In this document: piece by piece, positions 1 through 64,000 of the stretch
Numbering within the stretch: position 1 is the stretch's first letter
How the letters are laid out: the number at the start of each line of letters is the position of its first letter
Assembly (NCBI GenBank): GCA_903789375.1
Contig: CAIFEB010000004.1
Span: forward strand, 65,289-129,288
Reading direction: 5' to 3'
From: an uncultured Eggerthellaceae bacterium
Lineage (GTDB): Bacteria > Actinomycetota > Coriobacteriia > Coriobacteriales > Eggerthellaceae
Length of the DNA: 64,000 nucleotides
The notes under the pieces: generated by a model
The model's input: the letters and a program-made list of their open reading frames with translations, nothing else
Database searches by the model: none
What the model was told of the DNA's origin: nothing
Made by a program: the position numbers and the translations under genes

Positions 1-3000
1 CCTGACGACCAGCTGTACGGCAGCTCTGTCAAGTGGTACGTCACCGCGAACGGCGGCACGGGTACGACGGTGAGCACCTCCGAACAGAGCACGCCGATCA
101 CGCCCGAGATGCCTTCGGCCGATGCGTATCCTCCAATGTACGTCACCGAAGTGTACGCCAACGACGGCACCGGCGAGTACAGTTACTTCGAGGTGTACAA
201 CGCCTCCGACAAGCCGATCAACCTGTCGTACTTCAAGATCTTCTACTACTACAACTACCCCGCCTACACCGCCTCGCAGTCCGGCAAGATTTGGACGCTG
301 TCCGACTTCACCACGTTCCTGCAGCCCGGCGAGACGATGGTTTACTGGCTGGCTAACGACGGCACGACCGTCGACGACTTCAACAATCACTTTGGCACCA
401 ACCTGGAGCTTGGCAAAGACATCGTGCAGGTCAGCTACCCGGGCCTGCATGCCTCCGACAACCGGTGGATCCGCTTCGGCACGTCCGAGGACAACGCGTT
501 CTCGCTCGTCGGCTTCAACACGAAGAGCACCGGCATTTCGAGCAAGGGCACGGCTTTCCAGTACACCTATCCGCGCGGCGCCAACGCGAACGAATCCGTT
601 TCCGTGGACATTGAGAATCCCACGCCCGGCACGGTGAAGGATTGGCAGAAGGCGCCGATTACGGCCAAGTTCAACGGCTATGCCGGCTACCCTGCCGACG
701 ACGGCAAGGCGCCGACGCTTTCCGTCAACACCGAGGAAGGCTTCCCCATTCCTTCGTCGATCGACGAGGGCGACGACCTGAAGGTCATGTACGACACCGA
801 CCTGCTGCTGGGCGCCACCGACGCCGCCCGTCTGAGCTCCTTCAAGGACAACGTCGATCCGAGCAACCCCACGAACTACCCCGGTGGCGCAGAAACGCTC
901 AAGGAACGTCCGTACCTGCTGGGCACCGAGGTGCTGTACAAGCTTGACGACGATACCGAGTGGACCACCGTTCGCCAGAGGACACAATGGCGCTTGGGGC
1001 ACTTCCTCATGCAGATTCCGGCAGACGTGCTGTTCGGTCACGACAAGGTGACGTACAAGGTGCGCGCCTACACGCTCTACGGCATGTCCGAGACCGAGGA
1101 GACGACGGTTCCCATCAACCGCCTGCAGAACAGCACGGACAGCGTTCGCATGAACGTCAACAACGGTGACGTCGTTTCCGGAACGACCACGATAACAGCC
1201 AACAACGGTGGCGACAATACTGCAACATCGATATCCGTCGACGGCACCCCTGTCTCAGATTCTCGCCTGTCGCTTGAAAACGGCGCGTACTTCCTGGTCA
1301 AGACGACCGGCATGGACAGCTACTTCAAAGACGCCGTCACCGCGCCGTTCGGAGACGACCCGCGCGACATCCTGACCATCATGGGCAACTGGTGCGAATC
1401 GCCGACATCGCGCGCCATCCACGTGGACAACAAGTACTTCACCTACGATTCCGCCACCGATTCGTACAAGATGGACCTGACCATCTGGGCTGGCGGCACG
1501 GGCACGCCGTTCGAGGAGATCTACGACGAGGTGGCAACGGCCAACCACGAGGATTTCAACGTCAGCGGCCTGCAGCTCGCGCTCGAGAACGGCAAGACCT
1601 ATCTTCCGACGTCAATCTCCCCGGACAACGCCAAGACGAACACGTCCACGGCTCTCGACGCCGTCCACACCATCGGCGACAGCGCGGGCATGGTTCCGCA
1701 TCTGACCGCCTCATTCAGCATTCCCGCCTCCGACGCCACGGCGCAGGGCGCTACCGTGGACACCACGAAGCTCTCCGATGGCGAGCACACCATCACCGCC
1801 ACCTCCAACGACAAGACCACGACGGCCAAGATTATCGTGGACAACACGGCCCCAACCATCGACTTCGGTATCGACGACACGACGACCTACTACAAGCCGT
1901 TCACGCTTGATGCCGGCAAGATTGCATTCGATGCCAACGGCATCAAGTCCCTCGACGTCACGCTCGACGGCGAGACGATTCAGCTGCCCGACACCATCGA
2001 TCCGCACGACCTCGCCGAAGGCACCCACACGCTCAAGGCCATCGCAATCGACAACGCCGGCAACCTGGCGCAGAGCTCGGTCACTTTCGCGACCGGCATC
2101 GACGACCCGGATGTCTCCAAGAACGCGGCGGGCGACGTCGAGTCCGCGAGCGCCGACCTGTCGGTCGACGTAGACGGCCCGGCCAACGTGACGTTCTACC
2201 AAGGCCGCCAGCTGACCACCGACAACGGCGGCATCGTCGCCGCCTCGGGCCAGGCGCAGACGACCAGCTCGGGCGCCACGGGCGAATCCCCCTATCAGCT
2301 GTTCAAGCTGAACAGCGGCGACGTATCGGCTGACGACGCGCTTCAGATCAACTGGAACGGCACGGCAACCGCCGGCGACAGCGACCACCCGCTGACGCTG
2401 TTCGCCTACAACCAGGCGACGAGCGCATGGGATTCCGTGGCGACGGCCGACAGCACCGACGCCCTGTCCGCCCGAATCGCCGGCACCTACGCCAAAGACG
2501 GCGCAGTCTACCTGGCTGTTCAGCGTGTGACCGCAGACACCGCCTGCACCGCCCCGGCTCCCACGGCCGACATGTTCGGCGCTTCCAACGCACCTGCCGC
2601 CACGACGCTCGACGCCAGCGCGCCCCTCTCGTCCTGGGACGGCACGAGCGCGCCCGACAACTACGACTTCTGCTTCGCATGGGAGACCGACACCCAGTAC
2701 TACGCCGAGAGCTTCCCGTACCATTACACCAACATGAACCAGTGGATCGTGGACAACGCTTCCAACCTGGACATCCGCTACGTCCTGCACACCGGCGACA
2801 TCGTAGATGACTTCGATATGACCGGCGAGTGGATCAACGCCGACAACGCGATGAAGATCTTCGACGACGCGGGCATGCCCTACGGCGTCCTGGGCGGCAA
2901 CCACGACGTGAGCGCCGGCATGGAGGGCTACGGCAACTACTGGAAGTATTTCGGCGCCGACCGCTTCACCAACAAGAGCTACTACGGCGGCACGTACAAG

Positions 3001-4167
3001 AACAACCTCGGCCACTACGACCTGTTGACCGAAGACGGGCAGGACTTCATCGTCCTGTACATGAGCTGGGACATCTACACCGACGAGATCAACTGGATGA
3101 ACCAGGTGCTCGCCCAGTACCCCGACCGCAAGGCGATCATCGCGCTGCACCGCTACACCAACGTCGTTGCGTCCGACCAGATGCTCGACTACACCGGCCT
3201 GCTGCTGCAGAACGAGGTCGTGGCGAAGAACCCCAACGTGTTCTGCGTTCTGAACGGCCACTACCACGGCTCGAGCATCCAGACCGACTCGTTCGACGAT
3301 GATGGCGATGGCGTGGCGGAGCGCACCGTGTACCAGATCGCCACGGACTACCAGTCCGACCCTGAGGGCGGCTCTGAGTACATCAAGTTCTTGTACTTCG
3401 ACCTGCAGAACAACAAGATCTACATGAACTCGTACTCGCCGTACCGCAACGACTACAACTACTACGACGCGGCGAAGCTCTCCTCCTACGGCGCCGGCAC
3501 CCATGCGGCCAACCAGGACATCATGGAGCTCGACGTGCCGTTCAACACCGATGCGAAGAGCCTGACCACGAGCTCGATTTCTGCTGATGTTCAGACCGAT
3601 GATGTCATCGGCACGGTCACGGACGCCAACGGCGCCGCCTCGTACACCTGGACGGGCCTCGATCCCGATACCCAGTACGGCTGGTACGCCGAGGTGACCA
3701 ACGACAACGCCGGCGTGACGCGCACCCCGGTGACGCTGTTCACAACCGACGTCAAGTCGACGGACAACCCCGGCACCGGCGACAATCCGGGGACGGGCGA
3801 TAACGCCGGCTCCGGCAACAACCCGGGCGCGGGCACGGGTGACAATCCCGGTACCAGCACCGGCGACAACAACGGCGCCACCGACGGCAAGACCGAAGAC
3901 GAGACCAACGGCGCCTCCGGTTCCGATAACGCCGCCGATCCCAATGCCGACGGCTCCAGCGCCGGAACGGACAACGCGGGCACCGGCTCCGCGACGAGCA
4001 ATACCGGCGCGACCTCGGGCTCGAAGTCGACGGCCCCGCAGACCGGTGACGCAACGCTGCCCATCGCGGGCACCGCGGGCCTCGCAGCCCTCGTGGCCGG
4101 CGCCGTTGCAGCGTGGCGCGTCCGCGCCCGCCGCGCGGTCGAGCAGGGACTGCACGTTCGCAAGTAG
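1..4167 (+). CDS. Cell-wall-anchored surface protein, 5'-partial, with calcineurin-like metallophosphoesterase domain, Ig-like repeats, a Thr/Gly/Asn/Pro-rich stalk and a C-terminal APQTG sorting signal + TM + Arg tail
   Basis: ORF 70..4167 is open in the same frame back to base 1 with no stop, and the start at 70 would lack a signal peptide, so the gene continues upstream of the window. Metallophosphoesterase motifs LHTGDIVDD...GNHD are present. The C-terminus reads ...APQTGDATLPIAGTAGLAALVAGAVAAWRVRARR, an xPxTG-type sortase motif followed by a hydrophobic segment and basic tail. Confidence 0.8.
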   Translation, partial: PDDQLYGSSVKWYVTANGGTGTTVSTSEQSTPITPEMPSADAYPPMYVTEVYANDGTGEYSYFEVYNASDKPINLSYFKIFYYYNYPAYTASQSGKIWTLSDFTTFLQPGETMVYWLANDGTTVDDFNNHFGTNLELGKDIVQVSYPGLHASDNRWIRFGTSEDNAFSLVGFNTKSTGISSKGTAFQYTYPRGANANESVSVDIENPTPGTVKDWQKAPITAKFNGYAGYPADDGKAPTLSVNTEEGFPIPSSIDEGDDLKVMYDTDLLLGATDAARLSSFKDNVDPSNPTNYPGGAETLKERPYLLGTEVLYKLDDDTEWTTVRQRTQWRLGHFLMQIPADVLFGHDKVTYKVRAYTLYGMSETEETTVPINRLQNSTDSVRMNVNNGDVVSGTTTITANNGGDNTATSISVDGTPVSDSRLSLENGAYFLVKTTGMDSYFKDAVTAPFGDDPRDILTIMGNWCESPTSRAIHVDNKYFTYDSATDSYKMDLTIWAGGTGTPFEEIYDEVATANHEDFNVSGLQLALENGKTYLPTSISPDNAKTNTSTALDAVHTIGDSAGMVPHLTASFSIPASDATAQGATVDTTKLSDGEHTITATSNDKTTTAKIIVDNTAPTIDFGIDDTTTYYKPFTLDAGKIAFDANGIKSLDVTLDGETIQLPDTIDPHDLAEGTHTLKAIAIDNAGNLAQSSVTFATGIDDPDVSKNAAGDVESASADLSVDVDGPANVTFYQGRQLTTDNGGIVAASGQAQTTSSGATGESPYQLFKLNSGDVSADDALQINWNGTATAGDSDHPLTLFAYNQATSAWDSVATADSTDALSARIAGTYAKDGAVYLAVQRVTADTACTAPAPTADMFGASNAPAATTLDASAPLSSWDGTSAPDNYDFCFAWETDTQYYAESFPYHYTNMNQWIVDNASNLDIRYVLHTGDIVDDFDMTGEWINADNAMKIFDDAGMPYGVLGGNHDVSAGMEGYGNYWKYFGADRFTNKSYYGGTYKNNLGHYDLLTEDGQDFIVLYMSWDIYTDEINWMNQVLAQYPDRKAIIALHRYTNVVASDQMLDYTGLLLQNEVVAKNPNVFCVLNGHYHGSSIQTDSFDDDGDGVAERTVYQIATDYQSDPEGGSEYIKFLYFDLQNNKIYMNSYSPYRNDYNYYDAAKLSSYGAGTHAANQDIMELDVPFNTDAKSLTTSSISADVQTDDVIGTVTDANGAASYTWTGLDPDTQYGWYAEVTNDNAGVTRTPVTLFTTDVKSTDNPGTGDNPGTGDNAGSGNNPGAGTGDNPGTSTGDNNGATDGKTEDETNGASGSDNAADPNADGSSAGTDNAGTGSATSNTGATSGSKSTAPQTGDATLPIAGTAGLAALVAGAVAAWRVRARRAVEQGLHVRK

Positions 4168-4330
4168 CCGGCAGCCTGTAAAGCGAACGGCTTGCCGAGC
4201 GGCCGTCCGACGATTCTAAATCGGACGGCCGCGAAGGCACACGGAATTGAGCGACCGCACCTCCCACCCGCTCAATTCGCATCACTTGGTAGACCTGCCG
4301 TGAGCGTAAGAGACAGCGCGAAGCCAACAA

Positions 4331-4370
4331 GAACCGCCCATCCTCTCGCGAGGGTGGGCGGTTCTCTTTT
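4331..4370. terminator. Bidirectional intrinsic terminator-like hairpin between convergent genes
   Basis: Stem gaaccgcccatcc / ggtgggcggttc with loop tctcgcgag, followed by TCTTTT on the + strand and a T-rich run on the - strand. Confidence 0.5.
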
Positions 4371-4461
4371 CGCTCTGAGATATCGGATGTCGGAATCGGC
4401 GCAAGCGGCTATCGCGCGTGCCGGCATTGCATGCGCGACGCGGGCGCGTACGCTCACCTCA

Positions 4462-5274
4462 CTAGAGTCCGAGCGCCTTGCGGTAGCAGCGCTCCTCCTC
4501 GTCGGTGAACACGTCGAACACGACCCTCAACGCGCTGCCGGTCTCATCGAGCCAGCTGGACACCGCATCCACGGCTATCGGCGCCGCTTCGGCCACCGGA
4601 AAGCCGAACACGCCGGTGCTGATGCCGCAGAACGCAATCGATTCGAGCCCGTTGTCGCGGGCGCACTCGAGACAGGACAGATAGCAGCTGACGAGCGCCG
4701 CGCGGTTGCGGTCGGTCACCTGCCCCATGCAGATCGGCCCCACCGTGTGGATGATGTGCTTGGCTGGCAGATTCCATCCGCTTGTGATCTTCGCCGCGCC
4801 CGTCGGCTCCTCGTGTCCCTGCGCGCGCATGAGCTCGGCGCATTCCAGCCGCAGCTGGACGCCGGCGAACGTGTGGATGGCGTTGTCGATGCATTTGTGC
4901 CCGGGCACCCAGCACCCGAGCATCTGAGAGTTGGCGGCGTTGACGATGGCGTCGGCGCGAAACGCCGTGATGTCGCCCCGCCACAGGGAAAGCCGGCCAT
5001 CATGCGGCGACGGTTCCGTATTCGAGATATCGGCGATGCCCCGATTGGCAACCATGCCGGTGAGCAGCCGATCCTGCGCCTGAAGAAGGTCCGGGTCGGC
5101 TTCGGCAGGCGGCCGCGTGTTCACGAGCGCGCGAAACTCCGCGAACAGGTCGTCGACCTCGCCTGCCGTGCGCGCCTGCTCGTCCCGCTCTTCGGCGAAC
5201 CCCGCCACGAGCTCCGCCAGCAGCTGCTTCGCTTCCGCATGCGGGAGTTTGTGGTAGCCGATCGTCTCGTTCAT
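4462..5274 (-). CDS. Macro-domain (ADP-ribose / O-acetyl-ADP-ribose processing) protein with ~95-aa N-terminal extension
   Basis: Macro-domain motifs LWRGDITAFRADAIVNAANSQMLGCWVPGHKCIDNAIH, HIIHTVGP and CGISTGVFGFP. Start chosen at MNETIGY; the ORF track extends to 5400. Confidence 0.75.
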   Translation of the reverse strand: MNETIGYHKLPHAEAKQLLAELVAGFAEERDEQARTAGEVDDLFAEFRALVNTRPPAEADPDLLQAQDRLLTGMVANRGIADISNTEPSPHDGRLSLWRGDITAFRADAIVNAANSQMLGCWVPGHKCIDNAIHTFAGVQLRLECAELMRAQGHEEPTGAAKITSGWNLPAKHIIHTVGPICMGQVTDRNRAALVSCYLSCLECARDNGLESIAFCGISTGVFGFPVAEAAPIAVDAVSSWLDETGSALRVVFDVFTDEEERCYRKALGL

Positions 5275-5465
5275 CGCAGCAGCCCCTTCCTGGCGCACCG
5301 TCTGCGTTGCGCCGATTCGTTCGAGCGGATCTGCCCGGTAGGTTTCGCCGCACCTGTCCAATACTGTGATGGTAGCGCTCCGAAACGCCTGATTCCGCAC
5401 CGTTTCCGTTCCGTTGACACGGCGGGTGTGAGACGCCGTTCTTCGAAGCTGCGATGCTGCGTTGA

Positions 5466-5705
5466 GCTTCGGCCCTCGCTTTCAAGGAGCTGAGCGATGA
5501 CGAGGTTCCCGCGTTCGCCCGCGCGCTCGACCGCATCGATCGCGTGCTCAAGGATACCTGCAACATCCCCGAACATCCCCATGGCCCGGCGGGGCACGGC
5601 CGCCCCGAAGGACACGCCCGCCCCGAAGGCAATCACGGCCACGGTGAGCATGGCGACCACAGCCACGACGAGGGACATCATGGACATCCCCATGGCGCGG
5701 AATAG
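5466..5705 (+). CDS. Possible small His-rich metal-binding protein (start codon unresolved; alternative Met/Ala/Val-rich reading on the minus strand)
   Basis: Open + frame encodes ...AFKELSDDEVPAFARALDRIDRVLKDTCNIPEHPHGPAGHGRPEGHARPEGNHGHGEHGDHSHDEGHHGHPHGAE*. There is no in-frame ATG; candidates are GTG 5544 or CTG 5490, and AAGGAG at 5484. The reverse complement reads MGMSMMSLVVAVVAML... (Met-rich, TM-like), so the coding strand is ambiguous. Confidence 0.25.
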   Translation, partial: ASALAFKELSDDEVPAFARALDRIDRVLKDTCNIPEHPHGPAGHGRPEGHARPEGNHGHGEHGDHSHDEGHHGHPHGAE

Positions 5706-5778
5706 TATTCATATTGTTACCACACGCTAACTTTCAACGAACGACATCCGATTGCGGGCAACCGCGGAGAGGACAGAG

Positions 5779-6582
5779 ATGGCTAAGAAAGTCAAACTGT
5801 CAGCCAAGATAGCGCTCGACATCATCATGTTCGTGGCGCTGATTTTCCTGTACAAGGCGAAGGTGCTCACGCTCACCTACCACGAGGTCATGGGACTGGG
5901 AATCGCACTGTTCTTCCTGGTTCACTGCCTGTTCAACCGCACGTGGATCGTGGACACGGGCAAGAAGCTGTTCAGCAAATCGACGCCGGCGCGCACCAAA
6001 TTCGGCTATTGGATCACGATTCTGCTCGTCATCGATTTCCTGCTCATCATCGTCAGCGGCATATTCATCTCGAAAATCATCTTCCGCGACGCCATCTCGA
6101 GCCTGAACCTGGGCGACACGAGCATCTTCCGGAACATCCATCTGTTCTGCTCCGTCCTGTCGCTGATACTCATCGGCATCCACGTGGGCATCTACTGGCC
6201 GATGGTGAAGGGTTTCTTCGCCAAGCGCATCAACCTGCCCAAGCGCGTCGGCACGACGCTTGCCTACGTCCTTCTGGCCGTCATTGTGGCAACAGGCGTC
6301 TACTCCCCGCCGACGTCGAGCTTCACGAACTGGCTCACCTCCCCGTTCGTGCAGCAGACCGGACACGATCACGGTCACGGCGACCAAACAGCATCGGGAG
6401 ACGCAACCGTGAGCGCATCCGCAAGCGCATCGGCTTCGAGCTCCGCGAAGTCAGGCCACGGCGACGCCGCCTCCGTTGAATCGACGTCAGATGCTTCGAA
6501 TGCGAAGAGCGCCAACGCGAGCAACCACGGCAACGTCATCACGCCGCAGAACATTATCACGACGTTCTACCAGTACACGTAG
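5779..6582 (+). CDS. DUF4405-like polytopic membrane protein (cytochrome b561-like fold family) with Ser/Ala/His-rich C-terminal tail; frame continues past an in-frame TAG to 6681
   Basis: RBS GGAGAGG, 6 nt, then ATG 5779. Multiple TM helices and the motif LVHCLFNRTWI. TAG at 6580-6582 is followed in frame by IVGLFAVITFYIDRALRKRAKAKHDAVKVSEA* (a TM segment plus basic tail). Confidence 0.6.
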   Translation: MAKKVKLSAKIALDIIMFVALIFLYKAKVLTLTYHEVMGLGIALFFLVHCLFNRTWIVDTGKKLFSKSTPARTKFGYWITILLVIDFLLIIVSGIFISKIIFRDAISSLNLGDTSIFRNIHLFCSVLSLILIGIHVGIYWPMVKGFFAKRINLPKRVGTTLAYVLLAVIVATGVYSPPTSSFTNWLTSPFVQQTGHDHGHGDQTASGDATVSASASASASSSAKSGHGDAASVESTSDASNAKSANASNHGNVITPQNIITTFYQYT

Positions 6583-6903
6583 ATCGTCGGTTTGTTCGCC
6601 GTCATCACGTTCTACATCGACCGCGCGCTGCGCAAGCGCGCGAAGGCGAAGCATGACGCCGTAAAGGTGAGCGAAGCGTAGGTCGCCGATTCCCATGCGG
6701 CGAAAGCAGACTCTCTCTCGCGGAGCGCGCGGGGCGATTGCTCCGCGCGCTCCATTCGTTTGCGCTCTTCGCCTCACGACCCGCACTGGCGTCCCTCGTG
6801 CAAATGCGGAGCGCCCGGACTACCCGAGCGCTCCGCTTTTTATCTATCCACGAGGGGTGCTGACCCCTCGCGTATCTTCGTCAGCGTGTCCGTGCCAGCG
6901 AAT

Positions 6904-9762
6904 CTACGCCATCGTGGCCTCGTAGCCGGCATCGACGACGGCGTCGATGAGCGCCTGATCGTCGACATCGGAGGAGAGTTCCACGACCGCGTTCTTGTCG
7001 TCGAGGCTCACGCGCGCCTTCTCGACGCCCTCCACGCCCTCGAGCGCCTTCGTCACATGGGCGACGCAGTGGTTGCACATCATGCCCTCAACGTTGATCG
7101 TCTTCTCCATTGCAGCTTCCTTTCGTGTCGGTTCGTTCGTATCCAAAGCCGCCCCTGCGGCTCCGTTACCCTGAGAATGTGCCGCGGCGGCGACACCCGT
7201 AGGTTCGCCCGCAGCGCCTGCACCAGCGGTGCTTGCGTCCTGGGCACCAGCGTCAATGGCGGTCGCGCCCTGGGCACCAGCGCCCGCGCCAGCTGCGCCC
7301 GCTCCGGCAGCGTTCGCCTGCGAAGCCTTCTGCTGGCGCACAACCGTATCGGTCGAGCGCGCCTCCGCAGCAATCTGCGGCGCGCCTGCCTCGGATGCCA
7401 CCTGCTTCCCCTCGCTCTCGGTCGCGAAGGTCGACTCCTCGTCGGCGCCCGTCATGAAACGCGGCTTCCATCCGCGCAGACGCAGCGCGTTGCCGACGAC
7501 GGTGACCGAGCTTACGCTCATTGCCGCCGCGCCGATCATCGGGTTGATCTGCAGGCCCGCCCACGCGAACACGCCGGCTGCGATGGGGATGCAGATGACG
7601 TTGTAGATGAGCGCCCAGAACAGGTTCTGGCGGATGGTGCGCAGCGTGCGCTTGGACAGCTGCACGGCCGCGGGCACGTCCATCAGATCGGAGCGCATGA
7701 GCACGATGTCGGCCGACTCGATGGCGATGTCGGTGCCGGCTCCGATCGCGATGCCGACGTCGGCAGTGGCGAGCGCCGGCGCGTCGTTGATGCCGTCGCC
7801 GACCATCGCGACCGCGCCCCGCTCGGACAGGCGCTTGACCTCGGTCGCCTTGTCGCCCGGCAGCACGCCGGCGATAACCTCGTCGACGCCCGCCTTGCGT
7901 TGGATGGCCGCAGCTGTGCGCTCGTTGTCCCCGGTCAGCATGACCGTGTGGATGCCCATCGCGCGCAGCTCGCTGATGGCGCGGGCGCTCGTGGGCTTGA
8001 TGGCGTCGGCCACGGCGATGGCGCCGAGGAACCGTCCGCCCCGCGCGAAGAACAAAGGCGTCGCGCCGTCGTCGGCGTACCGTTGCGCCCGTTCTGCCGC
8101 GTCGGCAACCGGTACGTGCGCGTTTTCCATCATGCGTGCATTGCCGCACAGGACCGTTTCCCCGTCAACCTGGGCGCGCACGCCTTCGCCCGGCACCTGC
8201 TCGAACGCGTCGACGGCAACCTGGGCAGCCGGGATTCCGTGCTCGTCCGCATAGGACACGATAGCCTGTGCAAGCGGGTGCTCGGAACGCTGCTCCACCG
8301 CCGCAGCGAGCGCGACCAGATCCTTCGCATCTGCGCCTTCCGCCGGCGCAACCTCGACCACGCCGGGCTTGCCCTCGGTGATCGTGCCCGTCTTGTCGAA
8401 GACGACGCTCTTCACGCCGCCCGCGACCTCGAGCGATTCGGCAGACTTGATGAGGATGCCGTGCGTCGCGCCGCGTCCCGTTCCCACCATGATGGCCGTG
8501 GGCGTCGCCAGTCCGAGCGCGCACGGGCACGAGATGACGAGCACGCTGATGGCGAAGTTCAGAGCGCTCTGGAACGGAGCGGCGACCAGTAGCCAGATGA
8601 AGAACACGAGGATGGCCACGCCGATGACGGCCGGCACGAACACGCCGGCGATCTTGTCAGCCGTGTTCTGGATGGGCGCCTTTGAGCTCGTCGCTTCGTC
8701 GACCAGAGCGATGATGCCGGACAGCACCGTGTCGTCGCCCGTGCGCGTGACCTTCATGGTGAAGTAGCCGGCGCGGTTGATGGTGGCGCCCGTCACGGCG
8801 TCGCCGGGCGCCTTGTCGGCCGGGACGCTCTCGCCCGTGATGGCGGATTCGTCGATGGACGCTGCGCCCTCGAGCACGATGCCGTCGACCGGCACGCCCT
8901 CGCCCGCACGGACGACCAGCGTATCGCCCACCTGCACCTGCTCGACGGGCACGATGACCTCGTTTTCGCCGACGAGCTTCGTGGCGGTCTTGGGCGCCAG
9001 GTCCATGAGCTTGCCGATGGCGTCGGTCGTGCGGCCCTTCGCGCGCGCCTCGAAGTACTTGCCGAGCGTGATGAGCGTCAAGATCATGCCGGCGGAGTCG
9101 AAGTACAGCCCCATGAACGCGGTGTGCGCCCCGTCAAGGTCGCCCACGCCCATGAGCGCCGCCATGACGAACATCTGGTAGACGCTGTAGCCCGCCGAAG
9201 CCGTGGCGCCCAGAGCGATGAGCGAGTCCATGTTGGGCGCGCCGTGGAACAGGCTTTTGAACCCGTTCGAGAAGAACTTGAAGTCGACGAAGATGATGGG
9301 CGCCACGAGCAGAAGCTCAGTGAGCGCGGTGACCATCATGTTCTGGTGGCCCAGAAACACCGCCGGCAGCGGCCAGTTGAACATATGGCCCATGGCCAGG
9401 TAGAACAGCGGCACGCAGAACACGATGGACAGGATCAGGCGCATGCGCATGTGCTTCTCGGCGGCGATGGCGCGCTTGGTCGATTCCTCGTGCGCGAGCT
9501 GGGCGGTGGACTTGCCCGACGTCTGCTGGGTCTTCGCGCGGGGCGCCGCGCCGTAGCCGGCTTTGTCGACCGCGGCGGCGATTTGGTCGTTCACACGGGC
9601 GACGTCGGAATCGGACAGCCCGGGCGCGTACTCCACCTCCATGCTGTTCTTCAGAAGGTTGACCGCCACATCGGCGACGCCCTCCACCCCGCGCGTGGTC
9701 TTGTCCACGCGCGACGAGCAGGCCGCGCACGACATGCCGGTCACATCGAATGTCTGCTTCAT
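6904..9762 (-). CDS. copA: Copper-translocating P1B-type ATPase CopA with N-terminal HMA domain and in-frame C-terminal CopZ-like HMA domain
   Basis: N-terminal GMSCAACSSRV (HMA domain), CPC motif VISCPCALGLATP, DKTGT and GDGINDAP. Ala/Gly-rich linker, then MEKTINVEGMMCNHC...; an internal RBS GAAAGGAAG sits 5 nt before that ATG (7109). Confidence 0.9.
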   Translation of the reverse strand: MKQTFDVTGMSCAACSSRVDKTTRGVEGVADVAVNLLKNSMEVEYAPGLSDSDVARVNDQIAAAVDKAGYGAAPRAKTQQTSGKSTAQLAHEESTKRAIAAEKHMRMRLILSIVFCVPLFYLAMGHMFNWPLPAVFLGHQNMMVTALTELLLVAPIIFVDFKFFSNGFKSLFHGAPNMDSLIALGATASAGYSVYQMFVMAALMGVGDLDGAHTAFMGLYFDSAGMILTLITLGKYFEARAKGRTTDAIGKLMDLAPKTATKLVGENEVIVPVEQVQVGDTLVVRAGEGVPVDGIVLEGAASIDESAITGESVPADKAPGDAVTGATINRAGYFTMKVTRTGDDTVLSGIIALVDEATSSKAPIQNTADKIAGVFVPAVIGVAILVFFIWLLVAAPFQSALNFAISVLVISCPCALGLATPTAIMVGTGRGATHGILIKSAESLEVAGGVKSVVFDKTGTITEGKPGVVEVAPAEGADAKDLVALAAAVEQRSEHPLAQAIVSYADEHGIPAAQVAVDAFEQVPGEGVRAQVDGETVLCGNARMMENAHVPVADAAERAQRYADDGATPLFFARGGRFLGAIAVADAIKPTSARAISELRAMGIHTVMLTGDNERTAAAIQRKAGVDEVIAGVLPGDKATEVKRLSERGAVAMVGDGINDAPALATADVGIAIGAGTDIAIESADIVLMRSDLMDVPAAVQLSKRTLRTIRQNLFWALIYNVICIPIAAGVFAWAGLQINPMIGAAAMSVSSVTVVGNALRLRGWKPRFMTGADEESTFATESEGKQVASEAGAPQIAAEARSTDTVVRQQKASQANAAGAGAAGAGAGAQGATAIDAGAQDASTAGAGAAGEPTGVAAAAHSQGNGAAGAALDTNEPTRKEAAMEKTINVEGMMCNHCVAHVTKALEGVEGVEKARVSLDDKNAVVELSSDVDDQALIDAVVDAGYEATMA

Positions 9763-9817
9763 AACCGTTCCTATCCGGGCTTTGGGAAAGCCCCGTCACG
9801 TGCCGATTCGCCCGCGC

Positions 9818-10333
9818 CTACGAGCGGAACCGTTTGATCAGGTCCATCACCTCGTCGACGGCCTCAAGGTCGCCGGCCTGGATCTTCTCAACGACGCACG
9901 TCTCCAGGTGGTTCTTCAAGATGATGTCGGAAACGCGCCGCACGGCCGATTCTGCGGCCGCGAGCTGGATGAGCACGTCGCCGCAGTAGCGGTTGTCGTC
10001 GAGCATGTTCTTGACGCCGTTGAGCTGGCCGATCACCCGGTTGAGCCGCTTGTTCAGGTCGCGCTGCAGCTCCGCGCTGCGCTCGGTCTTCTTGTAGCGG
10101 CAGCCGCATCCGCACGCCTCGCCGGCGGCTTCCGCAGACGCGCCGCCGCCCGCTTCGGCGGAATCCTGCGCGGTCTCAGCGATGCTGGAGCAGGCACACG
10201 CGCTTGCCGCGGCGGTTTCGGCGGGCCGCTCGCCTTCGCAAGCTTCCGCCTGCGCGGCCGAGCCAGCTTGCGCGGCCGTCTCGGCCTGCGCGTCAACCGT
10301 CCCCTTCGAATTTTGGGTCAAGGTGTCTGCCAT
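9818..10333 (-). CDS. csoR: CsoR/RcnR-family copper-sensing repressor with Cys-rich low-complexity N-terminal extension
   Basis: C-terminal DUF156 core ...RYCGDVLIQLAAAESAV...NHLETC (Cys and His-x3-Cys ligands). N-terminal ~85 aa are Ala/Glu-rich with CACSS and CGCGC motifs. RBS GAGGAAG precedes ATG 10333. Lies immediately upstream of copA. Confidence 0.8.
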   Translation of the reverse strand: MADTLTQNSKGTVDAQAETAAQAGSAAQAEACEGERPAETAAASACACSSIAETAQDSAEAGGGASAEAAGEACGCGCRYKKTERSAELQRDLNKRLNRVIGQLNGVKNMLDDNRYCGDVLIQLAAAESAVRRVSDIILKNHLETCVVEKIQAGDLEAVDEVMDLIKRFRS

Positions 10334-10359
10334 GCGACGCTTCCTCACATCCGTACCTT

Positions 10360-10376
10360 ATACCCCCTGGAGGTAT
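10360..10376. promoter_or_regulatory. CsoR-type operator (GC-rich pseudo-palindrome ATACCCCCTGGAGGTAT)
   Basis: Inverted repeat TACCCCC-N-GGAGGTA 27 nt upstream of the csoR start. Matches the known TACCC-N-GGGTA architecture of CsoR operators. Confidence 0.6.
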
Positions 10377-10394
10377 CTTACGGGCGTCAGTATA

Positions 10395-10411
10395 GTACCC
10401 CCCGGGGGTAT
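10395..10411. promoter_or_regulatory. Second CsoR-type operator (GTACCCCCCGGGGGTAT, near-perfect palindrome)
   Basis: Second copy of the same operator 19 nt further upstream. Tandem operators are typical of csoR-copA promoters. Confidence 0.6.
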
Positions 10412-10528
10412 GTCAACGGCATGGGCGGTTTTATTGGAAAAAGTTCGCCGCTTCATACCTTTGACGAGCTCCCGACTACATAACTTCCAACTATTTGAAC
10501 TGAGCTCCCCGCTCGACCGACCAAATTT

Positions 10529-10633
10529 CCGGCTCCATCAACCGGGTTACGGCTCCATCAATCGAGCTTCCAGCTCCATCAATTGGACTTACAGCTCCAT
10601 CGGCCGAGCTTCCGGCTCCATTAACTCGGCTTC
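10529..10633. repeat. Tandem direct repeat, 21-bp unit x5 (consensus cGGCTCCATCAAyyGrGcTtC)
   Basis: Five contiguous 21-bp units read directly. No spacers, so this is not a CRISPR array. Confidence 0.8.
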
Positions 10634-10645
10634 CAACCCATGAGC

Positions 10646-10764
10646 CACCCGAGCCGCGAGCGCGAAGCCGTCCAGATTGCGGGCGCAAGCCGTCCGAGCC
10701 GCGTGCGCGAAGCCGTCTAGAACGCAGTCGCAAGTCACCCGAGCCGGGAGCGAGAAGCCTCGCC
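10646..10764. repeat. Tandem direct repeat, ~45-bp unit x2.6 (cacccgagccgcgagcgcgaagccgtc...)
   Basis: Units start at 10646, 10691 and 10736; read directly. Confidence 0.7.
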
Positions 10765-10844
10765 CCCGGTGGCTTCTTGGCAATCGTCAAGAAGTCTGTG
10801 CAAGTCTTCTCGGACGCGCTCTACACGAAAAACCGCCTCGCCGT

Positions 10845-10869
10845 GTGCAAATATCTAAGTTATTTGCAC
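10845..10869. promoter_or_regulatory. Palindrome GTGCAAATA-N7-TATTTGCAC (candidate regulator binding site), copy 1
   Basis: Perfect 9-bp arms in an AT-rich patch of the noncoding block. Confidence 0.4.
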
Positions 10870-11009
10870 CTATTTCCCAACTTCCGACATTTTCGGCAGC
10901 CGCATGCTTGATGAAACGCGCGATTGGCTCAAGATAAACCGCACTATGAAATAATATGTAGATTAACTAGCTCTCGCAGCAGATGATTTCAGGCTGGAAG
11001 AACTCCTAT

Positions 11010-11034
11010 GTGCAAATAATTAAGATATTTGCTC
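11010..11034. promoter_or_regulatory. Palindrome GTGCAAATA-N7-TATTTGCtC, copy 2
   Basis: Same motif 165 bp downstream of copy 1; 8 of 9 arm positions match. Confidence 0.4.
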
Positions 11035-12071
11035 GCAGGACGGCCGAAAAACGTGTATCAGCCGTCGCCGGGGCCGTGGCCATCGCCATCGCTGTCGCCA
11101 TGGCCGTCTCCCGCCTGCCGCGCCTCGCACGGCACGATACCGCCAACGCCCCGCTCAGCACGATGCCACCATCGCCTCGCACGGCAGGTCCTTCGTCTCC
11201 GGAGGCGCCGTCCCCCTCCTTGGGACTTACACAGAGAATGTTACAAACCCGATTGGCGAGCCGACTTCGAGAGAGACGTCCAAATTCTGGAAATAATGCC
11301 GAATCCGGGCAATTTCGCCAAAGTTTGGATGGCGCGACGGAGCCTGCCGATGATGCCAGCGAGATCATCGCGTCGTCGCCTCTGCGCTGTTCCCCGGTTT
11401 GCCGTTACATGATTGTATAACCCCAGTTCTCGATTGTTCTCAAACATGCTGTCTATATATCGCCAGACCTCGTGCACACGATGAGACGACGACGCAGGTC
11501 ATCTTCTGCCGTGACGAATCCAAAAACGGGAGAAAACGGCACCACGAAATCCAAACTCTGTAATAAATGACGCGATTCGTCATTATTTCCAGAATATGGA
11601 TGGGGCGCAGCGCAACCTGCCATCCGAGGCCCGAGCGTGTCGCAACGCAATCCGCCTGGCAGAGTCCGAGCGGGCTACAAGGCAATCCGGACGCGCCGCA
11701 GCCCGATCCGCCCTAACAAAACCAGCCGGGAAGTTCCAAGGCGCAACCTGCCGCCCTACGACAAGTCGATCAAGCGGAGGACAGAGCCGCATCTCTGAAA
11801 AGACTTGCACAGGCCCCTCGGCCATTCCCATGCACGAATCTCCGGTCAATTTCCCCGCTCGCCGCGCATCCTCCCCGTTTTCGTCACATTTGCCTTTTCC
11901 CAATTTACCAGGTGTTTTACCCAATTCTTACCCGTATTCGAAATTATTTCCTTTAATTCCTATTGACTTTATGGGTTATGGGTCGTACCTTAACAGCGTC
12001 ACATTAATTCCCACTATTCCTCTGGGGTTTAAGTGAGACGGATTCTGGGACGAGAGAAAAGGAAGCTCACC

Positions 12072-12986
12072 ATGGCAGTGAAAGCACTCAACCGCATCGA
12101 CGACCTGATCGGCAACACGCCGCTCATCAAGCTGAACGTCTCCGACAAGGCCAACGTCTACGGCAAGCTCGAGTACACCAACCCCGGCGGATCGGTCAAG
12201 GACCGCATCGCCAAGGCCATCATCGACGCCGGCATCGCCGAGGGCAAGATCAACAAGGACACGACCATCATCGAGTCCACGTCGGGCAACACCGGCATCG
12301 GCCTGGCGCTGATCGGTGCTGCGTATGGCCTGAAGACCATCATCTTCCTGCCGGCCGGCATGTCGGTCGAGCGCCGCAAGCTCATCCAGGCGTACGGCGC
12401 TGAGCTGCGCGTCGTCGACGGCGGCGTGCCCAAAGCCAACGAGGAAGCCGCCAAGCTCCTCGCCGAGACCCCCAACAGCTTCGCCCCGAGCCAGTTCACC
12501 AACCCGGTGAACGTCGAGGCCCACTACAAGACCACCGGCCCCGAGATCTGGCGCGACACCGAGGGCGACATCGCCGCGTTCGTCGCCGGCGTGGGCACGG
12601 GCGGCACGTTGACCGGTGCGGGCAAGTTCCTGAAGGAGCAGGACCCCTCCGTCAAGGCGTACGCGATCGAGCCTGAGGAGTCCCGCGTCCTCGAGGGCGG
12701 CCCGAACGGCGCCCACAAGATCCAGGGCATCATGCCCGGCTTCGTGCCGGACGTCCTCGACCAAGACATCTACGACGAGATCATCCACGTGTCGAGCGCC
12801 GAGGCGTTCGAGTATCAGAAGAAGCTCGGCGCTGAGCAGGGCATCTTCGTCGGCATCTCGTCCGGTGCCGCTGCCGCCGCCGGCGCGAAGCTGGCCGAGC
12901 GCCCCGAGTTCGCCGGCAAGAACATCGTCGTCATCCTCCCGGATACCGGCGAGCGCTACCTCTCCATGCTGAACTACGACGACTAA
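12072..12986 (+). CDS. cysK: Cysteine synthase A (O-acetylserine sulfhydrylase)
   Basis: MAVKALNRIDDLIGNTPLIKLN... and the PLP-site pattern SVKDR...TSGNTGIG. RBS AAAGGAAG precedes ATG 12072. Confidence 0.9.
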   Translation: MAVKALNRIDDLIGNTPLIKLNVSDKANVYGKLEYTNPGGSVKDRIAKAIIDAGIAEGKINKDTTIIESTSGNTGIGLALIGAAYGLKTIIFLPAGMSVERRKLIQAYGAELRVVDGGVPKANEEAAKLLAETPNSFAPSQFTNPVNVEAHYKTTGPEIWRDTEGDIAAFVAGVGTGGTLTGAGKFLKEQDPSVKAYAIEPEESRVLEGGPNGAHKIQGIMPGFVPDVLDQDIYDEIIHVSSAEAFEYQKKLGAEQGIFVGISSGAAAAAGAKLAERPEFAGKNIVVILPDTGERYLSMLNYDD

Positions 12987-13038
12987 GTCCATCTCCTCTC
13001 TCTCCTTTTCACCCAACAGCTACTCGTCGTCTTTCAGA

Positions 13039-13076
13039 ACGCCCGACCGGGAAACCGGCCGGGCGTTTCCTTTTCG
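13039..13076 (+). terminator. Intrinsic terminator after cysK
   Basis: Nested stem aacgcccgaccgg-gaaa-ccggccgggcgtt followed by TCCTTTTCG. Confidence 0.6.
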
Positions 13077-13239
13077 CCTGCGCGTTCACGGTTTCCCTGT
13101 GCGTTCCCTCGACTTGTTGGAGCGACAACGGACCCCGCGGTGCGCACTGCTATAGTCGGGGTATTCACCGTTGAGAATCGAAGGACTTGCGTACCGGAGC
13201 ATCGAGGCGACGGCCGCAAGCGCAGCGAAGGAGCGATTG

Positions 13240-14310
13240 ATGAGCGAACGGGACACTTCTCCCGAAGCACCCCTGACGAACAAGGCGAATGCAGCGGAAA
13301 CGGGAGGCGCCGCGGCCGCCGCCTCCCCCAAGCCCGCGCGGCGCTTCCCCATCCACGGCGTGCGCATCGCCGTCCGCACGCTCGTCCTCGTGCTGTTCGC
13401 CGTCGACTGCGCGCGCCTCGTCATCCTGTACCTGTGGGCGCAGGGCGCAGTCTCGATCAACTTCGGCCGCCCCCAGCTGACGGCTGGCCTGTCGCCTTTG
13501 TCCGGCCTGTTCGACCTGTGGGCGTGGATCCGCACCGGCCGCATGGACCCGGTGCTCCCGGCATCGCTTACCATCGTCGTGCTCGGTCTGGTCATGTCGC
13601 TCGTGTTCAAGCGCAGCTTCTGCAGCTGGATGTGCCCGGTCGGCACCGTCTTCGATGCGCTCGGCGTCATCGGCAAGCGCATCTTCCCCGGCATCAAGCT
13701 GAGCCCGCGCGCGCAGAAGATCCTCCACGCGCCCAAAACCGTCCTCGGCATCGCGGTGCTCGGCATCGTCATGATCGCCGTGCCGTCCTCGCTCATCGTC
13801 AGCATGTGGAGCGCGCCGTACTGGGCCGTGTCCGACATGGCCGTGCTCAAGCTGTTCATCAAGCCGGGCGTGCCCATCATCGTCGTGGGCATCTGCGTTC
13901 TGGGAGCGAGCCTGCTGCTCGGCCGCAACTACTGGTGCGCGGGCCTATGCCCGCTCGGCGGCATCTACGGCCTGGTGTCCAAGCCGTCGCCGACCGTCGT
14001 CGTGCGCAATCCCGAAGCCTGCATCTCATGCGGCGCGTGCTCGAAGGCATGCGCGTACCGCATCGATGTCGCGACGTCCAAAAAGCCCATCCGCACCGTC
14101 GACTGTACGGGATGCCTCGACTGCATAGCCGCGTGCCCCAAGGACGACGCGCTCGAGCTGCGCGCGTTCGGGCGCCGCATCCCGCTGGCCGCCGCGCCGC
14201 TCATCGTCGTCATCGTCTGGATCGGCATCTGGGTGTGCTCGCTCGCACTGGGCGCTTGGTACGGCTCGCCCAGCGCATTCCTCATCCAGATGGGGTTGCT
14301 GAGCATCTAA
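13240..14310 (+). CDS. NapH/MauN/NosR-like polyferredoxin membrane protein (4Fe-4S binding)
   Basis: TM helices with CSWMCPVG and CAGLCPLGG motifs, plus a ferredoxin pair CISCGACSKAC and CTGCLDCIAACP. RBS GAAGGAG precedes ATG 13240. Confidence 0.7.
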   Translation: MSERDTSPEAPLTNKANAAETGGAAAAASPKPARRFPIHGVRIAVRTLVLVLFAVDCARLVILYLWAQGAVSINFGRPQLTAGLSPLSGLFDLWAWIRTGRMDPVLPASLTIVVLGLVMSLVFKRSFCSWMCPVGTVFDALGVIGKRIFPGIKLSPRAQKILHAPKTVLGIAVLGIVMIAVPSSLIVSMWSAPYWAVSDMAVLKLFIKPGVPIIVVGICVLGASLLLGRNYWCAGLCPLGGIYGLVSKPSPTVVVRNPEACISCGACSKACAYRIDVATSKKPIRTVDCTGCLDCIAACPKDDALELRAFGRRIPLAAAPLIVVIVWIGIWVCSLALGAWYGSPSAFLIQMGLLSI

Positions 14311-14360
14311 CCGCGTTCACCCGGAGTCGCATGCGCGGCGCCCCTTCCCCAGCACAAGCG

Positions 14361-14419
14361 AAAGCCCGCTCTGACACAGGCGCTTCGGCGCCGCAGCCAG
14401 AGCGGGCTTTCTCGTTTTG
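14361..14419 (+). terminator. Intrinsic terminator downstream of the NapH-like gene
   Basis: 13-bp stem aaagcccgctctg / cagagcgggcttt with a structured loop, then TCTCGTTTTGC. Confidence 0.55.
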
Positions 14420-14579
14420 CATAATCGCAATGTCGGTCAGCAGCCTGCGGAGGTTCAGCAAGAGCTTGCCGCCCTGCATGCGGTGCGCACTTCCGCAGAC
14501 AACCATTTGACCTGCAGAAGCGCGCACCGAACGGACTGCCGTCACGCACGAAATGCGCACGCGCCAGGCGTCCGCACCC

Positions 14580-16037
14580 CTACTTCCGCTCGGACGCGTT
14601 CCCGTCCATCTTCGGGCCTTCGAGCGGCAGCTCGTCGGTTTTCGCGCCGGGCTTCTCGTCACCCTCGCTGATCGTACCGTCAACGCTGTAGATCGTCTCC
14701 TTGCCCGGCAGCACGATGTTCAGCACGATGCCCACGATCGAGCCCACGGCCAGGCCCGACAGCGAGATGGTGATGCTGCCCGCCGGGATGACGATGGCGC
14801 CGGCCGCGCTGTACGCGATGCCGATCGACAGCACGATGATGAGCGCCGTGATGATGACGTTGCGGCTCAGCATGAAGTCGACGTGGCCCTCCACCAGGTT
14901 GCGGATGCCCACCGCCGAGATCATGCCGTACAGCACGAGCGACACGCCGCCGATCACGCACGCGGGCATGACCTCGATGACCGCCGAGAACTTCGGGCAG
15001 AACGAGAACAGGATGGCGAAGCACGCCGCGATGCGGATGACGCGCGGGTCGAACACGTGCGTGAGCGCGAGCACGCCGGTGTTCTCGCCGTACGTGGTGT
15101 TGGCCGGCGCGCCGAACAGCGAGGCGAGCACCGTGGCCAGGCCGTCGCCAAGCAGCGTGCGGTGCAGGCCGGGCTCGGCGATATAGTTGCGGTTGCACGT
15201 GGAGCTGATGGCGGAGATGTCGCCGATGTGCTCAATCATGGTCGCGAACGCGAGCGGCACGATGGTGATGATTGCCGTGATGGCCAGGCCCGTATCCATG
15301 TTGGGTCCCATGATGGAGAACACCGTTTCATCCCAGGTGAACGGCATGCCGATCCACGGCGCCTCGGCGACGCGCGTGAAATCGACCAGTCCCAGGCACA
15401 CGGCGCACACGTAGCCCGCGATGACGCCGAGTAGGATGGGGATGATCTTGAGCATGCCCTTGCCCCAGATGTTGAACACGATGATGGTGGCGATGGCCAC
15501 GAGGGCGACGAGCCAGTTGGTCGAGCAGTTCGCCACGGCCGACGACGACAGCGTCAGGCCGATGGCGATGACGATGGGGCCGGTGACGACGGGCGGGAAG
15601 TACCGCATGACGCGCGCGGCGCCGAACGCGCGGAAGAGCGCCGCCAGCACCAGGTACAGAAGGCCCGCGCACGCCGTGCCCAGGCATGCGTACGGAAGCA
15701 TCGCCGTGTTGGCCACAGTGAGGTTGCCCGCGGCGTCCGGCAGAAGCGGCGCGATGGTGGCGTAGCCCGCGATGAAGGCGAACGACGAGCCGAGGAACGC
15801 CGGCACCTTGCCCTTCGACAGCAGATGGAACAGGAGCGTTCCCAAGCCGGCGAACAGCAGCGTCGCCGACACGGACAGGCCCGTGAGCGTGGGCACGAGC
15901 ACCGTCGCGCCGAACATCGCGAACATGTGCTGCAGGCCGAACACCGCCATCTTCGGCTTGCCGAGCGTGCGGGCGTCGTACACCGCGTCAGGAGCGTCCT
16001 CCGCTCCCATCGTCGGTACGCGGACTTCATCTGCCAT
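14580..16037 (-). CDS. Uracil/xanthine permease (NCS2 family)
   Basis: Twelve or more TM helices with NCS2-type motifs (e.g. FGLQHMFAMFGATVLVPTL and GENTGVLALT). Start at MADEVRV (ATG 16037, RBS GGGAAGGGAG). The longer ORF N-terminus looks non-coding. Confidence 0.8.
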   Translation of the reverse strand: MADEVRVPTMGAEDAPDAVYDARTLGKPKMAVFGLQHMFAMFGATVLVPTLTGLSVSATLLFAGLGTLLFHLLSKGKVPAFLGSSFAFIAGYATIAPLLPDAAGNLTVANTAMLPYACLGTACAGLLYLVLAALFRAFGAARVMRYFPPVVTGPIVIAIGLTLSSSAVANCSTNWLVALVAIATIIVFNIWGKGMLKIIPILLGVIAGYVCAVCLGLVDFTRVAEAPWIGMPFTWDETVFSIMGPNMDTGLAITAIITIVPLAFATMIEHIGDISAISSTCNRNYIAEPGLHRTLLGDGLATVLASLFGAPANTTYGENTGVLALTHVFDPRVIRIAACFAILFSFCPKFSAVIEVMPACVIGGVSLVLYGMISAVGIRNLVEGHVDFMLSRNVIITALIIVLSIGIAYSAAGAIVIPAGSITISLSGLAVGSIVGIVLNIVLPGKETIYSVDGTISEGDEKPGAKTDELPLEGPKMDGNASERK

Positions 16038-16355
16038 ACGTCTGGGCTCCCTTCCCTGCTCTTTGCTATTGAACTCGAATGCGCATGATTGAACCCGCGG
16101 CGGCCGTTGAACCGCCGAATACTTCGCCTGCTGGTACCGTGAGCGCGCAAACATGCGCGCGTGAGCCTGCGTCGGGGTTGCGAACATACGCCTGAGCCAT
16201 TGTGCCACAGCCGGGCCCGATTTACGGAAGATTTAACACGGTGCAGGCGCCTTCGCAGCATGCGCGCCCTGATCGAGCGGCTCGTTCTGAGCGCGGCGCA
16301 GCATAAACGCCAAAAATTGAACCACATGCTCGCAGATTTGTTCAAACCGTCTGTT

Positions 16356-16372
16356 TTGAACCGATAGTTCAA
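16356..16372. promoter_or_regulatory. TTGAAC-N5-GTTCAA palindrome (candidate XRE-HTH operator), with further TTGAAC/GTTCAA half-sites through 16318-16480
   Basis: Inverted repeat read directly. Additional TTGAAC/GTTCAA copies occur at ~16327, 16343, 16427 and 16472 in the 470-bp divergent intergenic region. Confidence 0.4.
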
Positions 16373-16505
16373 TTTTTCATGAACACCGCCGTCGTCCGTG
16401 CTACAGTTCACACATGCAATTTGAACTTTTTGGAACGTTCGCCGTTTGAGTCCATTCCCATCAGCAAAGTTCAATTTCATCAGCATGTCGGTTCGAGGAG
16501 GCACG

Positions 16506-18182
16506 ATGGCAGAAGACGTATTCGCTCAACGTCTGAATGAGGCGATGGCCGCACGGGGCGCCAAGCAGGTCGATGTGCTGCACGCCGCGCAGAACCAGGG
16601 CCGCAAGCTAGGGAAAAGCCAGCTCAGCCAGTACGTGAGCGGCAAGACCACGCCGCGCGCCGACACGATGGCCCTGCTCGCCGAGCTGCTCGGCGTCGAT
16701 GCCGCCTGGCTTTCCGGCGCATCGAACGCAGGCGGAGCGCAGGGCACGGTCGCAGCAGAAGCGACCGCAGGTGGCGCATCCACCTCAGACGCAGGCGCAA
16801 ACGCAGCCCAAGCAGGTGAGCCGTCGCGCACCGCCCGCGCCCGATCCCACTCCAACAGCAAGCGCGCCGCAGCCACAAGCTGCGCAAACTCCTCTTCGAA
16901 CACGAAAACCACGACCCCGTCTTCCGCATCCACCCCTTCTCCCGACTCTCCGAAAGGAACGCCCATGCGCACCTTCAGCAAATCAAGCAAGCTCGACAAC
17001 GTCCTCTACGACGTCCGCGGTCCCGTCGTCGACGAGGCCAACCGCATGGAGGAGAGCGGCACGCACGTTCTCAAATTGAACATCGGCAACCCCGCGACGT
17101 TCGGATTCCGCACGCCCGACGAGGTCGTCTACGACATGGCGCGCCAGCTGCCCGAGTGCGAGGGGTATTCCGCGAGCCGCGGCCTGTTCTCGGCGCGCAA
17201 GGCAATCATGCAGTATGCCCAGGTCAAAGGTCTGCCGAACGTCACCATCGACGACGTGTACACCGGCAACGGCGTAAGCGAGCTCATCAACCTGTGCATG
17301 TCAGCGCTGCTCGACAACGGCGACGAGATTCTGATTCCCTCCCCCGACTACCCGCTGTGGACCGCGTGCGCGACGCTCGCAGGCGGCACGCCCGTGCACT
17401 ACATCTGCGACGAGCAGGCCGACTGGTACCCCGACCTGGCCGACATGGAGAGCAAGATCACCGACCGCACGAAGGCCCTGGTCATCATCAACCCGAACAA
17501 CCCCACCGGCGCGCTGTACCCGCGCGAGGTGCTTGAACAGATCGTCGAGATCGCGCGGCGCCACCAGCTGATGATCTTCTCCGACGAAATCTACGACCGC
17601 CTGGTCATGAGCGGCGAAGAGCACGTGAGCATCGCGTCGCTCGCGCCCGACCTGTTCTGCGTCACGTTCAGCGGACTTTCGAAATCGCATATGATCGCCG
17701 GCTACCGCATCGGATGGATGGTGCTGTCGGGTAACAAACGCGCAGCTCAGGATTACATTCTGGGATTGAACATGCTGTCGAACATGCGCCTGTGTTCAAA
17801 CGTCCCCGCGCAGTCCATCGTCCAGACGGCGCTCGGCGGGCACCAGAGCGTGAAGAGCTACATCGTGCCCGGCGGCCGCGTGTACGAGCAGTGCGAGTTT
17901 GTGTACAACGCGCTCAACAACATCCCCGGCATCTCGGTCGTCAAGCCGAAGGCGGCATTCTACATCTTCCCGAAACTCGACGTGAAGAAGTTCAATATCA
18001 CCGACGACGTACAGTTCGCGCTCGACCTGCTGCGCGAAAAGAAGATCCTGATCGTGCAGGGCACCGGGTTCAATTGGGGTCAGCCCGACCACTTCCGCAT
18101 CGTGTACCTGCCGCGCATCGAGCAGCTGTCGGAGGCCATGACGAAGCTCGGCGACTTCTTGAGCACGTACCAACAGCACTAG
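16506..18182 (+). CDS. XRE-family HTH domain fused in frame, via a ~90-aa low-complexity linker, to an AlaA-type class-I PLP aminotransferase
   Basis: N-terminal HTH: QVDVLHAAQNQGRKLGKSQLSQYVSGKTTP...LAELLGVDAAWL. Aminotransferase body starts MRTFSKSSKLDNVLYDVRGPV...LKLNIGNPATFGF (closely resembles E. coli AlaA) and includes an SxSK lysine motif. An internal RBS GAAAGGAA sits 5 nt before the ATG at 16966. Confidence 0.75.
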   Translation: MAEDVFAQRLNEAMAARGAKQVDVLHAAQNQGRKLGKSQLSQYVSGKTTPRADTMALLAELLGVDAAWLSGASNAGGAQGTVAAEATAGGASTSDAGANAAQAGEPSRTARARSHSNSKRAAATSCANSSSNTKTTTPSSASTPSPDSPKGTPMRTFSKSSKLDNVLYDVRGPVVDEANRMEESGTHVLKLNIGNPATFGFRTPDEVVYDMARQLPECEGYSASRGLFSARKAIMQYAQVKGLPNVTIDDVYTGNGVSELINLCMSALLDNGDEILIPSPDYPLWTACATLAGGTPVHYICDEQADWYPDLADMESKITDRTKALVIINPNNPTGALYPREVLEQIVEIARRHQLMIFSDEIYDRLVMSGEEHVSIASLAPDLFCVTFSGLSKSHMIAGYRIGWMVLSGNKRAAQDYILGLNMLSNMRLCSNVPAQSIVQTALGGHQSVKSYIVPGGRVYEQCEFVYNALNNIPGISVVKPKAAFYIFPKLDVKKFNITDDVQFALDLLREKKILIVQGTGFNWGQPDHFRIVYLPRIEQLSEAMTKLGDFLSTYQQH

Positions 18183-18269
18183 AAGCGAAAGCAGGTTGAG
18201 CAAAGCCTGCGAAGTAAGCAAGTCGTCGCCCATCGCACTGACCGCAGCAATGCCAAGCGCGAAACAGAA

Positions 18270-18296
18270 CTGCCTGCATGCGGCGCATGCAGGCAG
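18270..18296. terminator. Perfect palindrome ctgcctgcatgc-ggc-gcatgcaggcag between convergent genes
   Basis: 12-bp perfect stem, followed by a T-rich run on the minus strand. Confidence 0.5.
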
Positions 18297-18369
18297 TTCG
18301 TCACTATGAGCACTCGCTGCCGCCATCAGATTCCAGCGTCTTTCGAAGCGTCAGCGAGCCCGAGCATCC

Positions 18370-18612
18370 TTACCGGCGCGAAGCGCGACGGCGCATCCGC
18401 AGGCTCAGGGCCGCAAGCGCGGCGCCGGCGGCTCCGAACCCAAGCGGGACCGCAGCCGAGGTCGCGTCGCCCGTCTGGGGAGCTGTCTTGGCAGCGACCT
18501 GCTCAGACACCGGGGCGGACGCCGCCGTGGTCGGGTCGCCAAACCCGCCGGCGGATGCCGCCGCCCCGTCGGAAGGCACAGTCCCGTCGCCCGCATCGGC
18601 CAATCCGCCCAT
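18370..18612 (-). CDS. Small ORF encoding essentially only an APQTG-type sorting signal (likely remnant/pseudogene of a surface protein)
   Basis: ...KTAPQTGDATSAAVPLGFGAAGAALAALSLRMRRRASRR closely parallels the C-terminus of the 1..4167 protein. There is no signal peptide, and 45-bp tandem repeats lie just upstream. Confidence 0.3.
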   Translation of the reverse strand: MGGLADAGDGTVPSDGAAASAGGFGDPTTAASAPVSEQVAAKTAPQTGDATSAAVPLGFGAAGAALAALSLRMRRRASRR

Positions 18613-18724
18613 ATCGCGCCTCGCACACGGTCGCGTCCGTCAGCTTACACGCCCCGATTTCCGCACTTCCCTTCCAGCGCGGCTGTCGCTGGGGAATCGG
18701 ACGTGCGCGCAAGAACCATACTCG

Positions 18725-18871
18725 GCACACGGTTGCGTCCGTCACGCTGCGCGCGTTCGCTCCGTCTTCGCACACGGTTGCGCCCGTCACGCTGCGCGCG
18801 TTCGCTCCGTCTTCGCACACGGTTGCGCCCGTCACGCCGCGCGCGTTCGTTCCGCCTTCGCACCCGCAGCG
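18725..18871. repeat. Tandem direct repeat, 45-bp unit x3.3 (gcacacggttgcgcccgtcacgctgcgcgcgttcgctccgtcttc)
   Basis: Units at 18725, 18770 and 18815, with a diverged partial copy at ~18621. Confidence 0.8.
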
Positions 18872-19644
18872 TCGTACAGCGCACGACCAGCCTTCACGAA
18901 CAGCGCCCAGGCGCCGAGCGCCAGCGCCGCATACGGCAGCAGGTAGCCGGGGTTGCCCACGACGGCGGCCGCCCACTCGAACGGCGTATTGGGCAGCGGT
19001 TTCGTGACGAAGAAGAAGTTCGTGCCGAACACCGGGTTGAACGCCAGGAAGAACGCGCCCGCCGCAACGGCTACGACGAACGGCAGCCACAGCCGCCGAT
19101 ACGACGGCCTATACTCGCGCCCGCAGACCATGCAGATTACCATCGTCACGAGCAGCGCGTGCTCGATGAACCCGCCGATCGACGCGTACGACGCAAGCGG
19201 GCAGTACGTCCAGCTGGGGAACAGCAGGGCGCCCGTCCCGCCGACGCACGCCCACGGATAGAAGACGTCCCCTACCCGCTCGCTTGCGGACAGCGCGAAC
19301 GCAACGGCCAGGTACTCGCAGAAATTGCAGATATGCAGCGGCCAGAACACGGGGATGAACAGGCCGCATGCGACAAGCGCGATGTCGCGCGACGCAAGCA
19401 GCGCCACCGGAACGCACGCGCACGATACAAGGAACCGCCGGCGCGGGCTTCCCCATGCGACGCCTTCGGGCAGACGCATGAACCGCACGACGAGCACGGC
19501 GATGAGCAGGCAGCAGAGCGCGAGCATGAGCAGATGGCCCGTTCCGAACAGCGCGAAACCCGGCCCGCCCGCAGCGAGCCCGCCTTCGTCCATGAACACC
19601 GGCTCGGGCGTGAAGAACGCCGCGAGCGCCGTCTGCACGTCCAT
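18832..19644 (-). CDS. Polytopic integral membrane protein, function unknown
   Basis: 270-aa ORF with ~7 hydrophobic helices. The opposite-strand ORFs are Arg-rich shadows. Confidence 0.5.
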   Translation of the reverse strand: MDVQTALAAFFTPEPVFMDEGGLAAGGPGFALFGTGHLLMLALCCLLIAVLVVRFMRLPEGVAWGSPRRRFLVSCACVPVALLASRDIALVACGLFIPVFWPLHICNFCEYLAVAFALSASERVGDVFYPWACVGGTGALLFPSWTYCPLASYASIGGFIEHALLVTMVICMVCGREYRPSYRRLWLPFVVAVAAGAFFLAFNPVFGTNFFFVTKPLPNTPFEWAAAVVGNPGYLLPYAALALGAWALFVKAGRALYDAAGAKAERTRAA

Positions 19645-19668
19645 CGCCTTCGCCTTCCGCCTGCGCTT

Positions 19669-20289
19669 CTACCGTCCGACCAGCGCGAACACGATCGACA
19701 CGACGAGCACGACGGCGAGCGGGCCCGCCCCGTCGTAGAACGACGCCGGCATGGGCAGCCCGTAGTACAGCACGTAGCACAAAAGCGCCGTCACGGCCGC
19801 GACAGCCACGACGATGCCGAGCGCGGTGACGGCGCCCGACCCCAGCGCCCCCGCGGCGGACAGCGCGTCGAGCGCGATGGCCTCGAGCACGACCCATCCC
19901 ACGATGAGCGCGAGCTCGGTCGTCACCGGGCGATGACACGCCCCGAGCGTGATGGCGAGCAGGATGAAGTACCCGACCACGCCCATGCAGACGATGCCGA
20001 ACACGGGAACGGAAAGCGACAGCCCGCCCAGGCTGCCGCAGATCTGGAACACGGCGTACAGGCCCGCGACGGCGGCTCCGATGATGAAGGCGACGCCCAA
20101 ACCTTTGACCGCGCCCGGCGTCGAAGCGGCGCCCGGCCGGAAGAAGATAACCCACCAGATGAGGTAGAGCGCTGCGCACACGGCGAGCGCGATATGGCCG
20201 CGCTGAATCTGAGCGATCTGCGTTTCGTATCCCACGACAACCCCGCCTTTCGCTGTGGCGTTTCGAGATGGGCGCGCCGGAGCGCGCAT
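19669..20289 (-). CDS. Integral membrane protein, function unknown (start uncertain; possible GTG near 20240)
   Basis: Five or six TM helices. Arranged in tandem with the preceding membrane protein. Confidence 0.45.
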   Translation of the reverse strand: MRAPARPSRNATAKGGVVVGYETQIAQIQRGHIALAVCAALYLIWWVIFFRPGAASTPGAVKGLGVAFIIGAAVAGLYAVFQICGSLGGLSLSVPVFGIVCMGVVGYFILLAITLGACHRPVTTELALIVGWVVLEAIALDALSAAGALGSGAVTALGIVVAVAAVTALLCYVLYYGLPMPASFYDGAGPLAVVLVVSIVFALVGR

Positions 20290-20557
20290 CCACCCCGATT
20301 CTAGCCCCGCGGGTCGGCTGATGGGCGGGAATCATGCGCACCCGAGAGAGCGCCGTTACCCGTCGTGCCCCGTCGCGCCCCGGATGGGATGCGCATGGGG
20401 TGAAACGCCGCGAACGCTCAGCGCCGTCTTCGCCGCGGACGCTACGCGGTCACGGCCTTGAGCGCGTCCAGCGTCGACTCGGGCATCGCCGACGTGCCGC
20501 TGCGGGCATTCTAAAACCGCGCAACGTCCTGCCTGCGCCTTCGGCGCCGTACGCCCC

Positions 20558-21415
20558 TTACGGCTGCGGCACGATGATGGTCGGTACCGTGAGATTCATG
20601 AGGACCGAGTGCGATACCGAGCCGAAGATGGCGCGTCCGAGCGCCGAGCGCGAATGCGTGCCCAGGATGAGCACCTCGCAGCCGTCGGCGTACTCGTTGA
20701 GCACCTGCGTGGGCGACGCGCCCTCGATGGCGACGCCCGACACGACGAGCCCCTCATGCTGCTCGCGCAGCAGCTCGACGATCTTGTCAAGGCGCGTCTG
20801 GAACCCTTCGCCCACCGCGTGCATGCCGCCGCCCATGACTTCGGCGGGACGCGACAAAAACGGCGGAACGCCGTACGCGGATACCAGATTGAGCTGGGCG
20901 CCCTTGGCCAGCGCCAGCTGCACGCCGTACTCTATGGCCGAGTCGCTCGAATCGTCCTGCGCCACGCCGACGACGATGCCGGCGCCGACCTCGCCCTCGC
21001 TCCACGTGACGGGCACGACCACCGTCGGCACCGTCGTGGAGATGGACACACGCAGACCCTTCGCACCCGAGATGGTCTCACCGATCTTCGAGCCGTGGTG
21101 CGTTCCCAGAACCACCAGGTCGTAATCGGTCGCGACGTCGGCGAGGACGCTCACGATCTCGCCCTTCCCCACGCGCGTTTCGCAGGCGATGGCGGGATGC
21201 TGCGCCGCCACCTTCCGCTTGAGCTCGGCGAGGAACCCTTCGGCGTTCCGCTCGACGGTCGCCTCATCGACGCCCGCCGACTTCGCGTACTCCTCGCTCA
21301 CCACCGTGAGCAGCGTGACCGAGGGGTCAGGCGTCGTCGGCGCCTCGTACAGCGCCCAGGCAAGCGCGCGTTCGCCGCGTTTCGAACCGTCGATGCCGAC
21401 GAGAATTCGTGCCAT
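20558..21415 (-). CDS. Universal stress protein, tandem UspA domains
   Basis: MARILVGIDGS..., and a second domain LVVSGVAIEGA...ILGTHSRS... RBS AAGAAAGGGA. Confidence 0.85.
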   Translation of the reverse strand: MARILVGIDGSKRGERALAWALYEAPTTPDPSVTLLTVVSEEYAKSAGVDEATVERNAEGFLAELKRKVAAQHPAIACETRVGKGEIVSVLADVATDYDLVVLGTHHGSKIGETISGAKGLRVSISTTVPTVVVPVTWSEGEVGAGIVVGVAQDDSSDSAIEYGVQLALAKGAQLNLVSAYGVPPFLSRPAEVMGGGMHAVGEGFQTRLDKIVELLREQHEGLVVSGVAIEGASPTQVLNEYADGCEVLILGTHSRSALGRAIFGSVSHSVLMNLTVPTIIVPQP

Positions 21416-21521
21416 GTTTGTCAGTTCCCTTTCTTCGAGAGGCGCCTCCGCCTTGGCGGCGCGCCGTCAGATGGCTTGTCTTAAGCGTGCAGATTTGCCG
21501 TGCTGCCTTGCTTGACGGCCC

Positions 21522-21773
21522 TTACTTGAGCCAGGGCACGAGCGCGTGCAGCTGCGGCACGATGAGGATCAGCGCGAACACGACGATCAGGATGCACAGC
21601 GCGAAGCAGACGTAGGCGACGATGCGGCGCGCGGGATGGGCGTCCACGTGGGTGCCGTCCGCGGCGACTGCGCCCTCGCCCTTGATGAGATTGCGCAGAC
21701 CGAACGCGTAGAGCGATCCGATGATGCTTGCGACGCAGACCGCGCAGACCAGAACCACAATGAAGTTCGTCAT
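21522..21773 (-). CDS. Small 2-TM membrane protein co-transcribed downstream of pit
   Basis: 83 aa with two hydrophobic helices; starts 16 nt after the PiT stop. Confidence 0.45.
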   Translation of the reverse strand: MTNFIVVLVCAVCVASIIGSLYAFGLRNLIKGEGAVAADGTHVDAHPARRIVAYVCFALCILIVVFALILIVPQLHALVPWLK

Positions 21774-21788
21774 GATGTTTTGCCTTTC

Positions 21789-22943
21789 CTACTGCGCAGC
21801 CACGGCGTTGTTGCTGGGGTTGAGCTTGACCTCCGCGGAGTCGTTGACGTTCGCCGAGTTGACGGGGTTGCGGCGCGACAGACGCAGGATGACGAGCGCC
21901 GCCGCGATGCCGATGAGCGCGACCACGATGACGCCGCCCATGCCCAGACGGGCGATGGCGCAGGCCACAGCGCCGAACACGCCGGCGACGGGGAACGTGA
22001 CGAGCCACGCGATGACCATGCGGCCGGCGACGCCCCAGTTGACCTTGTTGCCCTTCTTGCCGAGGCCCGAGCCGATGATCGATCCGGAGCAGACCTGCGT
22101 GGTGGACAGCGCGAAGCCCAGGTGCGACGACACGAGGATGGTGGTCGCGGATGCTGCCTCGGCGCCGAAGCCCTGCGGGGTGTTGATCTCGGTGAGGCCC
22201 TTGCCCAGCGTGCGGATGACGCGCCAGCCGCCGGTGTACGTACCGAGCGCTATGGCGAGGCCGCAGACGAAGACGACCCAGATCTGCGGGCCGGTGCCGG
22301 AGGCCTGCATGCCCTCGGCGATGAGCGTCAGAGTGATGATGCCCATGGTCTTCTGGGCGTCGTTGGTGCCGTGCGACAGGGCGACCAGGCAGGCCGTGAC
22401 CGTCTGGCCGTGGCGGAAGCCGTCCTCGACGCGCTTCTCATCGAGGCCCTTCACTATCAGATACATGAGCTTGACCGCGCACCAGGCTGCCAGTCCGGCG
22501 ATGATCGGCGAGATGAGCGCCGGAATGAGAACCTTGGAGATGACGGCCATGAAGTTGACGCCCTGGACGCCCGCGCCCACGATGACGGCGCCGACCAGGC
22601 CGCCGAACAGCGCGTGCGACGAGCTCGACGGCAAGCCGACGAGCCAGGTGATGAGGTTCCAGATGATTGCGCCTATCAATCCGGCGAAGATGAAGGCCGC
22701 GCTGATCGTGACCTCCTGCTCGTTGATGATGCCGCCCGAGATGGTCTTGGCGACCTCGGTCGACAGAAACGCGCCCACCAGGTTGAGCGTACCTGCGGCG
22801 ATGACCGCCGTCTTCGGCTTGAGCGCGCCAGTCGCGATCGACGTAGCCATCGCATTCGCCGTATCGTGGAAGCCGTTCGTGAAGTCGAAGATCAGCGATG
22901 TCGCTATCACCATCGCCACGACGACGAGCGTTGCGATATCCAT
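21789..22943 (-). CDS. pit: Inorganic phosphate transporter, PiT family
   Basis: ...FDFTNGFHDTANAMATSIATGAL... PiT signature, repeated in the second half as HGTNDAQKTMGII. Confidence 0.85.
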   Translation of the reverse strand: MDIATLVVVAMVIATSLIFDFTNGFHDTANAMATSIATGALKPKTAVIAAGTLNLVGAFLSTEVAKTISGGIINEQEVTISAAFIFAGLIGAIIWNLITWLVGLPSSSSHALFGGLVGAVIVGAGVQGVNFMAVISKVLIPALISPIIAGLAAWCAVKLMYLIVKGLDEKRVEDGFRHGQTVTACLVALSHGTNDAQKTMGIITLTLIAEGMQASGTGPQIWVVFVCGLAIALGTYTGGWRVIRTLGKGLTEINTPQGFGAEAASATTILVSSHLGFALSTTQVCSGSIIGSGLGKKGNKVNWGVAGRMVIAWLVTFPVAGVFGAVACAIARLGMGGVIVVALIGIAAALVILRLSRRNPVNSANVNDSAEVKLNPSNNAVAAQ

Positions 22944-23310
22944 ATGCCAGCTTTCCCTTTCGTAGCCCCTGTACTCATACGGTCAGGCATGCGCAAAGCG
23001 GCCGTATGCTGACCCGGGAGCTATGAAACAGAACGACTGTCAAAACCTTGTAAAGTAACCGTAAGGAGCACAAGGAACTAATGAGGAGACACGTTCGTGA
23101 CACAGACGTGCAGTCTCCCGTACGGCGGAAGAACGAGTCGTCTTAGCTGGTGAATGGACGTTTTCGAAACGGCGCGGCGCTTCGGCGGCAGCGCGCATGC
23201 GCGCGTGAGCCGCGCGCCCAATCCGTTCAGACGCGAAAACGGGAAGATGCGCGCGCCGAACGGGGCCGAAGACGACCCGAACGGTCGAGACGCGCCGAAG
23301 ACCCTGGGCG

Positions 23311-23529
23311 CTAGCAGGCGACGAGTTTGACGGCGTAGGCGGTCTTGCCGTCGAGCGCGATGTCGCGGCCGGCCACGCGCACGACCGTGCCGTCGATGCC
23401 GTAGCTGCGCACCACTTCGACGGAATCGTCGACGGCGAAACCGGACTGCTCCTGGAGCAGGCGGCCGCGGCGTCCCACAAGCCAGGCGATGCGGTAGCTG
23501 CCCGCGTCGGAATCGTACAGAGAGACCAC
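23311..23529 (-). CDS. Small hypothetical protein (~72 aa)
   Basis: Strong RBS AAAGGAG, 7 nt, then GTG. Non-junk composition (VVSLYDSDAGSYRIAWLVGRRGRLLQEQSGFAVDD...). Confidence 0.35.
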   Translation of the reverse strand: MVSLYDSDAGSYRIAWLVGRRGRLLQEQSGFAVDDSVEVVRSYGIDGTVVRVAGRDIALDGKTAYAVKLVAC

Positions 23530-24149
23530 AGAGCTGCTCCTTTCGCATCGCACGTGATGATTGTGAGTGCCGCCAGCTGACAGCCGGCGCGGAAGATGCA
23601 GGCGGTTCGTCCGATGAGCGCCCGCATGCAAGGCGTTCCGCCGTTGGACAGCGGCGCACACGGCGTTTGCGATCGAGCGGCCGACCTGCGACGGATGTGC
23701 TGCAGGCGCCCGGATCCCGGGGTCGCGGGCGCCCGCGCTCTCCCCCCTCGTGGTTTCGACTATGCGGCCCCGACCTGCAGTTAGTCAATAGAAACATCGT
23801 TCGACCTGGCGTTTTGGGCCCGTTCGGACGAACGCCCGCCCCACCCGGGCGCACATGAACCCGCCGAGCGTCTTTACCGGCCATGCGCAGCGGCTCCGTT
23901 TCGCACGCGTCCGGGGCGCCTACGGATCCGCCGCGCGAGATTCCGCACGCCGCGCACGGCGGCTCCCCTCGCGCCCGAATGCCGGTTTCGCCCGGACGCA
24001 ATCGCCCCCGCTTCTGCGAACCATTCGCCCCCGCTTCTGCGACCTCGGCATATAGCGTCTTCGCGCAATCTTTCCCAAACGCTTCGCATGCGCGCCTCCC
24101 TCTCATTAGAATGGATGCTTCGAACATGTGAAGCTGGAAGGAGTCGCCG

Positions 24150-27100
24150 TTGATATCGGACAAACTGCTCGCGAAGATCAGCAGCCCCGCGGTTCTCGCC
24201 CGTGCCCAGGGCATCGCGAACCGGGGGAACCGCATATCCAACCGGCATGTGAGCTACCAGAGCAAAGGCGACCTGCTGCTGTCGGCGCGCGTGCGCGGCA
24301 CCGGCGGGCGCGAGGCGTACACCACCACCGCGCGCATCAACGAGGGCGAAGGCACGGTGCTCGGCTACACGTGCACCTGCCCCGCCTCGTCGTCGTACCC
24401 CGGCGCGTGCAAGCATTCGATTGCGCTCGTCATCGACTTCGAGCTGCGTGCGCAGTCCTACGGCGGCTTCGACCCCACGCGCGACGTCAAAACCTCCCCG
24501 TGCATCACCTCGTACCTCGACGGCGCCGACGAACGCGCCGAGTCGCTCGTCGCGGCCGACGGCGGCGCGCGCCACGGCAGCATCGCGCTCATCCCCACGC
24601 TCATCGAGGACTACGACGGCTGGTCGATACGTTTCTCCATCAAGGGCGATTCGACGGCCTACGTCGTGAAGAGTCTGAGCGAGCTCGTGGACAACGTCGA
24701 AGGCGGCGTGTTCGTGCGCTATGGCAAGAGCCTCGCCTTCACCCATACGCGCGCGGCCTTCGAAGAGCGCTCCCAGCACGAGTTCGACCTGCTCGAGCGC
24801 GCGGTGCAGATCCGCCGCGTGGGCGCGGGCGGCGCGCGCTGGTCCTACTACGCCGCCCCCATCGAGCGCGACCTCACGCTGTCGACCCCCGAGCTGTTCG
24901 ACTTCCTGACGCTGTTTATGGGCGAGTCGATCCAGGTTCAATCGGGTCAGAGCGCGCGCAGCGGACGTCCCCTGCGCGTCATCGACGGAGACCCTGAGCT
25001 GCCGCTTTCCATCGAGCCGTTCGGTCCGAGCGCGTGGGAGGTCAAGCGCCAGGGCACGTGGCGGTTCCTGTCGTCGGAGGGCGAGTTCTGGGCGCAGGAC
25101 GACGTCGCCTTCTACCGCTGCAGCGACAAGCTGGCCAAGATCGCCCCGTTCCTCGAGGGCGTCTACGCCGCCGACCAGAGCGAGCTCGTGGTGTCCGACG
25201 AGGACATGCCGCGGTTCTGCTCGACGGTGCTGCCGCAGACCGAGCACGTGCTCGACGTAACGCTGCCGCCCGAGGTGGAGGCGCTGCGCCCGGCGTCGTG
25301 CACCGTGCGCTTCTACTTCGACCGTGCAAAAGACGCAGCTGTGTGCGTCGGATACGCCGTCTACGAGGACAAAGACGGCGAGGAGCACCGCCTGAACCTG
25401 CTCGACGACGCGCCGTCGCACGACATCATGCGCAACCTCGCCGCCGAACGCCAGGCGCTCGGCGTGTGCGACCGCTACCTCGACCGCGGCGACAGCACCT
25501 TCTTCGTTTCGTCAAAGGACCAGAAGCGGATGGCGACGCTCCTGTTCGAGGGTGTGCGCGCGCTGTCGGAGATCGGCACCGTGTTCACCACGCCCGCCTT
25601 CGACCGCCTGGCCGCCAAGACGCAGCCGCGCGTGACCATCGGCGTGTCCATCAAGTCCAACCTCATCGACCTGAACGTCGACACCGTGGGATTCCCACCC
25701 GACGAGCTGCACGCCATCCTGTCCAGCTACCAGCAGAAGAAGGCGTACCACCGCATGCGCGACGGTTCGTACCTGGACCTGCGCACGGCCGACCTGGACC
25801 AGGCGAGCGAGCTGGAAAGCGCGCTCGGGCTGACGTCCAAGGAGCTGGCGTCCGGCGACGTGAAGCTGCCGGCGTACCGCGCGTTCGAGATCGACGCGCT
25901 GCTCGACGACGACCAGAAGGACGCATCGTTCAACAGCTGGCTCGACGACTTCCACCAGGTGGACGACAGCGCGTTCGACGTGCCGTGCGACCTGGCCGGA
26001 ACGCTGCGCCCCTACCAGGTGACGGGCTACCGCTGGCTCGCCACGCTGTCGGACCTGAACATGGGCGGCATCCTGGCCGACGAGATGGGCCTGGGCAAGT
26101 CCATCCAGCTCATCGCGCTTCTGCTGCACGCGAAGGAGCAGCGCGCGCAGGCTAAAGCGGCTGCGGCGACGGGCGCTGCGGCCGCAGACGCGGCCGATGT
26201 GGCGCATACGGCTGGATCTGCAGACGCGCCCGATGCGGCGCGGACGGCCGCTGCGACGAAGACGGCGGGCACCGACGCCTCCGCCGACGAAGCGGCGAAG
26301 GCCGCAGGCTCCAGCGCGGAAGCGTCTGCCGACGACGAAGCCCCCGCCTCGTCGGGCCGCACGCTCGTCGTCTGCCCCGCGTCGCTCGTGTACAACTGGA
26401 TGGCGGAGTTTTCGCGCTTCGCCCCCACCATCGACGCGGCCGCCGTGGCCGGCAGTCCCGACGAGCGCGCCGCCGTGCGCGCCAATCCCGCCCACGAGGT
26501 GCTCGTCACGTCGTACGACCTGGCAAAACGCGACCTCGATGCCTACCGCGCCGAAACGTTCGACTACCTGGTCATCGACGAGGCGCAGTACATCAAGAAC
26601 GCCCAGACCCTCGTCGCGCGCGCCGTGAAGAGCATCCCGTCTGAGCACCGCATCGCGCTCACCGGCACCCCGGTCGAAAACCGCTTGAGCGAGCTCTGGA
26701 GCATCTTCGACTTTCTGATGCCGGGGTTGCTCGGCACGTACAAGCGGTTCCGCGACCGCTTCGAGGAACCCATCGTCAACGGCGACGACGACGCCCGCGA
26801 GCACCTGCGCGCCGCCGTGGCGCCGTTCATCCTGCGCCGCCTGAAAAAGGACGTCCTGCACGACCTGCCGGACAAGTTCGAGTCGGTCGTTTACGTCCAT
26901 ATGCCGCCCGAGCAGCGCAAACTCTACGATGCCCGCGAGCAGCTCCTGCGCAGCTCGCTCAAGAAGACCGGCGACGAGGCGCTGCGCACCTCCAAGCTCC
27001 AGGTCCTCGCCGAGATCACGCGCCTGCGCCAGATCTGCTGCGACCCCCGGCTTCTGTACGACAACTACCGAGGCGAGACAGGCAAGATCGACGCCATCTG

Positions 27101-27590
27101 CGACCTGGTGGAATCCAGCATCGAATCCCACCAGAAGGTGCTCGTGTTCTCCCAGTTCACGTCTTTTCTGGATCTGATCGGCAAGCGGTTTGCCCACGAT
27201 GACGTGGAGTTCTACACCATCACGGGCGCCACGCCCAAGCTCAAACGAGTCCAGCTGGTCAATGCCTTCAACGACAACGACGTGCCGGTTTTCCTGATCT
27301 CGCTCAAGGCGGGCGGCACCGGACTCAACCTGACGGGCGCGAGCGTCGTCGTGCACGCGGACCCCTGGTGGAACGCCGCGGCGGAAAACCAGGCGACTGA
27401 CCGCGCCCACCGCATCGGGCAGAAGAACGAGGTCAGCGTCTTCAAGGTGATTCAGCAGAACACCATCGAGGAGCGCATCATCAAGCTGCAGGAGGCCAAG
27501 CGCGACATCGCCGACAAGATCGTGAGCACGGACAACGTCTCCATCAGCTCGCTTTCCCGCGACGATCTGATGGCTCTCCTGGGCGAATAG
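24150..27590 (+). CDS. SWIM zinc-finger + SNF2-family helicase (RapA/HepA-like)
   Basis: SWIM motif CTCPASSSYPGACKHSIALV. Helicase motif I LADEMGLGKSIQ, motif II DEAQYIKN and a C-terminal helicase domain QATDRAHRIGQ. TTG start with RBS GGAAGGAG. Confidence 0.85.
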   Translation: MISDKLLAKISSPAVLARAQGIANRGNRISNRHVSYQSKGDLLLSARVRGTGGREAYTTTARINEGEGTVLGYTCTCPASSSYPGACKHSIALVIDFELRAQSYGGFDPTRDVKTSPCITSYLDGADERAESLVAADGGARHGSIALIPTLIEDYDGWSIRFSIKGDSTAYVVKSLSELVDNVEGGVFVRYGKSLAFTHTRAAFEERSQHEFDLLERAVQIRRVGAGGARWSYYAAPIERDLTLSTPELFDFLTLFMGESIQVQSGQSARSGRPLRVIDGDPELPLSIEPFGPSAWEVKRQGTWRFLSSEGEFWAQDDVAFYRCSDKLAKIAPFLEGVYAADQSELVVSDEDMPRFCSTVLPQTEHVLDVTLPPEVEALRPASCTVRFYFDRAKDAAVCVGYAVYEDKDGEEHRLNLLDDAPSHDIMRNLAAERQALGVCDRYLDRGDSTFFVSSKDQKRMATLLFEGVRALSEIGTVFTTPAFDRLAAKTQPRVTIGVSIKSNLIDLNVDTVGFPPDELHAILSSYQQKKAYHRMRDGSYLDLRTADLDQASELESALGLTSKELASGDVKLPAYRAFEIDALLDDDQKDASFNSWLDDFHQVDDSAFDVPCDLAGTLRPYQVTGYRWLATLSDLNMGGILADEMGLGKSIQLIALLLHAKEQRAQAKAAAATGAAAADAADVAHTAGSADAPDAARTAAATKTAGTDASADEAAKAAGSSAEASADDEAPASSGRTLVVCPASLVYNWMAEFSRFAPTIDAAAVAGSPDERAAVRANPAHEVLVTSYDLAKRDLDAYRAETFDYLVIDEAQYIKNAQTLVARAVKSIPSEHRIALTGTPVENRLSELWSIFDFLMPGLLGTYKRFRDRFEEPIVNGDDDAREHLRAAVAPFILRRLKKDVLHDLPDKFESVVYVHMPPEQRKLYDAREQLLRSSLKKTGDEALRTSKLQVLAEITRLRQICCDPRLLYDNYRGETGKIDAICDLVESSIESHQKVLVFSQFTSFLDLIGKRFAHDDVEFYTITGATPKLKRVQLVNAFNDNDVPVFLISLKAGGTGLNLTGASVVVHADPWWNAAAENQATDRAHRIGQKNEVSVFKVIQQNTIEERIIKLQEAKRDIADKIVSTDNVSISSLSRDDLMALLGE

Positions 27591-27601
27591 CGCCCGCATG
27601 A

Positions 27602-27673
27602 GTCACTTTGCCTGGCATTTTGTCTCATTGTGGAGATGTCTCCACAATGAGACAAAATGCCAGGCAAAGTGAC
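27602..27673. repeat. 72-bp perfect palindromic repeat element, copy 1 (35-bp arms, 2-nt centre)
   Basis: gtcactttgcctggcattttgtctcattgtggaga-tg-tctccacaatgagacaaaatgccaggcaaagtgac. Lies between the convergent SNF2 and TorD-like genes. A near-identical copy occurs at 36484. Confidence 0.85.
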
Positions 27674-27691
27674 ACACATGTCGGAGGCCAG

Positions 27692-28294
27692 CTACTCGCA
27701 AGCAGCGACGCCCTGAACAGCCAGCATTGCCACGTCGGTGTAGAAGTCGGCACCGGAACGCAGCATCAATATGCGTGCAGGTTCCAACCACAGCCCCATG
27801 TGCTCGGTCGCGAACTGACGGGCCAACCGTTCCGCCGTCTTCCGTTGCGCCTGGTCGGGAGCCTGCAGCTGCTGACGTTTCAGATACGCCAGAAACGCGC
27901 ACTCCGCCGCCAGCGAATCCGGAACCAGAGCGTCCACCGCTTCGGGACTTCCCGAAAGCAGCAGATAATCGAATCCGACCGCATGATAGCAACGCAGCAC
28001 CTGGTCGGACCGGGGACCCTGCCCGTGGCCGTATTCTCCGTCGCGCAAGTAGCCGTACATGCAGTTCTCGTTCGCAGGCACGTAGTACGTCCCGCCCGGC
28101 ACCAGAAACCGGTCGAAGTACCGCTGACGCAGCTCTTCCGGCTCAGGCCAGTCGCCGCACGACAGGCCGATTGCATCCGCCACCGTTCGCACGTCGCTCA
28201 GCACCTTGTCGGACGGCTCGTTGAGCAGTGCTTCCGCGCACACCTCGAGCACGACCGCCGCCGTCTGCGCGATCTGCCTGGTCTCGTCATCCAT
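27692..28294 (-). CDS. TorD/DmsD-family redox-enzyme maturation chaperone
   Basis: 200 aa with ...RQRYFDRFLVPGGTYYVPANENCMYGYL..., resembling the TorD signature. RBS GGAGGT. It is the last gene of the molybdoenzyme operon. Confidence 0.6.
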   Translation of the reverse strand: MDDETRQIAQTAAVVLEVCAEALLNEPSDKVLSDVRTVADAIGLSCGDWPEPEELRQRYFDRFLVPGGTYYVPANENCMYGYLRDGEYGHGQGPRSDQVLRCYHAVGFDYLLLSGSPEAVDALVPDSLAAECAFLAYLKRQQLQAPDQAQRKTAERLARQFATEHMGLWLEPARILMLRSGADFYTDVAMLAVQGVAACE

Positions 28295-28336
28295 GGGATA
28301 CCTCCGATATACAAGAACGGGTACCGAATGAAGGAA

Positions 28337-28386
28337 GCGGGGAGTGCAGCGGAAAGGGGATGTCTTGCACTCCCCGCAGTTTTCGC
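28337..28386 (+). terminator. Strong hairpin + T-tract oriented for + strand inside a minus-strand operon (between the dmsC-like and torD-like genes)
   Basis: 12-bp stem gcggggagtgca / tgcactccccgc followed by AGTTTTCGC. Confidence 0.35.
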
Positions 28387-28532
28387 ACGTCTGGAAAGTT
28401 TACGGATGGGTCTACCGATTCCAGAGTGCGACAAATGGGCAAACCTTCAACGCGGCAGCGGGACACGGACGCGGGATGCCTCGTGCTCATGCGCTTGCAT
28501 CCCGCGATCCGCCCTGCCCCGTCGCCCGCACG

Positions 28533-29390
28533 CTACATGGTGACCGCGGGCACCGCCGCCAGAACCACCAGGTAGCGCAGGACGAAGCCACCGATGAGCA
28601 CGCAGACCTCTGCGGTTGCGACCGCGCACAGAGGCCGCGCCTTCTTAAGCGACATCATGTCGATGACACAGGGTACCGCCAAGCCGACCACGATCAGGCC
28701 GCCCCAGAACAGAGGCGCAAACGCGCCCTTCACGATGCCGTCGACGGTCGCCGCGCCTGCAACTGCCATAAGCCCCGTGCCCTGCAGGGTCACGACCAGC
28801 AGGATGACCACCAGGCAAACCTCGATGATGGGCAGGACCGCCACCGTCTTCTCGTGGAAGGTGACACTGCGCATCGAAGCACGGTCGGCGATCTGCCCGC
28901 CCAGAAGTCCTGCGGCGAAACCGGTGCTGATGGCCGACACCAAGAACAGGATCGGCAGCACGGCCAGGTTCCACAGCGGGTAGGGCTCGGCCACGCCCAG
29001 CAAAACGCCCGTGTACACTGCCACGCACAAGCCGGCGATGATGCACAGCCAATCGAGGACTTTGGGCGTCTTCCTCTTGATGGCGTACAGCAGAAAATCG
29101 ATGAAGCCCGCAACCAGGAACACGGACAGAATCGCAGTGCCCCAGGTCATGACGGACCCCCAGTTGCTGAACAGGAGGATGAACCGCAGCGGATTGCGAA
29201 AGCCAGCCTTTGCGTCCAGCATCAGCAGCATGGTTCCGATGCCCACGGCTAAGAGGCCGATGAGCATATCGGCCAGGCACGCCTTGCGCGCCGTGGGGTT
29301 CTTCCACCCCAAAATAGTGGCGAAGGTGAAGCAGCCCGCACCCATGCCGGCAAGGAACAGGTAGCCGACGATCACTTCGTTCCAAACCAT
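28533..29390 (-). CDS. DmsC/NrfD-like membrane anchor subunit
   Basis: MVWNEVIVGYLFLAGMGAG... with 8 TM helices. RBS GAGGGGAGG. Starts 2 nt after the Fe-S subunit stop. Confidence 0.75.
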   Translation of the reverse strand: MVWNEVIVGYLFLAGMGAGCFTFATILGWKNPTARKACLADMLIGLLAVGIGTMLLMLDAKAGFRNPLRFILLFSNWGSVMTWGTAILSVFLVAGFIDFLLYAIKRKTPKVLDWLCIIAGLCVAVYTGVLLGVAEPYPLWNLAVLPILFLVSAISTGFAAGLLGGQIADRASMRSVTFHEKTVAVLPIIEVCLVVILLVVTLQGTGLMAVAGAATVDGIVKGAFAPLFWGGLIVVGLAVPCVIDMMSLKKARPLCAVATAEVCVLIGGFVLRYLVVLAAVPAVTM

Positions 29391-29392
29391 GG

Positions 29393-30022
29393 CTACCTCC
29401 CCTCGTACTTCTTGTAGACGTTGCCGCCCTTATGGATGGCCGAAACGCGCTCACACGCCTCGGTGTCCTTCAGGCCGATGTAGCGCAGCGCCGTGTCCTG
29501 GCCCAGTTCCTCGTGCAAGATCTCGCCGCCGCCGACTTCCGCCAGCCGCTTGGAGATGTCGCTTTCCGGGTCGTTCAGATCGCCGAACAGGCGCGCCTTG
29601 GTGACGCAGGTCGCCACGCACGCAGGCAGAAGCCCCTGGGTGGTACGGTGGTAACAGAAGGTGCACTTCTCCACCTCGCCCGTCACGTCATCGCACCAGC
29701 GCACGGAATACGGGCATGCCACCATGCAGTACTTGCAGCCGATGCACCGGTCGCGGTCGACCAGCACAATGCCCGTTTCGGGGTCGATGTGCGAGGCCTT
29801 GGTGGGGCACACGCTCACGCACGGCGCGTCCTCGCAATGGTTGCACTGCTTGGGCACGTTGGCGCGGTAGACGTTGCCGCCCTTTTCCGCATCCCAGCTT
29901 TCGACCCAGGTGTTGAACTTTGTCAGGGGAATGTCGTTCTCCTGTTTGCAGGCGACCGCACACGCGTTGCACCCGATACATAAGGAGAGGTCGATCAGCA
30001 TTCCCAATCGTTTGTTGCTCAT
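29393..30022 (-). CDS. 4Fe-4S ferredoxin-type electron-transfer subunit (DmsB/PsrB-like)
   Basis: Four Cys clusters: CIGCNACAVAC, CNHCEDAPCVSVCP, CIGCKYCMVACP and CTFC...C. Starts 13 nt after the catalytic subunit stop. Confidence 0.85.
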   Translation of the reverse strand: MSNKRLGMLIDLSLCIGCNACAVACKQENDIPLTKFNTWVESWDAEKGGNVYRANVPKQCNHCEDAPCVSVCPTKASHIDPETGIVLVDRDRCIGCKYCMVACPYSVRWCDDVTGEVEKCTFCYHRTTQGLLPACVATCVTKARLFGDLNDPESDISKRLAEVGGGEILHEELGQDTALRYIGLKDTEACERVSAIHKGGNVYKKYEGR

Positions 30023-30035
30023 AATCCCTACCCCC

Positions 30036-33000
30036 TTATGCCTTCTCGATCTTGTACATGCCGCCGTTGCGCCCAGGAGCTGCGGCGTTGTTGTCCGACA
30101 GATAGTACAGGGCATCGGTGATGGTGGGGTCGCGCATGGTGACCAGATGAATGCCTGCGGCGATGGCATCGTTGCCGTCGACCGTCTGACCGTCGACCTC
30201 CCACGACTTGGCGCCGTAGAAATGGTGCCCGTAGCCGTACGCCACGGCGAACGTGGTAGGCGCCGTGCCGGCGCGCACCATAGCCTCGCCGACCATAATG
30301 TCGCCGCCCGCGCTCGTGACCTTGACCGTGTCGCCGTCGGAAATGCCCAGCTTGGCTGCATCGTCGATGTTGATCTCGATGTAGTTGTGCTTGCACAGAT
30401 CGCGCATGATGGGGCTGTTGGACTGCATGGAGATGGAGCGGAAGCGCGGCTTGTAGTTGGTCGAGACGAAGGGGAACTCCTCGCGCGAGAAGTGGTCCTC
30501 GAGCAGCGACTGATCCGCCATCAGCTGGCCTGCCGCGTTGAGCGAGGCCGTCGGGCGCTTGCCACTGTAGGGGTTCACGCTCGTGCCGATGATCTCGGAG
30601 TACAAACGGCTTTCGAACGTCTGCGCGAAGGCGCTGCGACCGTCCTTGCCCTGGGCCATCTCGATGGGCCAGAACCGGCCGCCGCGGGACAGGACTTTCA
30701 GCACCTTGGGCCACTCCTCGGCGCTGACAGCGTTCTTCCAGGCCGCAGGTAGATTGTCGAGCGCCTGCAGCTTGATCTCATCGTCGGTGATGTCATCCAC
30801 GGGCGTCGTGTCGTAAGCCAGGTTGGCCACGGCCTTCAAGAAGAGGTCGCACGCATCGTTGAAGGGATGCATGGTGCCGTCAGCGTCTGCGATGGCGTTG
30901 TCGCCGAAACCCGGTGCGCCGCACGCTTTGGCGACGTCGCAGATGAAGGCCTCGTAGCTGGCATGGCGGCCGCCGGAGATCTCGACGCTTTCGGGCGTCT
31001 TAATGGGCCAGCGCACGGTGTTGCCGCGGCCGGGCCAGTAGCCCTCGTTCGTCACCACGCCGAAACTCTCATAGGGCGTCGTGTCGGGGATGATGTAGTC
31101 GGCCATGGACGCCATCTCGCCCATGAACACGTCGCACGCCAGGAACAGCGGAACCACATCCGGGTCGCACAAACGCGCGCGTACTTCGTCGTTGAATAGT
31201 CCCGGCGAGGCTTCGATGGTGTTCGACATCCAGGTGAGCAGGATTTTGGCCTTATAGGGGTACTGGTTGACAATCGACGTGAGAGCCTGGTTGTCCGAAA
31301 CCGTCGTGCTGGGGAACCACGGAAGCAGGGGCTTGGGATCGGCTTCGCCCTGCGCCTTACGGTTCTTGTACTCGTCGGTCTTGGTCCATGCGCAGGCATT
31401 GCGGCTGATGTAGGTGGCGTTCTTGGTGGAAACGGACGGCTTGCCCGCAACCGTGGCGATCTTGTAACGGGTACCATCGCTGGTCGTTGCCGCGGAATTG
31501 CGGCGCGGTACGGAGCCGCCGACCATCTGGTTGGACCCGATCATAGCGTTGAGCAGGCGGTAGCCCATAGTCGCCTCGGCGCCGTTGACAACAGCCGTGC
31601 CGCCCATGGAGTTTGCCGACGCCTTGACGCCGTGGGAGGTGAACTCCTTAGCCGTGGCCTCCAGGACGCTCACGGGAACGCCCGTGATCTGGGCGTATTC
31701 GTCCATGGTCTTCTGCATGACGGAATCTCGGAACATCAGGAAGGCCGTGCGAACCTTGACGCCGTTGACCTCGCCTTCGAATTCCAGGTCGCCCTTGCTG
31801 CACTTGGTGTGAAGCGCCGGTTCGCCCGTCTCCGCGTCGATGACGACGTATTGGACGATGGCCGCGCCCTTGGAATCGGTCTCACCGGGGTCTTCGATGC
31901 CGGCGTCGGCTGCCCGCATGAACTTGCGATAACTTGCAGAAGATTCGTCGACGATGACCAGGTGCGTCGCGTCGGTGTAGGACGCGTAGCCGCCTGCCAC
32001 GCCGGCTTGATAGTTGGGCAGCGAAAGGAACTCGGTGTTATACGCTTTGTGTTCCATCATCCAACGGACGAGCGCACTGCCGAACGCGTCGTTGGTAGCC
32101 GTGCGGATGGGATGCCACGTGATGTTGGGCGTCGTCGGGGTCACGCATCCGTTAGCTAAAGCAGGGTCGAACACGTCCATCTTGCAGCCCTTGTGGAGCG
32201 CTGCCATGGCGCGTTTGCTGATGCCCTGGAAGCTCTTGCCAGTACCGCCGGGGAACTGTCCCATGAACAGGACGTATTCCGCATTCTCCAGGTCGGCGGT
32301 GGTGTCCTTGGTGCCGGACTCAGATAGCGCACGCGCTATTGCTGAGCCACCTCAACTGGCGCCGTGGCCGTAGTTGTTGAGCGTGCCGAAGCACGAGGCG
32401 AAACGACCCGCCGTCGCACCCGCGCGCCCATCACCGCGACCGCCGAGCATGACCAGCTGATTGGACTTGGGACCCAAGTTGGGTTTGTCCGCATCCAGGG
32501 GCGTGGTCGTGTCGTGGATTGCCTTGAAACCTTCGATTTCGCGGTCTTCTCCCAGGTCGGCGAAGAGCTTGCCGCCCTCGGTGACCTCTGTGATCAGCTG
32601 ATCCCAGCTGATGGGCTTCCATTTTCCGGACCCGCGCTTGCCCGCGCGCTTGAGCGGCTGGGTGATGCGGTTCGGCTGCGAATAGGCGTCGAACGTCGCG
32701 TTGCCGCGGCCGCAGACGGTCCCCCGCAGCTGGTTGCCCTTGCCGTCCGCAAAGCTCATGGACCGATAGGCTTCCTCCAGCGGCTCTTCGAAGCTCAGGT
32801 ACGGGAACGAATTGTTGGGATTGTACGGGTTGCCGCACACGTTGAGCACACGGCCGGTCTCGCGGTCGATTTTGACGCGATTGCCGCACGAGCTGTAGCA
32901 GCCCAGGCAGGCGCTGTAGCGCACGACCACGTCCGGGTTGACCGTGACCTTACCCGTCTTGGGGTCGACCTTGGCTTCTACCGGTTGCCCCTGTTTTTGC

Positions 33001-33131
33001 TTTGGAAACTCAGCGTCGGCAGCGAAAGCGCTCGTGTCCTGCGCTGACAGTCCCACGCCTACGGTCGCCAGCGCGCCGAGCGCGCCTGCGGCTTTGACGA
33101 AGCTGCGTCGATTGAAGCTGAATTCTTCCAT
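30036..33131 (-). CDS. TAT-exported bis-MGD molybdopterin oxidoreductase catalytic subunit with an in-frame TGA (predicted selenocysteine) at 32352-32354
   Basis: RBS AGGAGAAAGGAGGGG precedes ATG 33131. TAT motif NRRSFVKAAGALGALA, N-terminal Fe-S motif CLGCYSSCGNRV...C, and molybdopterin domains. ORFs 32352..33233 and 30036..32264 are the same frame, separated only by a TGA in the context GHGAS-U-GGSAIA (compare FdhF RVUHGPSVA and NapA RLCMASAVA). Confidence 0.8.
32319..32346 (-). other. SECIS-like stem-loop 5 nt downstream of the in-frame UGA
   Basis: mRNA: UGA GGUGG CUCAG-CA-AUAGCGC-GU-GCGCUAU-CUGAG. Bulged stem with an apical G/U-containing loop. Confidence 0.55.
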
Positions 33132-33255
33132 AGCCCCTCCTTTCTCCTGACGAACAAGAAGTGGTGGCGTCCGCTGGCCGACGGCGCCGCGTTCTTCAGA
33201 AGGGAGGCGAGTCCTCATACTCGCCTGGTGCACCTGTCCCCTTATGAGGGCACTA

Positions 33256-33282
33256 TATCATAAATCATAGGGATTTATGATA
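33256..33282. promoter_or_regulatory. Palindrome TATCATAAATC-N5-GATTTATGATA in AT-rich promoter region of the molybdoenzyme operon
   Basis: 11-bp perfect arms. The half-site TATGATAC recurs at 33443 and in the GntR promoter. Confidence 0.45.
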
Positions 33283-33494
33283 CTTGTTATACAAACCTAT
33301 GATTCTATTTTTGGATAACAGGATGATGAAATGATGATTTTATAAGCGTGAACTGGGATAATGATAACTCTCGTCACCCGATGACGAAACTCATCAATTG
33401 TCAAGTTAGTAAACACATGTACTGATACTGGGGCGAATTCGAAGCCAGGCATATGATACTTGGCTCTATCGACAGACGTGACCTGCACCCGCCA

Positions 33495-33532
33495 GTGTGC
33501 GAAAAATCGACGATATTGTATTTTTCGCACAC
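33495..33532. promoter_or_regulatory. Palindrome GTGTGCGAAAAAT-N12-ATTTTTCGCACAC
   Basis: 13-bp perfect arms, just downstream of the AAA ATPase gene and upstream of the molybdoenzyme operon. Confidence 0.4.
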
Positions 33533-33568
33533 TGACAAAGGTGTCTCACCCGCGCCGTTGCCCTCTCT

Positions 33569-34870
33569 TTATTCCCATATCGACTTATTTCCAATAGCGT
33601 AAAGCGGCACGTTGCGCATCCAATTCTGGTCGCGGTAAGACGCCAGCGAAAATCGCCTGCAGTTCATGTCCGCGAAGCGCTTATTGAAAGCAGCCAGGCT
33701 CTTTGAACGCAGATTCTCTTCCGCTTTCACTTCGATGGGATAGATTCTCCCCTCGTCCTGAACCAGAAAGTCAATTTCCCCACTCGAATTTTCGGCAGAC
33801 CAGTAGAAGGGGTCCAGCCCGCACGACGAAATCAGCTGCTGACACACGTACTGTTCCGTCAAAGCGCCCTTGAACTCGGTAAACACACGGTTTTCCTCGA
33901 GCACCGCGGACGGATTCAAATCACACAGGGCGCCCAGCAGCCCAACATCGACCAAAAAGACCTTGTAGGCGACCGCATCGGGATACGAAGACAGCGGAAG
34001 TCCCGGCTTGCTCACACGCCGCACCTTGCGGATAAGGCCCGCTTGCTCAAGCCACACCAGGCATTCTTCGAAATCCGACGCTCGGGCGCCCTTGCGGACC
34101 TGGCCGAACACGAATTTCTTATTCTCTTTGGAAAGGTGCTTCGGTATGGAATCCCACACGAGCATCGTACGAGCCAGAAGGCGCGGAGGTATGTGCTTTG
34201 CGAAGTCGCGCACGTAGCCATCGAGGATTTCGTACTGGATGGCACGGGCAGTCTTGAAATCGCCCCCGTCTGCAAAGGCAACCACCGCTTCAGGCATGCC
34301 TCCGACAAGGTAATACTGTTTCAACAGATCGGAAAACCTTCTCTCAAGCGCATCGATAGTAGACGTATCGCCCGTCCGAACAAGATCGGCGAACCGCTTA
34401 TTATCGGTAGCGTCCAGAAATTCCAGGAAGCTGAGCGGATACAAATCCAGCATGTTCACCTTGCCAACGGGGAAACCCGTGCCCTCGGTTGCGGAAACGC
34501 CCAGAAGCGACCCAGCGGCTGCGACAGCATACTGGGGCGCGTCTTCGCAGAAATATTTAAGCGACGTGATGGCTCGAGGACACGATTGCACCTCGTCCAG
34601 CACGATGAGCGTACGATCCGGCCGGATATCGCAATCAAGCTCAAGGGACAACGCAGCGACAATCCGCGGGATGTTGAAATCGGAATCGAAGAAGCCTCGC
34701 GCCACGGAATCGCTGTCGAGGCTGACGTATGCGACATTTTCGAATTCGGTCTTACCGAATTCCTTGAGCAGCCAGGTTTTCCCGACCTGGCGGGCACCGT
34801 TCAGAACGAGGGGCTTTCTCCTGGGGCTGTGTTTCCAGTCTATGAGACGTTCCATCAGGGTTCTGTCCAT
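33569..34870 (-). CDS. AAA+ ATPase of the AAA_14/DUF4143 type (COG1373-like)
   Basis: Walker A LVLNGARQVGKT and Walker B LIVLDEVQ, with a C-terminal DUF4143-like region. AT-richer than its surroundings. ATG 34870; the track's TTG 34885 lies inside the palindrome. Confidence 0.7.
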   Translation of the reverse strand: MDRTLMERLIDWKHSPRRKPLVLNGARQVGKTWLLKEFGKTEFENVAYVSLDSDSVARGFFDSDFNIPRIVAALSLELDCDIRPDRTLIVLDEVQSCPRAITSLKYFCEDAPQYAVAAAGSLLGVSATEGTGFPVGKVNMLDLYPLSFLEFLDATDNKRFADLVRTGDTSTIDALERRFSDLLKQYYLVGGMPEAVVAFADGGDFKTARAIQYEILDGYVRDFAKHIPPRLLARTMLVWDSIPKHLSKENKKFVFGQVRKGARASDFEECLVWLEQAGLIRKVRRVSKPGLPLSSYPDAVAYKVFLVDVGLLGALCDLNPSAVLEENRVFTEFKGALTEQYVCQQLISSCGLDPFYWSAENSSGEIDFLVQDEGRIYPIEVKAEENLRSKSLAAFNKRFADMNCRRFSLASYRDQNWMRNVPLYAIGNKSIWE

Positions 34871-34882
34871 GGTATCGCCTTT

Positions 34883-34936
34883 CAATTTTACGTCCTTAAA
34901 AATGTATATTACTACATTTTTAAGGACGTAAAATTG
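34883..34936. repeat. AT-rich perfect palindrome with 24-bp arms, overlapping the 5' end of the AAA ATPase gene
   Basis: caattttacgtccttaaaaatgta-tattac-tacatttttaaggacgtaaaattg. Confidence 0.8.
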
Positions 34937-35005
34937 ATTGATACAACAATTTTCAGGCTGATGATTCCGAATGAATCCGCCCGAGTCAACTGTCTCATGC
35001 GATTC

Positions 35006-35932
35006 CTATTTCGCCACGTCATCCAAGCCGCTGAAGGCATCGGACAGGTCGCTGGGCAGCACGACCACGCCGCCGCGTTCCTTGACGCTGTCGGACACCA
35101 GGTTCATAGCACGCAGCTTGAGCGCCCCGTCTTCCTGGCGGTACTTGCGGGCGGCGTCCACGTACATATCCGCAATCTGCTCTTCGGATTCGGCAATGAG
35201 CATGCGAGCGTTGAACTCGCGTTCGGCCCGCGCTTCGATCGACATGGATTCCTGCAGGTCCTCGGGGATTTCGATGTTGCGGATTTCCACGCCCAGGATG
35301 TTGACGCCCCAGTCAGTGGTCTTTTTAGCCAGAGTGTTGAAGATTTCCTCGTCCAGCTGACGCCGGCGCATGCCCATCTCCGATGCGTTGAGTCCGCCGA
35401 TGGCGTCGCGCAGCGTGGTCTGGGCGACCAGGAGCACGGCCTCCCCCACCTCGCTCACTTCGAAGCAGGCATCTTTGGCGTTCCACACGACCCAGAACAA
35501 GACGGCGTCCACATCCACGGGGACCAAGTCGGACGTGAGCGTTTTCTCCGCCTTGACCGTGGTCGTGCGCAGACGCATGTCCACGGTCGAGGTCACGTAC
35601 TCGATGAAGGGGATGATGAACACGGCGCCCGGACCGCTTACACGGTTGAACTTGCCGAACCGCGTGACCACGGCGTTTTCCCACTCCATAACCACGTGGA
35701 AGCTCATCAAAAACATGAGCGCCGCCGCGACGCCCGCAAGGAAGAGCGGCACTGACTGCAGCTGCCAGGCTATCGCGGTGAAGATCAGAAACACGATTGC
35801 GGATGCACAGGCGCGAAGCGCATTGGCTCCCACGCGACTGACCTTGAGCATACGGATGCCATGCGGCTCAACCTCTTCGGATTGGTCGCCTTTTTCAAGG
35901 CTGGGATCCACGAACGCTTCCTTTTCGGCCAT
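35006..35932 (-). CDS. SPFH/band-7 (stomatin/HflC-like) membrane protein
   Basis: N-terminal TM segment, then VVTRFGKFNRVSGPGAVFIIPFIEY...DLVPVDVDAVLFWVV... SPFH core. RBS GAGGGGG. Confidence 0.8.
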   Translation of the reverse strand: MAEKEAFVDPSLEKGDQSEEVEPHGIRMLKVSRVGANALRACASAIVFLIFTAIAWQLQSVPLFLAGVAAALMFLMSFHVVMEWENAVVTRFGKFNRVSGPGAVFIIPFIEYVTSTVDMRLRTTTVKAEKTLTSDLVPVDVDAVLFWVVWNAKDACFEVSEVGEAVLLVAQTTLRDAIGGLNASEMGMRRRQLDEEIFNTLAKKTTDWGVNILGVEIRNIEIPEDLQESMSIEARAEREFNARMLIAESEEQIADMYVDAARKYRQEDGALKLRAMNLVSDSVKERGGVVVLPSDLSDAFSGLDDVAK

Positions 35933-36029
35933 GACTACCCCCTCGTACTACCGCCTGCATCGCAGCGCTTGGGACGGTTCCGCTTGCAACGTCGTCGGCG
36001 AATTTCCGCAGCGCATTGCAGCGTCGCCG

Positions 36030-36413
36030 CTAGCCCTTGTAGTTTTTCAGCTGCTCCTCGAAACGAAGCTTGAGCTCGTCGGACGTCATGTTGGCATCCT
36101 TTGCCGCCTCCATCAGCTCGTTTAAGATCAGGTCGACGGGCGATTCCGGAAGATCCATGGTCTCGGGGGACACCTCCGCTACGTACGACCGCCGACCGCG
36201 GCTGCTCACGATCAACCCGTCCAGCTCCAAGTCCTGGTAGACCTTGTGGACAGTGTTGTAGTTGATGCCCAGCTTGTTTGCCAGCTCGCGCACCGTCGGC
36301 AGGACGTCTCCTGCCTTCAGTTTGCCCGACTTGATCAGAAACACCAGATGGTTGCGCACTTGCACCCAGACAGGGACACCCGAATGCTCGTCTATGCTGA
36401 ATGTATCGACCAT
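36030..36413 (-). CDS. GntR-family (YtrA-like) transcriptional regulator
   Basis: wHTH motif: VPVWVQVRNHLVFLIKSGKLKAGDVLPTVRELANKLGINYNTVHKVYQDL. Start at MVDTFS; the track ORF extends to 36476. Confidence 0.75.
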   Translation of the reverse strand: MVDTFSIDEHSGVPVWVQVRNHLVFLIKSGKLKAGDVLPTVRELANKLGINYNTVHKVYQDLELDGLIVSSRGRRSYVAEVSPETMDLPESPVDLILNELMEAAKDANMTSDELKLRFEEQLKNYKG

Positions 36414-36441
36414 GCGCCTTCCACTTCGTTTGCGGGTCTCT

Positions 36442-36463
36442 GTATCATACAGGTACATGATAC
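36442..36463. promoter_or_regulatory. GTATCAT-N8-ATGATAC palindrome upstream of the GntR gene (candidate auto-operator)
   Basis: Perfect 7-bp arms. Shares the TATGATAC half-site with 33256-33282 and 33443. Confidence 0.45.
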
Positions 36464-36483
36464 TCGCGGCAACCACCTACGAG

Positions 36484-36565
36484 CATGAGACACTTTGCCT
36501 GGCATTTCGTCTCATTGTGGAGATGTCTCCACAATGAGACGAAATGCCAGGCAAAGTGTCTCATG
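36484..36565. repeat. 82-bp perfect palindromic repeat element, copy 2 (40-bp arms)
   Basis: catgagacactttgcctggcatttcgtctcattgtggaga-tg-tctccacaatgagacgaaatgccaggcaaagtgtctcatg. Differs from copy 1 at two positions per arm, mirrored on both arms. Confidence 0.85.
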
Positions 36566-36585
36566 CCGTATGCGCCCCTGGCGGC

Positions 36586-37668
36586 TTATTTCGGCGTCAG
36601 CGTCGCCTTTCCGTTTCCGAAGAAGCCAGCTCCCGCCTCGTTGGCGTAGATGGTCCTTCCCGACGACGTCGTTCCCAGCACTTTCGTGTAGGAGGGTGCC
36701 GAACCTACGTAGACGGTAGCAGCACCGTTGGCGTTCTGTCCGAATCGGCCCATGAATTCCCACGTGGTGCTGTTCTTCTGCTGGACCGACCAAAGACCGT
36801 CCCAGCTGTCGGGAACGTCGACGGTGAAGTAGTCGCACTCGAAGTCGACGGCAGCTGCCCGGGCCACCTCTTCAGCGGCCTGTTGGCGAGCGGTCTCCTC
36901 CTCGGCAGCCTTCTGCGCTGCATCCGCTTCGGCTTTGGAAGTTGCCTCGTCGCGCACCGCGGTCGCCTTGTCCTTGGCGGATGCCACGGTTGCGCTTTCC
37001 ACGCCCGCAGCGGCAAGAGCGTCCGTCGCTGCGGAAATCTGATCATCGGTTACCTTGGATTCGTCCACCGTCTGATACTGGAAATTGGCCTCCGACGCAT
37101 CGAGCGTCGCATCAACCGCAGAATCCTTACCGACGGTAATCCCAAACGACATGCCCTGAGAAGCAAGGTAGGAACCGTCACCTGCGATGACGTCCGCCGC
37201 AGGCGCCACTTGGTAGCTACCGGGCGCAAGCGAAAGCCCCGTCCCCTCCGGCGTAACGGCGACGACTTTGCTCACGGCAGCGCCGCCCTCCTCCGTTCCC
37301 TCGACCGACAACGGGATCAGGACCCCGTCCGCAGAAGCTCCTTCCGGCAAGGTTACCGCGACGGCAATCGCGCGTTGCCCGTGGGCCTTCTGGTCGGATG
37401 CGTGCTGCGTCCACAGGACGGTGCAAAGGACGCAGACCGCCGCGACGATTGCCACGATCGCGGCAATCACCCAAAGCTTATCGCCGGAAGACTTCGCCTT
37501 CGCGACGGGGAAAGCCGGCTGGCTCGAAACGGGCACGCTTGCGCGCCTTTTCGCTCGAGCAGGCGTAACAGTGGAATAACCGTTCTCGTTCTGCGGAGAT
37601 GGGTTTCCGCACGAGGGACAGAATGCTGCACCGGAGGGAACTTGCTTTCCGCAAAAGGGACACTTCAT
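36586..37668 (-). CDS. Zinc-ribbon (CPxCG) N-terminus, single TM, and Ala/Glu-rich extracytoplasmic domain protein
   Basis: MKCPFCGKQVPSGAAFCPSCGNP..., then a TM helix LWVIAAIVAIVAAVCVLCTVLW, then a ~280-aa domain. The long ORF N-terminus upstream of 37668 looks non-coding. Confidence 0.6.
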   Translation of the reverse strand: MKCPFCGKQVPSGAAFCPSCGNPSPQNENGYSTVTPARAKRRASVPVSSQPAFPVAKAKSSGDKLWVIAAIVAIVAAVCVLCTVLWTQHASDQKAHGQRAIAVAVTLPEGASADGVLIPLSVEGTEEGGAAVSKVVAVTPEGTGLSLAPGSYQVAPAADVIAGDGSYLASQGMSFGITVGKDSAVDATLDASEANFQYQTVDESKVTDDQISAATDALAAAGVESATVASAKDKATAVRDEATSKAEADAAQKAAEEETARQQAAEEVARAAAVDFECDYFTVDVPDSWDGLWSVQQKNSTTWEFMGRFGQNANGAATVYVGSAPSYTKVLGTTSSGRTIYANEAGAGFFGNGKATLTPK

Positions 37669-37754
37669 AAACGAATTACCTTCCAAAAAATCAAGCAAAA
37701 AAATGCCGGGATGCCACGGCAATGAAATGTTGCGCGCACAAACACAGCAGCCGA

Positions 37755-39362
37755 CATGATACACGAAACAGGGCAACCCGACCGGAAAGAGCACGGCTGC
37801 CGCGCATCCCGCCGCTACCGCCTCCGTTCCACCGTTCGAGCGCAAGCCGCAACGGCAGAACGGATATCTTCCCTGCTCATAAGCCTGCGACCGATGGGGA
37901 TGCCCGCCGTTTCCTCGATGGCGTCCGTCACTTCCGTCCGGTAGTTGAACACATACCAGTTCTCGTCCAGGTAGGCCCCCTCCAAAGCAAGCAGCGCATC
38001 GGCGACCTGCGCCGCGTTGTAGCGCCAGCCCATGTCGCGACGGAGAACGCGCAGAGCGAAGAAGGCGGCGTAGCATATGGCGAAATGGGCTTTCATGTGA
38101 ATGCGGGCGTCCACCTCGTAGGGCATGGCGATGAAATCCGCCGGGATGACCTGGAAGGGCTCGTGGACGCGCCAAAGCTCGCGGTAAACGTTGAAGACGG
38201 CGGCGTCCGACCGCGCCGTCTCGTTGGAGACGATGCAAAAGACCTGCGAGGCGCCCGCTCCCGTCGCCCTGAAGGCGATCTGCTTGACCGCCGTCGGTCG
38301 CGCAGCCTCGCTCATGCCCGCACACTCACCCTCTCCGAAAAGGTCTCCGGCCAATACCGAGCGGGATTTGATCCGATAGCTCCCACTGCGAGCCATCGCG
38401 TACCCCGTCTCGTCGCGCGCCCACGAACCCGCTTCGACCGACATCGCATCCGCCGGCTGCAGAAAGACGAACCCGTCCCCTTGGGCGCAAACCGCATCCA
38501 TGAGCCAGGATGCCTGGGGAACCGTCGTCGCGACCAAAGTCACATGCCGCGCATCGAATTCCGCCTTCACGTCCTGAACCAAGTCCGCCACCTGGGCTGC
38601 CATCATTTCGCGCGGCACGATCCGATACGCCAGGGGAATCCCGTCGGCATCGATCGCCAGGCACAGACGTCCCCACTCCCCCGCGGCCATCTCATCGGGC
38701 CCTCCGGCGGATATCGTCTGCGACCAAGGGAAGGTGTAGTTGCTCAGAACCACGCGCACGTCAGACAGGGCACGATCTCCCCGCAGCTGCTCGTACCGGC
38801 GGTTGAGCTGGTCCACAAGGATGCGGTCGCCTTCCGCAAACCGCTCGAACGCCCGATAGACCGCCTCGTAAGAATCGCCGCAGGCCCGCGGGAATTTGGC
38901 GCGGTTATTCCAGGTTTCGCGCACGGGCACGGCGTGCATCATGCGCGCGGCGACCACCAGGTCGAAAATCCGCCCTGCATCGCCTTTGAACAGGGAGCTG
39001 CACCCGAACGCGTCCAGATAGCCCAAGGCGACGACGGCCCCCAAGGACACGGCGTTCGGCGTGTCGGACGAGATGACCGCGTTGCGGGCGATGGTCAGGT
39101 GCACCGGCTCGTCGCGCTCGTGCGCCCGCCGATTCATCTGGTCCACGACGGCGCGAAAGTGGGCGATAGGGTCGTCGTACCTGGTCGCGAGCTCGTCGAC
39201 ATATCCCAAAGACTCCACGGTCTTGGATTTGACCTTCCCCTGCGCCCGAAAGTTCTGCGCGATCGACAGGTACACCCGCCCGTTCTTCTTGCTCTGCTTC
39301 AGGTACACGGTTTCCCCCCTTCCTTGAAAATGAGACAGTGTCCCGTAGCTGTTTGTCTCATG
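37755..39362 (-). mobile_element. IS1634-family (IS4 superfamily) insertion sequence, ~1.6 kb, with imperfect terminal inverted repeats; ends approximate
   Basis: Contains transposase 37815..39308. Left end reads catgatacacgaaacag and right end (reverse complement) reads catgagacaaacagc, matching 15 of 17. No target-site duplication is evident. Confidence 0.55.
37815..39308 (-). CDS. IS1634-family transposase (DDE)
   Basis: Characteristic N-terminus MYLKQSKKNGRVYLSIAQNFRAQGKVKSKTVESLGYVDELATRYDDPIAHF. GTG start with RBS AAGGAAGGGGGG. Confidence 0.7.
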   Translation of the reverse strand: MYLKQSKKNGRVYLSIAQNFRAQGKVKSKTVESLGYVDELATRYDDPIAHFRAVVDQMNRRAHERDEPVHLTIARNAVISSDTPNAVSLGAVVALGYLDAFGCSSLFKGDAGRIFDLVVAARMMHAVPVRETWNNRAKFPRACGDSYEAVYRAFERFAEGDRILVDQLNRRYEQLRGDRALSDVRVVLSNYTFPWSQTISAGGPDEMAAGEWGRLCLAIDADGIPLAYRIVPREMMAAQVADLVQDVKAEFDARHVTLVATTVPQASWLMDAVCAQGDGFVFLQPADAMSVEAGSWARDETGYAMARSGSYRIKSRSVLAGDLFGEGECAGMSEAARPTAVKQIAFRATGAGASQVFCIVSNETARSDAAVFNVYRELWRVHEPFQVIPADFIAMPYEVDARIHMKAHFAICYAAFFALRVLRRDMGWRYNAAQVADALLALEGAYLDENWYVFNYRTEVTDAIEETAGIPIGRRLMSREDIRSAVAACARTVERRR

Positions 39363-39475
39363 TTTCCCTACGTTTCCCTACAATTTACTATATTTCTCGA
39401 GTTCGCCTCCGCTCTTCCCTACCATGAACGCCAGTGTTCTCATCCTCAAGCGAAAGGAAACCCGTGGAAATCACG

Positions 39476-39856
39476 ATGCTGGCCGGCAAAATCCACCGTG
39501 CGACGGTGACCCAGGCCGCGCTCGACTACGTCGGCTCTATCACCATCGACGAGGACCTGATGGACGCGGCGCACATCAGGGAGTACCAACGCGTCGAAAT
39601 CGCCGACGTCGACAACGGCGAGCGCCTGGCGACCTACGTCATCGCAGGCCAGCGCGGATCGGGAACCGTCTGCCTTAACGGCGCCGCCGCCCGGTGCGCC
39701 CAGTGCGGCGACAAGGTCATCATCATGGCCTACGCCCAGTTCACGCCCGAGGAAGCATCCCAGCACAAGCCCGCCGTCGTCTTTGTGGACGACGGTAACC
39801 GCCCCATCCGCATCACCTCCTACGAAAAGCACGGCCGCTTGGAGGACATGGACTAA
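39476..39856 (+). CDS. panD: Aspartate 1-decarboxylase
   Basis: [25 protein letters not shown]... (pyruvoyl Gly-Ser site). Alternative GTG start at 39464. Confidence 0.85.
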
Positions 39857-39925
39857 CAGCCATCCTCCAACGGCACCCCCATCGCAAGCGCACCGTCATC
39901 ACCATTCGACCCAAAAGGAGTCCCC

Positions 39926-40774
39926 ATGCAAATCGCCACCACCGTCGCAGAAGCCAAACACATCACCCGCGCCTGGAAGCGCGAAGGACAAACAATCGGC
40001 CTTGTCCCCACCATGGGCTACCTGCACGAAGGCCACGCGAGCCTAATCGAGCGCGCCCGCCGGGAAAACGACCGCGTGGTCGTCTCGGTTTTCCTGAACC
40101 CTATCCAGTTCGCCCCTACCGAGGACTTGGACCGCTATCCCCGCGACTTCGACCGCGATTGCAAGCTGTGCGAAGAAATCGGCGCCGACCTGGTCTTTCA
40201 CCCCGATCCTGCGGAGATGTACCACGATCCCCACGCGTACGTGAACATCGACCTTCTCTCCGACACCATGGACGGCGCTGCCCGCCCCATCCACTTCAAG
40301 GGCGTTTGCACCGTCGTCTCCAAGCTCTTCAACATCACCCAGCCCGATAACGCCTACTTCGGTCAGAAGGACGCCCAGCAACTGGCCATCGTGAAGAAGT
40401 TCGTAGAAGACCTCAACTTCGACGTCAAAGTGAACGGCTGCCCCATCGTCCGCGAGCCCGACGGCCTTGCCAAGAGCAGCCGCAACACCTACCTGTCGCC
40501 GGAGGAGCGCGCCGCAGCGCCCGTCCTCTTCCGCGCCGTTCAGCGCGGGCGGGAAATCATCGCACCCAACATGAAGGCATCCGAGCTGGAAGCCCAGATG
40601 AAGGCCGTGCTTGCCGAAGAGCCCCTTGCCGACACCGAATACGTGACCGCCGTGGACGCACTCACCATGCAGCCGGTCGAGACCATCGACCGCAACGTCT
40701 TGGTGGCCATGGCCGTCCGCATCGGGACGACCCGCCTGATCGACAACTTCAGCTACGAGCTTCCGCGCGCCTAA
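39926..40774 (+). CDS. panC: Pantoate--beta-alanine ligase (pantothenate synthetase)
   Basis: ...GLVPTMGYLHEGHASLI... HIGH-like motif and overall PanC length. Confidence 0.9.
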   Translation: MQIATTVAEAKHITRAWKREGQTIGLVPTMGYLHEGHASLIERARRENDRVVVSVFLNPIQFAPTEDLDRYPRDFDRDCKLCEEIGADLVFHPDPAEMYHDPHAYVNIDLLSDTMDGAARPIHFKGVCTVVSKLFNITQPDNAYFGQKDAQQLAIVKKFVEDLNFDVKVNGCPIVREPDGLAKSSRNTYLSPEERAAAPVLFRAVQRGREIIAPNMKASELEAQMKAVLAEEPLADTEYVTAVDALTMQPVETIDRNVLVAMAVRIGTTRLIDNFSYELPRA

Positions 40775-40803
40775 CCGCCGGCGCCAACCCTGAGAGGACT
40801 TCC

Positions 40804-41775
40804 GTGAAAACCATCGCAAACCTGGGGAATCTGCTGACGCGTTTCGTCGCCGTCATTATCATTCTCTTCTCGCTCTGGGCCTTTGCCACGCCCTCCGTCT
40901 TCGCCTGGACCACCCGGTACACCTCGATTTTCCTGGGTGTCATCATGTTCGGGATGGGGCTTACCATCAAGCCCGCCGATTTCCGCGTGGTTTTCACCCA
41001 CCCCAAAGAGGTCCTGATCGGCGCCGTCTGCCAGTACACGATCATGCCGCTTTCCGCCTGGCTCCTTGCCACGGTGCTGCAGCTGCCGACCGACATCGCC
41101 CTGGGCGTCATCCTGGTGGGCTGCTGCCCGGGCGGAACGGCGTCCAACGTCATCACCTACATCGCCCGCGGCGACGTGCCCCTGTCCGTGGGGATGACCA
41201 TCGTGTCGACTCTGATAGCACCCCTGGTCACGCCCGCATTGGTCTACCTAATCGCCGGCGCCTGGGTGCAGGTGTCCTTCATCGCCATGCTGAAATCGGT
41301 GGTGGAGGTGGTCCTTCTGCCCGTGGTCTGCGGCATCGGAGTGAACGCTTTCGCCTCGCAGGCGATACGGAAGATCACACCGATTCTCCCGCTGATCAGC
41401 GTCTTCGCCATCGCCCTCATCGTTGCCGGCATCACGGCCAACAACACGCAGAAGATCATCGAGAGCGGCGTTTTGGTGCTCGCGGTCGTGATCCTGCACA
41501 ACGCCATCGGGATGGCCTGCGGATACGGCGTCGCGCGCCTGTTCAAGCTGAACTACGCGAAAACGACTGCCGTCGCCATCGAGGTGGGCATGCAGAACTC
41601 CGGCCTCGCCGTGACCCTTGCCGCCGCCAATTTCGCGGCGAACCCCCTGGCCACGCTCCCGGGCGCGATCTTCAGCGTCTGGCACAACATCGCCGGCTCC
41701 CTCTTCGCCAGCGTCCGCAGCAAACGCGCCCTGGACGAGGGCGCGGCGCCTGCGCCCAGCCCCGATGCCGCTTAA
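40804..41775 (+). CDS. Bile acid:sodium symporter (BASS) family transporter
   Basis: 323 aa with ~9 TM helices and BASS-like motifs (GCCPGGTASNVITY). GTG start with RBS AGAGGA. Confidence 0.75.
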   Translation: MKTIANLGNLLTRFVAVIIILFSLWAFATPSVFAWTTRYTSIFLGVIMFGMGLTIKPADFRVVFTHPKEVLIGAVCQYTIMPLSAWLLATVLQLPTDIALGVILVGCCPGGTASNVITYIARGDVPLSVGMTIVSTLIAPLVTPALVYLIAGAWVQVSFIAMLKSVVEVVLLPVVCGIGVNAFASQAIRKITPILPLISVFAIALIVAGITANNTQKIIESGVLVLAVVILHNAIGMACGYGVARLFKLNYAKTTAVAIEVGMQNSGLAVTLAAANFAANPLATLPGAIFSVWHNIAGSLFASVRSKRALDEGAAPAPSPDAA

Positions 41776-41801
41776 TTGTGGAGGCGTCAGGCAGTCTGGA
41801 T

Positions 41802-41835
41802 CATTGTGGGGGCTGACAGCTCAGCCCCCACAATG
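41802..41835. terminator. Perfect 15-bp-stem hairpin cattgtgggggctga-cagc-tcagcccccacaatg between convergent genes
   Basis: Read directly. No strong U-tract. Shares the CATTGTGG...CCACAATG outer motif with the 72/82-bp palindromic elements. Confidence 0.4.
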
Positions 41836-42135
41836 CGGTGACTGCTCTGTTGCGCTAGTTGCCCAGCTCGTCGGACGATGCGGGCGCTCCCTTCTCGTCA
41901 GCGGCAGACGCTCCTTGCGCTTGCGCCTCCAAACCCTCGTCCGAACCGTCCTGCTTTGCCGCGGGCTCTTCCGCGCCGCCCTTGCCCTTGCCAACCGGCT
42001 TGAGCGACGGCAGTCGACCTGCCGTCATTCCCCTGCTGATTCCGTGCATGAACATGATGCGCCTCCCTATGGAGCCCCACCTACCGGAGCGCAACGCGGG
42101 CCGCGCCCAACAGCACGCAACCCGTAAACGCTTTC

Positions 42136-43797
42136 CTACTTTTTCTCGTACACGACCTTGCCAGCCAGAATAGTCTTCTCCACCTGGGCATCCCGGATGT
42201 CTTCGGGGTTGCCCGTCAAGAATTCCCGGTCCACGATGACCAGGTCGGCGTAGTTGCCGACTTCGACGGATCCCATATGGTCGTCGTCGTGGCTGAAGTA
42301 GGCGGAGTTCTTCGTCCACATGATCAATGCCTGCTCGGGCGTGACCTTGCATTCCTCGCCTAGCACGTTTCCGCTCGTCTCATCCAAGCGCGTCACGGCG
42401 TAGTACATGCCGGTGAGCGGGTTGGGCGTTACCACCGGGCAATCGGAGCTGCCGCCGCAGATGATCCCGTTCTTGAACATCAGGCCAGCGCCCTGGTTAA
42501 CACGTGCCTGGTCATCGTAGAGGCCGGGGGCTTCGCCCAGTGTGGAGGCGATGGTCGGCTGCATCGTCACGTTGATGTTGAGCTTTTTCATGCGGTCCCA
42601 CTGGTCCTCTTGCGGCAGGACGTAGTGAATCAGATAGTCGCGCTTGTCAGCAATGGGCTTTTGCCGGTCGGCCGCCTCGAACGCCTCGATCGCCATGTCG
42701 GCGGCGCGGTCGCCGGTGACGTGGATGCCGAACTGCCAGTTCTTCTCGTTGGCCTTGCAGACGAAGGCCGTGATCTCGTCCTGCGTCCAGATGCTGGGGC
42801 CCGTCGTCGTCGGATCCAGCTTGTAGGGCCGGCGCATCGCGGCGGTGAACATCGAGGGAACGCCGTCGAGCGTCACCTTGATGGCGTTGATCTTGACGAA
42901 GGGGTTGCCGAAACCGGTGACGTATTCGGCTTCCTCGAGCCTGCGCAGGTGGAAGGCCGCGTCGCCACGCGCGGAATCCAGATAGTACATAAGGTTCGCG
43001 CGGAATTTCAGCGCGTGTCGCTGGTAGGCCAGCCCGTAGGCGCGCACCTGGTCGTCGGACATGTTCGCGTCAATCGCGCTCGTAATGCCCATCGAGGCCA
43101 ATGCGTCGCCCGCGACCACGAGCGCTTCCACACGGTCGTCGTCCGATTTTTCCGGGATGACCCGTTGAACCAGGTCCATGGCGGAATTCTCGTAGAGCAC
43201 GCCATTGGGCCGCCCGTCGGGGAACCGGCCGATCGTGCCTCCCTCGGGATCGGGCGTTTGCGCCGTGATACCCGCCAGGCGCAGGGCTTCGGAGTTGGCG
43301 AATGCCGTGTGGTACGTGGTGCCCATGAGGAAAGCCGGGTGCCCACTGGTTACGGCGTCGAGTTCGTCGCAGGTGATGAGCGTCTTGTCGTCCCAGGCCA
43401 GGTGGTTCCAGCTGTTACCGAGGACCCACTTGCCCGGCGCCAGCTTCTTGGCGTACGCCGCGACTTTTTCGAAGACCTCGGCGCGATGCTCGATCCCGCC
43501 CAGGTCAAGCTCGAGCAAACCGTTGCCGTAGAAGGTCACATGGATGTGGCTGTCGCAGAAGCCGGGCGCTACGACCTTGCCCGTCGCATCCATGACGGTG
43601 GTGTGTTCGCCCTGATAACGCCTCATTTCGTCCGCCGAGCCAACGGCGATGATCGTGCCGTCCTTGATGGCGATGCCTCCGTCGCGGATGATGGGGAAAT
43701 CGGATTTCCCCTGCTTGACCTCGTCGCAGGTGATTGCGACCGTATAGATGGTCCCATGCAGAATAACGGTGTCTGCCTCCGGATACCAGGTATACAT
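42136..43797 (-). CDS. Metal-dependent amidohydrolase (YtcJ-like, amidohydrolase_3 family)
   Basis: MYTWYPEADTVILHGTIYTV...GFCDSHIHV... Strong RBS GAGGAGGG precedes ATG 43797. Confidence 0.75.
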   Translation of the reverse strand: MYTWYPEADTVILHGTIYTVAITCDEVKQGKSDFPIIRDGGIAIKDGTIIAVGSADEMRRYQGEHTTVMDATGKVVAPGFCDSHIHVTFYGNGLLELDLGGIEHRAEVFEKVAAYAKKLAPGKWVLGNSWNHLAWDDKTLITCDELDAVTSGHPAFLMGTTYHTAFANSEALRLAGITAQTPDPEGGTIGRFPDGRPNGVLYENSAMDLVQRVIPEKSDDDRVEALVVAGDALASMGITSAIDANMSDDQVRAYGLAYQRHALKFRANLMYYLDSARGDAAFHLRRLEEAEYVTGFGNPFVKINAIKVTLDGVPSMFTAAMRRPYKLDPTTTGPSIWTQDEITAFVCKANEKNWQFGIHVTGDRAADMAIEAFEAADRQKPIADKRDYLIHYVLPQEDQWDRMKKLNINVTMQPTIASTLGEAPGLYDDQARVNQGAGLMFKNGIICGGSSDCPVVTPNPLTGMYYAVTRLDETSGNVLGEECKVTPEQALIMWTKNSAYFSHDDDHMGSVEVGNYADLVIVDREFLTGNPEDIRDAQVEKTILAGKVVYEKK

Positions 43798-44416
43798 AAG
43801 TATGTCCCTCCTCAGTTCGAATGGGCCCCGTTCGCTTTCGACGGCAGCCCCCGAGGCGACCGGGAAGCCACAGGACGATTCGACTCTTCGGATTCCATGG
43901 AGCCGGATGCCGCCTCCCCCTTGGCATCCGACAACGCGCCATCCGCCGCGCTGCAAAAAAAAACGGCCAGACAAGACGTTCATCTTGTCTGGCCGTCGAT
44001 TGCAGCAATCGAGTCCCGTGATCCGAAGGGCGTAATCCCTGATGCAAGCCCTTCTTGCCCGGCGCCCTAAAGGGCACCACCGATGTAACTAGGAGTATAG
44101 AAGTCTCCGAGAACGACCGTCAACGAAAAACAACTGGATTTCGGTACCGCTCGCTTGGCCGATGACCTGTCAAGGGCGACAAAGGAGTCGGACAAAGGGC
44201 TACGACCCCTTTGTCACCTCTCGCCAACCCAAGCACCCCGCTCCCGTATCAAAATCTCACTCCGTTTCTTCTGAGGAATCCCGGCGGGGCGCAGCACGGA
44301 CCGCGCGCATGCTTTACCATAACGACCGTATCAAATCGATTCCGCGGTTATGCCTTCGGCATCTGCGGCAGTTCAAAACGCAGCGCCTTTCGCGCCGCAA
44401 ACAGGAGAGGAAACCC

Positions 44417-46180
44417 ATGAAGGTTCTCTACAACGACGGACACGTTGCGGAATGCCCCGAGGACGAAGAGCTCCACGTCCTGCGCCATTCCGCCGCCCAC
44501 ATCCTGGCCCAGGCGATCAGTCGCCTGTACCCGCAGGCTGACTTCGGCTACGGCCCCGCCACGGAAAACGGCTTCTACTACGACATCGACCTGGGCGACA
44601 GCAAGATCTCCGAGGACGACTTCCCCGCCATCGAGGCCGAGATGAAGAAGATCACCAAGGAGAACCTCAAGTTCACCGTCTTCGAGCTTCCGCGCGAAGA
44701 AGCCGTCAAGCTGATGGAGGACCGCGGCGAGAAGTACAAGGTCGAGCACATCGGCGACCTTGCCGAAGATGCCCGCATCACCTTCTACCAGCAGGGCGAC
44801 TACATCGACATGTGCGTCGGCCCCCACATCTGCTACACCAAGGCGCTCAAGGCCTTCAAGCTGACTGCCGTCTCCGGCGCATACTGGAAGGGCGATGCCG
44901 ACAACAAGATGCTCACCCGCATCAACGGCGTGGCCTTCCGCACCAAGCAGGAGATGGAAGACTACTTCAAGCTGCTCGAAGAAGCCGAGAAGCGCGACCA
45001 CCGCAAAATCGGCCGCGAAATGGAACTCTTCATGATGGACGACGCCGGCCCGGGCTTCCCCTTCTGGCTGCCCAACGGTATGCGCGTGCGCAACGCCCTC
45101 ATGCAGTACTGGATGGAGATGCAGGACGCCTACGGGTACGAGCAGGTGGACACGCCCATCATCCTGTCCCGGAAGCTGTGGGAGACCTCCGGCCACTGGG
45201 ACCACTACAAAGAGAACATGTACACCACGACCATCGATGACGAGGACTACGCCATCAAGCCGATGAACTGCCCCGGCGCCTGCCTGATCTACAAGTCCAA
45301 GCCGCGCTCCTACCGCGACCTGCCCCTTAAGCTGGCCGAAGCCGGCAAGGACCACCGCCACGAGCTCAAGGGCGCCCTGCACGGCCTGTTCCGCGTCCGC
45401 GCCTTCACGCAGGACGACGCGCACCTGTTCATCCGCCCCGACCAGATCACCGAGCAGGTGACCGACGTCGCGCACCTGATCACGGCCTACTACCACCAGT
45501 TCGGTTTCCCCTACAAGGTCGAGCTGTCCACTCGCCCCGACAACTCCATGGGGTCGGACGAGGATTGGGAGCGCGCCGAGGCTGGCCTCAAGGAAGCTCT
45601 GGAGTCCATGGGCATCGACTACACCTTGAACCCCGGCGACGGCGCCTTCTACGGCCCCAAGATCGACTTCCACCTGCAGGACTGCCTGGGACGCACCTGG
45701 CAGTGCGGCACCATCCAGCTGGACTTCCAGCTGCCGCAGAACTTCGAGCTGGAGTACACCGACAAAGACGGCACCAAGAAGCGCCCGATCATGATCCATC
45801 GCGCGGGCTTCGGCTCCTTCGAGCGTTTCATCGGCATGCTGACCGAGCAATACGAGGGCAAGTTCCCCACCTGGCTGTCTCCGTGCCAGGTCAAGGTCCT
45901 GCCCGTGTCCGAGAAGCACCGCGATTACGCCAAGCAGGTGGCCGATAAGATCCGCGAAGCCGGCGTCCGCGTGAAGGTTGACGAGCGCGACGAGAAGATC
46001 GGCTACAAGATCCGCGAGGCCCGCAGCATCGACCGCGTGCCCTACATGCTGATCATCGGCGAGAAGGAAGAGGAAGCGGGCAACATCTCCGTCCGCGACC
46101 GCACGAACGAGACCGTCCAGCGCAACCTGGACGACTTCATCGCCGACATCACGGCGGAAATCGAGGAGCGCCGCGGGTAG
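44417..46180 (+). CDS. thrS: Threonine--tRNA ligase (lacks N-terminal TGS domain)
   Basis: Editing-domain motif HSAAHILAQA, class-II motifs and a C-terminal anticodon-binding domain. RBS AGGAGAGG precedes ATG 44417. A ~330-nt leader lies upstream. Confidence 0.9.
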   Translation: MKVLYNDGHVAECPEDEELHVLRHSAAHILAQAISRLYPQADFGYGPATENGFYYDIDLGDSKISEDDFPAIEAEMKKITKENLKFTVFELPREEAVKLMEDRGEKYKVEHIGDLAEDARITFYQQGDYIDMCVGPHICYTKALKAFKLTAVSGAYWKGDADNKMLTRINGVAFRTKQEMEDYFKLLEEAEKRDHRKIGREMELFMMDDAGPGFPFWLPNGMRVRNALMQYWMEMQDAYGYEQVDTPIILSRKLWETSGHWDHYKENMYTTTIDDEDYAIKPMNCPGACLIYKSKPRSYRDLPLKLAEAGKDHRHELKGALHGLFRVRAFTQDDAHLFIRPDQITEQVTDVAHLITAYYHQFGFPYKVELSTRPDNSMGSDEDWERAEAGLKEALESMGIDYTLNPGDGAFYGPKIDFHLQDCLGRTWQCGTIQLDFQLPQNFELEYTDKDGTKKRPIMIHRAGFGSFERFIGMLTEQYEGKFPTWLSPCQVKVLPVSEKHRDYAKQVADKIREAGVRVKVDERDEKIGYKIREARSIDRVPYMLIIGEKEEEAGNISVRDRTNETVQRNLDDFIADITAEIEERRG

Positions 46181-46323
46181 ACCGGGCGCGAGCGGGTCGC
46201 CTGCTTCGCGGCTAGCGCGCGCAGTTGCTGGCGTGCGGGGTCACACACGGCGGGATGTGCGCGGCGTTGCCGCGCGCGGCCGGCATGCGGCAACTCCGCG
46301 ACCCGATGAACTGACGAGCTGAG

Positions 46324-46360
46324 ACGGCCCGGGCGTTCGCGTCCGGGCCGTTCTGTATAT
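46324..46360 (+). terminator. Intrinsic terminator after thrS
   Basis: Stem acggcccgg / ccgggccgt with a 10-nt loop, followed by TCTGTATATT. Confidence 0.55.
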
Positions 46361-46577
46361 TGAGGGTCGGCAGCGTCTGGAACGAGGCTGCGGCTGCGAT
46401 GCGTGCTGCGCCGCAGGGCCGTCGGTGCCTGCGACCGCGCATGCGCGCGCAGGCACCAGGGCGCAAGAACCACTTCACGCTTTCCCGCCGGCTCTGCGTC
46501 TGACAACTCGGCGGCATGCGGGGCTCGCACGCGCGGACGCGGCGCGACGCTGCTAGAATCGGTACCGACGAGAGGAC

Positions 46578-47579
46578 GTGATCGTTATGAACGAAGGCGA
46601 AAAGCACGAGGCCGTTTCCGACCTCACCCTCATGCTCGCGTATCTGACCTCGTGGGACGATACGTCGAAGCGCGCCCACAAGATGGGGGCGCCAAGCGTG
46701 CTCACGGCGTGGAAGGGCTACGACCGCGCGACGCTCGACGAGCTGCGCGAGCAGGGCCTCATCGAGACCGACACCCACGACAGCAAGCTGCGCCTGACCG
46801 ACGACGGCATCGACATCGCGCGCTACCTGCTGGAGAAGTACGACCTTGCCGAGAAGGCCGACGGTGCCGAGGAGACACGCACCGAGGCGAAGGAGGCCGG
46901 CGTCAATGCGACGCACGCCGCGCAAGAGCACGTCGAGCCCGATGACGAGCACGCCGTGCCGGCGTACGAGCTGCGCGTGCGCTTCGATTTCCACGCGCTC
47001 ACGTGCGTCCGCACCCTACTCGTGCCCAAAGACGCGACGTTCGACGACCTGCACGCGATGATCCAGGCGTGTTTGGGATTCGCCAACGCGCACCCGTACG
47101 CGTTCTACGCCGGCCATGGCGACGACGCGGTGCGCGTGAAGCTGCCCGAGGACGACCCGCTCGAGGATGCGGCGACCCGGAGCACCGCCGCGCTCACCGA
47201 CCGCGACGCCGCGGCGCTGCCGCTCGAGGCGCTTGTGCCCGACCACCACACGCTGCGCTACCGCTACGGCTACGAGGGCGGTTCGTGGCATCTGACCTGC
47301 GAGCTCACCGACGAGTTCGCGCACCTGCCCGAGGGTGTGCCCGTGTGCACGGCCGGCGCGGGCGACGCGCCCTGCGAGGAGCTGGGCGGCGAAGAGGAGT
47401 TCGCCGCGTTTCTGAAGACGGTGGACAACCCCGCAGCCACCGACTACGAGGACACCGAGGAATGGGGTGCTGATCAGGGGTTCGAGCGCTTCAACCTGAA
47501 GAGCGCCAACAGCAGGCTCGCCCACTGGAAGGAATGGAAGCTCACGGACGACGGACAGGAGGGGCAGGTTTTCGCATAA
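46578..47579 (+). CDS. Hypothetical protein with C-terminal plasmid pRiA4b ORF-3-like domain
   Basis: YELRVRFDFHALTCVRTLLVPKDATFDDLHAMIQACLGFANAHPYAFYAG resembles the pRiA4b ORF3-like family. Acidic N-terminal region. Start is either GTG 46578 or ATG 46587. Confidence 0.5.
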   Translation: MIVMNEGEKHEAVSDLTLMLAYLTSWDDTSKRAHKMGAPSVLTAWKGYDRATLDELREQGLIETDTHDSKLRLTDDGIDIARYLLEKYDLAEKADGAEETRTEAKEAGVNATHAAQEHVEPDDEHAVPAYELRVRFDFHALTCVRTLLVPKDATFDDLHAMIQACLGFANAHPYAFYAGHGDDAVRVKLPEDDPLEDAATRSTAALTDRDAAALPLEALVPDHHTLRYRYGYEGGSWHLTCELTDEFAHLPEGVPVCTAGAGDAPCEELGGEEEFAAFLKTVDNPAATDYEDTEEWGADQGFERFNLKSANSRLAHWKEWKLTDDGQEGQVFA

Positions 47580-47736
47580 ACGCCCCACGCAGCCCGGTCT
47601 TCGGCCCGCAGACTCGGAACCGCCCGCCTGCACGGCGGCGGACACGAGCCTGCGGGCGTTTTCGTTTCAGAACGGCGGACGGTGCCGCACGCACCGGTGC
47701 GGCATACGCGACCGCGGGCAGGCGCGGGTTGCGCGT

Positions 47737-48399
47737 CTACGCGATTCCCATAGCGCGCGACAGGTCGGCGTACGAGCTCACGACCAGGTCGGCGGTGCCG
47801 GCGAAGCGGTCGTCGCGGTCGGCGTCGCCGCTCGCCATGCCAACGGTGTGCAGGCCGAACCCGTGCATGGCGGCCACGGCGTAGGGAGCATCGTCCACGG
47901 CCCAGACGGCTTCGCGCGGGCAGCCGAGCACGTCCGTGGCCACGTCGTAGATCTTGCGCTCCTGCTTGGAGGCGCCCACCTCGTCGGTGGACACGAGCGC
48001 GCGGAAGCTGTCGAGCATGCCGTGGCGCGCAAGGCCCGCCTCCAGATAGCGCCGCGGACTCGATGACACGACAACGCACGGGATGCCGCGCGCCGCTATC
48101 GCCCGCACGAACGCCGCCGCGCCCGGGAGCTCCGCCGCCTCGTCGCGGTAGTACGGCAGCAGCATGCCGTCGAGGTGGTCGAGCACGTCGCGCGCGGACG
48201 CCCCGACGCCGTAGCGGTCGTGCAGGATGGCGCACGCGCGCTCGATCGGCGCGGCGTGGATTTCATCCTCCTGGTCGGTCGTCATCGGCCCGGCCTGCGA
48301 AAACAGGTCGCGCTCGGCCCGATCCCATGCGCCGATGGTGTCGAGCAGCGTGCCGTCGCAATCGAAGATGAACCCGCCCGCTTCCGCGATGTTCGCCAT
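47737..48399 (-). CDS. HAD-superfamily hydrolase (beta-phosphoglucomutase-like)
   Basis: FIFDCDGTLLDT (motif I), VVSSS and the pattern K...DD. RBS AAAGGGGAAGG precedes ATG 48399. The long ORF upstream is a shadow. Confidence 0.8.
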   Translation of the reverse strand: MANIAEAGGFIFDCDGTLLDTIGAWDRAERDLFSQAGPMTTDQEDEIHAAPIERACAILHDRYGVGASARDVLDHLDGMLLPYYRDEAAELPGAAAFVRAIAARGIPCVVVSSSPRRYLEAGLARHGMLDSFRALVSTDEVGASKQERKIYDVATDVLGCPREAVWAVDDAPYAVAAMHGFGLHTVGMASGDADRDDRFAGTADLVVSSYADLSRAMGIA

Positions 48400-48518
48400 G
48401 CCTTCCCCTTTGCAATCGGTGCGGACGCCGCCCCGGGCGCCGTCCGCGTTCGTCGTTTTCACCAGCATAGCAAACGCGGCGTGCGCGGCGAACGCCCCGC
48501 TCGGGAGCCGTCCGAAAA

Positions 48519-49715
48519 TCACAGCCGCCGGAAAACGAGGTAGCGGTTGAGCGCACCGGAGCGCCCGTCGGCGCAGAAGGAGCAGACGAGCTGCGCCTGC
48601 GCCGATACGGCGTCGGCGAGCCGGTCGAGCTCGGCGTCCGAGAAGCTGTGGCAGTAGCGGAAGGCGCCCGGTCGGTTCTGCCAGCCGAGCAGGTGGTCGC
48701 CTTCCTCGAGCGCGTCGAAAAGCGACGCAGGTTCGGCATCCTCTGCGGGCGCGACATCCCCCGCAAGGGCGACGGCACGGGTCGCTTCGACTGCACCGCC
48801 TTCCGCGAAGTACGCGCGGGCGCGTTCGTCGTCGGCGAGCGCCTTGCGCGCGAGGCGCTCGTCGTCCATGAAGCGCCAGAACGACGCCGCCACGATGCCG
48901 CCGGGGCGCACCGAGCGCACGAGCTCGGCGAGCAGGCGGGCGCGCAGGCGCTCCGACGGCACGTGATGGAAGAACCCGAAGCACACGGCCGCGTCGGCGG
49001 ATTCCTGCGAAAGAGCGCCGGAGAAGCATACGCCTGCGGGCGTACCCCCTGCTCCCAGCCCTGTTTCGCCACCGTCGCCGTCCGGGATGCCGCCTGCGGC
49101 GCAGGGTTCTCCGCCCGTGCGGAGCGCTGCCTGCGAGCTGCCGCCGGCGCCCAGTTCCGCTGCATCGCCGCACGCATCGCACGCCTCGTCCTCGTCGATT
49201 AGCCACGACACGACGTCGAGCGCATGGAACGTCACCTGCGGCATCCGCGAAAGCGGCTCGGACGCAAGCGGTTCGCAGTCGTCCACCGCCGTGAAGCGCA
49301 CGGCGTCCGCACCCCAGCGGTTCGCGCAGCACCGCTCGAACCGCAGGTTGCCGCATGCGACATCGAGGACGAGCGGCGGCGTGGCAGCGGATTCGGGCGC
49401 CGCCGGCGCAACCTGCGCGCATGCCGACGCACCCGCTGGCACAGCCCGCGCTCCTGCCGGTGCCACCCGCGCTCCTACCGGCGCCACCTGTGCGCGCGTC
49501 TGAGCTGCGCCCACTGCCCCGTCATCCACGGCCGCGGTTGGCGGCTTTTCCGCTTGCCCACCTGCCAGCGCAACGACCCCCGCGCGCTCGAGCTCTGAGC
49601 AGATGCGGTCCCACCCCGCCCACGCCTGCGCGCGCGTCTGCGCGAACGACTCGGCGTTGGCACGATAGAACCGGTTGTTTATCTTGCAAAGTTGCCGCGC
49701 AGCTGCGTTCTCCAT
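48519..49715 (-). CDS. Class I SAM-dependent methyltransferase with Ala/Gly-rich low-complexity insertions
   Basis: Motif I VLDVACGNLRFE and a post-I acidic residue. Divergent from the Elp3-like gene; their starts are 34 bp apart. Confidence 0.6.
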   Translation of the reverse strand: MENAAARQLCKINNRFYRANAESFAQTRAQAWAGWDRICSELERAGVVALAGGQAEKPPTAAVDDGAVGAAQTRAQVAPVGARVAPAGARAVPAGASACAQVAPAAPESAATPPLVLDVACGNLRFERCCANRWGADAVRFTAVDDCEPLASEPLSRMPQVTFHALDVVSWLIDEDEACDACGDAAELGAGGSSQAALRTGGEPCAAGGIPDGDGGETGLGAGGTPAGVCFSGALSQESADAAVCFGFFHHVPSERLRARLLAELVRSVRPGGIVAASFWRFMDDERLARKALADDERARAYFAEGGAVEATRAVALAGDVAPAEDAEPASLFDALEEGDHLLGWQNRPGAFRYCHSFSDAELDRLADAVSAQAQLVCSFCADGRSGALNRYLVFRRL

Positions 49716-49748
49716 CGGCGGATGCGACCCTTCCTCACGTACAATCGA

Positions 49749-51572
49749 ATGACCATGGACGACGTCATCCTCGACATAGTACACGCACTGCGCGAGCGCG
49801 GCTCGCTCGACGCGCGCGAGCTCGACGAGATCATGCGCGCGCACAGCAAGAAGGCGCACGACGGCCGCCGCGTGTTCGCGAAAAAGCACCTGCTCCCCTA
49901 CTATTTCCGCGTGCGCGAGCAGGATCCCGCACGCTGGGAAAGCTGGCACATCGACGAGGCTACCGAAGCGAAGCTCATCGCCACGCTGCGCATGAAGCCG
50001 CGCCGCACCGCGTCGGGCGTCGCCACCGTCACCGTCATCACCAAGCCGTGGACGTGCACGAGCGCATGCTCGTACTGCCCCAACGACGTGCGCATGCCCA
50101 AAAGCTACCTGCACCGCGAGCCGGCCTGCCAGCGCGCCGAGCGCAACTTCTTCGACCCGTACCTGCAGGTGGCGAACCGCCTGCGCACGCTGGCGCAGAT
50201 GGGGCACCCCACCGACAAGGTGGAGCTGATCGTGCTCGGCGGCACATGGTGCGACTACCCCGACGCCTACCAGCTGTGGTTCGTGAGCGAGATGTTCCGC
50301 GCGCTGAACGAGCTGGACGACGCGCCGACGCCCGCCCGCTGCGCTGAGCGCCGGCGGCTCTACGAGGATGCGGGCATCGCGTCGGACCCCGACGAGCTGG
50401 CACGACGCTGCGCCAGCGCCCAGCAGCGAGTCGACGCGGGCGAAGTGAGCTTCAACGAGGAGGTGCGCCGGCTGTACGGAACGGCATCGCCTTGGGAGCA
50501 GGCGGCGGCGTTCCAGCAGGCGACGCTCGACGAGCTCGAACGCGCCCAGCGCGTAAACGAGGCGGCCGCCCACCGCGTCGTCGGCCTGGTCGTGGAGACC
50601 CGCCCCGACACGCTCACGCCCGCCCGCTGCGCGCTGCTGCGCCGGCTCGGCTGCACGAAGGTGCAGATCGGCGTGCAGTCGCTCGACGAGGACGTCCTGC
50701 GCGCGCAAGGCCGCGCCGGCACGCTCGACGACGCTCGGCGTGCGTTTCGCCTGCTGCGCCTGTTCGGGTTCAAGCTGCACGCGCACTACATGGTGAACCT
50801 GCCCGGGTCCGACCCCGCGCGCGACATCGAAGGCTACCGGCGGTTCGCCACCGAAGCCGCCTGGGCTCCCGACGAGGTGAAGCTCTACCCCGTGGCCCTC
50901 GTCGCCGGAACCGGGCTCGTAACGCAGTACGAAATGGGAACATGGCGGCCCTACACCGAAGACGAGCTCGTGGGCGTTCTTGCGACCGACGTTGCGAACA
51001 CCCCGCCCTACCTGCGCGTTTCACGGATGATCCGCGACATCTCGGCGCAGGACATCCTGGCGGGCAACAAGAAGACCAACCTGCGCCAGATGGTGGAGAG
51101 CCGGCTCGCGCAAACCGGCGCGCACGTCGACGAAATCCGCTACCGCGAAATCGGCACGCGTCCCTTCGACCCCGCCGAGCTGGCGCTTTCGGTCGTTCCG
51201 TACGAAACCGACGTCACGCGCGAGCGGTTTCTACAGTGGACGTGCGCCGACGGCCGCATCGTCGGGTTCCTGCGGCTGTCGCTGCCCGATGCCGCGTACG
51301 TGCGCGCCCACGAGCAGGACCTGCCCATCGCGCCCGACGAGGCGATGATCCGCGAGGTCCACGTGTACGGCGCGGCGGCGCGCATCCATCGCGCGGGAGC
51401 GGCCGCCCAGCATCACGGGCTCGGGCACGCCCTCGTCGAGCGCGCCTGCGAGATCGCACGCGACGAGGGCTACGCGCGCATCAACGTCATCAGCTCCGTC
51501 GGCACGCGCGAATACTACCGCCACCTGGGATTTCGCGACAACGGCCTGTACCAGACGCGCGAGCTCGCTTAA
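49749..51572 (+). CDS. Elp3-like radical-SAM + GNAT acetyltransferase (tRNA cm5U34-type modification enzyme family)
   Basis: Radical-SAM Cys motif CTSACSYCPND (C-x4-C-x2-C), central domain, and a C-terminal GNAT motif HHGLGHALVERAC. Start uncertain (ATG 49749 or TTG 49692). Confidence 0.75.
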   Translation: MTMDDVILDIVHALRERGSLDARELDEIMRAHSKKAHDGRRVFAKKHLLPYYFRVREQDPARWESWHIDEATEAKLIATLRMKPRRTASGVATVTVITKPWTCTSACSYCPNDVRMPKSYLHREPACQRAERNFFDPYLQVANRLRTLAQMGHPTDKVELIVLGGTWCDYPDAYQLWFVSEMFRALNELDDAPTPARCAERRRLYEDAGIASDPDELARRCASAQQRVDAGEVSFNEEVRRLYGTASPWEQAAAFQQATLDELERAQRVNEAAAHRVVGLVVETRPDTLTPARCALLRRLGCTKVQIGVQSLDEDVLRAQGRAGTLDDARRAFRLLRLFGFKLHAHYMVNLPGSDPARDIEGYRRFATEAAWAPDEVKLYPVALVAGTGLVTQYEMGTWRPYTEDELVGVLATDVANTPPYLRVSRMIRDISAQDILAGNKKTNLRQMVESRLAQTGAHVDEIRYREIGTRPFDPAELALSVVPYETDVTRERFLQWTCADGRIVGFLRLSLPDAAYVRAHEQDLPIAPDEAMIREVHVYGAAARIHRAGAAAQHHGLGHALVERACEIARDEGYARINVISSVGTREYYRHLGFRDNGLYQTRELA

Positions 51573-51740
51573 ATTCGGTCGCTCAAGCGGCCGCAGCCGG
51601 CGATTGCGCTGAGCATGTCGCTGCGCATGCCGGGACGAACCGGCCGCCCGAAACGCAAGCGCAAGCCATCAGAGCAGCCTTCTGAAACGTCGGCGGTCAA
51701 CAGGCGGGAGCTCACATGCCGCCGCCCGAGCCGTCTCTTC

Positions 51741-52343
51741 CTACCCGAGCGCTCCCTCGATGGCGCCGAGCAGCTCCTCGAACGTCTCGCACGTCGGGAT
51801 GTCGGGGTTCTCGGCCTTGATCGCGTCGCTCGAGCGGAACAAAAAGCCCGCCTTGGACGCGCGGATCATACCGAGGTCGTTGTAGCTGTCGCCGCTCGCG
51901 ATGGTCTCGAACCCGCATGAATGCAGCGCGCGCACCGTCGTGAGCTTCGTCTGGTCGCAGCGCATGCGCCAGCCGGTGATGGCGCCGTCGGCAGCCACCT
52001 CAAGCTCGTTGCAGAACAGCGTCGGCCAGTTGAGCTTCTCCATGATGGGGCTCGCGAACTGCGAAAACGTGTCGCTGATGATGATGACCTGCGTTTCGCG
52101 GCGCAGGGTGTCCAGAAACTCGCGCGCGCCCGGCACCGGGTCGATGCCGCGGATGACGTCCTGGATCTGGGACAGCCCCATCCCCTGTTCCTTCAGAATG
52201 TCCAACCGATAGCGCATGAGCTTGTCGTAGTCAGGCTCGTCGCGCGTCGTGCGCTCCAGTTCGGGGATGCCGCTCGCCTGCGCGAACGCCACCCAGATTT
52301 CCGGCGCGAGGACTCCTTCAAGGTCCAAGCATACGACATCCAT
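51741..52343 (-). CDS. thrH: ThrH-like phosphoserine phosphatase / homoserine phosphotransferase (HAD)
   Basis: MDVVCLDLEGVLAPEIWVAFA...GDSYNDLGMI closely parallels Pseudomonas ThrH. RBS GAAAGGGG. Confidence 0.7.
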   Translation of the reverse strand: MDVVCLDLEGVLAPEIWVAFAQASGIPELERTTRDEPDYDKLMRYRLDILKEQGMGLSQIQDVIRGIDPVPGAREFLDTLRRETQVIIISDTFSQFASPIMEKLNWPTLFCNELEVAADGAITGWRMRCDQTKLTTVRALHSCGFETIASGDSYNDLGMIRASKAGFLFRSSDAIKAENPDIPTCETFEELLGAIEGALG

Positions 52344-52590
52344 GACACCCTGCCCCTTTCTCATACGTCAGACCTGCTCAGCGAAGAGCGGTATCCGTTT
52401 TCCGTGTGCCGCCCCGCTGCTCGCCGGCATCCGCGCGCGTGTCGCGTACGATGCTCGAAGCGAGCGGCGCGCACGGCGCCGGGAAAATCGTAGCATGCGC
52501 CCGCGCTATGGCCGGCCCCGCGTCATGCGGACGGCGCCCCCGACGCGGCGGCGCGCAAGGCCCCATCCTTAAAGAAAGGCAGGGATTCCG

Positions 52591-53013
52591 ATGTACGGAC
52601 TCACGACCGAAGCGTCGTTCGATGCGGCGCACTTCCTGACCGACTACTACGGCAAATGCGAGAACCTGCACGGTCATCGCTGGCGCGTCGTCGTGACGAT
52701 CGAGCAGGGCGAACTGGGAAGCGCCGGCACGGGCAAGGACATGGTCTTGGACTTCGGCGTGTTCAAGAAGACGGTGCGCGAAACGGTGGCCGAGCTCGAC
52801 CACATGTTTCTCGTGGAAGAGGGCTCGCTCAAGCCTGCGACCGTGTCCTGCCTGAAGGAGGAGGGCTTCACGCTGAAGATGCTGCCGTTTCGCACAACGG
52901 CCGAAAACCTCGCCCGCTACCTGTGCGAACGCCTGGCGGATGCGGGTCTGCCCGTCGCCGAAGTGGAAGTGGACGAGACGCCGAACAACCGCGCGTTCTA
53001 TCGTCCCGAATAG
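52591..53013 (+). CDS. queD: 6-carboxy-5,6,7,8-tetrahydropterin synthase
   Basis: CENLHGHRW zinc/catalytic motif and a 140-aa length. RBS AAAGGCAGGG. Confidence 0.8.
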   Translation: MYGLTTEASFDAAHFLTDYYGKCENLHGHRWRVVVTIEQGELGSAGTGKDMVLDFGVFKKTVRETVAELDHMFLVEEGSLKPATVSCLKEEGFTLKMLPFRTTAENLARYLCERLADAGLPVAEVEVDETPNNRAFYRPE

Positions 53014-53245
53014 AAACGCCCGCCCCGCATCGAACGACGCGGACCGGGCGTAACCGACTGGCTGCCGCGAGCGCGACCTTAGGGATCAGACGTTCCCGCG
53101 CGCAGAGATAGAAGCGGAGCGCATGGGCAAAGCCCGCGAAGCCGGAAAACAACGTGCGGACGGCGCAGGCAAAGCCCGCTGACCGGGCGCAACCGCTTCG
53201 ACCAGCTTCAACGCGCGCGATGCAGGGCACCGCAACGCCCTGCGC

Positions 53246-54154
53246 CTACTTCGCCGGATGCGGCGTGCGGATGTTCACGACCACCTTCTGGTTCTCCAGC
53301 GTCACGCGGGCGTTTTTGGGCACGGACTCCGTCACGAACGAGCTGCCGGCAATGACCGACCCCTCGCCGATGGTCGTCTCGCCGCCGAGGACGCTCGCGT
53401 TGGAGTAGATGGTCACGTTGTCCTCGATGGTGGGATGGCGCTTCTTGCCCTTGAGCTTCTGACCCGCTCGCAGCGACAGCGCGCCGAGTGTGACGCCCTG
53501 GTAGATCTTCACATGGTCGCCGATGATGGTAGTCTCGCCGATGACGACGCCCGTCGCGTGGTCGATGAAGAAGTACTCGCCGATGGTCGCGCCGGCGTTG
53601 ATGTCGACGCCCGTGCGGCTGTGCGCGTACTCGGTCATGACGCGCGGGATGAGCGGCACGTCCTGCACGTACAGCTCGTGCGCGAACCGGTAGACGTAGA
53701 TGGCGAAGAAGCCCGGGTACGAGAAGATGACCTCTTCCTTGCTCTGAGCTGCGGGATCGCCGTCGAACGCCGCCTGCACGTCCTTGTAGAGCATCTGCTG
53801 GATATGCGGCAGCCGAGCGATGAACGTGTCGACCACCTTCTCCGTGTGCTCCTCGATCTGCCCCTCGGTCTGCGTGGCGCCGTCGCGGAACCGGAACGCC
53901 TGATGCACGACCTTGCCCAGGTCCTCTTCCACCTGCAGCAGCGTGTTGCCCACGAAGTAGCACGGGTCCGACGTCGTCGGCACGCCGCTCGCGAAGTAGT
54001 TCGGGAACATCAGGTTGCGCAGGTTCTTCACGATGTCGATGATGAGCGTGCGATCGGGCATGCGTTTGACCGGACAGGCGAAGTCGATCTGCTCGCACGA
54101 GCAGTAGTTGTCGTCGATGGCGCGAACGACTCCCTCAAGCTCCCGGTTGTCCAT
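53246..54154 (-). CDS. cysE: Serine O-acetyltransferase (long form)
   Basis: Hexapeptide-repeat C-terminus (GATIGEYFFIDHATGVVIGETTIIGDHVKIYQGVTLG) and an N-terminal SATase domain. RBS GGAGAGAGGGG. Confidence 0.85.
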   Translation of the reverse strand: MDNRELEGVVRAIDDNYCSCEQIDFACPVKRMPDRTLIIDIVKNLRNLMFPNYFASGVPTTSDPCYFVGNTLLQVEEDLGKVVHQAFRFRDGATQTEGQIEEHTEKVVDTFIARLPHIQQMLYKDVQAAFDGDPAAQSKEEVIFSYPGFFAIYVYRFAHELYVQDVPLIPRVMTEYAHSRTGVDINAGATIGEYFFIDHATGVVIGETTIIGDHVKIYQGVTLGALSLRAGQKLKGKKRHPTIEDNVTIYSNASVLGGETTIGEGSVIAGSSFVTESVPKNARVTLENQKVVVNIRTPHPAK

Positions 54155-54488
54155 GATAGCCCCTCTCTCCGATCGGCCGCGCGAATGCAGGGCCAATCAA
54201 ATCCTAGTAAGTTGCTATCATTATAAGCAAACCATGCGGAGGCGGCGCAAGAAAACGCCCACGACTCTCGATAGCCCCCACATGCGCACCATATGGGGCG
54301 CAATTGTGCACCGCCAGCCGCGGCAACGGATAAACCCCCGTGTGCCATCGGCCGCGTTGCCGGACAAAATCCCGCGCGAAAGCCATCCAACCGCGTGCCA
54401 TAGAGCATGCGTACGCGAACCGGTCCGACCGGTCAAACCGGGCGGCAGCCCGATGCGGCACCGCGCCTCAGTCGGCCGCGGCATCGCG

Positions 54489-55448
54489 TCATTTGAACTT
54501 GCGGCTGAAACGGAAGATGAGCAGCACGCCCACCAGAAGCGCGACCGCGATGACGAGCGGCACGATCCACGTGGCCGCGAACGGCAGGTCGCCCACGTTC
54601 ATACCGTAGAAGCTGAACACGATGGTGGGAATTGACAGCGCGAGCATCACGATGGTGAGCGTCCGCATGACGATGTTCAGGTTGTTGCTGATGATTCTGC
54701 CAAACGTGTCCATGGTGCTCTCGAGAATGCCGGTGTAGATGTTGCTCATCTCGATGGCCTGGCGAAACTCGATGAACACGTCGTCGAGCAGGTCGCGGTC
54801 CTCCTCGTACAGCCTGATGACGCGGCCGCTCTTCACGCGCACGAGCGTGGACTCGTCGGCTTTGAGCGACGTGGAGAAGTAGACCAGCGATTTCTGCAAG
54901 CCCAGCATCTTGATGAGCTCGTCGTTCTGGAGCGTTTCGCGCAGGCGCCGTTCGTTCTTGGTGAACTGGCGGTCGATGCTGCGCAGGCAGGCCAGGTAGC
55001 GCTGCGAGATGTTCAGCAGCGCGCGCAGCAAAAAGCGCGTGCGCTGGTTGGTGTTGAAGTGCTTGATGCGGCCTTCCGAGAACAGGTCGAGCGTGCGGTC
55101 GCCGCGCAGGCTGACCGTGACGACCATGTCCTGCTCGGGCAGGAACAGAAACGACAGCGGCTGCGTCTCGTACTGGACGGAGGCGGGGTCGTCGGATTCC
55201 TGGTCGTCCTCGACGGCCGGACAGTCGATGATGATGAGCGCCTGGTCGGTGTCGTCATCGTAGTCGACGTGCGAGCTTTCCTCTTCGTCGAGCGCGGACT
55301 TGACGAACTCGGGGACGATGCCGAGCTGCTCTTTGAGCCACTGGCGCTCGTCGGAGGTGGGCGAGACGACGTTGACCCAGCAACCGGGCTCGGGTTCGTC
55401 TATCTTGCGGGTGACGGAATCTGGAAACGTCTTCACGCATTCGATCAC
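54489..55448 (-). CDS. corA: CorA-family Mg2+/Co2+ transporter
   Basis: YGMN motif plus two C-terminal TM helices. GTG start with RBS GGGAGGAG. The upstream ORF extension looks non-coding. Confidence 0.75.
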   Translation of the reverse strand: MIECVKTFPDSVTRKIDEPEPGCWVNVVSPTSDERQWLKEQLGIVPEFVKSALDEEESSHVDYDDDTDQALIIIDCPAVEDDQESDDPASVQYETQPLSFLFLPEQDMVVTVSLRGDRTLDLFSEGRIKHFNTNQRTRFLLRALLNISQRYLACLRSIDRQFTKNERRLRETLQNDELIKMLGLQKSLVYFSTSLKADESTLVRVKSGRVIRLYEEDRDLLDDVFIEFRQAIEMSNIYTGILESTMDTFGRIISNNLNIVMRTLTIVMLALSIPTIVFSFYGMNVGDLPFAATWIVPLVIAVALLVGVLLIFRFSRKFK

Positions 55449-55622
55449 AGTCCCGCTCCTCCCGCTTGTGGGCGCTTCATCCGGGCGCCCTCGCCTGCAT
55501 CTCCTCAATCGACGGCGTGCGGCGCGCTTGCGAGGCCCCGCACGTTCACCTCGAGCAGTATAGACCAACCCGCATTGCGCCCGCGCGCCGAAACGAATCC
55601 ACCGACGGAGTTTGCAAAATCA

Positions 55623-56039
55623 TTACGCGCGCTTCTGCGCGTCCTGACGGCGCGCGCGGCGCCCGGCCTGCGCGGTGTCCCATGCATGGTGCAGCGCGGC
55701 GATCGGATGGTGCAGCATCATGCGCGGGCCGGCATAGCGCATGACGGCCGTGATCTGCTCGCGCTCGGTCGGACGGTAGCAGTGGATCGGGCACGACGAG
55801 CAGAACGTCTTCGTCTCCAGGCGCGGGCAGTAGTCAAGGCGTCCGCGCACGTAGTCGGCGAGGCGCGCGCAGTCGGGGCACAGACCCTCGCCTGCGGGGT
55901 CGCGCTGCGCCCGCCGCTCCTCGTCGGAGCGGTGGTTGCCGTGGCAGTAGATCTGGATCATCTGCACGACGATGCGCTCCTCGCGCGCCCGTTTCGCCTC
56001 GAGCTGCTCGGGCGTCATATGCTTTTCGGCCATGGGCAC
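55623..56039 (-). CDS. YgbA-like Cys-rich protein (nitrous-oxide-stimulated promoter family)
   Basis: MIQIYCHGNH...LCPDCARL...CSSCPIHCY...MRYAGPRMM parallels E. coli YgbA. Starts 3 nt after the ABC transporter stop. Confidence 0.6.
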   Translation of the reverse strand: MPMAEKHMTPEQLEAKRAREERIVVQMIQIYCHGNHRSDEERRAQRDPAGEGLCPDCARLADYVRGRLDYCPRLETKTFCSSCPIHCYRPTEREQITAVMRYAGPRMMLHHPIAALHHAWDTAQAGRRARRQDAQKRA

Positions 56040-56042
56040 TCC

Positions 56043-59000
56043 CTAGCTCACGCGCCCGCGCTTCATCCGGAAGACCTCGTCGGCGATGCCCATCGTCGAC
56101 GGGCGGTGCGAGATGAGGACGACCGTGCGCGTGCCGCGTTGGTCGGACAGACTCTTCAAAACGGCTCCCTCGTTGAGCGAGTCGAGGTTGCTCGTGGGCT
56201 CGTCGAGCAGAAGCAGCGGCGCGTCGTGCAGGAACGCCCGCGCCAGTCCCAGACGCTGGCGCTCGCCGCCGGACAGCGTGTCGCCCAGCTCGCCCACCGG
56301 CGTGTCGAGGCCCTGGGGCAGGCTTCTCACGAACGCGTCGACCGATGCGGCGCGGCAGGCGTCCCACAGCTCGTCGTCGGTCGCGTCGGGCTTGGCGATG
56401 AGCAGGTTGTCCCGGATGCTGTCGTGGAACAGGTGGGTGTCCTGCTCGACGAGCGCCTCGGCCGCGCGCAGCGACGAGGTGCGAATCTGGCGCACGTCGA
56501 CGTTTGACAGCGCGATGCGTCCCTCGTCCACGTCCCAGAAGCGCATGAGCAGCCGACACAGCGTCGACTTGCCCGAGCCGCTCTTCCCCGCGATGCCGAC
56601 GATCTTGCCTTCGGGAATCGCAAGGCTCACGTCGTCGAGCACGCGCTCGGAGCCGTAGGAGAACCCTACGCGTTCGACCGCAGCGCCGTCGAACACGATG
56701 TCTTCGCCCTTCGCGTTTTCCTCGACGAGCGGTTTCTCATCGAGGATGGCGAGGACGCGTGCGCCTGAAGCGAGCGTGCCCTGGAGCGTGGAGCCCAGGT
56801 TGGCGAGGGCCACGACCGGGCCGAACGAGCTGAACAGCGTGACCGTGGCCACGAGCACGCCGTCCGCGGCGACGGCTCCCGCGGCGAACAGGTGCACGCC
56901 CACCGCCAGCTGGACGAGCGAGAACGCCAGAATGAGCGCTTGGACCGCGGCCGTTCCGTTGGCGGCCTTCGTGGCGATGACGCGCTGCGCGCCGATGAGC
57001 TTGCGCGATTCGGCGTCGAGAAGTGCGCGCTGACGGTCGCCGGCGCCGTACTGGCGGATCTCCGACGTGCCGCGCAGGCTGTCCAGCACGAAGCTCGACA
57101 GGCGGCCCGCCTGGCCGCGCGTGCGCGCTCCGGCATCGCCGGTGGTCTTGGAGATGACGACCGGCACCACCAGGCCGACGGCCAGGTACGCAAGCGCCGA
57201 CACCACGCCGAACAGCGGATGGATGGACCCGACGAACGCCACCATGATGACCGACGTGACAACCGCGATGCACACCGGCGAGATCGTGTGCGCGTAGAAC
57301 ACCTCGAGCAGCTCGACGTCCGCCGTGATGGTGGAGATGAGGCTGCCGCGATCGGCTCCGGCGAGCTTGGCCGGGCACAGGCGCCGTAGCGCGCCGAAGA
57401 CGCGGTCGCGCACCGAGGCAAGGAGCTTGAACGCGATGTAGTGGTTGCAGAGCTGCTCGAAGTAGTGCAGCACGCCGCGTGCCACGGCGAGGACCGCGAG
57501 CACGCCGATGCAGCCCCCGAGCGTCAGCGGGAACGGGCCGCCGAGCGCCACGAGACCCGCGCGCACGGACAGCACCGGGACGGCCGTCGCGCAGCAGAAC
57601 CCGATGACGCCCAAGACGATGGCGAGCACCATGATCCCCGCCATCGGCTTCGCCAGCCCGAGCATGCGCCACATGAGCGCGAGGTTGCCCGGCTTGCGCG
57701 CGGGATCCGCGGCCTTCGCTTCGGACGCGGCCGCCTTCGCCGTAGGCGCCGGAGTCTGCGAAGCCGCCGCGGGCGCCTCGTGCTGCGCGTCCGCCGCATT
57801 CTCGGTCGCAGCGTCGGCGCCGGCCGCTTCCGCTCCGCCGACCTGCGCAGACGCCGCATCCGCCGCGTGCGCCGTCGCGCCTTCCCCGCCCGCCTGCTCC
57901 TGCGGGCAGCTGCGATAGGACTCGAGCTCCTGCTGGCGCTCCCAGAGCAGCCGGTACTCGGAGCACGTTGCGAGCAGCCCGTCGTGCGTGCCCGCGCCCA
58001 CGAGCGAGCCGGCGTCCAGCACGTAGATGCGGTCCGCCGGCACGACGTTGGCCAGGCGATGCGAGATGATGACGACCGCCTTCTCCTGCGCCAGCTTCGC
58101 TACCGCGTCCATGATGCGGTTCTCGCTTTCGACATCGATGTTGCTCGTGGCCTCGTCGAACAGGTAGATCGGCGCGTCGTGCAGCAGCGCGCGGGCCAAG
58201 GCGAGCCGCTGGCGCTGGCCGCCGGAGAGGTTCTCGCCCTGCCGCTCAAGCCGCGTGTCCAGCCCTTCCTCGCCGCGCAGGTAGTCGGCGAGCGCCGCGC
58301 GTTCGAGCACGTCCCACATCTCGTCGTCGGTCGCGTCGGGCTTGGCCATGAGCAGGTTGTCGCGCACCGTCCCCGAGAACAGGTAGCTGCCCACGCGCAC
58401 GCACGTGACCGTGTCCGCAAGGCTCGCCGGCGCGATGGCGCGCACCTCGGACGCGCCCAGCCGGACCGAGCCCGTGTAGCCGTCCTGCGCGCCCGCGAGC
58501 AGTTGCGCGATGGTCGACTTGCCCGACCCGGACTCGCCGACGATGGCCGTCATGCCGCGCGGGGGCACCGACAGCGACACGCCGTGGAGCACCTCGCGTT
58601 CGCCATCGTAGGAAAACCGCACGTCGGACAGCTCGTACGAGGCGCCCGGCTCCACCGCGGCGTCTTTGCCCTCGGGCTCGGGGAGCTCGAGCAGCTTGAA
58701 GATCTTGCCGCTCGCCGCCACGCCGTTCATCGCCACGTGGAAGTACGAGCCCATCTGGCGCATCGGGATGAAGAAGTCCGCCGACAGAAGCGCGATGAGC
58801 AGGAAGCCGAAGAGCGAGAGCGTACCCGCCGCGAGCGCATGGAGCGCCACGGCCACGCCCGCGACGGCGCCGCCGAGCGCTATGACGTCCATCACGATAA
58901 TCGAGTTCAGCTGCATGCGCAGCACGCGCATCGTGATGCGGCGGAAGGCCTCCGCCTCGTCGTTCATCCTGTCGTGGCGCGCGGCGTCGGCCTGATAGAT

Positions 59001-59621
59001 CTTGAGGGTGGTAAGTCCCTGCAGGTTCTCCAGGAACGTGTCGCCCAGCTCGGCGTACTGGTTCCAGTACGAGCCGAGGAGCCGGCGCGCGATGCGCTGC
59101 ACGAGCATGATCGTCACCGGGATGAGCGGCACGCATACGAGCAGCACGACGGCCGCCTGCCAGCAGAAGCCCACGATGACGCAGAACAGCGTGACGGGCG
59201 CGAGCACGGCGTAGAACAGCTGCGGAAGGTAGCGTCCGAAGTAGCTTTCCAGCTGCTCGACGCCCTCGACGGCGACCTGCACGACCTCGGCGGTGGTGGA
59301 GCTTTCCTGGTACGCCGGGCCCAGGCGCAGCACCTTGTCGTAGATCTTCTCGCGAACCAGGCGCTTCACGTCCGACGATGCTGCAAACGATGCAGCCTCG
59401 GACGCCTTCGCCGACACGATCTTGGCGATGCACGATGCCGCGCACAGAAGCGCCGCGATCGAAACCGGCACGGCGGCGCCGGTGAGCACCGCCTCAAGCA
59501 CCAGGCACACGCCCCAGATGAGCGCGATGTTGGCGAGCAGGCCGACCCACTTGCCCGCCACGCACGCCAGGATATGGCGCATCGAGCCCGGCGCCAGGCC
59601 GAGCAGCTTCTTGTCCATCAT
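56043..59621 (-). CDS. Fused two-half ABC exporter (CydD-like TMD-NBD + linker + CydC-like TMD-NBD)
   Basis: Two sets of Walker A (GESGSGKST / GKSGSGKST), signature (LSGGQRQR / LSGGERQR) and Walker B. An Ala-rich low-complexity linker sits between the halves. Confidence 0.8.
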   Translation of the reverse strand: MMDKKLLGLAPGSMRHILACVAGKWVGLLANIALIWGVCLVLEAVLTGAAVPVSIAALLCAASCIAKIVSAKASEAASFAASSDVKRLVREKIYDKVLRLGPAYQESSTTAEVVQVAVEGVEQLESYFGRYLPQLFYAVLAPVTLFCVIVGFCWQAAVVLLVCVPLIPVTIMLVQRIARRLLGSYWNQYAELGDTFLENLQGLTTLKIYQADAARHDRMNDEAEAFRRITMRVLRMQLNSIIVMDVIALGGAVAGVAVALHALAAGTLSLFGFLLIALLSADFFIPMRQMGSYFHVAMNGVAASGKIFKLLELPEPEGKDAAVEPGASYELSDVRFSYDGEREVLHGVSLSVPPRGMTAIVGESGSGKSTIAQLLAGAQDGYTGSVRLGASEVRAIAPASLADTVTCVRVGSYLFSGTVRDNLLMAKPDATDDEMWDVLERAALADYLRGEEGLDTRLERQGENLSGGQRQRLALARALLHDAPIYLFDEATSNIDVESENRIMDAVAKLAQEKAVVIISHRLANVVPADRIYVLDAGSLVGAGTHDGLLATCSEYRLLWERQQELESYRSCPQEQAGGEGATAHAADAASAQVGGAEAAGADAATENAADAQHEAPAAASQTPAPTAKAAASEAKAADPARKPGNLALMWRMLGLAKPMAGIMVLAIVLGVIGFCCATAVPVLSVRAGLVALGGPFPLTLGGCIGVLAVLAVARGVLHYFEQLCNHYIAFKLLASVRDRVFGALRRLCPAKLAGADRGSLISTITADVELLEVFYAHTISPVCIAVVTSVIMVAFVGSIHPLFGVVSALAYLAVGLVVPVVISKTTGDAGARTRGQAGRLSSFVLDSLRGTSEIRQYGAGDRQRALLDAESRKLIGAQRVIATKAANGTAAVQALILAFSLVQLAVGVHLFAAGAVAADGVLVATVTLFSSFGPVVALANLGSTLQGTLASGARVLAILDEKPLVEENAKGEDIVFDGAAVERVGFSYGSERVLDDVSLAIPEGKIVGIAGKSGSGKSTLCRLLMRFWDVDEGRIALSNVDVRQIRTSSLRAAEALVEQDTHLFHDSIRDNLLIAKPDATDDELWDACRAASVDAFVRSLPQGLDTPVGELGDTLSGGERQRLGLARAFLHDAPLLLLDEPTSNLDSLNEGAVLKSLSDQRGTRTVVLISHRPSTMGIADEVFRMKRGRVS

Positions 59622-59991
59622 AGAGTTACCCCGTTCCGCCGGCCCTCGCCGGCACATCATGCCGCGTCTTCCCGAACGCGCATAACAGTATCTGCCGTGT
59701 GACAGCATAGCGGCATCGCGCCGATTCAGGAACGGCGCGAGCGCAATCCAAAAGTTACCGACACTTAACTAACAGGGAACGGATGCAAAGGCGAAGCGCC
59801 GCGACCGGCAGAACCGGCGTCGCGCCCCACGGCGCACGCCTCGCGCACGGACGCCGCCGCATCCGACAACGTTGCGACGACTTCGCAAAGCGCGTCGACT
59901 GCGCTGTGGCGATCGTGGCGTCGTGCACCGGCTGCGCTGCCACCCCAACGGATGCGGCGCCGCGTGCGAAACGCGGGCGCAGCGCCCCGCC

Positions 59992-62064
59992 CTACTTCGC
60001 AGGCGACGGCAGCGCGAGGATGGCTTCTCGCAGCTCCTTGTAGCGTGCGGTCTGCTCGTAGGCGCCCTGGTTCTCGCGGAAATCGTTGCCGAACGAGCCG
60101 CGCGTCACCGTGATGTTCGGCGGCATCTGGATGCGCTTGAACACCGCCGTGCGCATCTGGCGCAGCACCCGTTCCAGATCGTCGATGAACGCGCGCGGGT
60201 CGTCCAAGCCGTAGTAGCGCACCCATTTGCCGACGGGCGCAGAAGCGAGCCGGTCGGCGTAGTAGCGCTCCATCACCGCCACGGCGCCGTAGCCGGGATA
60301 GTCGGTCAGCTGGTCGACGAGCCAGTCGTGGTAGAACCACTTCATCGGGTCGCGCTGGCCGTCCGCAAGCTCGGCCGTAGGCGGCAGCTCCCAAGCGAGC
60401 CCGTCGGAGGTCTCGGTGGGAATGAGGCCCTCCGGCACGACCGCGCGCCCGAAGCGGCGGTTCAGCTCGCGCGCTACGCCGAACAGAGCCGTCTTGGTGA
60501 CGTCTCCGAGCGGGGCGAGCGCGCCGATGGCGTCACCGTAGAGCGTCGCGTAGCCGAACAGGCCCTCCACCTTGTTGCCGTTGTTCATGATGACGCCGCC
60601 CTCTATCTGGGAGAACGTCGAGAGCAGATGCCCGCGCAGGCGCGCCTGGACGTTCTCGTCCACAAGCCCCGCGCACGCGTCCGCGCCGTAGCCGTACTCC
60701 GCGACAACCGCGTGCGTCGCGTCGACGACCGGCTCGATGGACCCCGACCGCAGCTCCACGCCGAGCGCCGCGGCGAGCGCGTCCGCGTTCGACTTCGTGG
60801 CCGCGCTGTTGTGGCGCGTTGCCAGGTTGAAACCGCGCACGCGGTCGCGCCCTAATGCCCGCACGGCAAGCGCGCAGGTCACCGAGCTGTCGATGCCGCC
60901 CGACAGGCCGATGACCCAGTGCGGCTTCCACGGAAGCACCTGCTCGTCGAACCGTCGGATCGTCTTCTCGAGCGCGTCGGTGAGCTTGGCAGACGCCGGG
61001 TCGTCCGCAGCGGCGTAGGAGCTCGCAGGAACCGGTTCGGACGACGCGAGCGCGCCGTCGACGTCGACGATGGCGAGCTCGGGTTCGAAGTCGTCGCGCA
61101 GGCGCGCCCGCGCGCCACCGTCGGGCCCGTACAGCGCCGATGCGCCGTCGAACGCCAGCACGTTCTTCCCCGTGTTCTGCATGCCGACCGCGTTGACGTA
61201 GACGAAGGGGGGAAGCGCGCCGGCAGCCGCCCCCTGCTCGGCGAGCCGGCGGTCACGCGCCGTGTCCTTGCCCCGCGTCCACGGCGACGCGCTCACGTTG
61301 ACGACCAGGTCGCACCCCGCCTGCGCGTAGCACGCCGTCGGGTCGACGGCGTAGTCGGCCGCCCACAGGTCCTCGCACACCTCGAGCCCCACGCGCACCG
61401 TCTGGCCGCGGACGGCGAACGCGAAGGGCGCGAGATATGCCGCGGTGAAATCATCGGACGCGGGAGCCGCGCCGGAGCCCGCGCGGGGCTGGTCAGCCGG
61501 AACAGCAGCCGCGAGCGCAGCACCGGAAGCGGACGCGCCGTCAGCAGCGGCTGCAGCTTCCCCTTCCCCGCGCATGCCGCCCCGCGCGTAGTACGTCGCG
61601 TCCTCGAGCGCCGACGTGAAGTAGCGGTCGTCATCGAACATGCGGTAGTCGGGCGCGAGCGCCTTCACGTACACGCCGGCCGGCGCCGCACCGCCCGCAC
61701 GCGGCACCCACTCCCCGTCCTGCGCGAACAGCGCCGCGTTGTAGCGCGTCCGGCGTCCGTCGCGCCCCCGATGCCCCGGCGTGCGGTACGCGCGCACGAC
61801 GTTGCCGAACACGATGCCGATGCCCTGCGACAGCGCGCGCACGCGGTCGTTGAACGACGCCAGGTAGTCGACGAAGTCCTCGTCAGTCCACCGGTCGGCC
61901 AGGCAGTACCCGCCGACGCACATCTCGGGGAACACGACGAGGTCGGCCCCAGCCGCGCGCGCCTCGTCAACGGCGTGGCTCATGACGTCGAAGTTCCGGC
62001 TGGGCTGACCAGCCCATACGTCCATCTGGCACAGCGCGATGCGCAGCTTGAGCGTCTCACCCAT
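59992..62064 (-). CDS. nadE: Glutamine-dependent NAD+ synthetase (CN-hydrolase + NadE domains)
   Basis: N-terminal nitrilase-like domain (catalytic Cys in VFPEMCVGGYC region) and PP-loop GLSGGIDSS. RBS GAAAGGA. Confidence 0.85.
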   Translation of the reverse strand: MGETLKLRIALCQMDVWAGQPSRNFDVMSHAVDEARAAGADLVVFPEMCVGGYCLADRWTDEDFVDYLASFNDRVRALSQGIGIVFGNVVRAYRTPGHRGRDGRRTRYNAALFAQDGEWVPRAGGAAPAGVYVKALAPDYRMFDDDRYFTSALEDATYYARGGMRGEGEAAAAADGASASGAALAAAVPADQPRAGSGAAPASDDFTAAYLAPFAFAVRGQTVRVGLEVCEDLWAADYAVDPTACYAQAGCDLVVNVSASPWTRGKDTARDRRLAEQGAAAGALPPFVYVNAVGMQNTGKNVLAFDGASALYGPDGGARARLRDDFEPELAIVDVDGALASSEPVPASSYAAADDPASAKLTDALEKTIRRFDEQVLPWKPHWVIGLSGGIDSSVTCALAVRALGRDRVRGFNLATRHNSAATKSNADALAAALGVELRSGSIEPVVDATHAVVAEYGYGADACAGLVDENVQARLRGHLLSTFSQIEGGVIMNNGNKVEGLFGYATLYGDAIGALAPLGDVTKTALFGVARELNRRFGRAVVPEGLIPTETSDGLAWELPPTAELADGQRDPMKWFYHDWLVDQLTDYPGYGAVAVMERYYADRLASAPVGKWVRYYGLDDPRAFIDDLERVLRQMRTAVFKRIQMPPNITVTRGSFGNDFRENQGAYEQTARYKELREAILALPSPAK

Positions 62065-62113
62065 GGCGCGATCCTTTCGTCCTCGGAAAACCTGCGTGCG
62101 ACCCGCCCGGCCC

Positions 62114-62863
62114 CTACAGACACAGGGCGAACCCGTGCGCCCCCGTGGCCGAGATGCAGAAGTTGGCGGCGACGTTGCACACCGTAAGCCCCACGCACAG
62201 CTCCGCCCACGACGCCGCGCTCGGGTTGAACCCGCGCTGCGCGGCCTGCTGCTGGTACTGGCGCGTGGGCTGCTCGAACGCGCCGAGCGCCCAGCGGTAG
62301 TCGTCGTTGCCCGGATCCATCTGCACCGCGCGCTTGATCTGCTCGAACGCGAGCATCGTGTTGCCCGCGCCGTAGTTCGCGAGCGCCGCCAGGTAGTACC
62401 AGCGCGCCGTGCGGTCGCGCCGCCGGACGCCGTCGAGCACGGCGACCGCCTGCGGGTAGCGCGCGGCGTTGATGGCGTCGATGGCCGTGCGCATCTCGGG
62501 CGTGTCCTCGGCCGACGGCTCGGGATGGATCGAGCGCGGATCGGCGGCGCCGTACGAGAAGCCGCCGCCGAAGATGTCGTCCCACGTGTAGGTCTGCGCA
62601 GTCCACGACGCGCCGCCCGCCGCGGAGAACGGGTCGGACGCCTGCTGCGCCTGGGCGCGCCGGTGGTCGGACGCCGCGTATTTCTCGGGATTCATCAGGC
62701 GGTCGTACGCCTCGTTGACCTCGTTCATACGCTCCTCGGCATGGGGGTCGTCGGGATTGAGGTCGGGATGGTTCTCGCGCGCCTTCTTGCGGTACGCCTT
62801 CTTTATCTCGTCGGGCGTGGCGTCCTTCGAAACGCCGAGCACCTCGTAGGGAGACCGGTTCAC
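62114..62863 (-). CDS. DnaJ (J-domain) protein
   Basis: [32 protein letters not shown] (HPD motif). GTG start with RBS GAAAGGAG. Overlaps the upstream gene by 4 nt. Confidence 0.7.
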
Positions 62864-63780
62864 GATGCCGCTCCTTTCGCCACAGGCCCGCGCGCCACGG
62901 CATCCGCCATGCACGGAGAGGCCTTCATCTGCGCAGACGGCGTACCCGCGCGCTGCCCTTCGCCGTCCGCCAGGGCGTCGTTCACCCGCGCCCACATGCC
63001 GGCGTACAGCGCGCTGCGCATGAGGTGCGCGTCATGCACGAGCGGCAGCCGCTCGAACGCGTCGGCCGTGCGCGCCAGGCAGTCGCCCACGACGGCGCGC
63101 ATGTCGGCGGCGTCGAGCCCGCTTGCGCTGAAGGGGTTGTACGAGCCCGTCCGCTCGTCGTCGGCGCGGTCGACGGCGGCGTCGATCAGATAGACCGCGC
63201 GCCCCAGCTCGAATCCGAACCGGCGCAGCCCCTCCGCCCAGAAGTCCTCCTCGCGCACCATGACCTCGGCCATGATGGCCCCGAACGCCCGCGCGGCCTC
63301 GTCGGGCCCCACGTCGCGGCCCACTGCCGCCTGCCGTTCCAGCCCGTCGATGCGCGCAAGCCCCTGCTCGAGCGCCGTGCATTGGCGCGGCCAGCGCTCG
63401 CGCACGGCCTCGTAGGGCCGTCGCAGCACGCGCCCGTAGACGCGCGCCGGGATGCTGCCGTCGTCGTTCCAGTCGTCTGCGCACTTGCCGTGCATGAGCG
63501 CGATCGTCATGTCCGCCGCGTAGGCGATCTCGTCGTTTTGGATGTAGGCGCGCTCAGACGCCGGATGAACCGCGCAGCGACCGGTGCGGCGGACCTCCTC
63601 GGGCTCGTACAGCGACAGCCGCACGAGCGCACAGAAGACCAGGTCGTGGTTCACCGACAGGCGGCTCGCCTGGCCCGACCGGCGGCTCAGCTCGTGGCAC
63701 AGCCCGCAGTAGACCGCGCGGTAGCGCAGCTTCTCGTCCTCCGACAGGTCGGGTATGTTGACCGTGGCGAATCCAAACAT
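62860..63780 (-). CDS. Hypothetical protein (DUF-type; N-terminal [31 protein letters not shown]), translationally coupled to the J-domain gene
   Basis: 306-aa ORF with coding-like composition and CxxC...C/H motifs. Function unknown. Confidence 0.5.
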
Positions 63781-63786
63781 GTCCCG

Positions 63787-64000
63787 CTACCGCGACCCGC
63801 CGCCCCGGCGGCGGTTCTCCAACCGGCGCCGTGCGAGCTCGCGCTTCTCCTCGTTCATCTCGTCGATGACCCGCTGGCGCTCGGCGACGCTCATCTCGGG
63901 CCTCGACCCGGCGCGCTCGGCCTCGTCGCGCATGCGCTCCTTCTCGGCGGGCGTGTAGGCGCGCGGACGCTCGGCCGCGCGGACGCGGGCCGACTCCTCC
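63787..64000 (-). CDS. 3' end of a gene continuing beyond the window (C-terminus ...RELARRRLENRRRGGGSR*)
   Basis: Open frame to the window edge with a stop at 63787-63789. Charged coiled-coil-like tail. Confidence 0.4.
   Translation of the reverse strand, partial: EESARVRAAERPRAYTPAEKERMRDEAERAGSRPEMSVAERQRVIDEMNEEKRELARRRLENRRRGGGSR

Follow-up and report, generated by a model that had tools for sequence, protein, structure and literature searches.

Two near-identical long palindromes in a strain-specific genomic island of an Eggerthellaceae bacterium: candidate members of a hairpin-repeat family

Two long palindromes of almost the same sequence lie 8.8 kb apart in a 64-kb stretch of DNA (the window) from an uncultured Eggerthellaceae bacterium, and the question they raise is whether they are terminators, parts of something mobile, or repeats carried along by the DNA around them. 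The evidence below supports treating them as copies of one repeat and not as independent terminators. The reading we prefer, and believe about as readily as we doubt, is that these elements, E1 and E2, are lineage-restricted, non-coding REP/MITE-like repeats which came in as passengers of foreign DNA, form hairpins at gene 3' ends and are homogenised between their arms.

27594..27684, no assigned strand: E1, palindromic element on the island's left boundary
36479..36570, no assigned strand: E2, palindromic element at the seam of gene blocks A and B
27593..44300, no assigned strand: strain-specific island of 16.7 kb between SNF2 and thrS

Direct reading of the sequence and a repeat finder both confirmed the original prediction of two near-identical perfect palindromes. 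In E1, perfect 35-nt arms (27602-27636 and 27639-27673) form a palindrome of 72 nt, which the repeat finder widens to 27599-27636 and 27639-27676 at 97% complementarity. E2 is likewise perfect, as predicted, while its extent, first given as 36484-36565 (82 nt), is actually 36483-36566 (84 nt), with arms of 41 nt (36483-36523 and 36526-36566) that are 100% complementary. When a bulge or internal loop is allowed in folding, imperfect stems span approximately 27594-27684 and 36479-36570, and as RNA the two elements fold with free energies of -77 to -89 kcal/mol, corresponding to z = -14.5 to -17.4 relative to shuffled sequences. Both palindromes centre on TG, a non-palindromic dinucleotide found in the same orientation in each. 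They are near-identical over 76 nt, and the 17-mer CACTTTGCCTGGCATTT occurs four times in the window, once in each arm of E1 and E2, where 0.03 occurrences are expected. The outer right end of E1 (CACACATG) is degenerate relative to its E2 counterpart, CTCATGC, and the outer stem of E1 (CCGCATG with CATGTCGG) pairs imperfectly; the stem of E2 is prolonged by TACG(A)/CGTA. Within every arm lies a sub-palindrome, the hairpin unit ATGAGAC-N17-GTCTCAT, such that each element is an inverted dimer of a ~31-nt unit centred on TGCC-T-GGCA, with the joint TGTGGAGA-TG-TCTCCACA. Other hairpins in ~150 kb from this lineage are two to three times shorter than these perfect arms of 34-41 bp, and the longest perfect arms in ~90 kb of relatives measure 16-17 nt.

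The palindromes were expected to lie in strain-variable DNA, and this proved correct: five related contigs lack the whole region. Four of these are conspecific (L032, L033, L043 and L044; ~96-97% nucleotide identity) and one is from a congener (L034; 88%). In each, SNF2 is joined directly to thrS and 27593-~44300 is missing, an adjacency interrupted in the window at 27592/44404. The 65-200 nt that follow SNF2 in the relatives are replaced, not retained, in the window. The island is also foreign in composition: its GC content is 60.9%, compared with 64.6-68.1% for the core, and its tetranucleotide distance of 0.256 exceeds that of every equal-size core chunk (at most 0.188). Its PanC and molybdenum enzyme have best non-self matches of 90-92% identity, versus 96% identity to conspecifics for the flanking genes, and 1.8 billion representatives include no relative of its Zn-ribbon membrane protein above 42% identity; these values support a donor that would be an unsampled source. 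Pairwise identities group the window with L032, L043 and L044 and place L034 as outgroup, which makes gain of the island in the window's lineage the parsimonious reading.

The pair does not, as had been claimed, delimit an 8.8-kb island: the variable segment measures 16.7 kb, E2 is internal to it, and its right edge carries neither a copy of E nor a remnant. The related expectation that breakpoints fall at the palindromes holds for E1, which starts 2-6 nt from the left breakpoint (27592/27593), and fails for E2. What E2 does mark is the seam between two gene blocks that are located elsewhere in other Eggerthellaceae.

27692..36464, minus strand: block A, a conserved module from GntR to a NarJ-like chaperone
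36030-36413, minus strand: GntR gene (block A)
35006-35932, minus strand: SPFH gene (block A)
30036-33131, minus strand: TAT/Sec molybdopterin oxidoreductase with an in-frame TGA (block A)
coordinates not given individually, minus strand: 4Fe-4S and NrfD genes (block A)
27692-28294, minus strand: NarJ-like chaperone (block A)
33306..35023, minus strand: secondary insertion in block A
33569-34870, minus strand: low-GC (52%) AAA_14/DUF4143 gene in the secondary insertion, matching PADLOC candidate PDC-S01
36586..44300, no assigned strand: block B, with the Zn-ribbon gene, the 497-aa protein and panD-panC-panS, and an amidohydrolase
36586-37668, minus strand: Zn-ribbon membrane protein (block B)
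37815-41775: 497-aa protein and panD-panC-panS (block B), contiguous with copA-csoR in relatives
42136-44123, minus strand: amidohydrolase with leader (block B)

Block A is found in two other contexts in other Eggerthellaceae (L035/L036 and L045), in both without E elements. E1 and E2 lie within ~15 nt of the limits of its homology, which on the E2 side stops at 36464/36467 in the comparison with L035 and L045. In L045, block A abuts another, duplicated palindrome of 33 nt beside tRNA-Thr. The AAA_14/DUF4143 insertion is missing from L035 and L045, and carries perfect palindromes of its own (33493-33534 and 34882-34937).

Both copies occupy short intergenic gaps, in agreement with the original prediction. 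E1 sits between the convergent stop codons of SNF2 (27588-27590) and the NarJ-like gene (27692-27694), at distances of 4-12 nt and 8-18 nt, respectively. E2 sits 15-19 nt past the stop of the minus-strand Zn-ribbon gene (36586-36588) and 7-11 nt upstream of a -35-like box, between that stop and the promoter and start (36413) of GntR. If transcribed, at the tail of the minus-strand operons or of SNF2 on the plus strand, either element would yield a perfect hairpin of 34-41 bp. No T-run follows E1 or E2 on either strand, and neither is among the terminator-like sites listed for 27000-45000; as there is no U-tract, classical intrinsic termination is not predicted. The hairpin may stop or insulate transcription without needing a U-tract and may serve as a 3'-end structure, and its long double-stranded RNA could be a substrate of RNase III. 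Island-free relatives have a conventional hairpin after SNF2, which is missing from the window, and E1 would substitute for this ordinary terminator; position and fold are what suggest such roles for the RNA. An Rfam scan of the window gave no match at the gathering threshold, and E2 had sub-threshold matches to generic miRNA-precursor hairpin models only.

One further occurrence of the repeat, in block B, takes the form of a single unit.

39330..39361, plus strand: U3, a lone hairpin unit (ATGAGACAGTGTCCCGTAGCTGTTTGTCTCAT) that matches one E arm at 24/32 positions

On sequence grounds, we assign U3 to the same repeat family as E1 and E2. The window contains three instances of ATGAGAC-N(10-25)-GTCTCAT, where shuffles predict 0.00, and four of the looser TGAGWC...GWCTCA, where they predict 0.07; every instance falls within the island. 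Lying in the divergent promoter region that separates panD from the 497-aa gene, U3 is intergenic without marking a gene 3' end. The orthologous regions in L037, L039 and L047, which are divergent overall, lack it. The family rests on few members, the 64-kb window holding two full copies and one monomer, all within the island. No copy of E was found in the 47 kb of core sequence that the window includes, in 46 related loci (~300 kb; identical Logan contigs aside), or in plasmids, phages, viral contigs and JGI metagenomes. Absence from MAG contigs is weak evidence, as short-read assemblies break at such palindromes.

The differences between E1 and E2 were described as compensatory in both arms, and they are: each arm has two differing positions, GAGTCAC/GTGACTC against GAGACAC/GTGTCTC and TTTTG/CAAAA against TTTCG/CGAAA, and each change is mirrored in the opposite arm. 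The observations do not call for a special mechanism behind such mirroring, since it is generic in hairpin repeat families; an unrelated family in Elusimicrobia has 39 mirrored versus 17 one-arm deviations. The proposed process is intramolecular template switching (quasipalindrome correction), by which a change in one arm would be copied to the partner arm or erased from it. Each copy would then stay perfect while separate copies drift apart, and it is arm-to-arm switching of this kind that may explain why the E copies are perfect yet mutually divergent. Template-switch homogenisation of inverted-repeat arms is on record, and short-range template switching has been demonstrated experimentally in E. 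coli and yeast (PMC7202029, PMC8604942). The E elements match its products in being symmetric copies that differ, including a T-A to A-T flip without a wobble intermediate; however, quasipalindrome correction is a mutational process and not an element family, and the organisms in which it is documented are E. coli and yeast. Bacteria that possess SbcCD are expected to destabilise a perfect 84-nt palindrome, a point against the reading we prefer.

Under that reading, the copies of E would have been imported as passengers of the island DNA, in which repeats of this kind hold the 3' ends of genes, and their position at seams would reflect this placement and possibly a tendency of repeats to serve as recombination breakpoints. 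Passenger status, which we infer, leaves unexplained by itself that E1 is the first sequence of the island and that E2 falls exactly at the block seam. The closest parallels are REP/BIME (RAYT), SMAG and the Elusimicrobia family, which are likewise non-coding, extragenic and located just past stop codons; REP/BIME-type repeats also share hairpin-forming copies with small differences mirrored in both arms. REP-type repeats are known to form structures at mRNA 3' ends and to act as recombination breakpoints. However, REPs are ~20-40 nt long and imperfect, whereas E spans 84-92 nt with perfect arms of 34-41 nt, has a dimer-of-hairpins architecture unlike that of REP/BIME, and ends in GCATGAG, with the 5' GTAG-type tetranucleotide of REPs absent. 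REP/BIME need RAYT, a Y1 HUH transposase, of which there is none among the annotated island genes or other ORFs of the window, and they number tens to hundreds of dispersed copies, as against two to three known for E, all in one island (64 kb examined).

MITEs and MITE-flanked units, such as Correia elements and integron mobilisation units, resemble E in being small, non-autonomous and bounded by terminal inverted repeats, a likeness that is trivial here as the whole of E is an inverted repeat without internal sequence. As in MITE-flanked composites, two copies bracket a gene block placed differently across lineages. The U3 unit may also show the presence/absence polymorphism of MITEs, as relatives lack it in the orthologous regions, which are divergent overall. 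No direct repeats of the target-site-duplication kind lie beside E1, beside E2 or outside the pair, where the flanks extend the palindrome. No parent IS with E-like ends was found in the window or by matches in plasmids, phages, viral contigs and JGI metagenomes, and nothing observed suggests that the bracketed block moved as a unit with its own copies. The earlier suggestion of mobility or foldback replication was not upheld, there being no transposase or recombinase in the island, no target-site duplication and no further copies in the DNA searched.

It is unlikely, in our estimate, that E1 and E2 join the parts of a mobile structure, cassette-like or composite, whose blocks are imported, excised or inverted by recombination at E. 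The agent would be a recombinase or transposase encoded elsewhere (E being a MITE made up only of terminal inverted repeats, of which a pair mobilises the interior) or hairpin/cruciform-mediated illegitimate recombination. E1 starts at the left island breakpoint, and block A, whose limits approach both elements, has three contexts in three lineages, in one of which (L045) a different duplicated palindrome and tRNA-Thr adjoin it. Read on the minus strand, the order is block B, E2, block A, E1, so that a palindrome closes each block on its 3' side, and because each element is palindromic the two are simultaneously direct and inverted repeats of each other. Set against this, no recombinase or transposase was found among the annotated genes of the island and its surroundings, target-site duplications are not recognisable at E1, E2 or around the pair, the right edge has no E, and block A occurs in other genomes without it. 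Furthermore, the replaced 65-200 nt after SNF2 fit allele replacement through flanking homology and not site-specific insertion, and a crossover inside E would yield asymmetric hybrids, whereas E1 and E2 are symmetric. Integron attC sites offer an analogy, as imperfect-to-perfect palindromes at the 3' end of each tandem block which recombine as folded single strands. However, the R''/R' core (RYYYAAC/GTTRRRY) and extrahelical bases of attC are absent from E (ends GCATGAG/CTCATGC, perfect stem), no intI, attI or integrase is among the annotated genes near E1 and E2, and integron cassettes are mostly single promoterless ORFs whereas the E-bounded blocks are operons of several genes and have promoters of their own. 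Protelomerase targets (telRL-type) share the perfect palindrome, but the central dinucleotide of E is not self-complementary; E1 and E2 both lie inside their contig, which is co-linear with chromosomal contigs of relatives, and there is no protelomerase-like gene in the 64-kb window. Were E a recombination joint, gut Coriobacteriia, which shuffle dozens of paralogous molybdoenzyme operons, would have a new way of exchanging gene blocks, with operon-sized cassettes assembled at palindromes and no integrase linked to them.

Less probable again is that E1 and E2 are strong terminators or insulators, one of them bidirectional, which were paired by local duplication or gene conversion and have no link to a family or to the island. 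Both lie immediately downstream of stop codons, where perfect inverted repeats are strongly enriched in bacteria (PMC13155455), and there are only two full copies in all DNA scanned. Like bidirectional terminators and 3'-UTR stabilisers, E occurs past stops, lies between convergent genes and forms a strong hairpin on both strands, and E1 has replaced the native SNF2 terminator. However, intrinsic terminators combine a G+C-rich stem of ~5-14 bp with a U-tract, whereas the stem of E is several times longer, perfectly paired and without one, exceeds the lineage's other hairpins two- to three-fold and is not among the listed terminator-like sites. A second locus also carries its sequence, it is not obvious how an 84-nt intergenic piece could be copied 8.8 kb away without its flanks, and the monomer U3 (39330-39361) lies in a divergent promoter region.

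We give little credence to a more elaborate reading, in which E elements are recombination substrates and insulator joints that, in a manner not described before, stack operon-sized blocks at an SNF2/thrS hot spot in Eggerthellaceae. A long perfect palindrome would close every imported block and, folded as a hairpin or cruciform, would recombine without regard to orientation because it is palindromic, by means of an enzyme encoded elsewhere or host repair of hairpin-induced breaks.

That the palindromes are assembly artefacts, made by foldback joining at a short inverted repeat, is very improbable: foldback would also give perfect symmetry, and in the independent Logan assembly of run ERR4183115 contigs end exactly at E1 and E2 without crossing the centre of either (L030 corresponds to 27644-36512 of the window and L031 starts at 36537), but these contigs contain, with the inner and outer flanks, exactly k-1 = 30 nt of the copy-specific arm variant, as expected of real palindromes in a k=31 de Bruijn graph, two distinct variants each on both flanks of their own copy are hard to create artefactually, and the imperfect outer part of E1 is what a real, decaying sequence would have.

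Should the passenger reading of E1 and E2 be true, they would belong to a hairpin-repeat family that no catalogue yet includes, from an Eggerthellaceae lineage that is poorly sampled. The family would serve to mark foreign DNA and would exemplify arm homogenisation preserving perfect 84-nt palindromes. Because short-read assemblies break exactly at such elements, palindrome-bounded islands would be systematically fragmented or lost from MAGs.

A shorter hairpin in block B may be related to the family.

41802..41835, no assigned strand: H3, hairpin with a 15-bp stem (CATTGTGGGGGCTGA/TCAGCCCCCACAATG), 27 nt past the panS stop

The hairpin, noted in the original prediction, is real; its proposed kinship with E is not borne out by alignment, the score of which is not significant, though ATTGTGG is rare in these genomes, and it is possible that H3 is a degenerate family member. 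Its perfect 15-nt arms start with CATTGTGG, and an extra ATTGTGGAG lies nearby at 41775-41783. H3, too, is at a seam, between the panDCS and amidohydrolase blocks, with the homology of relatives stopping at 41737.

The two palindromes, E1 and E2, lie where the original prediction had placed them, as their arm coordinates confirm, and their link to strain-variable DNA is real. E2 consists of two 41-nt arms (36483-36523 and 36526-36566), 100% complementary and separated by a TG dinucleotide. E1 has 38-nt arms (27599-27636 and 27639-27676) that are 97% complementary, with a perfect part at 27602-27673 and a degenerate outer right end, reading CACACATG where E2 has CTCATGC. Aligned on both strands, the elements carry the TG centre in the same orientation and differ at two positions, each mirrored in the opposite arm, exactly as had been claimed. 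The 17-mer CACTTTGCCTGGCATTT occurs four times, in every arm of both elements, against 0.03 expected. Upon folding, single strands form one uninterrupted stem of 34-41 bp, which runs on beyond a bulge to roughly 27594-27684 and 36479-36570, with energies of -77 to -89 kcal/mol as RNA (z = -14.5 to -17.4) and -47 to -55 kcal/mol as DNA. Neither the rest of the window nor ~90 kb of related genomes has a comparable hairpin, the largest other perfect arms measuring 16-17 nt, barring one AT-rich 25-nt palindrome of the window.

Genes and elements around E1 and E2, in order
24150-27590, + strand, SNF2 helicase
27594-27684, E1, between convergent stop codons
minus strand, NarJ-like chaperone, NrfD, 4Fe-4S protein, molybdopterin oxidoreductase
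following in this order, AAA_14/DUF4143 gene, SPFH, GntR
36479-36570, E2, 15-19 nt past a stop codon and immediately upstream of a GntR promoter-like site
36586-37668, - strand, Zn-ribbon membrane protein, 360 aa
minus strand, 497-aa protein
+ strand, panD-panC-panS
minus strand, amidohydrolase
from 44418, + strand, thrS

Within each arm of E1 and E2 lies a smaller palindrome, ATGAGAC-N17-GTCTCAT, with TGCC-T-GGCA at its centre. A third, single unit, U3 (39330-39361, between the 497-aa gene and panD), is identical to the E arm at 24 of 32 positions, and rests on a chance expectation of 0.00-0.07 matches to the unit pattern. E thus consists of two such hairpin units in inverted orientation. The orthologous 497-aa|panD regions of three related loci (L037, L039, L047) hold no counterpart of U3. 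A sigma-54 promoter in CTGGCAT-N-... was rejected by eye, the GG-N10-GC spacing being absent.

That the palindromes are an assembly artefact is very improbable, the copy-specific arm variants standing on both flanks in an independent Logan assembly of run ERR4183115. One contig of that assembly equals window 27644-36512 and has precisely 30 nt of arm on either end; this interval might be taken for an excised unit, a reading we rejected because k=31 de Bruijn graph behaviour at palindromes explains it, and the other contigs of the assembly are short anyway.

By its protein matches the window belongs to an Eggerthellaceae MAG lineage, with MEE8722311.1, 'Eggerthellaceae bacterium', in the cluster of its SNF2 protein. 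Four conspecific contigs, L032, L033, L043 (GCA_036453785.1) and L044 (GCA_036453845.1), match it at 96-97% nucleotide identity, and the congener L034 at 88%. All five are co-linear with the window to 27592 and again from 44404, with thrS directly after SNF2; at higher resolution the alignment moves the right junction to about 44300, at CGCATGCTTTACC. The expected strain variability was thus borne out, the island being absent from all five contigs and its left breakpoint lying 2-6 nt from the start of E1. The proposed 8.8-kb extent was not, as the island measures 16.7 kb and E2 is internal to it. In pairwise identities L034 falls outside the group of the window and L032/L043/L044, which makes one acquisition by the lineage of the window the parsimonious reading. 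The island is lower in GC (60.9% vs 64.6-68.1%) and more distant from the core in tetranucleotide profile (0.256, against at most 0.188 for equal-sized core chunks). The closest non-self matches of its proteins are just 90-92% identical, and a donor search with the Zn-ribbon protein beside E2 found nothing above 42% identity among 1.8 billion representatives. In the relatives a stretch of 65-200 nt follows SNF2 and includes a terminator hairpin of the usual kind; the window lacks it. This resembles a pair of alleles that replace each other between conserved flanks more than a clean site-specific insertion. CGCATG...CTTTRCC, which seems to recur in direct orientation at the left end of the island and at its right junction, was dismissed as an att core, since 17-23% of random windows align equally well.

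Internally the island is a mosaic, because two of its blocks occupy other contexts in relatives, with E1, E2 and a further hairpin, H3 (41802-41835), at three seams. Firstly, a conserved GntR-SPFH-molybdoenzyme operon block has E1 and E2 at its two ends, to within about 15 nt; elsewhere this block lies, without E, beside NfeD/Band_7 and cydDC-like genes (L035/L036) or beside tRNA-Thr (L045). Secondly, the 497-aa/panDCS block adjoins copA-csoR without break in other Eggerthellaceae (L037, L039-L042, L047); in the window 27.7 kb separate the two (37863-41737 and 6904-10107). For the conspecific MAGs, no PanC at 91-99% identity turned up. L035 and L036 both break off 51-58 nt past the NarJ-like stop, a hint that their lineage too has a repeat or hairpin at that end of the block. 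L036 (Logan contig ERR2282092_27891) opens with Illumina adapter sequence, CCTACACGACGCTCTTCCGATCT, at 1-23. In the JGI contig L045 (region 5305-5941) the block lies downstream of tRNA-Thr(CGT), and between them a 33-nt palindrome, TGGGACACTCTACCCC-T-GGGGTAGAGTGTCCCA, stands twice (5428-5460 and 5909-5941), flanking ~450 nt of non-coding DNA that holds another palindrome with 27-nt arms. Kinship of this palindrome with the E arm was rejected, 11/16 identities in the left half being compatible with chance by rough estimate, and it has no matches within the window.

Every unit found sits inside the island. The search for copies which had been suggested yielded U3 in the window itself, and no unit in the 47-kb window core or in ~300 kb of related loci; scans of GTDB representative genomes, IMG/VR, JGI metagenomes, plasmids and phages returned no family member. 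With both outer arms as pattern (TGCCTGGCATT-N20-50-AATGCCAGGCA), the genome collection gave a handful of singletons and a palindromic family of Elusimicrobia that is unrelated to E and served for comparison only, with none in Coriobacteriia; viral and JGI metagenome contigs gave 0 matches to the arm pattern and central core; against plasmids and phages, E2 had no blastn match and the whole island nothing relevant. Absence of E from MAG contigs is weak evidence, because palindromes of this sort interrupt assemblies made from short reads. The suggested motif kinship of H3 is not upheld by alignment (score 10 vs a null of 7.0 +/- 1.3, maximum 15, not significant); we retain H3 as a possible member because the motif ATTGTGG is rare and clustered there.

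Paired independent mutations are very unlikely to have hit mirror positions by chance. The pattern is generic, since the Elusimicrobia family shows 39 mirrored consensus deviations against 17 confined to one arm. Intramolecular template switching, in which one arm is copied from the other, has been described for quasipalindromes and for short inverted repeats (PMC7202029, PMC8604942). It would fit these two copies better than stepwise compensatory selection, because the T-A to A-T difference has no wobble intermediate and the pairing in E goes well beyond what a function as RNA would require. The Elusimicrobia repeat (L001-L029, mainly MAG JACRDQ01) is about 60-70 nt long (GGTGCCTGGCATTGTATTGATTGTATTTTT...loop...mirror) and present in at least 25 copies, most of whose variants recur in the opposite arm; it shares the 11-mer TGCCTGGCATT with E, in all likelihood by chance.

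In the best-supported reading, to which we give about an even chance, a lineage-restricted REP/MITE-like hairpin repeat would have travelled in with foreign DNA as a passenger, and its copies may now serve as hairpins at 3' ends, E1 in place of the lost SNF2 terminator. The seam positions suggest instead recombination joints or a MITE-flanked composite unit; we consider this unlikely, as the island contains no recombinase or transposase, target duplications are lacking, its right edge carries no E copy or remnant, and the copies are symmetric, not hybrid as crossing-over within E would leave them. The mobile-hairpin mechanism, one of the options originally put forward, is not established. Plain duplicated terminators are quite improbable given the size of E, its lack of a U-tract and the position of the monomer U3 in a promoter region. 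A model of the GntR-SPFH-molybdoenzyme block as a transposon that entered an older palindrome, with terminal repeats as long as an arm and TG as a 2-bp duplication, was discarded because it demands coincidental sharing of variants between target halves and transposon ends.

E has neither the size nor the GTAG that define REPs, lacks the U-tract of intrinsic terminators and the core sites and integrase of attC, and has the inverted repeat of MITEs but no target-site duplication. No Rfam family matched at the gathering threshold, and matches by E-value were to generic miRNA hairpin models, rejected as noise. We would file E with 'intergenic palindromic repeat elements', as a family demonstrated within this island only.

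Several neighbouring features merit mention. The SNF2/SNF2_assoc helicase matches DpdE and ZorD models over its C-terminal helicase domains only, and no partners of such defence systems were seen near it. The molybdopterin oxidoreductase comprises ORFs 32352-33233 and 30036-32264, split by an in-frame TGA (32352-32354, minus strand, NNYGHGAS*GG) that aligns with the Cys of full-length homologues (NNIGHGATCGG) and has hairpins immediately 3'; on this evidence the enzyme probably contains selenocysteine and spans about 1035 aa, and many ~745-aa database homologues are probably cut off likewise. Between the SPFH and molybdoenzyme genes, 33306-35023 is an insertion missing from L035 and L045. Its AAA_14/DUF4143 gene (33569-34870, - strand, 52% GC) hits PDC-S01, a candidate defence system of PADLOC, at E = 8e-171 and has perfect palindromes of its own, with 15-nt arms downstream (33493-33534) and AT-rich 25-nt arms just before the start codon (34882-34937). 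Directly 5' of the amidohydrolase gene, a promoter-like site (44123-44094, - strand) is followed ~100 nt later by a strong stem and T9 terminator (43997-43953), a putative leader/attenuator or riboswitch-like layout with no Rfam match even at E <= 1. Candidate operators are a palindrome in the GntR promoter (GTATCAT-N8-ATGATAC, 36442-36463), common to L035 and L045, and a tandem GTTTCCCTAC GTTTCCCTAC upstream of panD (~39362-39381), common to L037 and L047.

What the first reader, a model, noticed from the sequence alone, without database searches (positions are those of the whole stretch)
27692..36476. Candidate horizontally acquired redox island: GntR-SPFH-AAA ATPase next to a selenocysteine-type Mo-oxidoreductase operon, with the half-site TATGATAC in both promoters
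The stretch 33240-34940 (the AT-rich promoter region plus the AAA ATPase gene) is visibly AT-richer than the flanking DNA; the intergenic 33240-33560 region in particular is strongly AT-rich. The molybdoenzyme promoter region contains TATCATAAATC-N5-GATTTATGATA (33256-33282) and a further TATGATAC at 33443. The GntR gene is preceded by GTATCAT-N8-ATGATAC (36442-36463). The same half-site in both places suggests the island-encoded GntR regulator autoregulates and also controls the reductase operon. In Eggerthella-type organisms, strain-variable bis-MGD reductases with dedicated regulators metabolise host or drug compounds. The substrate of this enzyme cannot be inferred from sequence.
Basis: partly seen in the sequence, partly recalled or inferred. 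Interest (0 to 1): 0.65.

Follow-up and report, generated by a model that had tools for sequence, protein, structure and literature searches.

The report
YtrA-type repressor, SPFH and selenocysteine molybdoenzyme unit
This stretch is not mainly a foreign island: it is a gene unit found across the gut family Eggerthellaceae, in which a small repressor probably controls its own operon and a neighbouring molybdenum enzyme operon through the same DNA site, and here that enzyme is an uncatalogued selenocysteine form with a defence-like gene inserted beside it.

Summary
The sequence observations hold. TATGATAC occurs 3 times in the window against 0.17 expected. GTATCAT-N8-ATGATAC lies at 36442-36463, and the 11-nt-arm palindrome at 33256-33282. 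The stretch 33240-34940 has 51.5% GC, against 62.6% in the Mo operon and 64.7% in the window.

The island reading is only partly right. The GntR is a 127-aa YtrA-type regulator. With the SPFH gene it forms a module found across Eggerthellaceae, in 58 metagenome loci plus named genomes. The module is normally followed by a membrane-bound Mo oxidoreductase operon.

A 22-bp operator, [G/T]TATCRT-N8-A[T/G/C]GAT.., sits over the GntR -10 box in 17 distinct sequence variants. A matching site sits in a roughly 60-bp promoter block before the Mo operon.

In most genera the target operon is sulfite-oxidase-like. In this lineage and two relatives it is a TtrA-like operon (A, B, C, chaperone). Its Mo-ligand codon is TGA, where 61 of 61 full-length homologues have Cys, and a hairpin follows the TGA.

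The AT-rich DNA is a lineage-specific insertion of an AAA_14/DUF4143 gene (PADLOC PDC-S01). Two 81-nt palindromes bracket the 8.9-kb unit and remain unexplained.

The parts
36442..36463 (-). 22-bp palindromic operator GTATCATGTACCTGTATGATAC in the GntR promoter. It lies between the -35 box (TTGCCG, 36472-36467) and the -10 box (TATGAT, 36449-36444) and overlaps the -10.
   Evidence: The palindrome is kept with variable spacers in 17 distinct lineage variants.
36030..36413 (-). YtrA-subfamily GntR regulator, 127 aa
   Evidence: PF00392, E = 1e-13. The AF2 model shows a winged helix-turn-helix plus two C-terminal helices, pLDDT 83.7. The best PDB folds are 4ham and 6sbs, the latter being YtrA of Sulfolobus. 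Orthologues at 52-79% identity occur across Eggerthellaceae.
35006..35932 (-). SPFH/Band 7 membrane protein, 308 aa, with a hydrophobic N-terminal segment. It is probably co-transcribed with the GntR gene.
   Evidence: PF01145, E = 5e-34. Hydropathy profile. It follows the GntR gene in nearly all related loci that extend far enough.
33335..34990 (-). Lineage-specific AT-rich insertion with approximate bounds. It carries an AAA_14/DUF4143 ATPase gene (33569-34870, 433 aa), that gene's promoter-like site, and downstream hairpins.
   Evidence: PADLOC PDC-S01, E = 8e-171. Pfam AAA_14 plus DUF4143. GC3 0.67, z = -7.4. Absent at this position in L002, L003 and L091. 48% identical to genes on Bacteroides plasmids.
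34882..34937 (.). Perfect 25-nt-arm AT-rich palindrome, 12 nt upstream of the AAA gene start
   Evidence: (I4). Its function is unknown.
33452..33459 (+). Extra TATGATAC copy, about 170 nt upstream of the main Mo-operon operator. It lies inside or at the edge of the inserted DNA, and its status is uncertain.
   Evidence: It is not part of the conserved promoter block.
33250..33316 (-). Conserved Mo-operon promoter/operator block, read on the coding strand: AAAAATAGAATCATA-N14-ACAAGTATCATAAATCCCTATGATTTATGATAT. It contains the operator GTATCAT-N8-ATGATTT (33283-33262), an extra half-site ATGATAT (33261-33255), an upstream ATCATA (33303-33298), and a likely -10 box TATGAT (33262-33257).
   Evidence: The block is homologous to the promoter of the sulfite-oxidase-type operons in other genera. 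The 12-mer ATGATTTATGAT occurred only at these promoters in 1.58 Mb of fetched loci.
30036..33131 (-). TtrA-like bis-MGD catalytic subunit, 1031 aa, with a TAT signal, a CX2CX3C..C cluster motif, and selenocysteine at residue 260
   Evidence: NCBIfam TtrA scores 578 bits over the full length, against 118 bits or less for any other family; the TtrA cut-off is 1750. TAT signal. Homologues.
32352..32354 (-). In-frame TGA read as selenocysteine, at the Mo-ligand position
   Evidence: 61 of 61 full-length homologues have Cys in this column. The same TGA is present in L002, L091, L086 and L157, with intact reading frames on both sides.
32313..32351 (-). SECIS-like hairpin. The upper stem AUAGCG/CGCUAU carries a CGUG loop, with the loop 21-24 nt from the U of UGA.
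   Evidence: 13 pairs, with one compensatory U-A to C-G change. The Cys-type homologues L085 and L089 lack it. No Rfam family matched.
29393..30022 (-). Four-cluster 4Fe-4S electron-transfer subunit, TtrB-like, 209 aa
   Evidence: Fer4_11, E = 5e-29. TtrB is the best NCBIfam hit. 69-71% identical to the subunits of LuxR-linked TtrA-like operons, but only 33-36% to those of the sulfite-oxidase-type operons.
28533..29390 (-). NrfD/PsrC-type membrane quinol-interacting subunit, 285 aa
   Evidence: PF03916, E = 9e-31. Identity comparisons.
27692..28294 (-). TorD/NarJ-family maturation chaperone, 200 aa
   Evidence: PF02613, E = 2e-10.
27596..27676 (.). 81-nt near-perfect palindrome, copy 1, between the SNF2 stop codon and the chaperone stop codon
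36483..36566 (.). 84-nt perfect palindrome, copy 2, 94% identical to copy 1. It ends about 10 nt upstream of the GntR -35 box.
   Evidence: DNA hairpin -55 kcal/mol, z = -19.9. These are the only two copies in the window. The Logan contig L001 ends inside both.

Best explanation
The region is the local version of a two-promoter regulatory unit conserved across Eggerthellaceae.

A small YtrA-type GntR protein has no obvious effector domain. It is encoded with an SPFH membrane protein. As a dimer it most likely binds a 22-bp palindrome (GTATCAT-N8-ATGATAC) that overlaps the -10 box of its own promoter, and so represses itself.

The same kind of site, GTATCAT-N8-ATGATTT plus extra half-sites, overlaps the -10 box of the next operon downstream. 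That operon encodes a TAT-exported, membrane-anchored molybdenum oxidoreductase with catalytic, FeS, NrfD and chaperone subunits. The two promoters would therefore be co-repressed and released together by a signal that is still unknown. That signal is possibly relayed through the SPFH partner or the state of the cell envelope.

In most genera the controlled enzyme is sulfite-oxidase-like. In this lineage and two relatives, a TtrA-like bis-MGD operon has taken its place behind the conserved promoter. The nearest relatives of that operon are controlled by LuxR-type regulators. Its Mo ligand is selenocysteine rather than cysteine. The substrate is most likely an oxidised sulfur or selenium compound.

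The AT-rich stretch is a later insertion of a single AAA_14/DUF4143 (PDC-S01) gene between the two operons.

Shown here: gene content, motif conservation, promoter homology, the Sec codon with its hairpin, and the insertion.

Inferred: that this GntR binds both sites, that it represses, the nature of the signal, and the substrate.
For: - Operator in the window: the exact palindrome lies at 36442-36463, with a 2-mismatch copy at 33262-33283. There is no other match in 64 kb. A sigma-70-like promoter, TTGCCG-17-TATGAT, overlaps it.
- Operator in relatives: the same palindrome lies upstream of the GntR gene in L002, L091 and L098, with degenerate forms in L094 and L096. In all there are 17 distinct variants across 64 loci, and their spacers differ.
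- Mo promoter: a block of about 60 bp is alignable between the window, L002 and L091 (TtrA-like operons) and L094, L096, L098, L099, L100, L107, L113 and L119 (sulfite-oxidase-type operons). ATGATTTATGAT was found only there in 1.58 Mb.
- TtrA-like operons that carry LuxR/GerE regulators lack the motif (L085, L086, L089, L157).
- The GntR is YtrA-type. Published YtrA motifs are about 24 bp with GT and AC far from the centre. YtrA of Sulfolobus represses its own operon, which also encodes a membrane protein, and one second membrane-protein locus; extra half-sites flank its core motif (PMC6746942, PMC4494728).
- Operon displacement: the FeS and NrfD subunits are 69-71% and 47-53% identical to those of LuxR-type TtrA-like operons, but only 33-36% and 30% to the sulfite-oxidase-type ones.
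- Selenocysteine.
- AAA insertion.
Against: - No binding or expression data exist.
- Part of the shared 8-mer is a -10-like TATGAT, so some of the conservation could come from the promoter rather than from an operator.
- The right half-site at the Mo promoter is ATGATTT rather than ATGATAC, and the extra half-site is shifted by 7 nt.
- Another regulator could recognise the Mo promoter.
- Most described YtrA regulators control only their own operon, usually an ABC transporter (PMC4494728).
- In some genera up to three unrelated genes lie between the SPFH gene and the Mo operon.
- The substrate inference rests only on family resemblance: 578 bits against a TtrA cut-off of 1750.
Confidence: 0.68

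Rival explanations
1. One reading: the whole stretch 27.7-36.5 kb is one horizontally acquired redox island. On this view it brought in its own GntR regulator, the SPFH gene, the AAA ATPase and the reductase operon together.
For: - Two 81-nt palindromes, 94% identical, bracket exactly the 8.9-kb unit and are the only copies in 64 kb.
- An IS1634-family transposase lies 1.3 kb away.
- All ten genes from 27.7 to 39.3 kb have GC3 below the flank mean.
- The flanks of the unit differ between the window, L002 and L091.
- Identities are mosaic: GntR, SPFH and the Mo N-terminus are closer to L091, while the Mo C-terminus and FeS are closer to L002.
Against: - GntR-SPFH plus an operator-bearing Mo operon is the general Eggerthellaceae layout, and flanks vary in other genera too.
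- The AAA gene is a separate, later insertion.
- Apart from that gene, the GC3 shifts are small (z between -0.6 and -3.7).
- There is no integrase, tRNA or direct-repeat target duplication.
- Long extragenic palindromes could simply be a genome-wide repeat family that sits between transcription units.
Confidence: 0.17
2. The shared motif is not a GntR operator. On this view it reflects similar core promoters (a TATGAT -10 box) or the site of a different, unlinked regulator, and the GntR controls at most its own operon.
For: TATGAT is a good -10 hexamer in both promoters (and direct reading of the sequence). Most YtrA regulons are single operons (PMC4494728). The half-sites at the Mo promoter are imperfect.
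Against: - The left arm GTATCRT is not a promoter element, yet it is kept at a fixed N8 distance in both promoter classes across genera while the spacers vary.
- The relaxed pattern has no other match in the window and none in the LuxR-type loci.
- The motif co-occurs with the GntR gene in every locus long enough to show both.
- The GT..AC outer positions match the GntR/YtrA signature (PMC4494728).
Confidence: 0.12
3. The in-frame TGA is a true stop codon, making the catalytic gene a split pseudogene, or it is read as tryptophan as in the recoded Eggerthellaceae clade.
For: TGA ends only 3 of 36 called genes in the window. UGA-to-Trp recoding does exist in some Eggerthellaceae (PMC13462651). 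No Rfam SECIS family matched. No Sec-machinery gene or tRNA-Sec lies in the window.
Against: - The column is Cys in 61 of 61 full-length homologues and is the Mo-ligand position.
- The same TGA, with intact frames on both sides, is kept in five loci at 58-92% identity.
- A hairpin follows at the right distance, with one compensatory change, and is absent from the Cys forms.
- Other long ORFs in the window are unbroken under table 11.
- The recoded clade has low GC and lacks selB, whereas most other Eggerthellaceae have the Sec machinery (PMC13462651).
Confidence: 0.03

Closest known systems
YtrA-subfamily GntR repressors: YtrA of Sulfolobus acidocaldarius (PDB 6SBS), B. subtilis YtrA, S. aureus PmtR, M. 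tuberculosis Rv1152
   Same: - A protein of about 125 aa, with a winged helix-turn-helix and two C-terminal helices.
- A long palindromic operator with GT and AC at the outer ends, overlapping the core promoter.
- The regulator is encoded with a membrane protein.
- A very small regulon of its own operon plus one second locus, with extra half-sites beside the core site. This is as shown for YtrA of Sulfolobus (PMC6746942).
   Different: The partner is an SPFH/Band 7 protein rather than an ABC transporter. The second target is a respiratory-type molybdoenzyme operon. Binding is not tested here.
Tetrathionate reductase TtrABC of Salmonella, and the TtrA/SrdA/archaeal Arr clade of the DMSO reductase family
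   Same: - The catalytic subunit aligns over its full length to the TtrA model and is by far its best match.
- It has a TAT signal.
- It has FeS (TtrB-like) and NrfD-type (TtrC-like) partner subunits.
   Different: - The score is far below the equivalog cut-off (578 against 1750).
- The Mo ligand is Sec, whereas this clade is described as Cys-ligated (PMC7331816).
- The gene order is A-B-C-chaperone.
- There is no TtrSR two-component system.
- The substrate is unknown.
Eggerthella lenta reductase operons with adjacent transmembrane LuxR-type regulators (Dong et al. 2022, as cited in bioRxiv 10.1101/2022.12.26.521950)
   Same: The enzyme family and subunit set are the same. The nearest homologous operons (63-70% identity) have exactly that LuxR/GerE arrangement.
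   Different: This operon has no LuxR-type neighbour. It sits instead behind the promoter/operator of the GntR-SPFH unit.
Selenocysteine-containing formate dehydrogenases (FdhH, FdnG) and FwdB
   Same: Sec replaces Cys as the Mo/W ligand of a bis-MGD enzyme. It is encoded by UGA followed by a hairpin.
   Different: This enzyme belongs to a different clade of the family. The sequence context is S-U-GGS rather than U-H-x-P. This subfamily is absent from the selenoprotein table of a 2026 review (PMC13188914).
PADLOC candidate defence system PDC-S01 (AAA_14 + DUF4143 ATPase)
   Same: The match covers the full length with E = 8e-171. The gene is single, atypical in composition and variably present.
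   Different: A defence function has not been demonstrated for this gene. Here it is wedged between two co-regulated operons.

Membership tests
GntR family, YtrA subfamily | N-terminal GntR-type winged helix-turn-helix | tested here: met
   PF00392, E = 1e-13, residues 18-78. The AF2 model shows H15-28, H41-48, H52-64 and a beta-hairpin at 68-78.
GntR family, YtrA subfamily | Reduced C-terminal domain of about 50 aa with only two helices | tested here: met
   127 aa in total, with helices at 92-106 and 111-126. The best full-length PDB matches are the short GntR proteins 4ham, 6sbs, 3neu, 4r1h and 3by6.
GntR family, YtrA subfamily | Long palindromic operator (about 22-24 bp) with conserved GT and AC far from the centre | tested here: met
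   GTATCAT-N8-ATGATAC at 36442-36463, conserved in 17 variants. The criterion comes from PMC4494728 and PMC6746942. Binding by the protein was not tested.
GntR family, YtrA subfamily | Encoded in an operon with an ABC transporter (true of most members, not strictly defining) | tested here: not met
   The downstream gene is SPFH/Band 7 in all related loci.
Tetrathionate reductase TtrA (NCBIfam NF011567 equivalog) | Score above the curated cut-off of 1750 bits | tested here: not met
   578 bits, aligned over residues 7-1011 of 1031. It is still the best family by a wide margin.
Tetrathionate reductase TtrA (NCBIfam NF011567 equivalog) | Cysteine ligand to Mo | tested here: not met
   TGA (Sec) occupies the column that is Cys in 61 of 61 full-length homologues.
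Tetrathionate reductase TtrA (NCBIfam NF011567 equivalog) | TtrB and TtrC partner subunits and the TtrSR regulator | tested here: inconclusive
   TtrB-like: 170 bits against a cut-off of 416. TtrC-like: 43 bits against a cut-off of 314. No two-component genes lie in the cluster.
Tetrathionate reductase TtrA (NCBIfam NF011567 equivalog) | Reduces tetrathionate | not testable with these tools
   This needs an enzyme assay.
Bacterial selenoprotein | In-frame UGA aligned with Cys of homologues at a redox or ligand position, conserved among relatives | tested here: met
Bacterial selenoprotein | SECIS stem-loop just downstream of the UGA | tested here: inconclusive
   A hairpin is present in all five Sec-type loci, with one compensatory pair, and is absent from the Cys forms. 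Its energy is not exceptional (z = -0.9) and no Rfam model matched.
Bacterial selenoprotein | selA, selB, selC and selD present in the genome | not testable with these tools
   None are in the 64-kb window, and no tRNA was found there. The literature says most Eggerthellaceae have them (PMC13462651).
Horizontally acquired genomic island | Atypical composition across the whole block | tested here: inconclusive
   The AAA gene is a strong outlier in GC3 (z = -7.4). The other cluster genes lie at z between -0.6 and -3.7.
Horizontally acquired genomic island | Mobility signatures at the borders (integrase, tRNA, direct repeats) | tested here: inconclusive
   Two 81-nt palindromes flank the unit and an IS1634 copy lies nearby. 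There is no integrase, tRNA or target duplication.
Horizontally acquired genomic island | Variable presence among relatives | tested here: not met
   This applies to the GntR-SPFH-operator-Mo layout, which is conserved across genera. It was not testable at strain level, because no close genome was found.
PADLOC PDC-S01 (AAA_14 + DUF4143) | Full-length match to the system's HMM | tested here: met
   PDLC04786, E = 7.9e-171, residues 1-428. Pfam AAA_14 plus DUF4143.
REP/REPIN-like extragenic palindromes | A hairpin of about 80-110 nt built from two inverted units, present in many extragenic copies, with a RAYT transposase in the genome | tested here: inconclusive
   The hairpin architecture fits. 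Only two copies are visible, and no copy was found in any searched collection. Genome-wide copy number and a RAYT gene could not be checked.

The most novel reading that the evidence does not exclude
Two linked claims.

(1) Eggerthellaceae carry a family-wide switch that has not been described: a YtrA-type repressor without an effector domain, paired with an SPFH membrane protein. It controls an extracytoplasmic, quinol-linked molybdoenzyme acting on oxidised sulfur or selenium compounds. The enzyme operon behind the fixed operator can be swapped, from sulfite-oxidase-type to TtrA-type.

(2) The swapped-in enzyme belongs to an uncatalogued selenoprotein subfamily: Sec-ligated members of the TtrA/SrdA clade. 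Current annotation splits these proteins into two fragments.

An added possibility is that the 8.9-kb unit, bounded by 81-nt palindromes, is itself a mobile, self-regulated cassette.
Probability: 0.4. Interest if true: 0.72.

Novelty: new variant of a known kind. Interest (0 to 1): 0.55.

Why it matters
Eggerthellaceae carry tens of respiratory-type reductases that act on host, dietary and drug compounds. So far their control has been attributed to membrane-bound LuxR-type regulators.

A second regulatory logic would give a directly testable handle on one reductase class: a small YtrA-type repressor with an SPFH partner and a clear 22-bp operator. It would also provide a simple genomic signature for finding that repressor's targets.

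Recognising that many TtrA-like enzymes in this family use selenocysteine matters in three ways:
- It corrects split-gene annotations.
- It adds a clade to the known Sec-using molybdoenzymes.
- It predicts that this branch of gut anaerobic respiration depends on selenium.

The case also shows an enzyme operon being exchanged behind a conserved promoter. It further shows that a local AT-rich patch can be a single inserted defence-like gene rather than a sign that the whole cluster is foreign.

Tried and rejected
- **Palindrome searches.** The arm of the 81-nt palindrome was searched in genome contigs, metagenome contigs and viral contigs, and the whole element in plasmids and phages. All gave no hit, so its copy number and host range are unknown.
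- **Empty-site test through the SNF2 flank.** The best relatives among 185,579 species genomes are only about 60% identical. Exact PanC and cluster proteins occur only in one sequencing run, ERR4183115. No sister genome was available.
- **Rfam scan of 27.0-37.5 kb.** It returned only spurious microRNA-model hits on the palindromes and no SECIS family.
- **PDB sequence search with the catalytic subunit.** It gave only weak local matches, so no structural assignment was possible.
- **Global alignment to fix the exact borders of the AAA insertion.** This was uninformative because the intergenic DNA has diverged. The borders given come from manual comparison and from the conserved promoter block.
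- **UGA-to-Trp recoding.** Considered after finding PMC13462651, and rejected.
- **Palindromes as intrinsic terminators, integron attC sites, dif-like sites or ends of the neighbouring IS1634.** There is no T-run or core-site resemblance, and no match to the IS (and direct reading of the sequence).
- **Sigma-54 promoter inside the palindrome arm.** The spacing does not fit.
- **The 11-nt-arm palindrome as the functional unit.** Its arms are 29 nt apart in L002. The conserved geometry is GTATCRT-N8-ATGAT plus extra half-sites.

Full report
**1. Checking the observation**

- Composition: 33240-34940 is 51.5% GC and the intergenic stretch 33240-33560 is 41.4%. The Mo operon DNA is 62.6% and the whole window 64.7%.
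- TATCATAAATC-N5-GATTTATGATA lies at 33256-33282.
- GTATCAT-N8-ATGATAC lies at 36442-36463.
- TATGATAC occurs three times in 64 kb against 0.17 expected. None of 100 shuffles reached three.
- The only error is that the third copy is at 33452-33459, not 33443.

**2. Gene content**

All cluster genes are on the minus strand.

| Window coordinates | Product |
|---|---|
| 36030-36413 | GntR-family regulator, 127 aa |
| 35006-35932 | SPFH/Band 7 membrane protein |
| 33569-34870 | AAA_14 + DUF4143 ATPase |
| 30036-33131 | TAT-signal bis-MGD catalytic subunit, one in-frame TGA at 32352-32354 |
| 29393-30022 | 4Fe-4S subunit |
| 28533-29390 | NrfD-type membrane subunit |
| 27692-28294 | TorD/NarJ-type chaperone |

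The catalytic subunit aligns over its full length to the NCBIfam TtrA model at 578 bits. The next family scores 118 bits, and the TtrA cut-off is 1750. It is therefore TtrA-like but not a TtrA equivalog.

The flanks are ordinary chromosomal genes: an SNF2 helicase, panD, panC, ThrRS, CorA and an ABC transporter pair. An IS1634-family transposase lies at 37815-39308.

**3. Selenocysteine**

- The TGA aligns with a column that is Cys in 61 of 61 full-length homologues. The context is GHGAS-U-GGS.
- 58 of the best 120 homologues are 710-830-aa fragments. Nearly all begin just after that column, as expected if gene callers stopped at a TGA.
- I confirmed the same in-frame TGA, with open frames on both sides, in L002, L091, L086 and L157. 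These are 58-92% identical to the window protein.
- In a search of 1.84 billion cluster representatives, three further N-terminal fragments end exactly at the ligand position.
- A hairpin follows the TGA in all five Sec-type loci: AUAGCG-CGUG-CGCUAU plus a lower stem. One U-A to C-G compensatory change is seen. The Cys-type loci L085 and L089 have TGC and no such hairpin.
- The hairpin's folding energy alone is not exceptional, and Rfam has no matching family.
- UGA-to-Trp recoding exists in a low-GC Eggerthellaceae clade. Most other members of the family have the Sec machinery (PMC13462651). Here the long ORFs are unbroken under table 11, and the aligned column is Cys, not Trp.
- The TtrA/SrdA clade is described as Cys-ligated (PMC7331816). 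A 2026 review table of prokaryotic selenoproteins lists only formate dehydrogenase and formylmethanofuran dehydrogenase among the Mo/W enzymes (PMC13188914).
- Source annotations name the C-terminal fragments as separate proteins.

**4. The AT-rich stretch**

The closest relatives of the operon come from metagenomes. In L002 and L003 the catalytic C-terminal part is 92% identical. In L091 the GntR is 79% identical.

Both relatives have GntR, SPFH and then the Sec-type operon, with no AAA gene. L002 has a 247-nt spacer at that place. L091 has about 1 kb of non-coding DNA there, including a repeat-rich stretch of about 0.3 kb at 7590-7900.

The AAA gene has GC3 of 0.67, against 0.88 +/- 0.03 for the flanks (z = -7.4). 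It matches the PADLOC candidate defence model PDC-S01 over its full length with E = 8e-171. It is 48% identical to genes on Bacteroides plasmids.

The visible AT-richness is therefore a single-gene insertion between two older operons. The other cluster genes are only mildly low in GC3, with z between -0.6 and -3.7.

**5. The GntR-SPFH pair is not island cargo**

The GntR has orthologues at 52-79% identity named in Slackia equolifaciens, Gordonibacter, Paraeggerthella and Arabiibacter. In every locus long enough to show it, an SPFH gene follows.

The same layout occurs in Slackia (L094), in a common gut species (L096), in Arabiibacter (L098) and in most of the 58 metagenome loci found with a GntR alignment. 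There the pair is followed by an operon of two sulfite-oxidase-fold proteins (SoxC/SorA-like), a Mo-co dimerisation piece, a Fer4_11 protein and an NrfD protein. In some loci one to three unrelated genes intervene.

**6. The shared operator**

GntR promoter:
- The window, L002 and L091 have GTATCAT-GTA(C/A)(C/T)TGT-ATGATAC.
- Arabiibacter has GTATCAT-ACGCCCCA-ATGATAC.
- The commonest gut lineages have TTATCAT-ACGACTAG-ATGATAC.
- Slackia and L096 have GTATCRT-N8-AGGATTT.
- In all there are 17 distinct variants. The arms are conserved and the spacers vary.
- In the window the site lies inside a TTGCCG-17-TATGAT promoter and covers the -10 box.

Mo operon:
- A block of about 60 bp is alignable across genera: AAAAAGAATCATA-N14-ACAAGTATCRYAAATYNNTATGATTTATGATAY.
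- It contains GTATCRY-N8-ATGAT with the same geometry as the GntR site, plus a further half-site 7 nt on and an upstream ATCATA.
- L117 and L134 carry an almost perfect TATCAT-N8-ATGATAC there.

Specificity:
- The 12-mer ATGATTTATGAT occurred only at these promoters in 1.58 Mb of fetched DNA.
- A relaxed operator pattern has no other match in the window and none in the LuxR-type TtrA-like loci. It has 9 matches in 1.38 Mb of unrelated, mostly AT-richer control loci.

The regulator:
- The AF2 model shows a winged helix-turn-helix plus two helices.
- The best structural matches are 4ham and 6sbs, the latter being YtrA of Sulfolobus.
- Published YtrA sites are long palindromes with GT and AC at the ends.
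- YtrA of Sulfolobus represses its own operon, which includes a membrane protein, and one second membrane-protein locus. Accessory half-sites flank its core motif (PMC6746942, PMC4494728).

The pattern here is the same. Binding by this protein, and the direction of control, are inferred.

**7. Operon displacement**

The window's FeS and NrfD subunits are 69-71% and 47-53% identical to those of the next-nearest TtrA-like operons. They are only 33-36% and 30% identical to those of the sulfite-oxidase-type operons.

Those next-nearest operons (L085, L086, L089, L157) each have a divergent GerE/LuxR regulator of about 500-620 aa and lack the motif. This is the arrangement reported for 64 E. lenta reductase genes (bioRxiv 10.1101/2022.12.26.521950).

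The window's ribosome-binding region, AAAGGAGGGGCTATGGAA, resembles that of L086, while the promoter block resembles the sulfite-oxidase-type loci.

The simplest reading is that a complete TtrA-like operon replaced the usual operon behind the conserved promoter, in an ancestor of the window, L002 and L091 lineages.

Identities are mosaic. GntR, SPFH and the Mo N-terminus are closer to L091, while the Mo C-terminus and FeS are closer to L002. This hints at later recombination.

Both enzyme types resemble enzymes of oxidised sulfur compounds. That is the only basis for guessing at a sulfur or selenium oxyanion substrate.

**8. What remains of the island idea**

Two near-perfect palindromes, at 27596-27676 and 36483-36566, are 94% identical. 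The second gives a DNA hairpin of -55 kcal/mol with z = -19.9. They bracket exactly the unit from the GntR promoter to the chaperone stop codon, and they are the only copies in 64 kb.

An independent short-read contig, L001, is 100% identical to the window and ends inside both palindromes.

No copy was found in any collection searched. No close genome was available for an empty-site test.

The palindromes could be members of a species-specific extragenic repeat family that sits between transcription units. They could also mark a block that moved. I cannot decide between these and leave the question open.

**9. Verdict**

- The single-island half is largely replaced by three layers:
  - a conserved YtrA-SPFH regulatory unit;
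  - an operon swap that brought in a Sec-type TtrA-like enzyme;
  - a recent insertion of a defence-like AAA gene.

I rate this a new variant of known kinds, of moderate to good interest. The experiments that would settle it are straightforward.

Noticed in passing
window 27596-27676 and 36483-36566: Two 81-84-nt near-perfect palindromes, 94% identical, bracket the 8.9-kb unit exactly. Each arm holds its own small inverted repeats (GAGAC..GTCTC and TGCC-T-GGCA), which resembles REPIN architecture. No copy was found in any public collection searched.
   Followed up: partly
window 34882-34937: A perfect 25-nt-arm AT-rich palindrome lies in the 5' leader of the PDC-S01-like AAA gene. It sits just downstream of a TTGACT-17-AATCAT promoter-like site. 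It could be an operator or a barrier to read-through from the SPFH gene.
   Followed up: no
L091 7590-7900: A relative carries a repeat-rich, MITE-like non-coding insert, with 30-nt inverted repeats at 93% and 69-nt direct repeats. It lies in the same SPFH/Mo-operon intergenic spot where the window has the AAA gene, so this spacer seems to be an insertion hot spot.
   Followed up: partly
L094 9958-14464; L096 11735-16189; L098 9977-14349: The usual target operon in other Eggerthellaceae combines two sulfite-oxidase-fold proteins with a PsrB/PsrC-type FeS + NrfD module. The first of the two has a weak multihaem-cytochrome-like N-terminal region. This is an unusual pairing whose function appears to be undescribed.
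   Followed up: partly
window 27692-36413 compared with L002 and L091: Similarity is mosaic. GntR (79% against 74%), SPFH (83% against 64%) and the Mo N-terminal part (90% against 83%) are closer to L091. The Mo C-terminal part (92% against 89%) and FeS (95% against 92%) are closer to L002. This suggests recombination within the unit.
   Followed up: no
window, 36 called genes: TGA ends only 3 of 36 genes (TAG 22, TAA 11). This is a low UGA-stop usage in a Sec-using Eggerthellaceae genome. It is relevant to the published idea that Sec use may precede UGA reassignment in this family (PMC13462651).
   Followed up: no
window 36586-37536 and 37815-39308: Next to the unit lie a single-pass membrane protein with no family match (316 aa, GC3 0.73, z = -5.3) and an IS1634-family transposase. 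Both are compositionally atypical.
   Followed up: no
L002 5981-7373: In the closest relative, a second SPFH gene with an NfeD partner lies divergently upstream of the GntR gene. The operator there therefore sits in a divergent promoter region between two SPFH operons.
   Followed up: no
window 33131: The catalytic gene starts at ATG 33131, with an AAAGGAGGGG ribosome-binding site, and not at the GTG of the longest ORF (33233). Sec is residue 260 of 1031, and the leader from the predicted -10 box is about 120 nt.
   Followed up: yes
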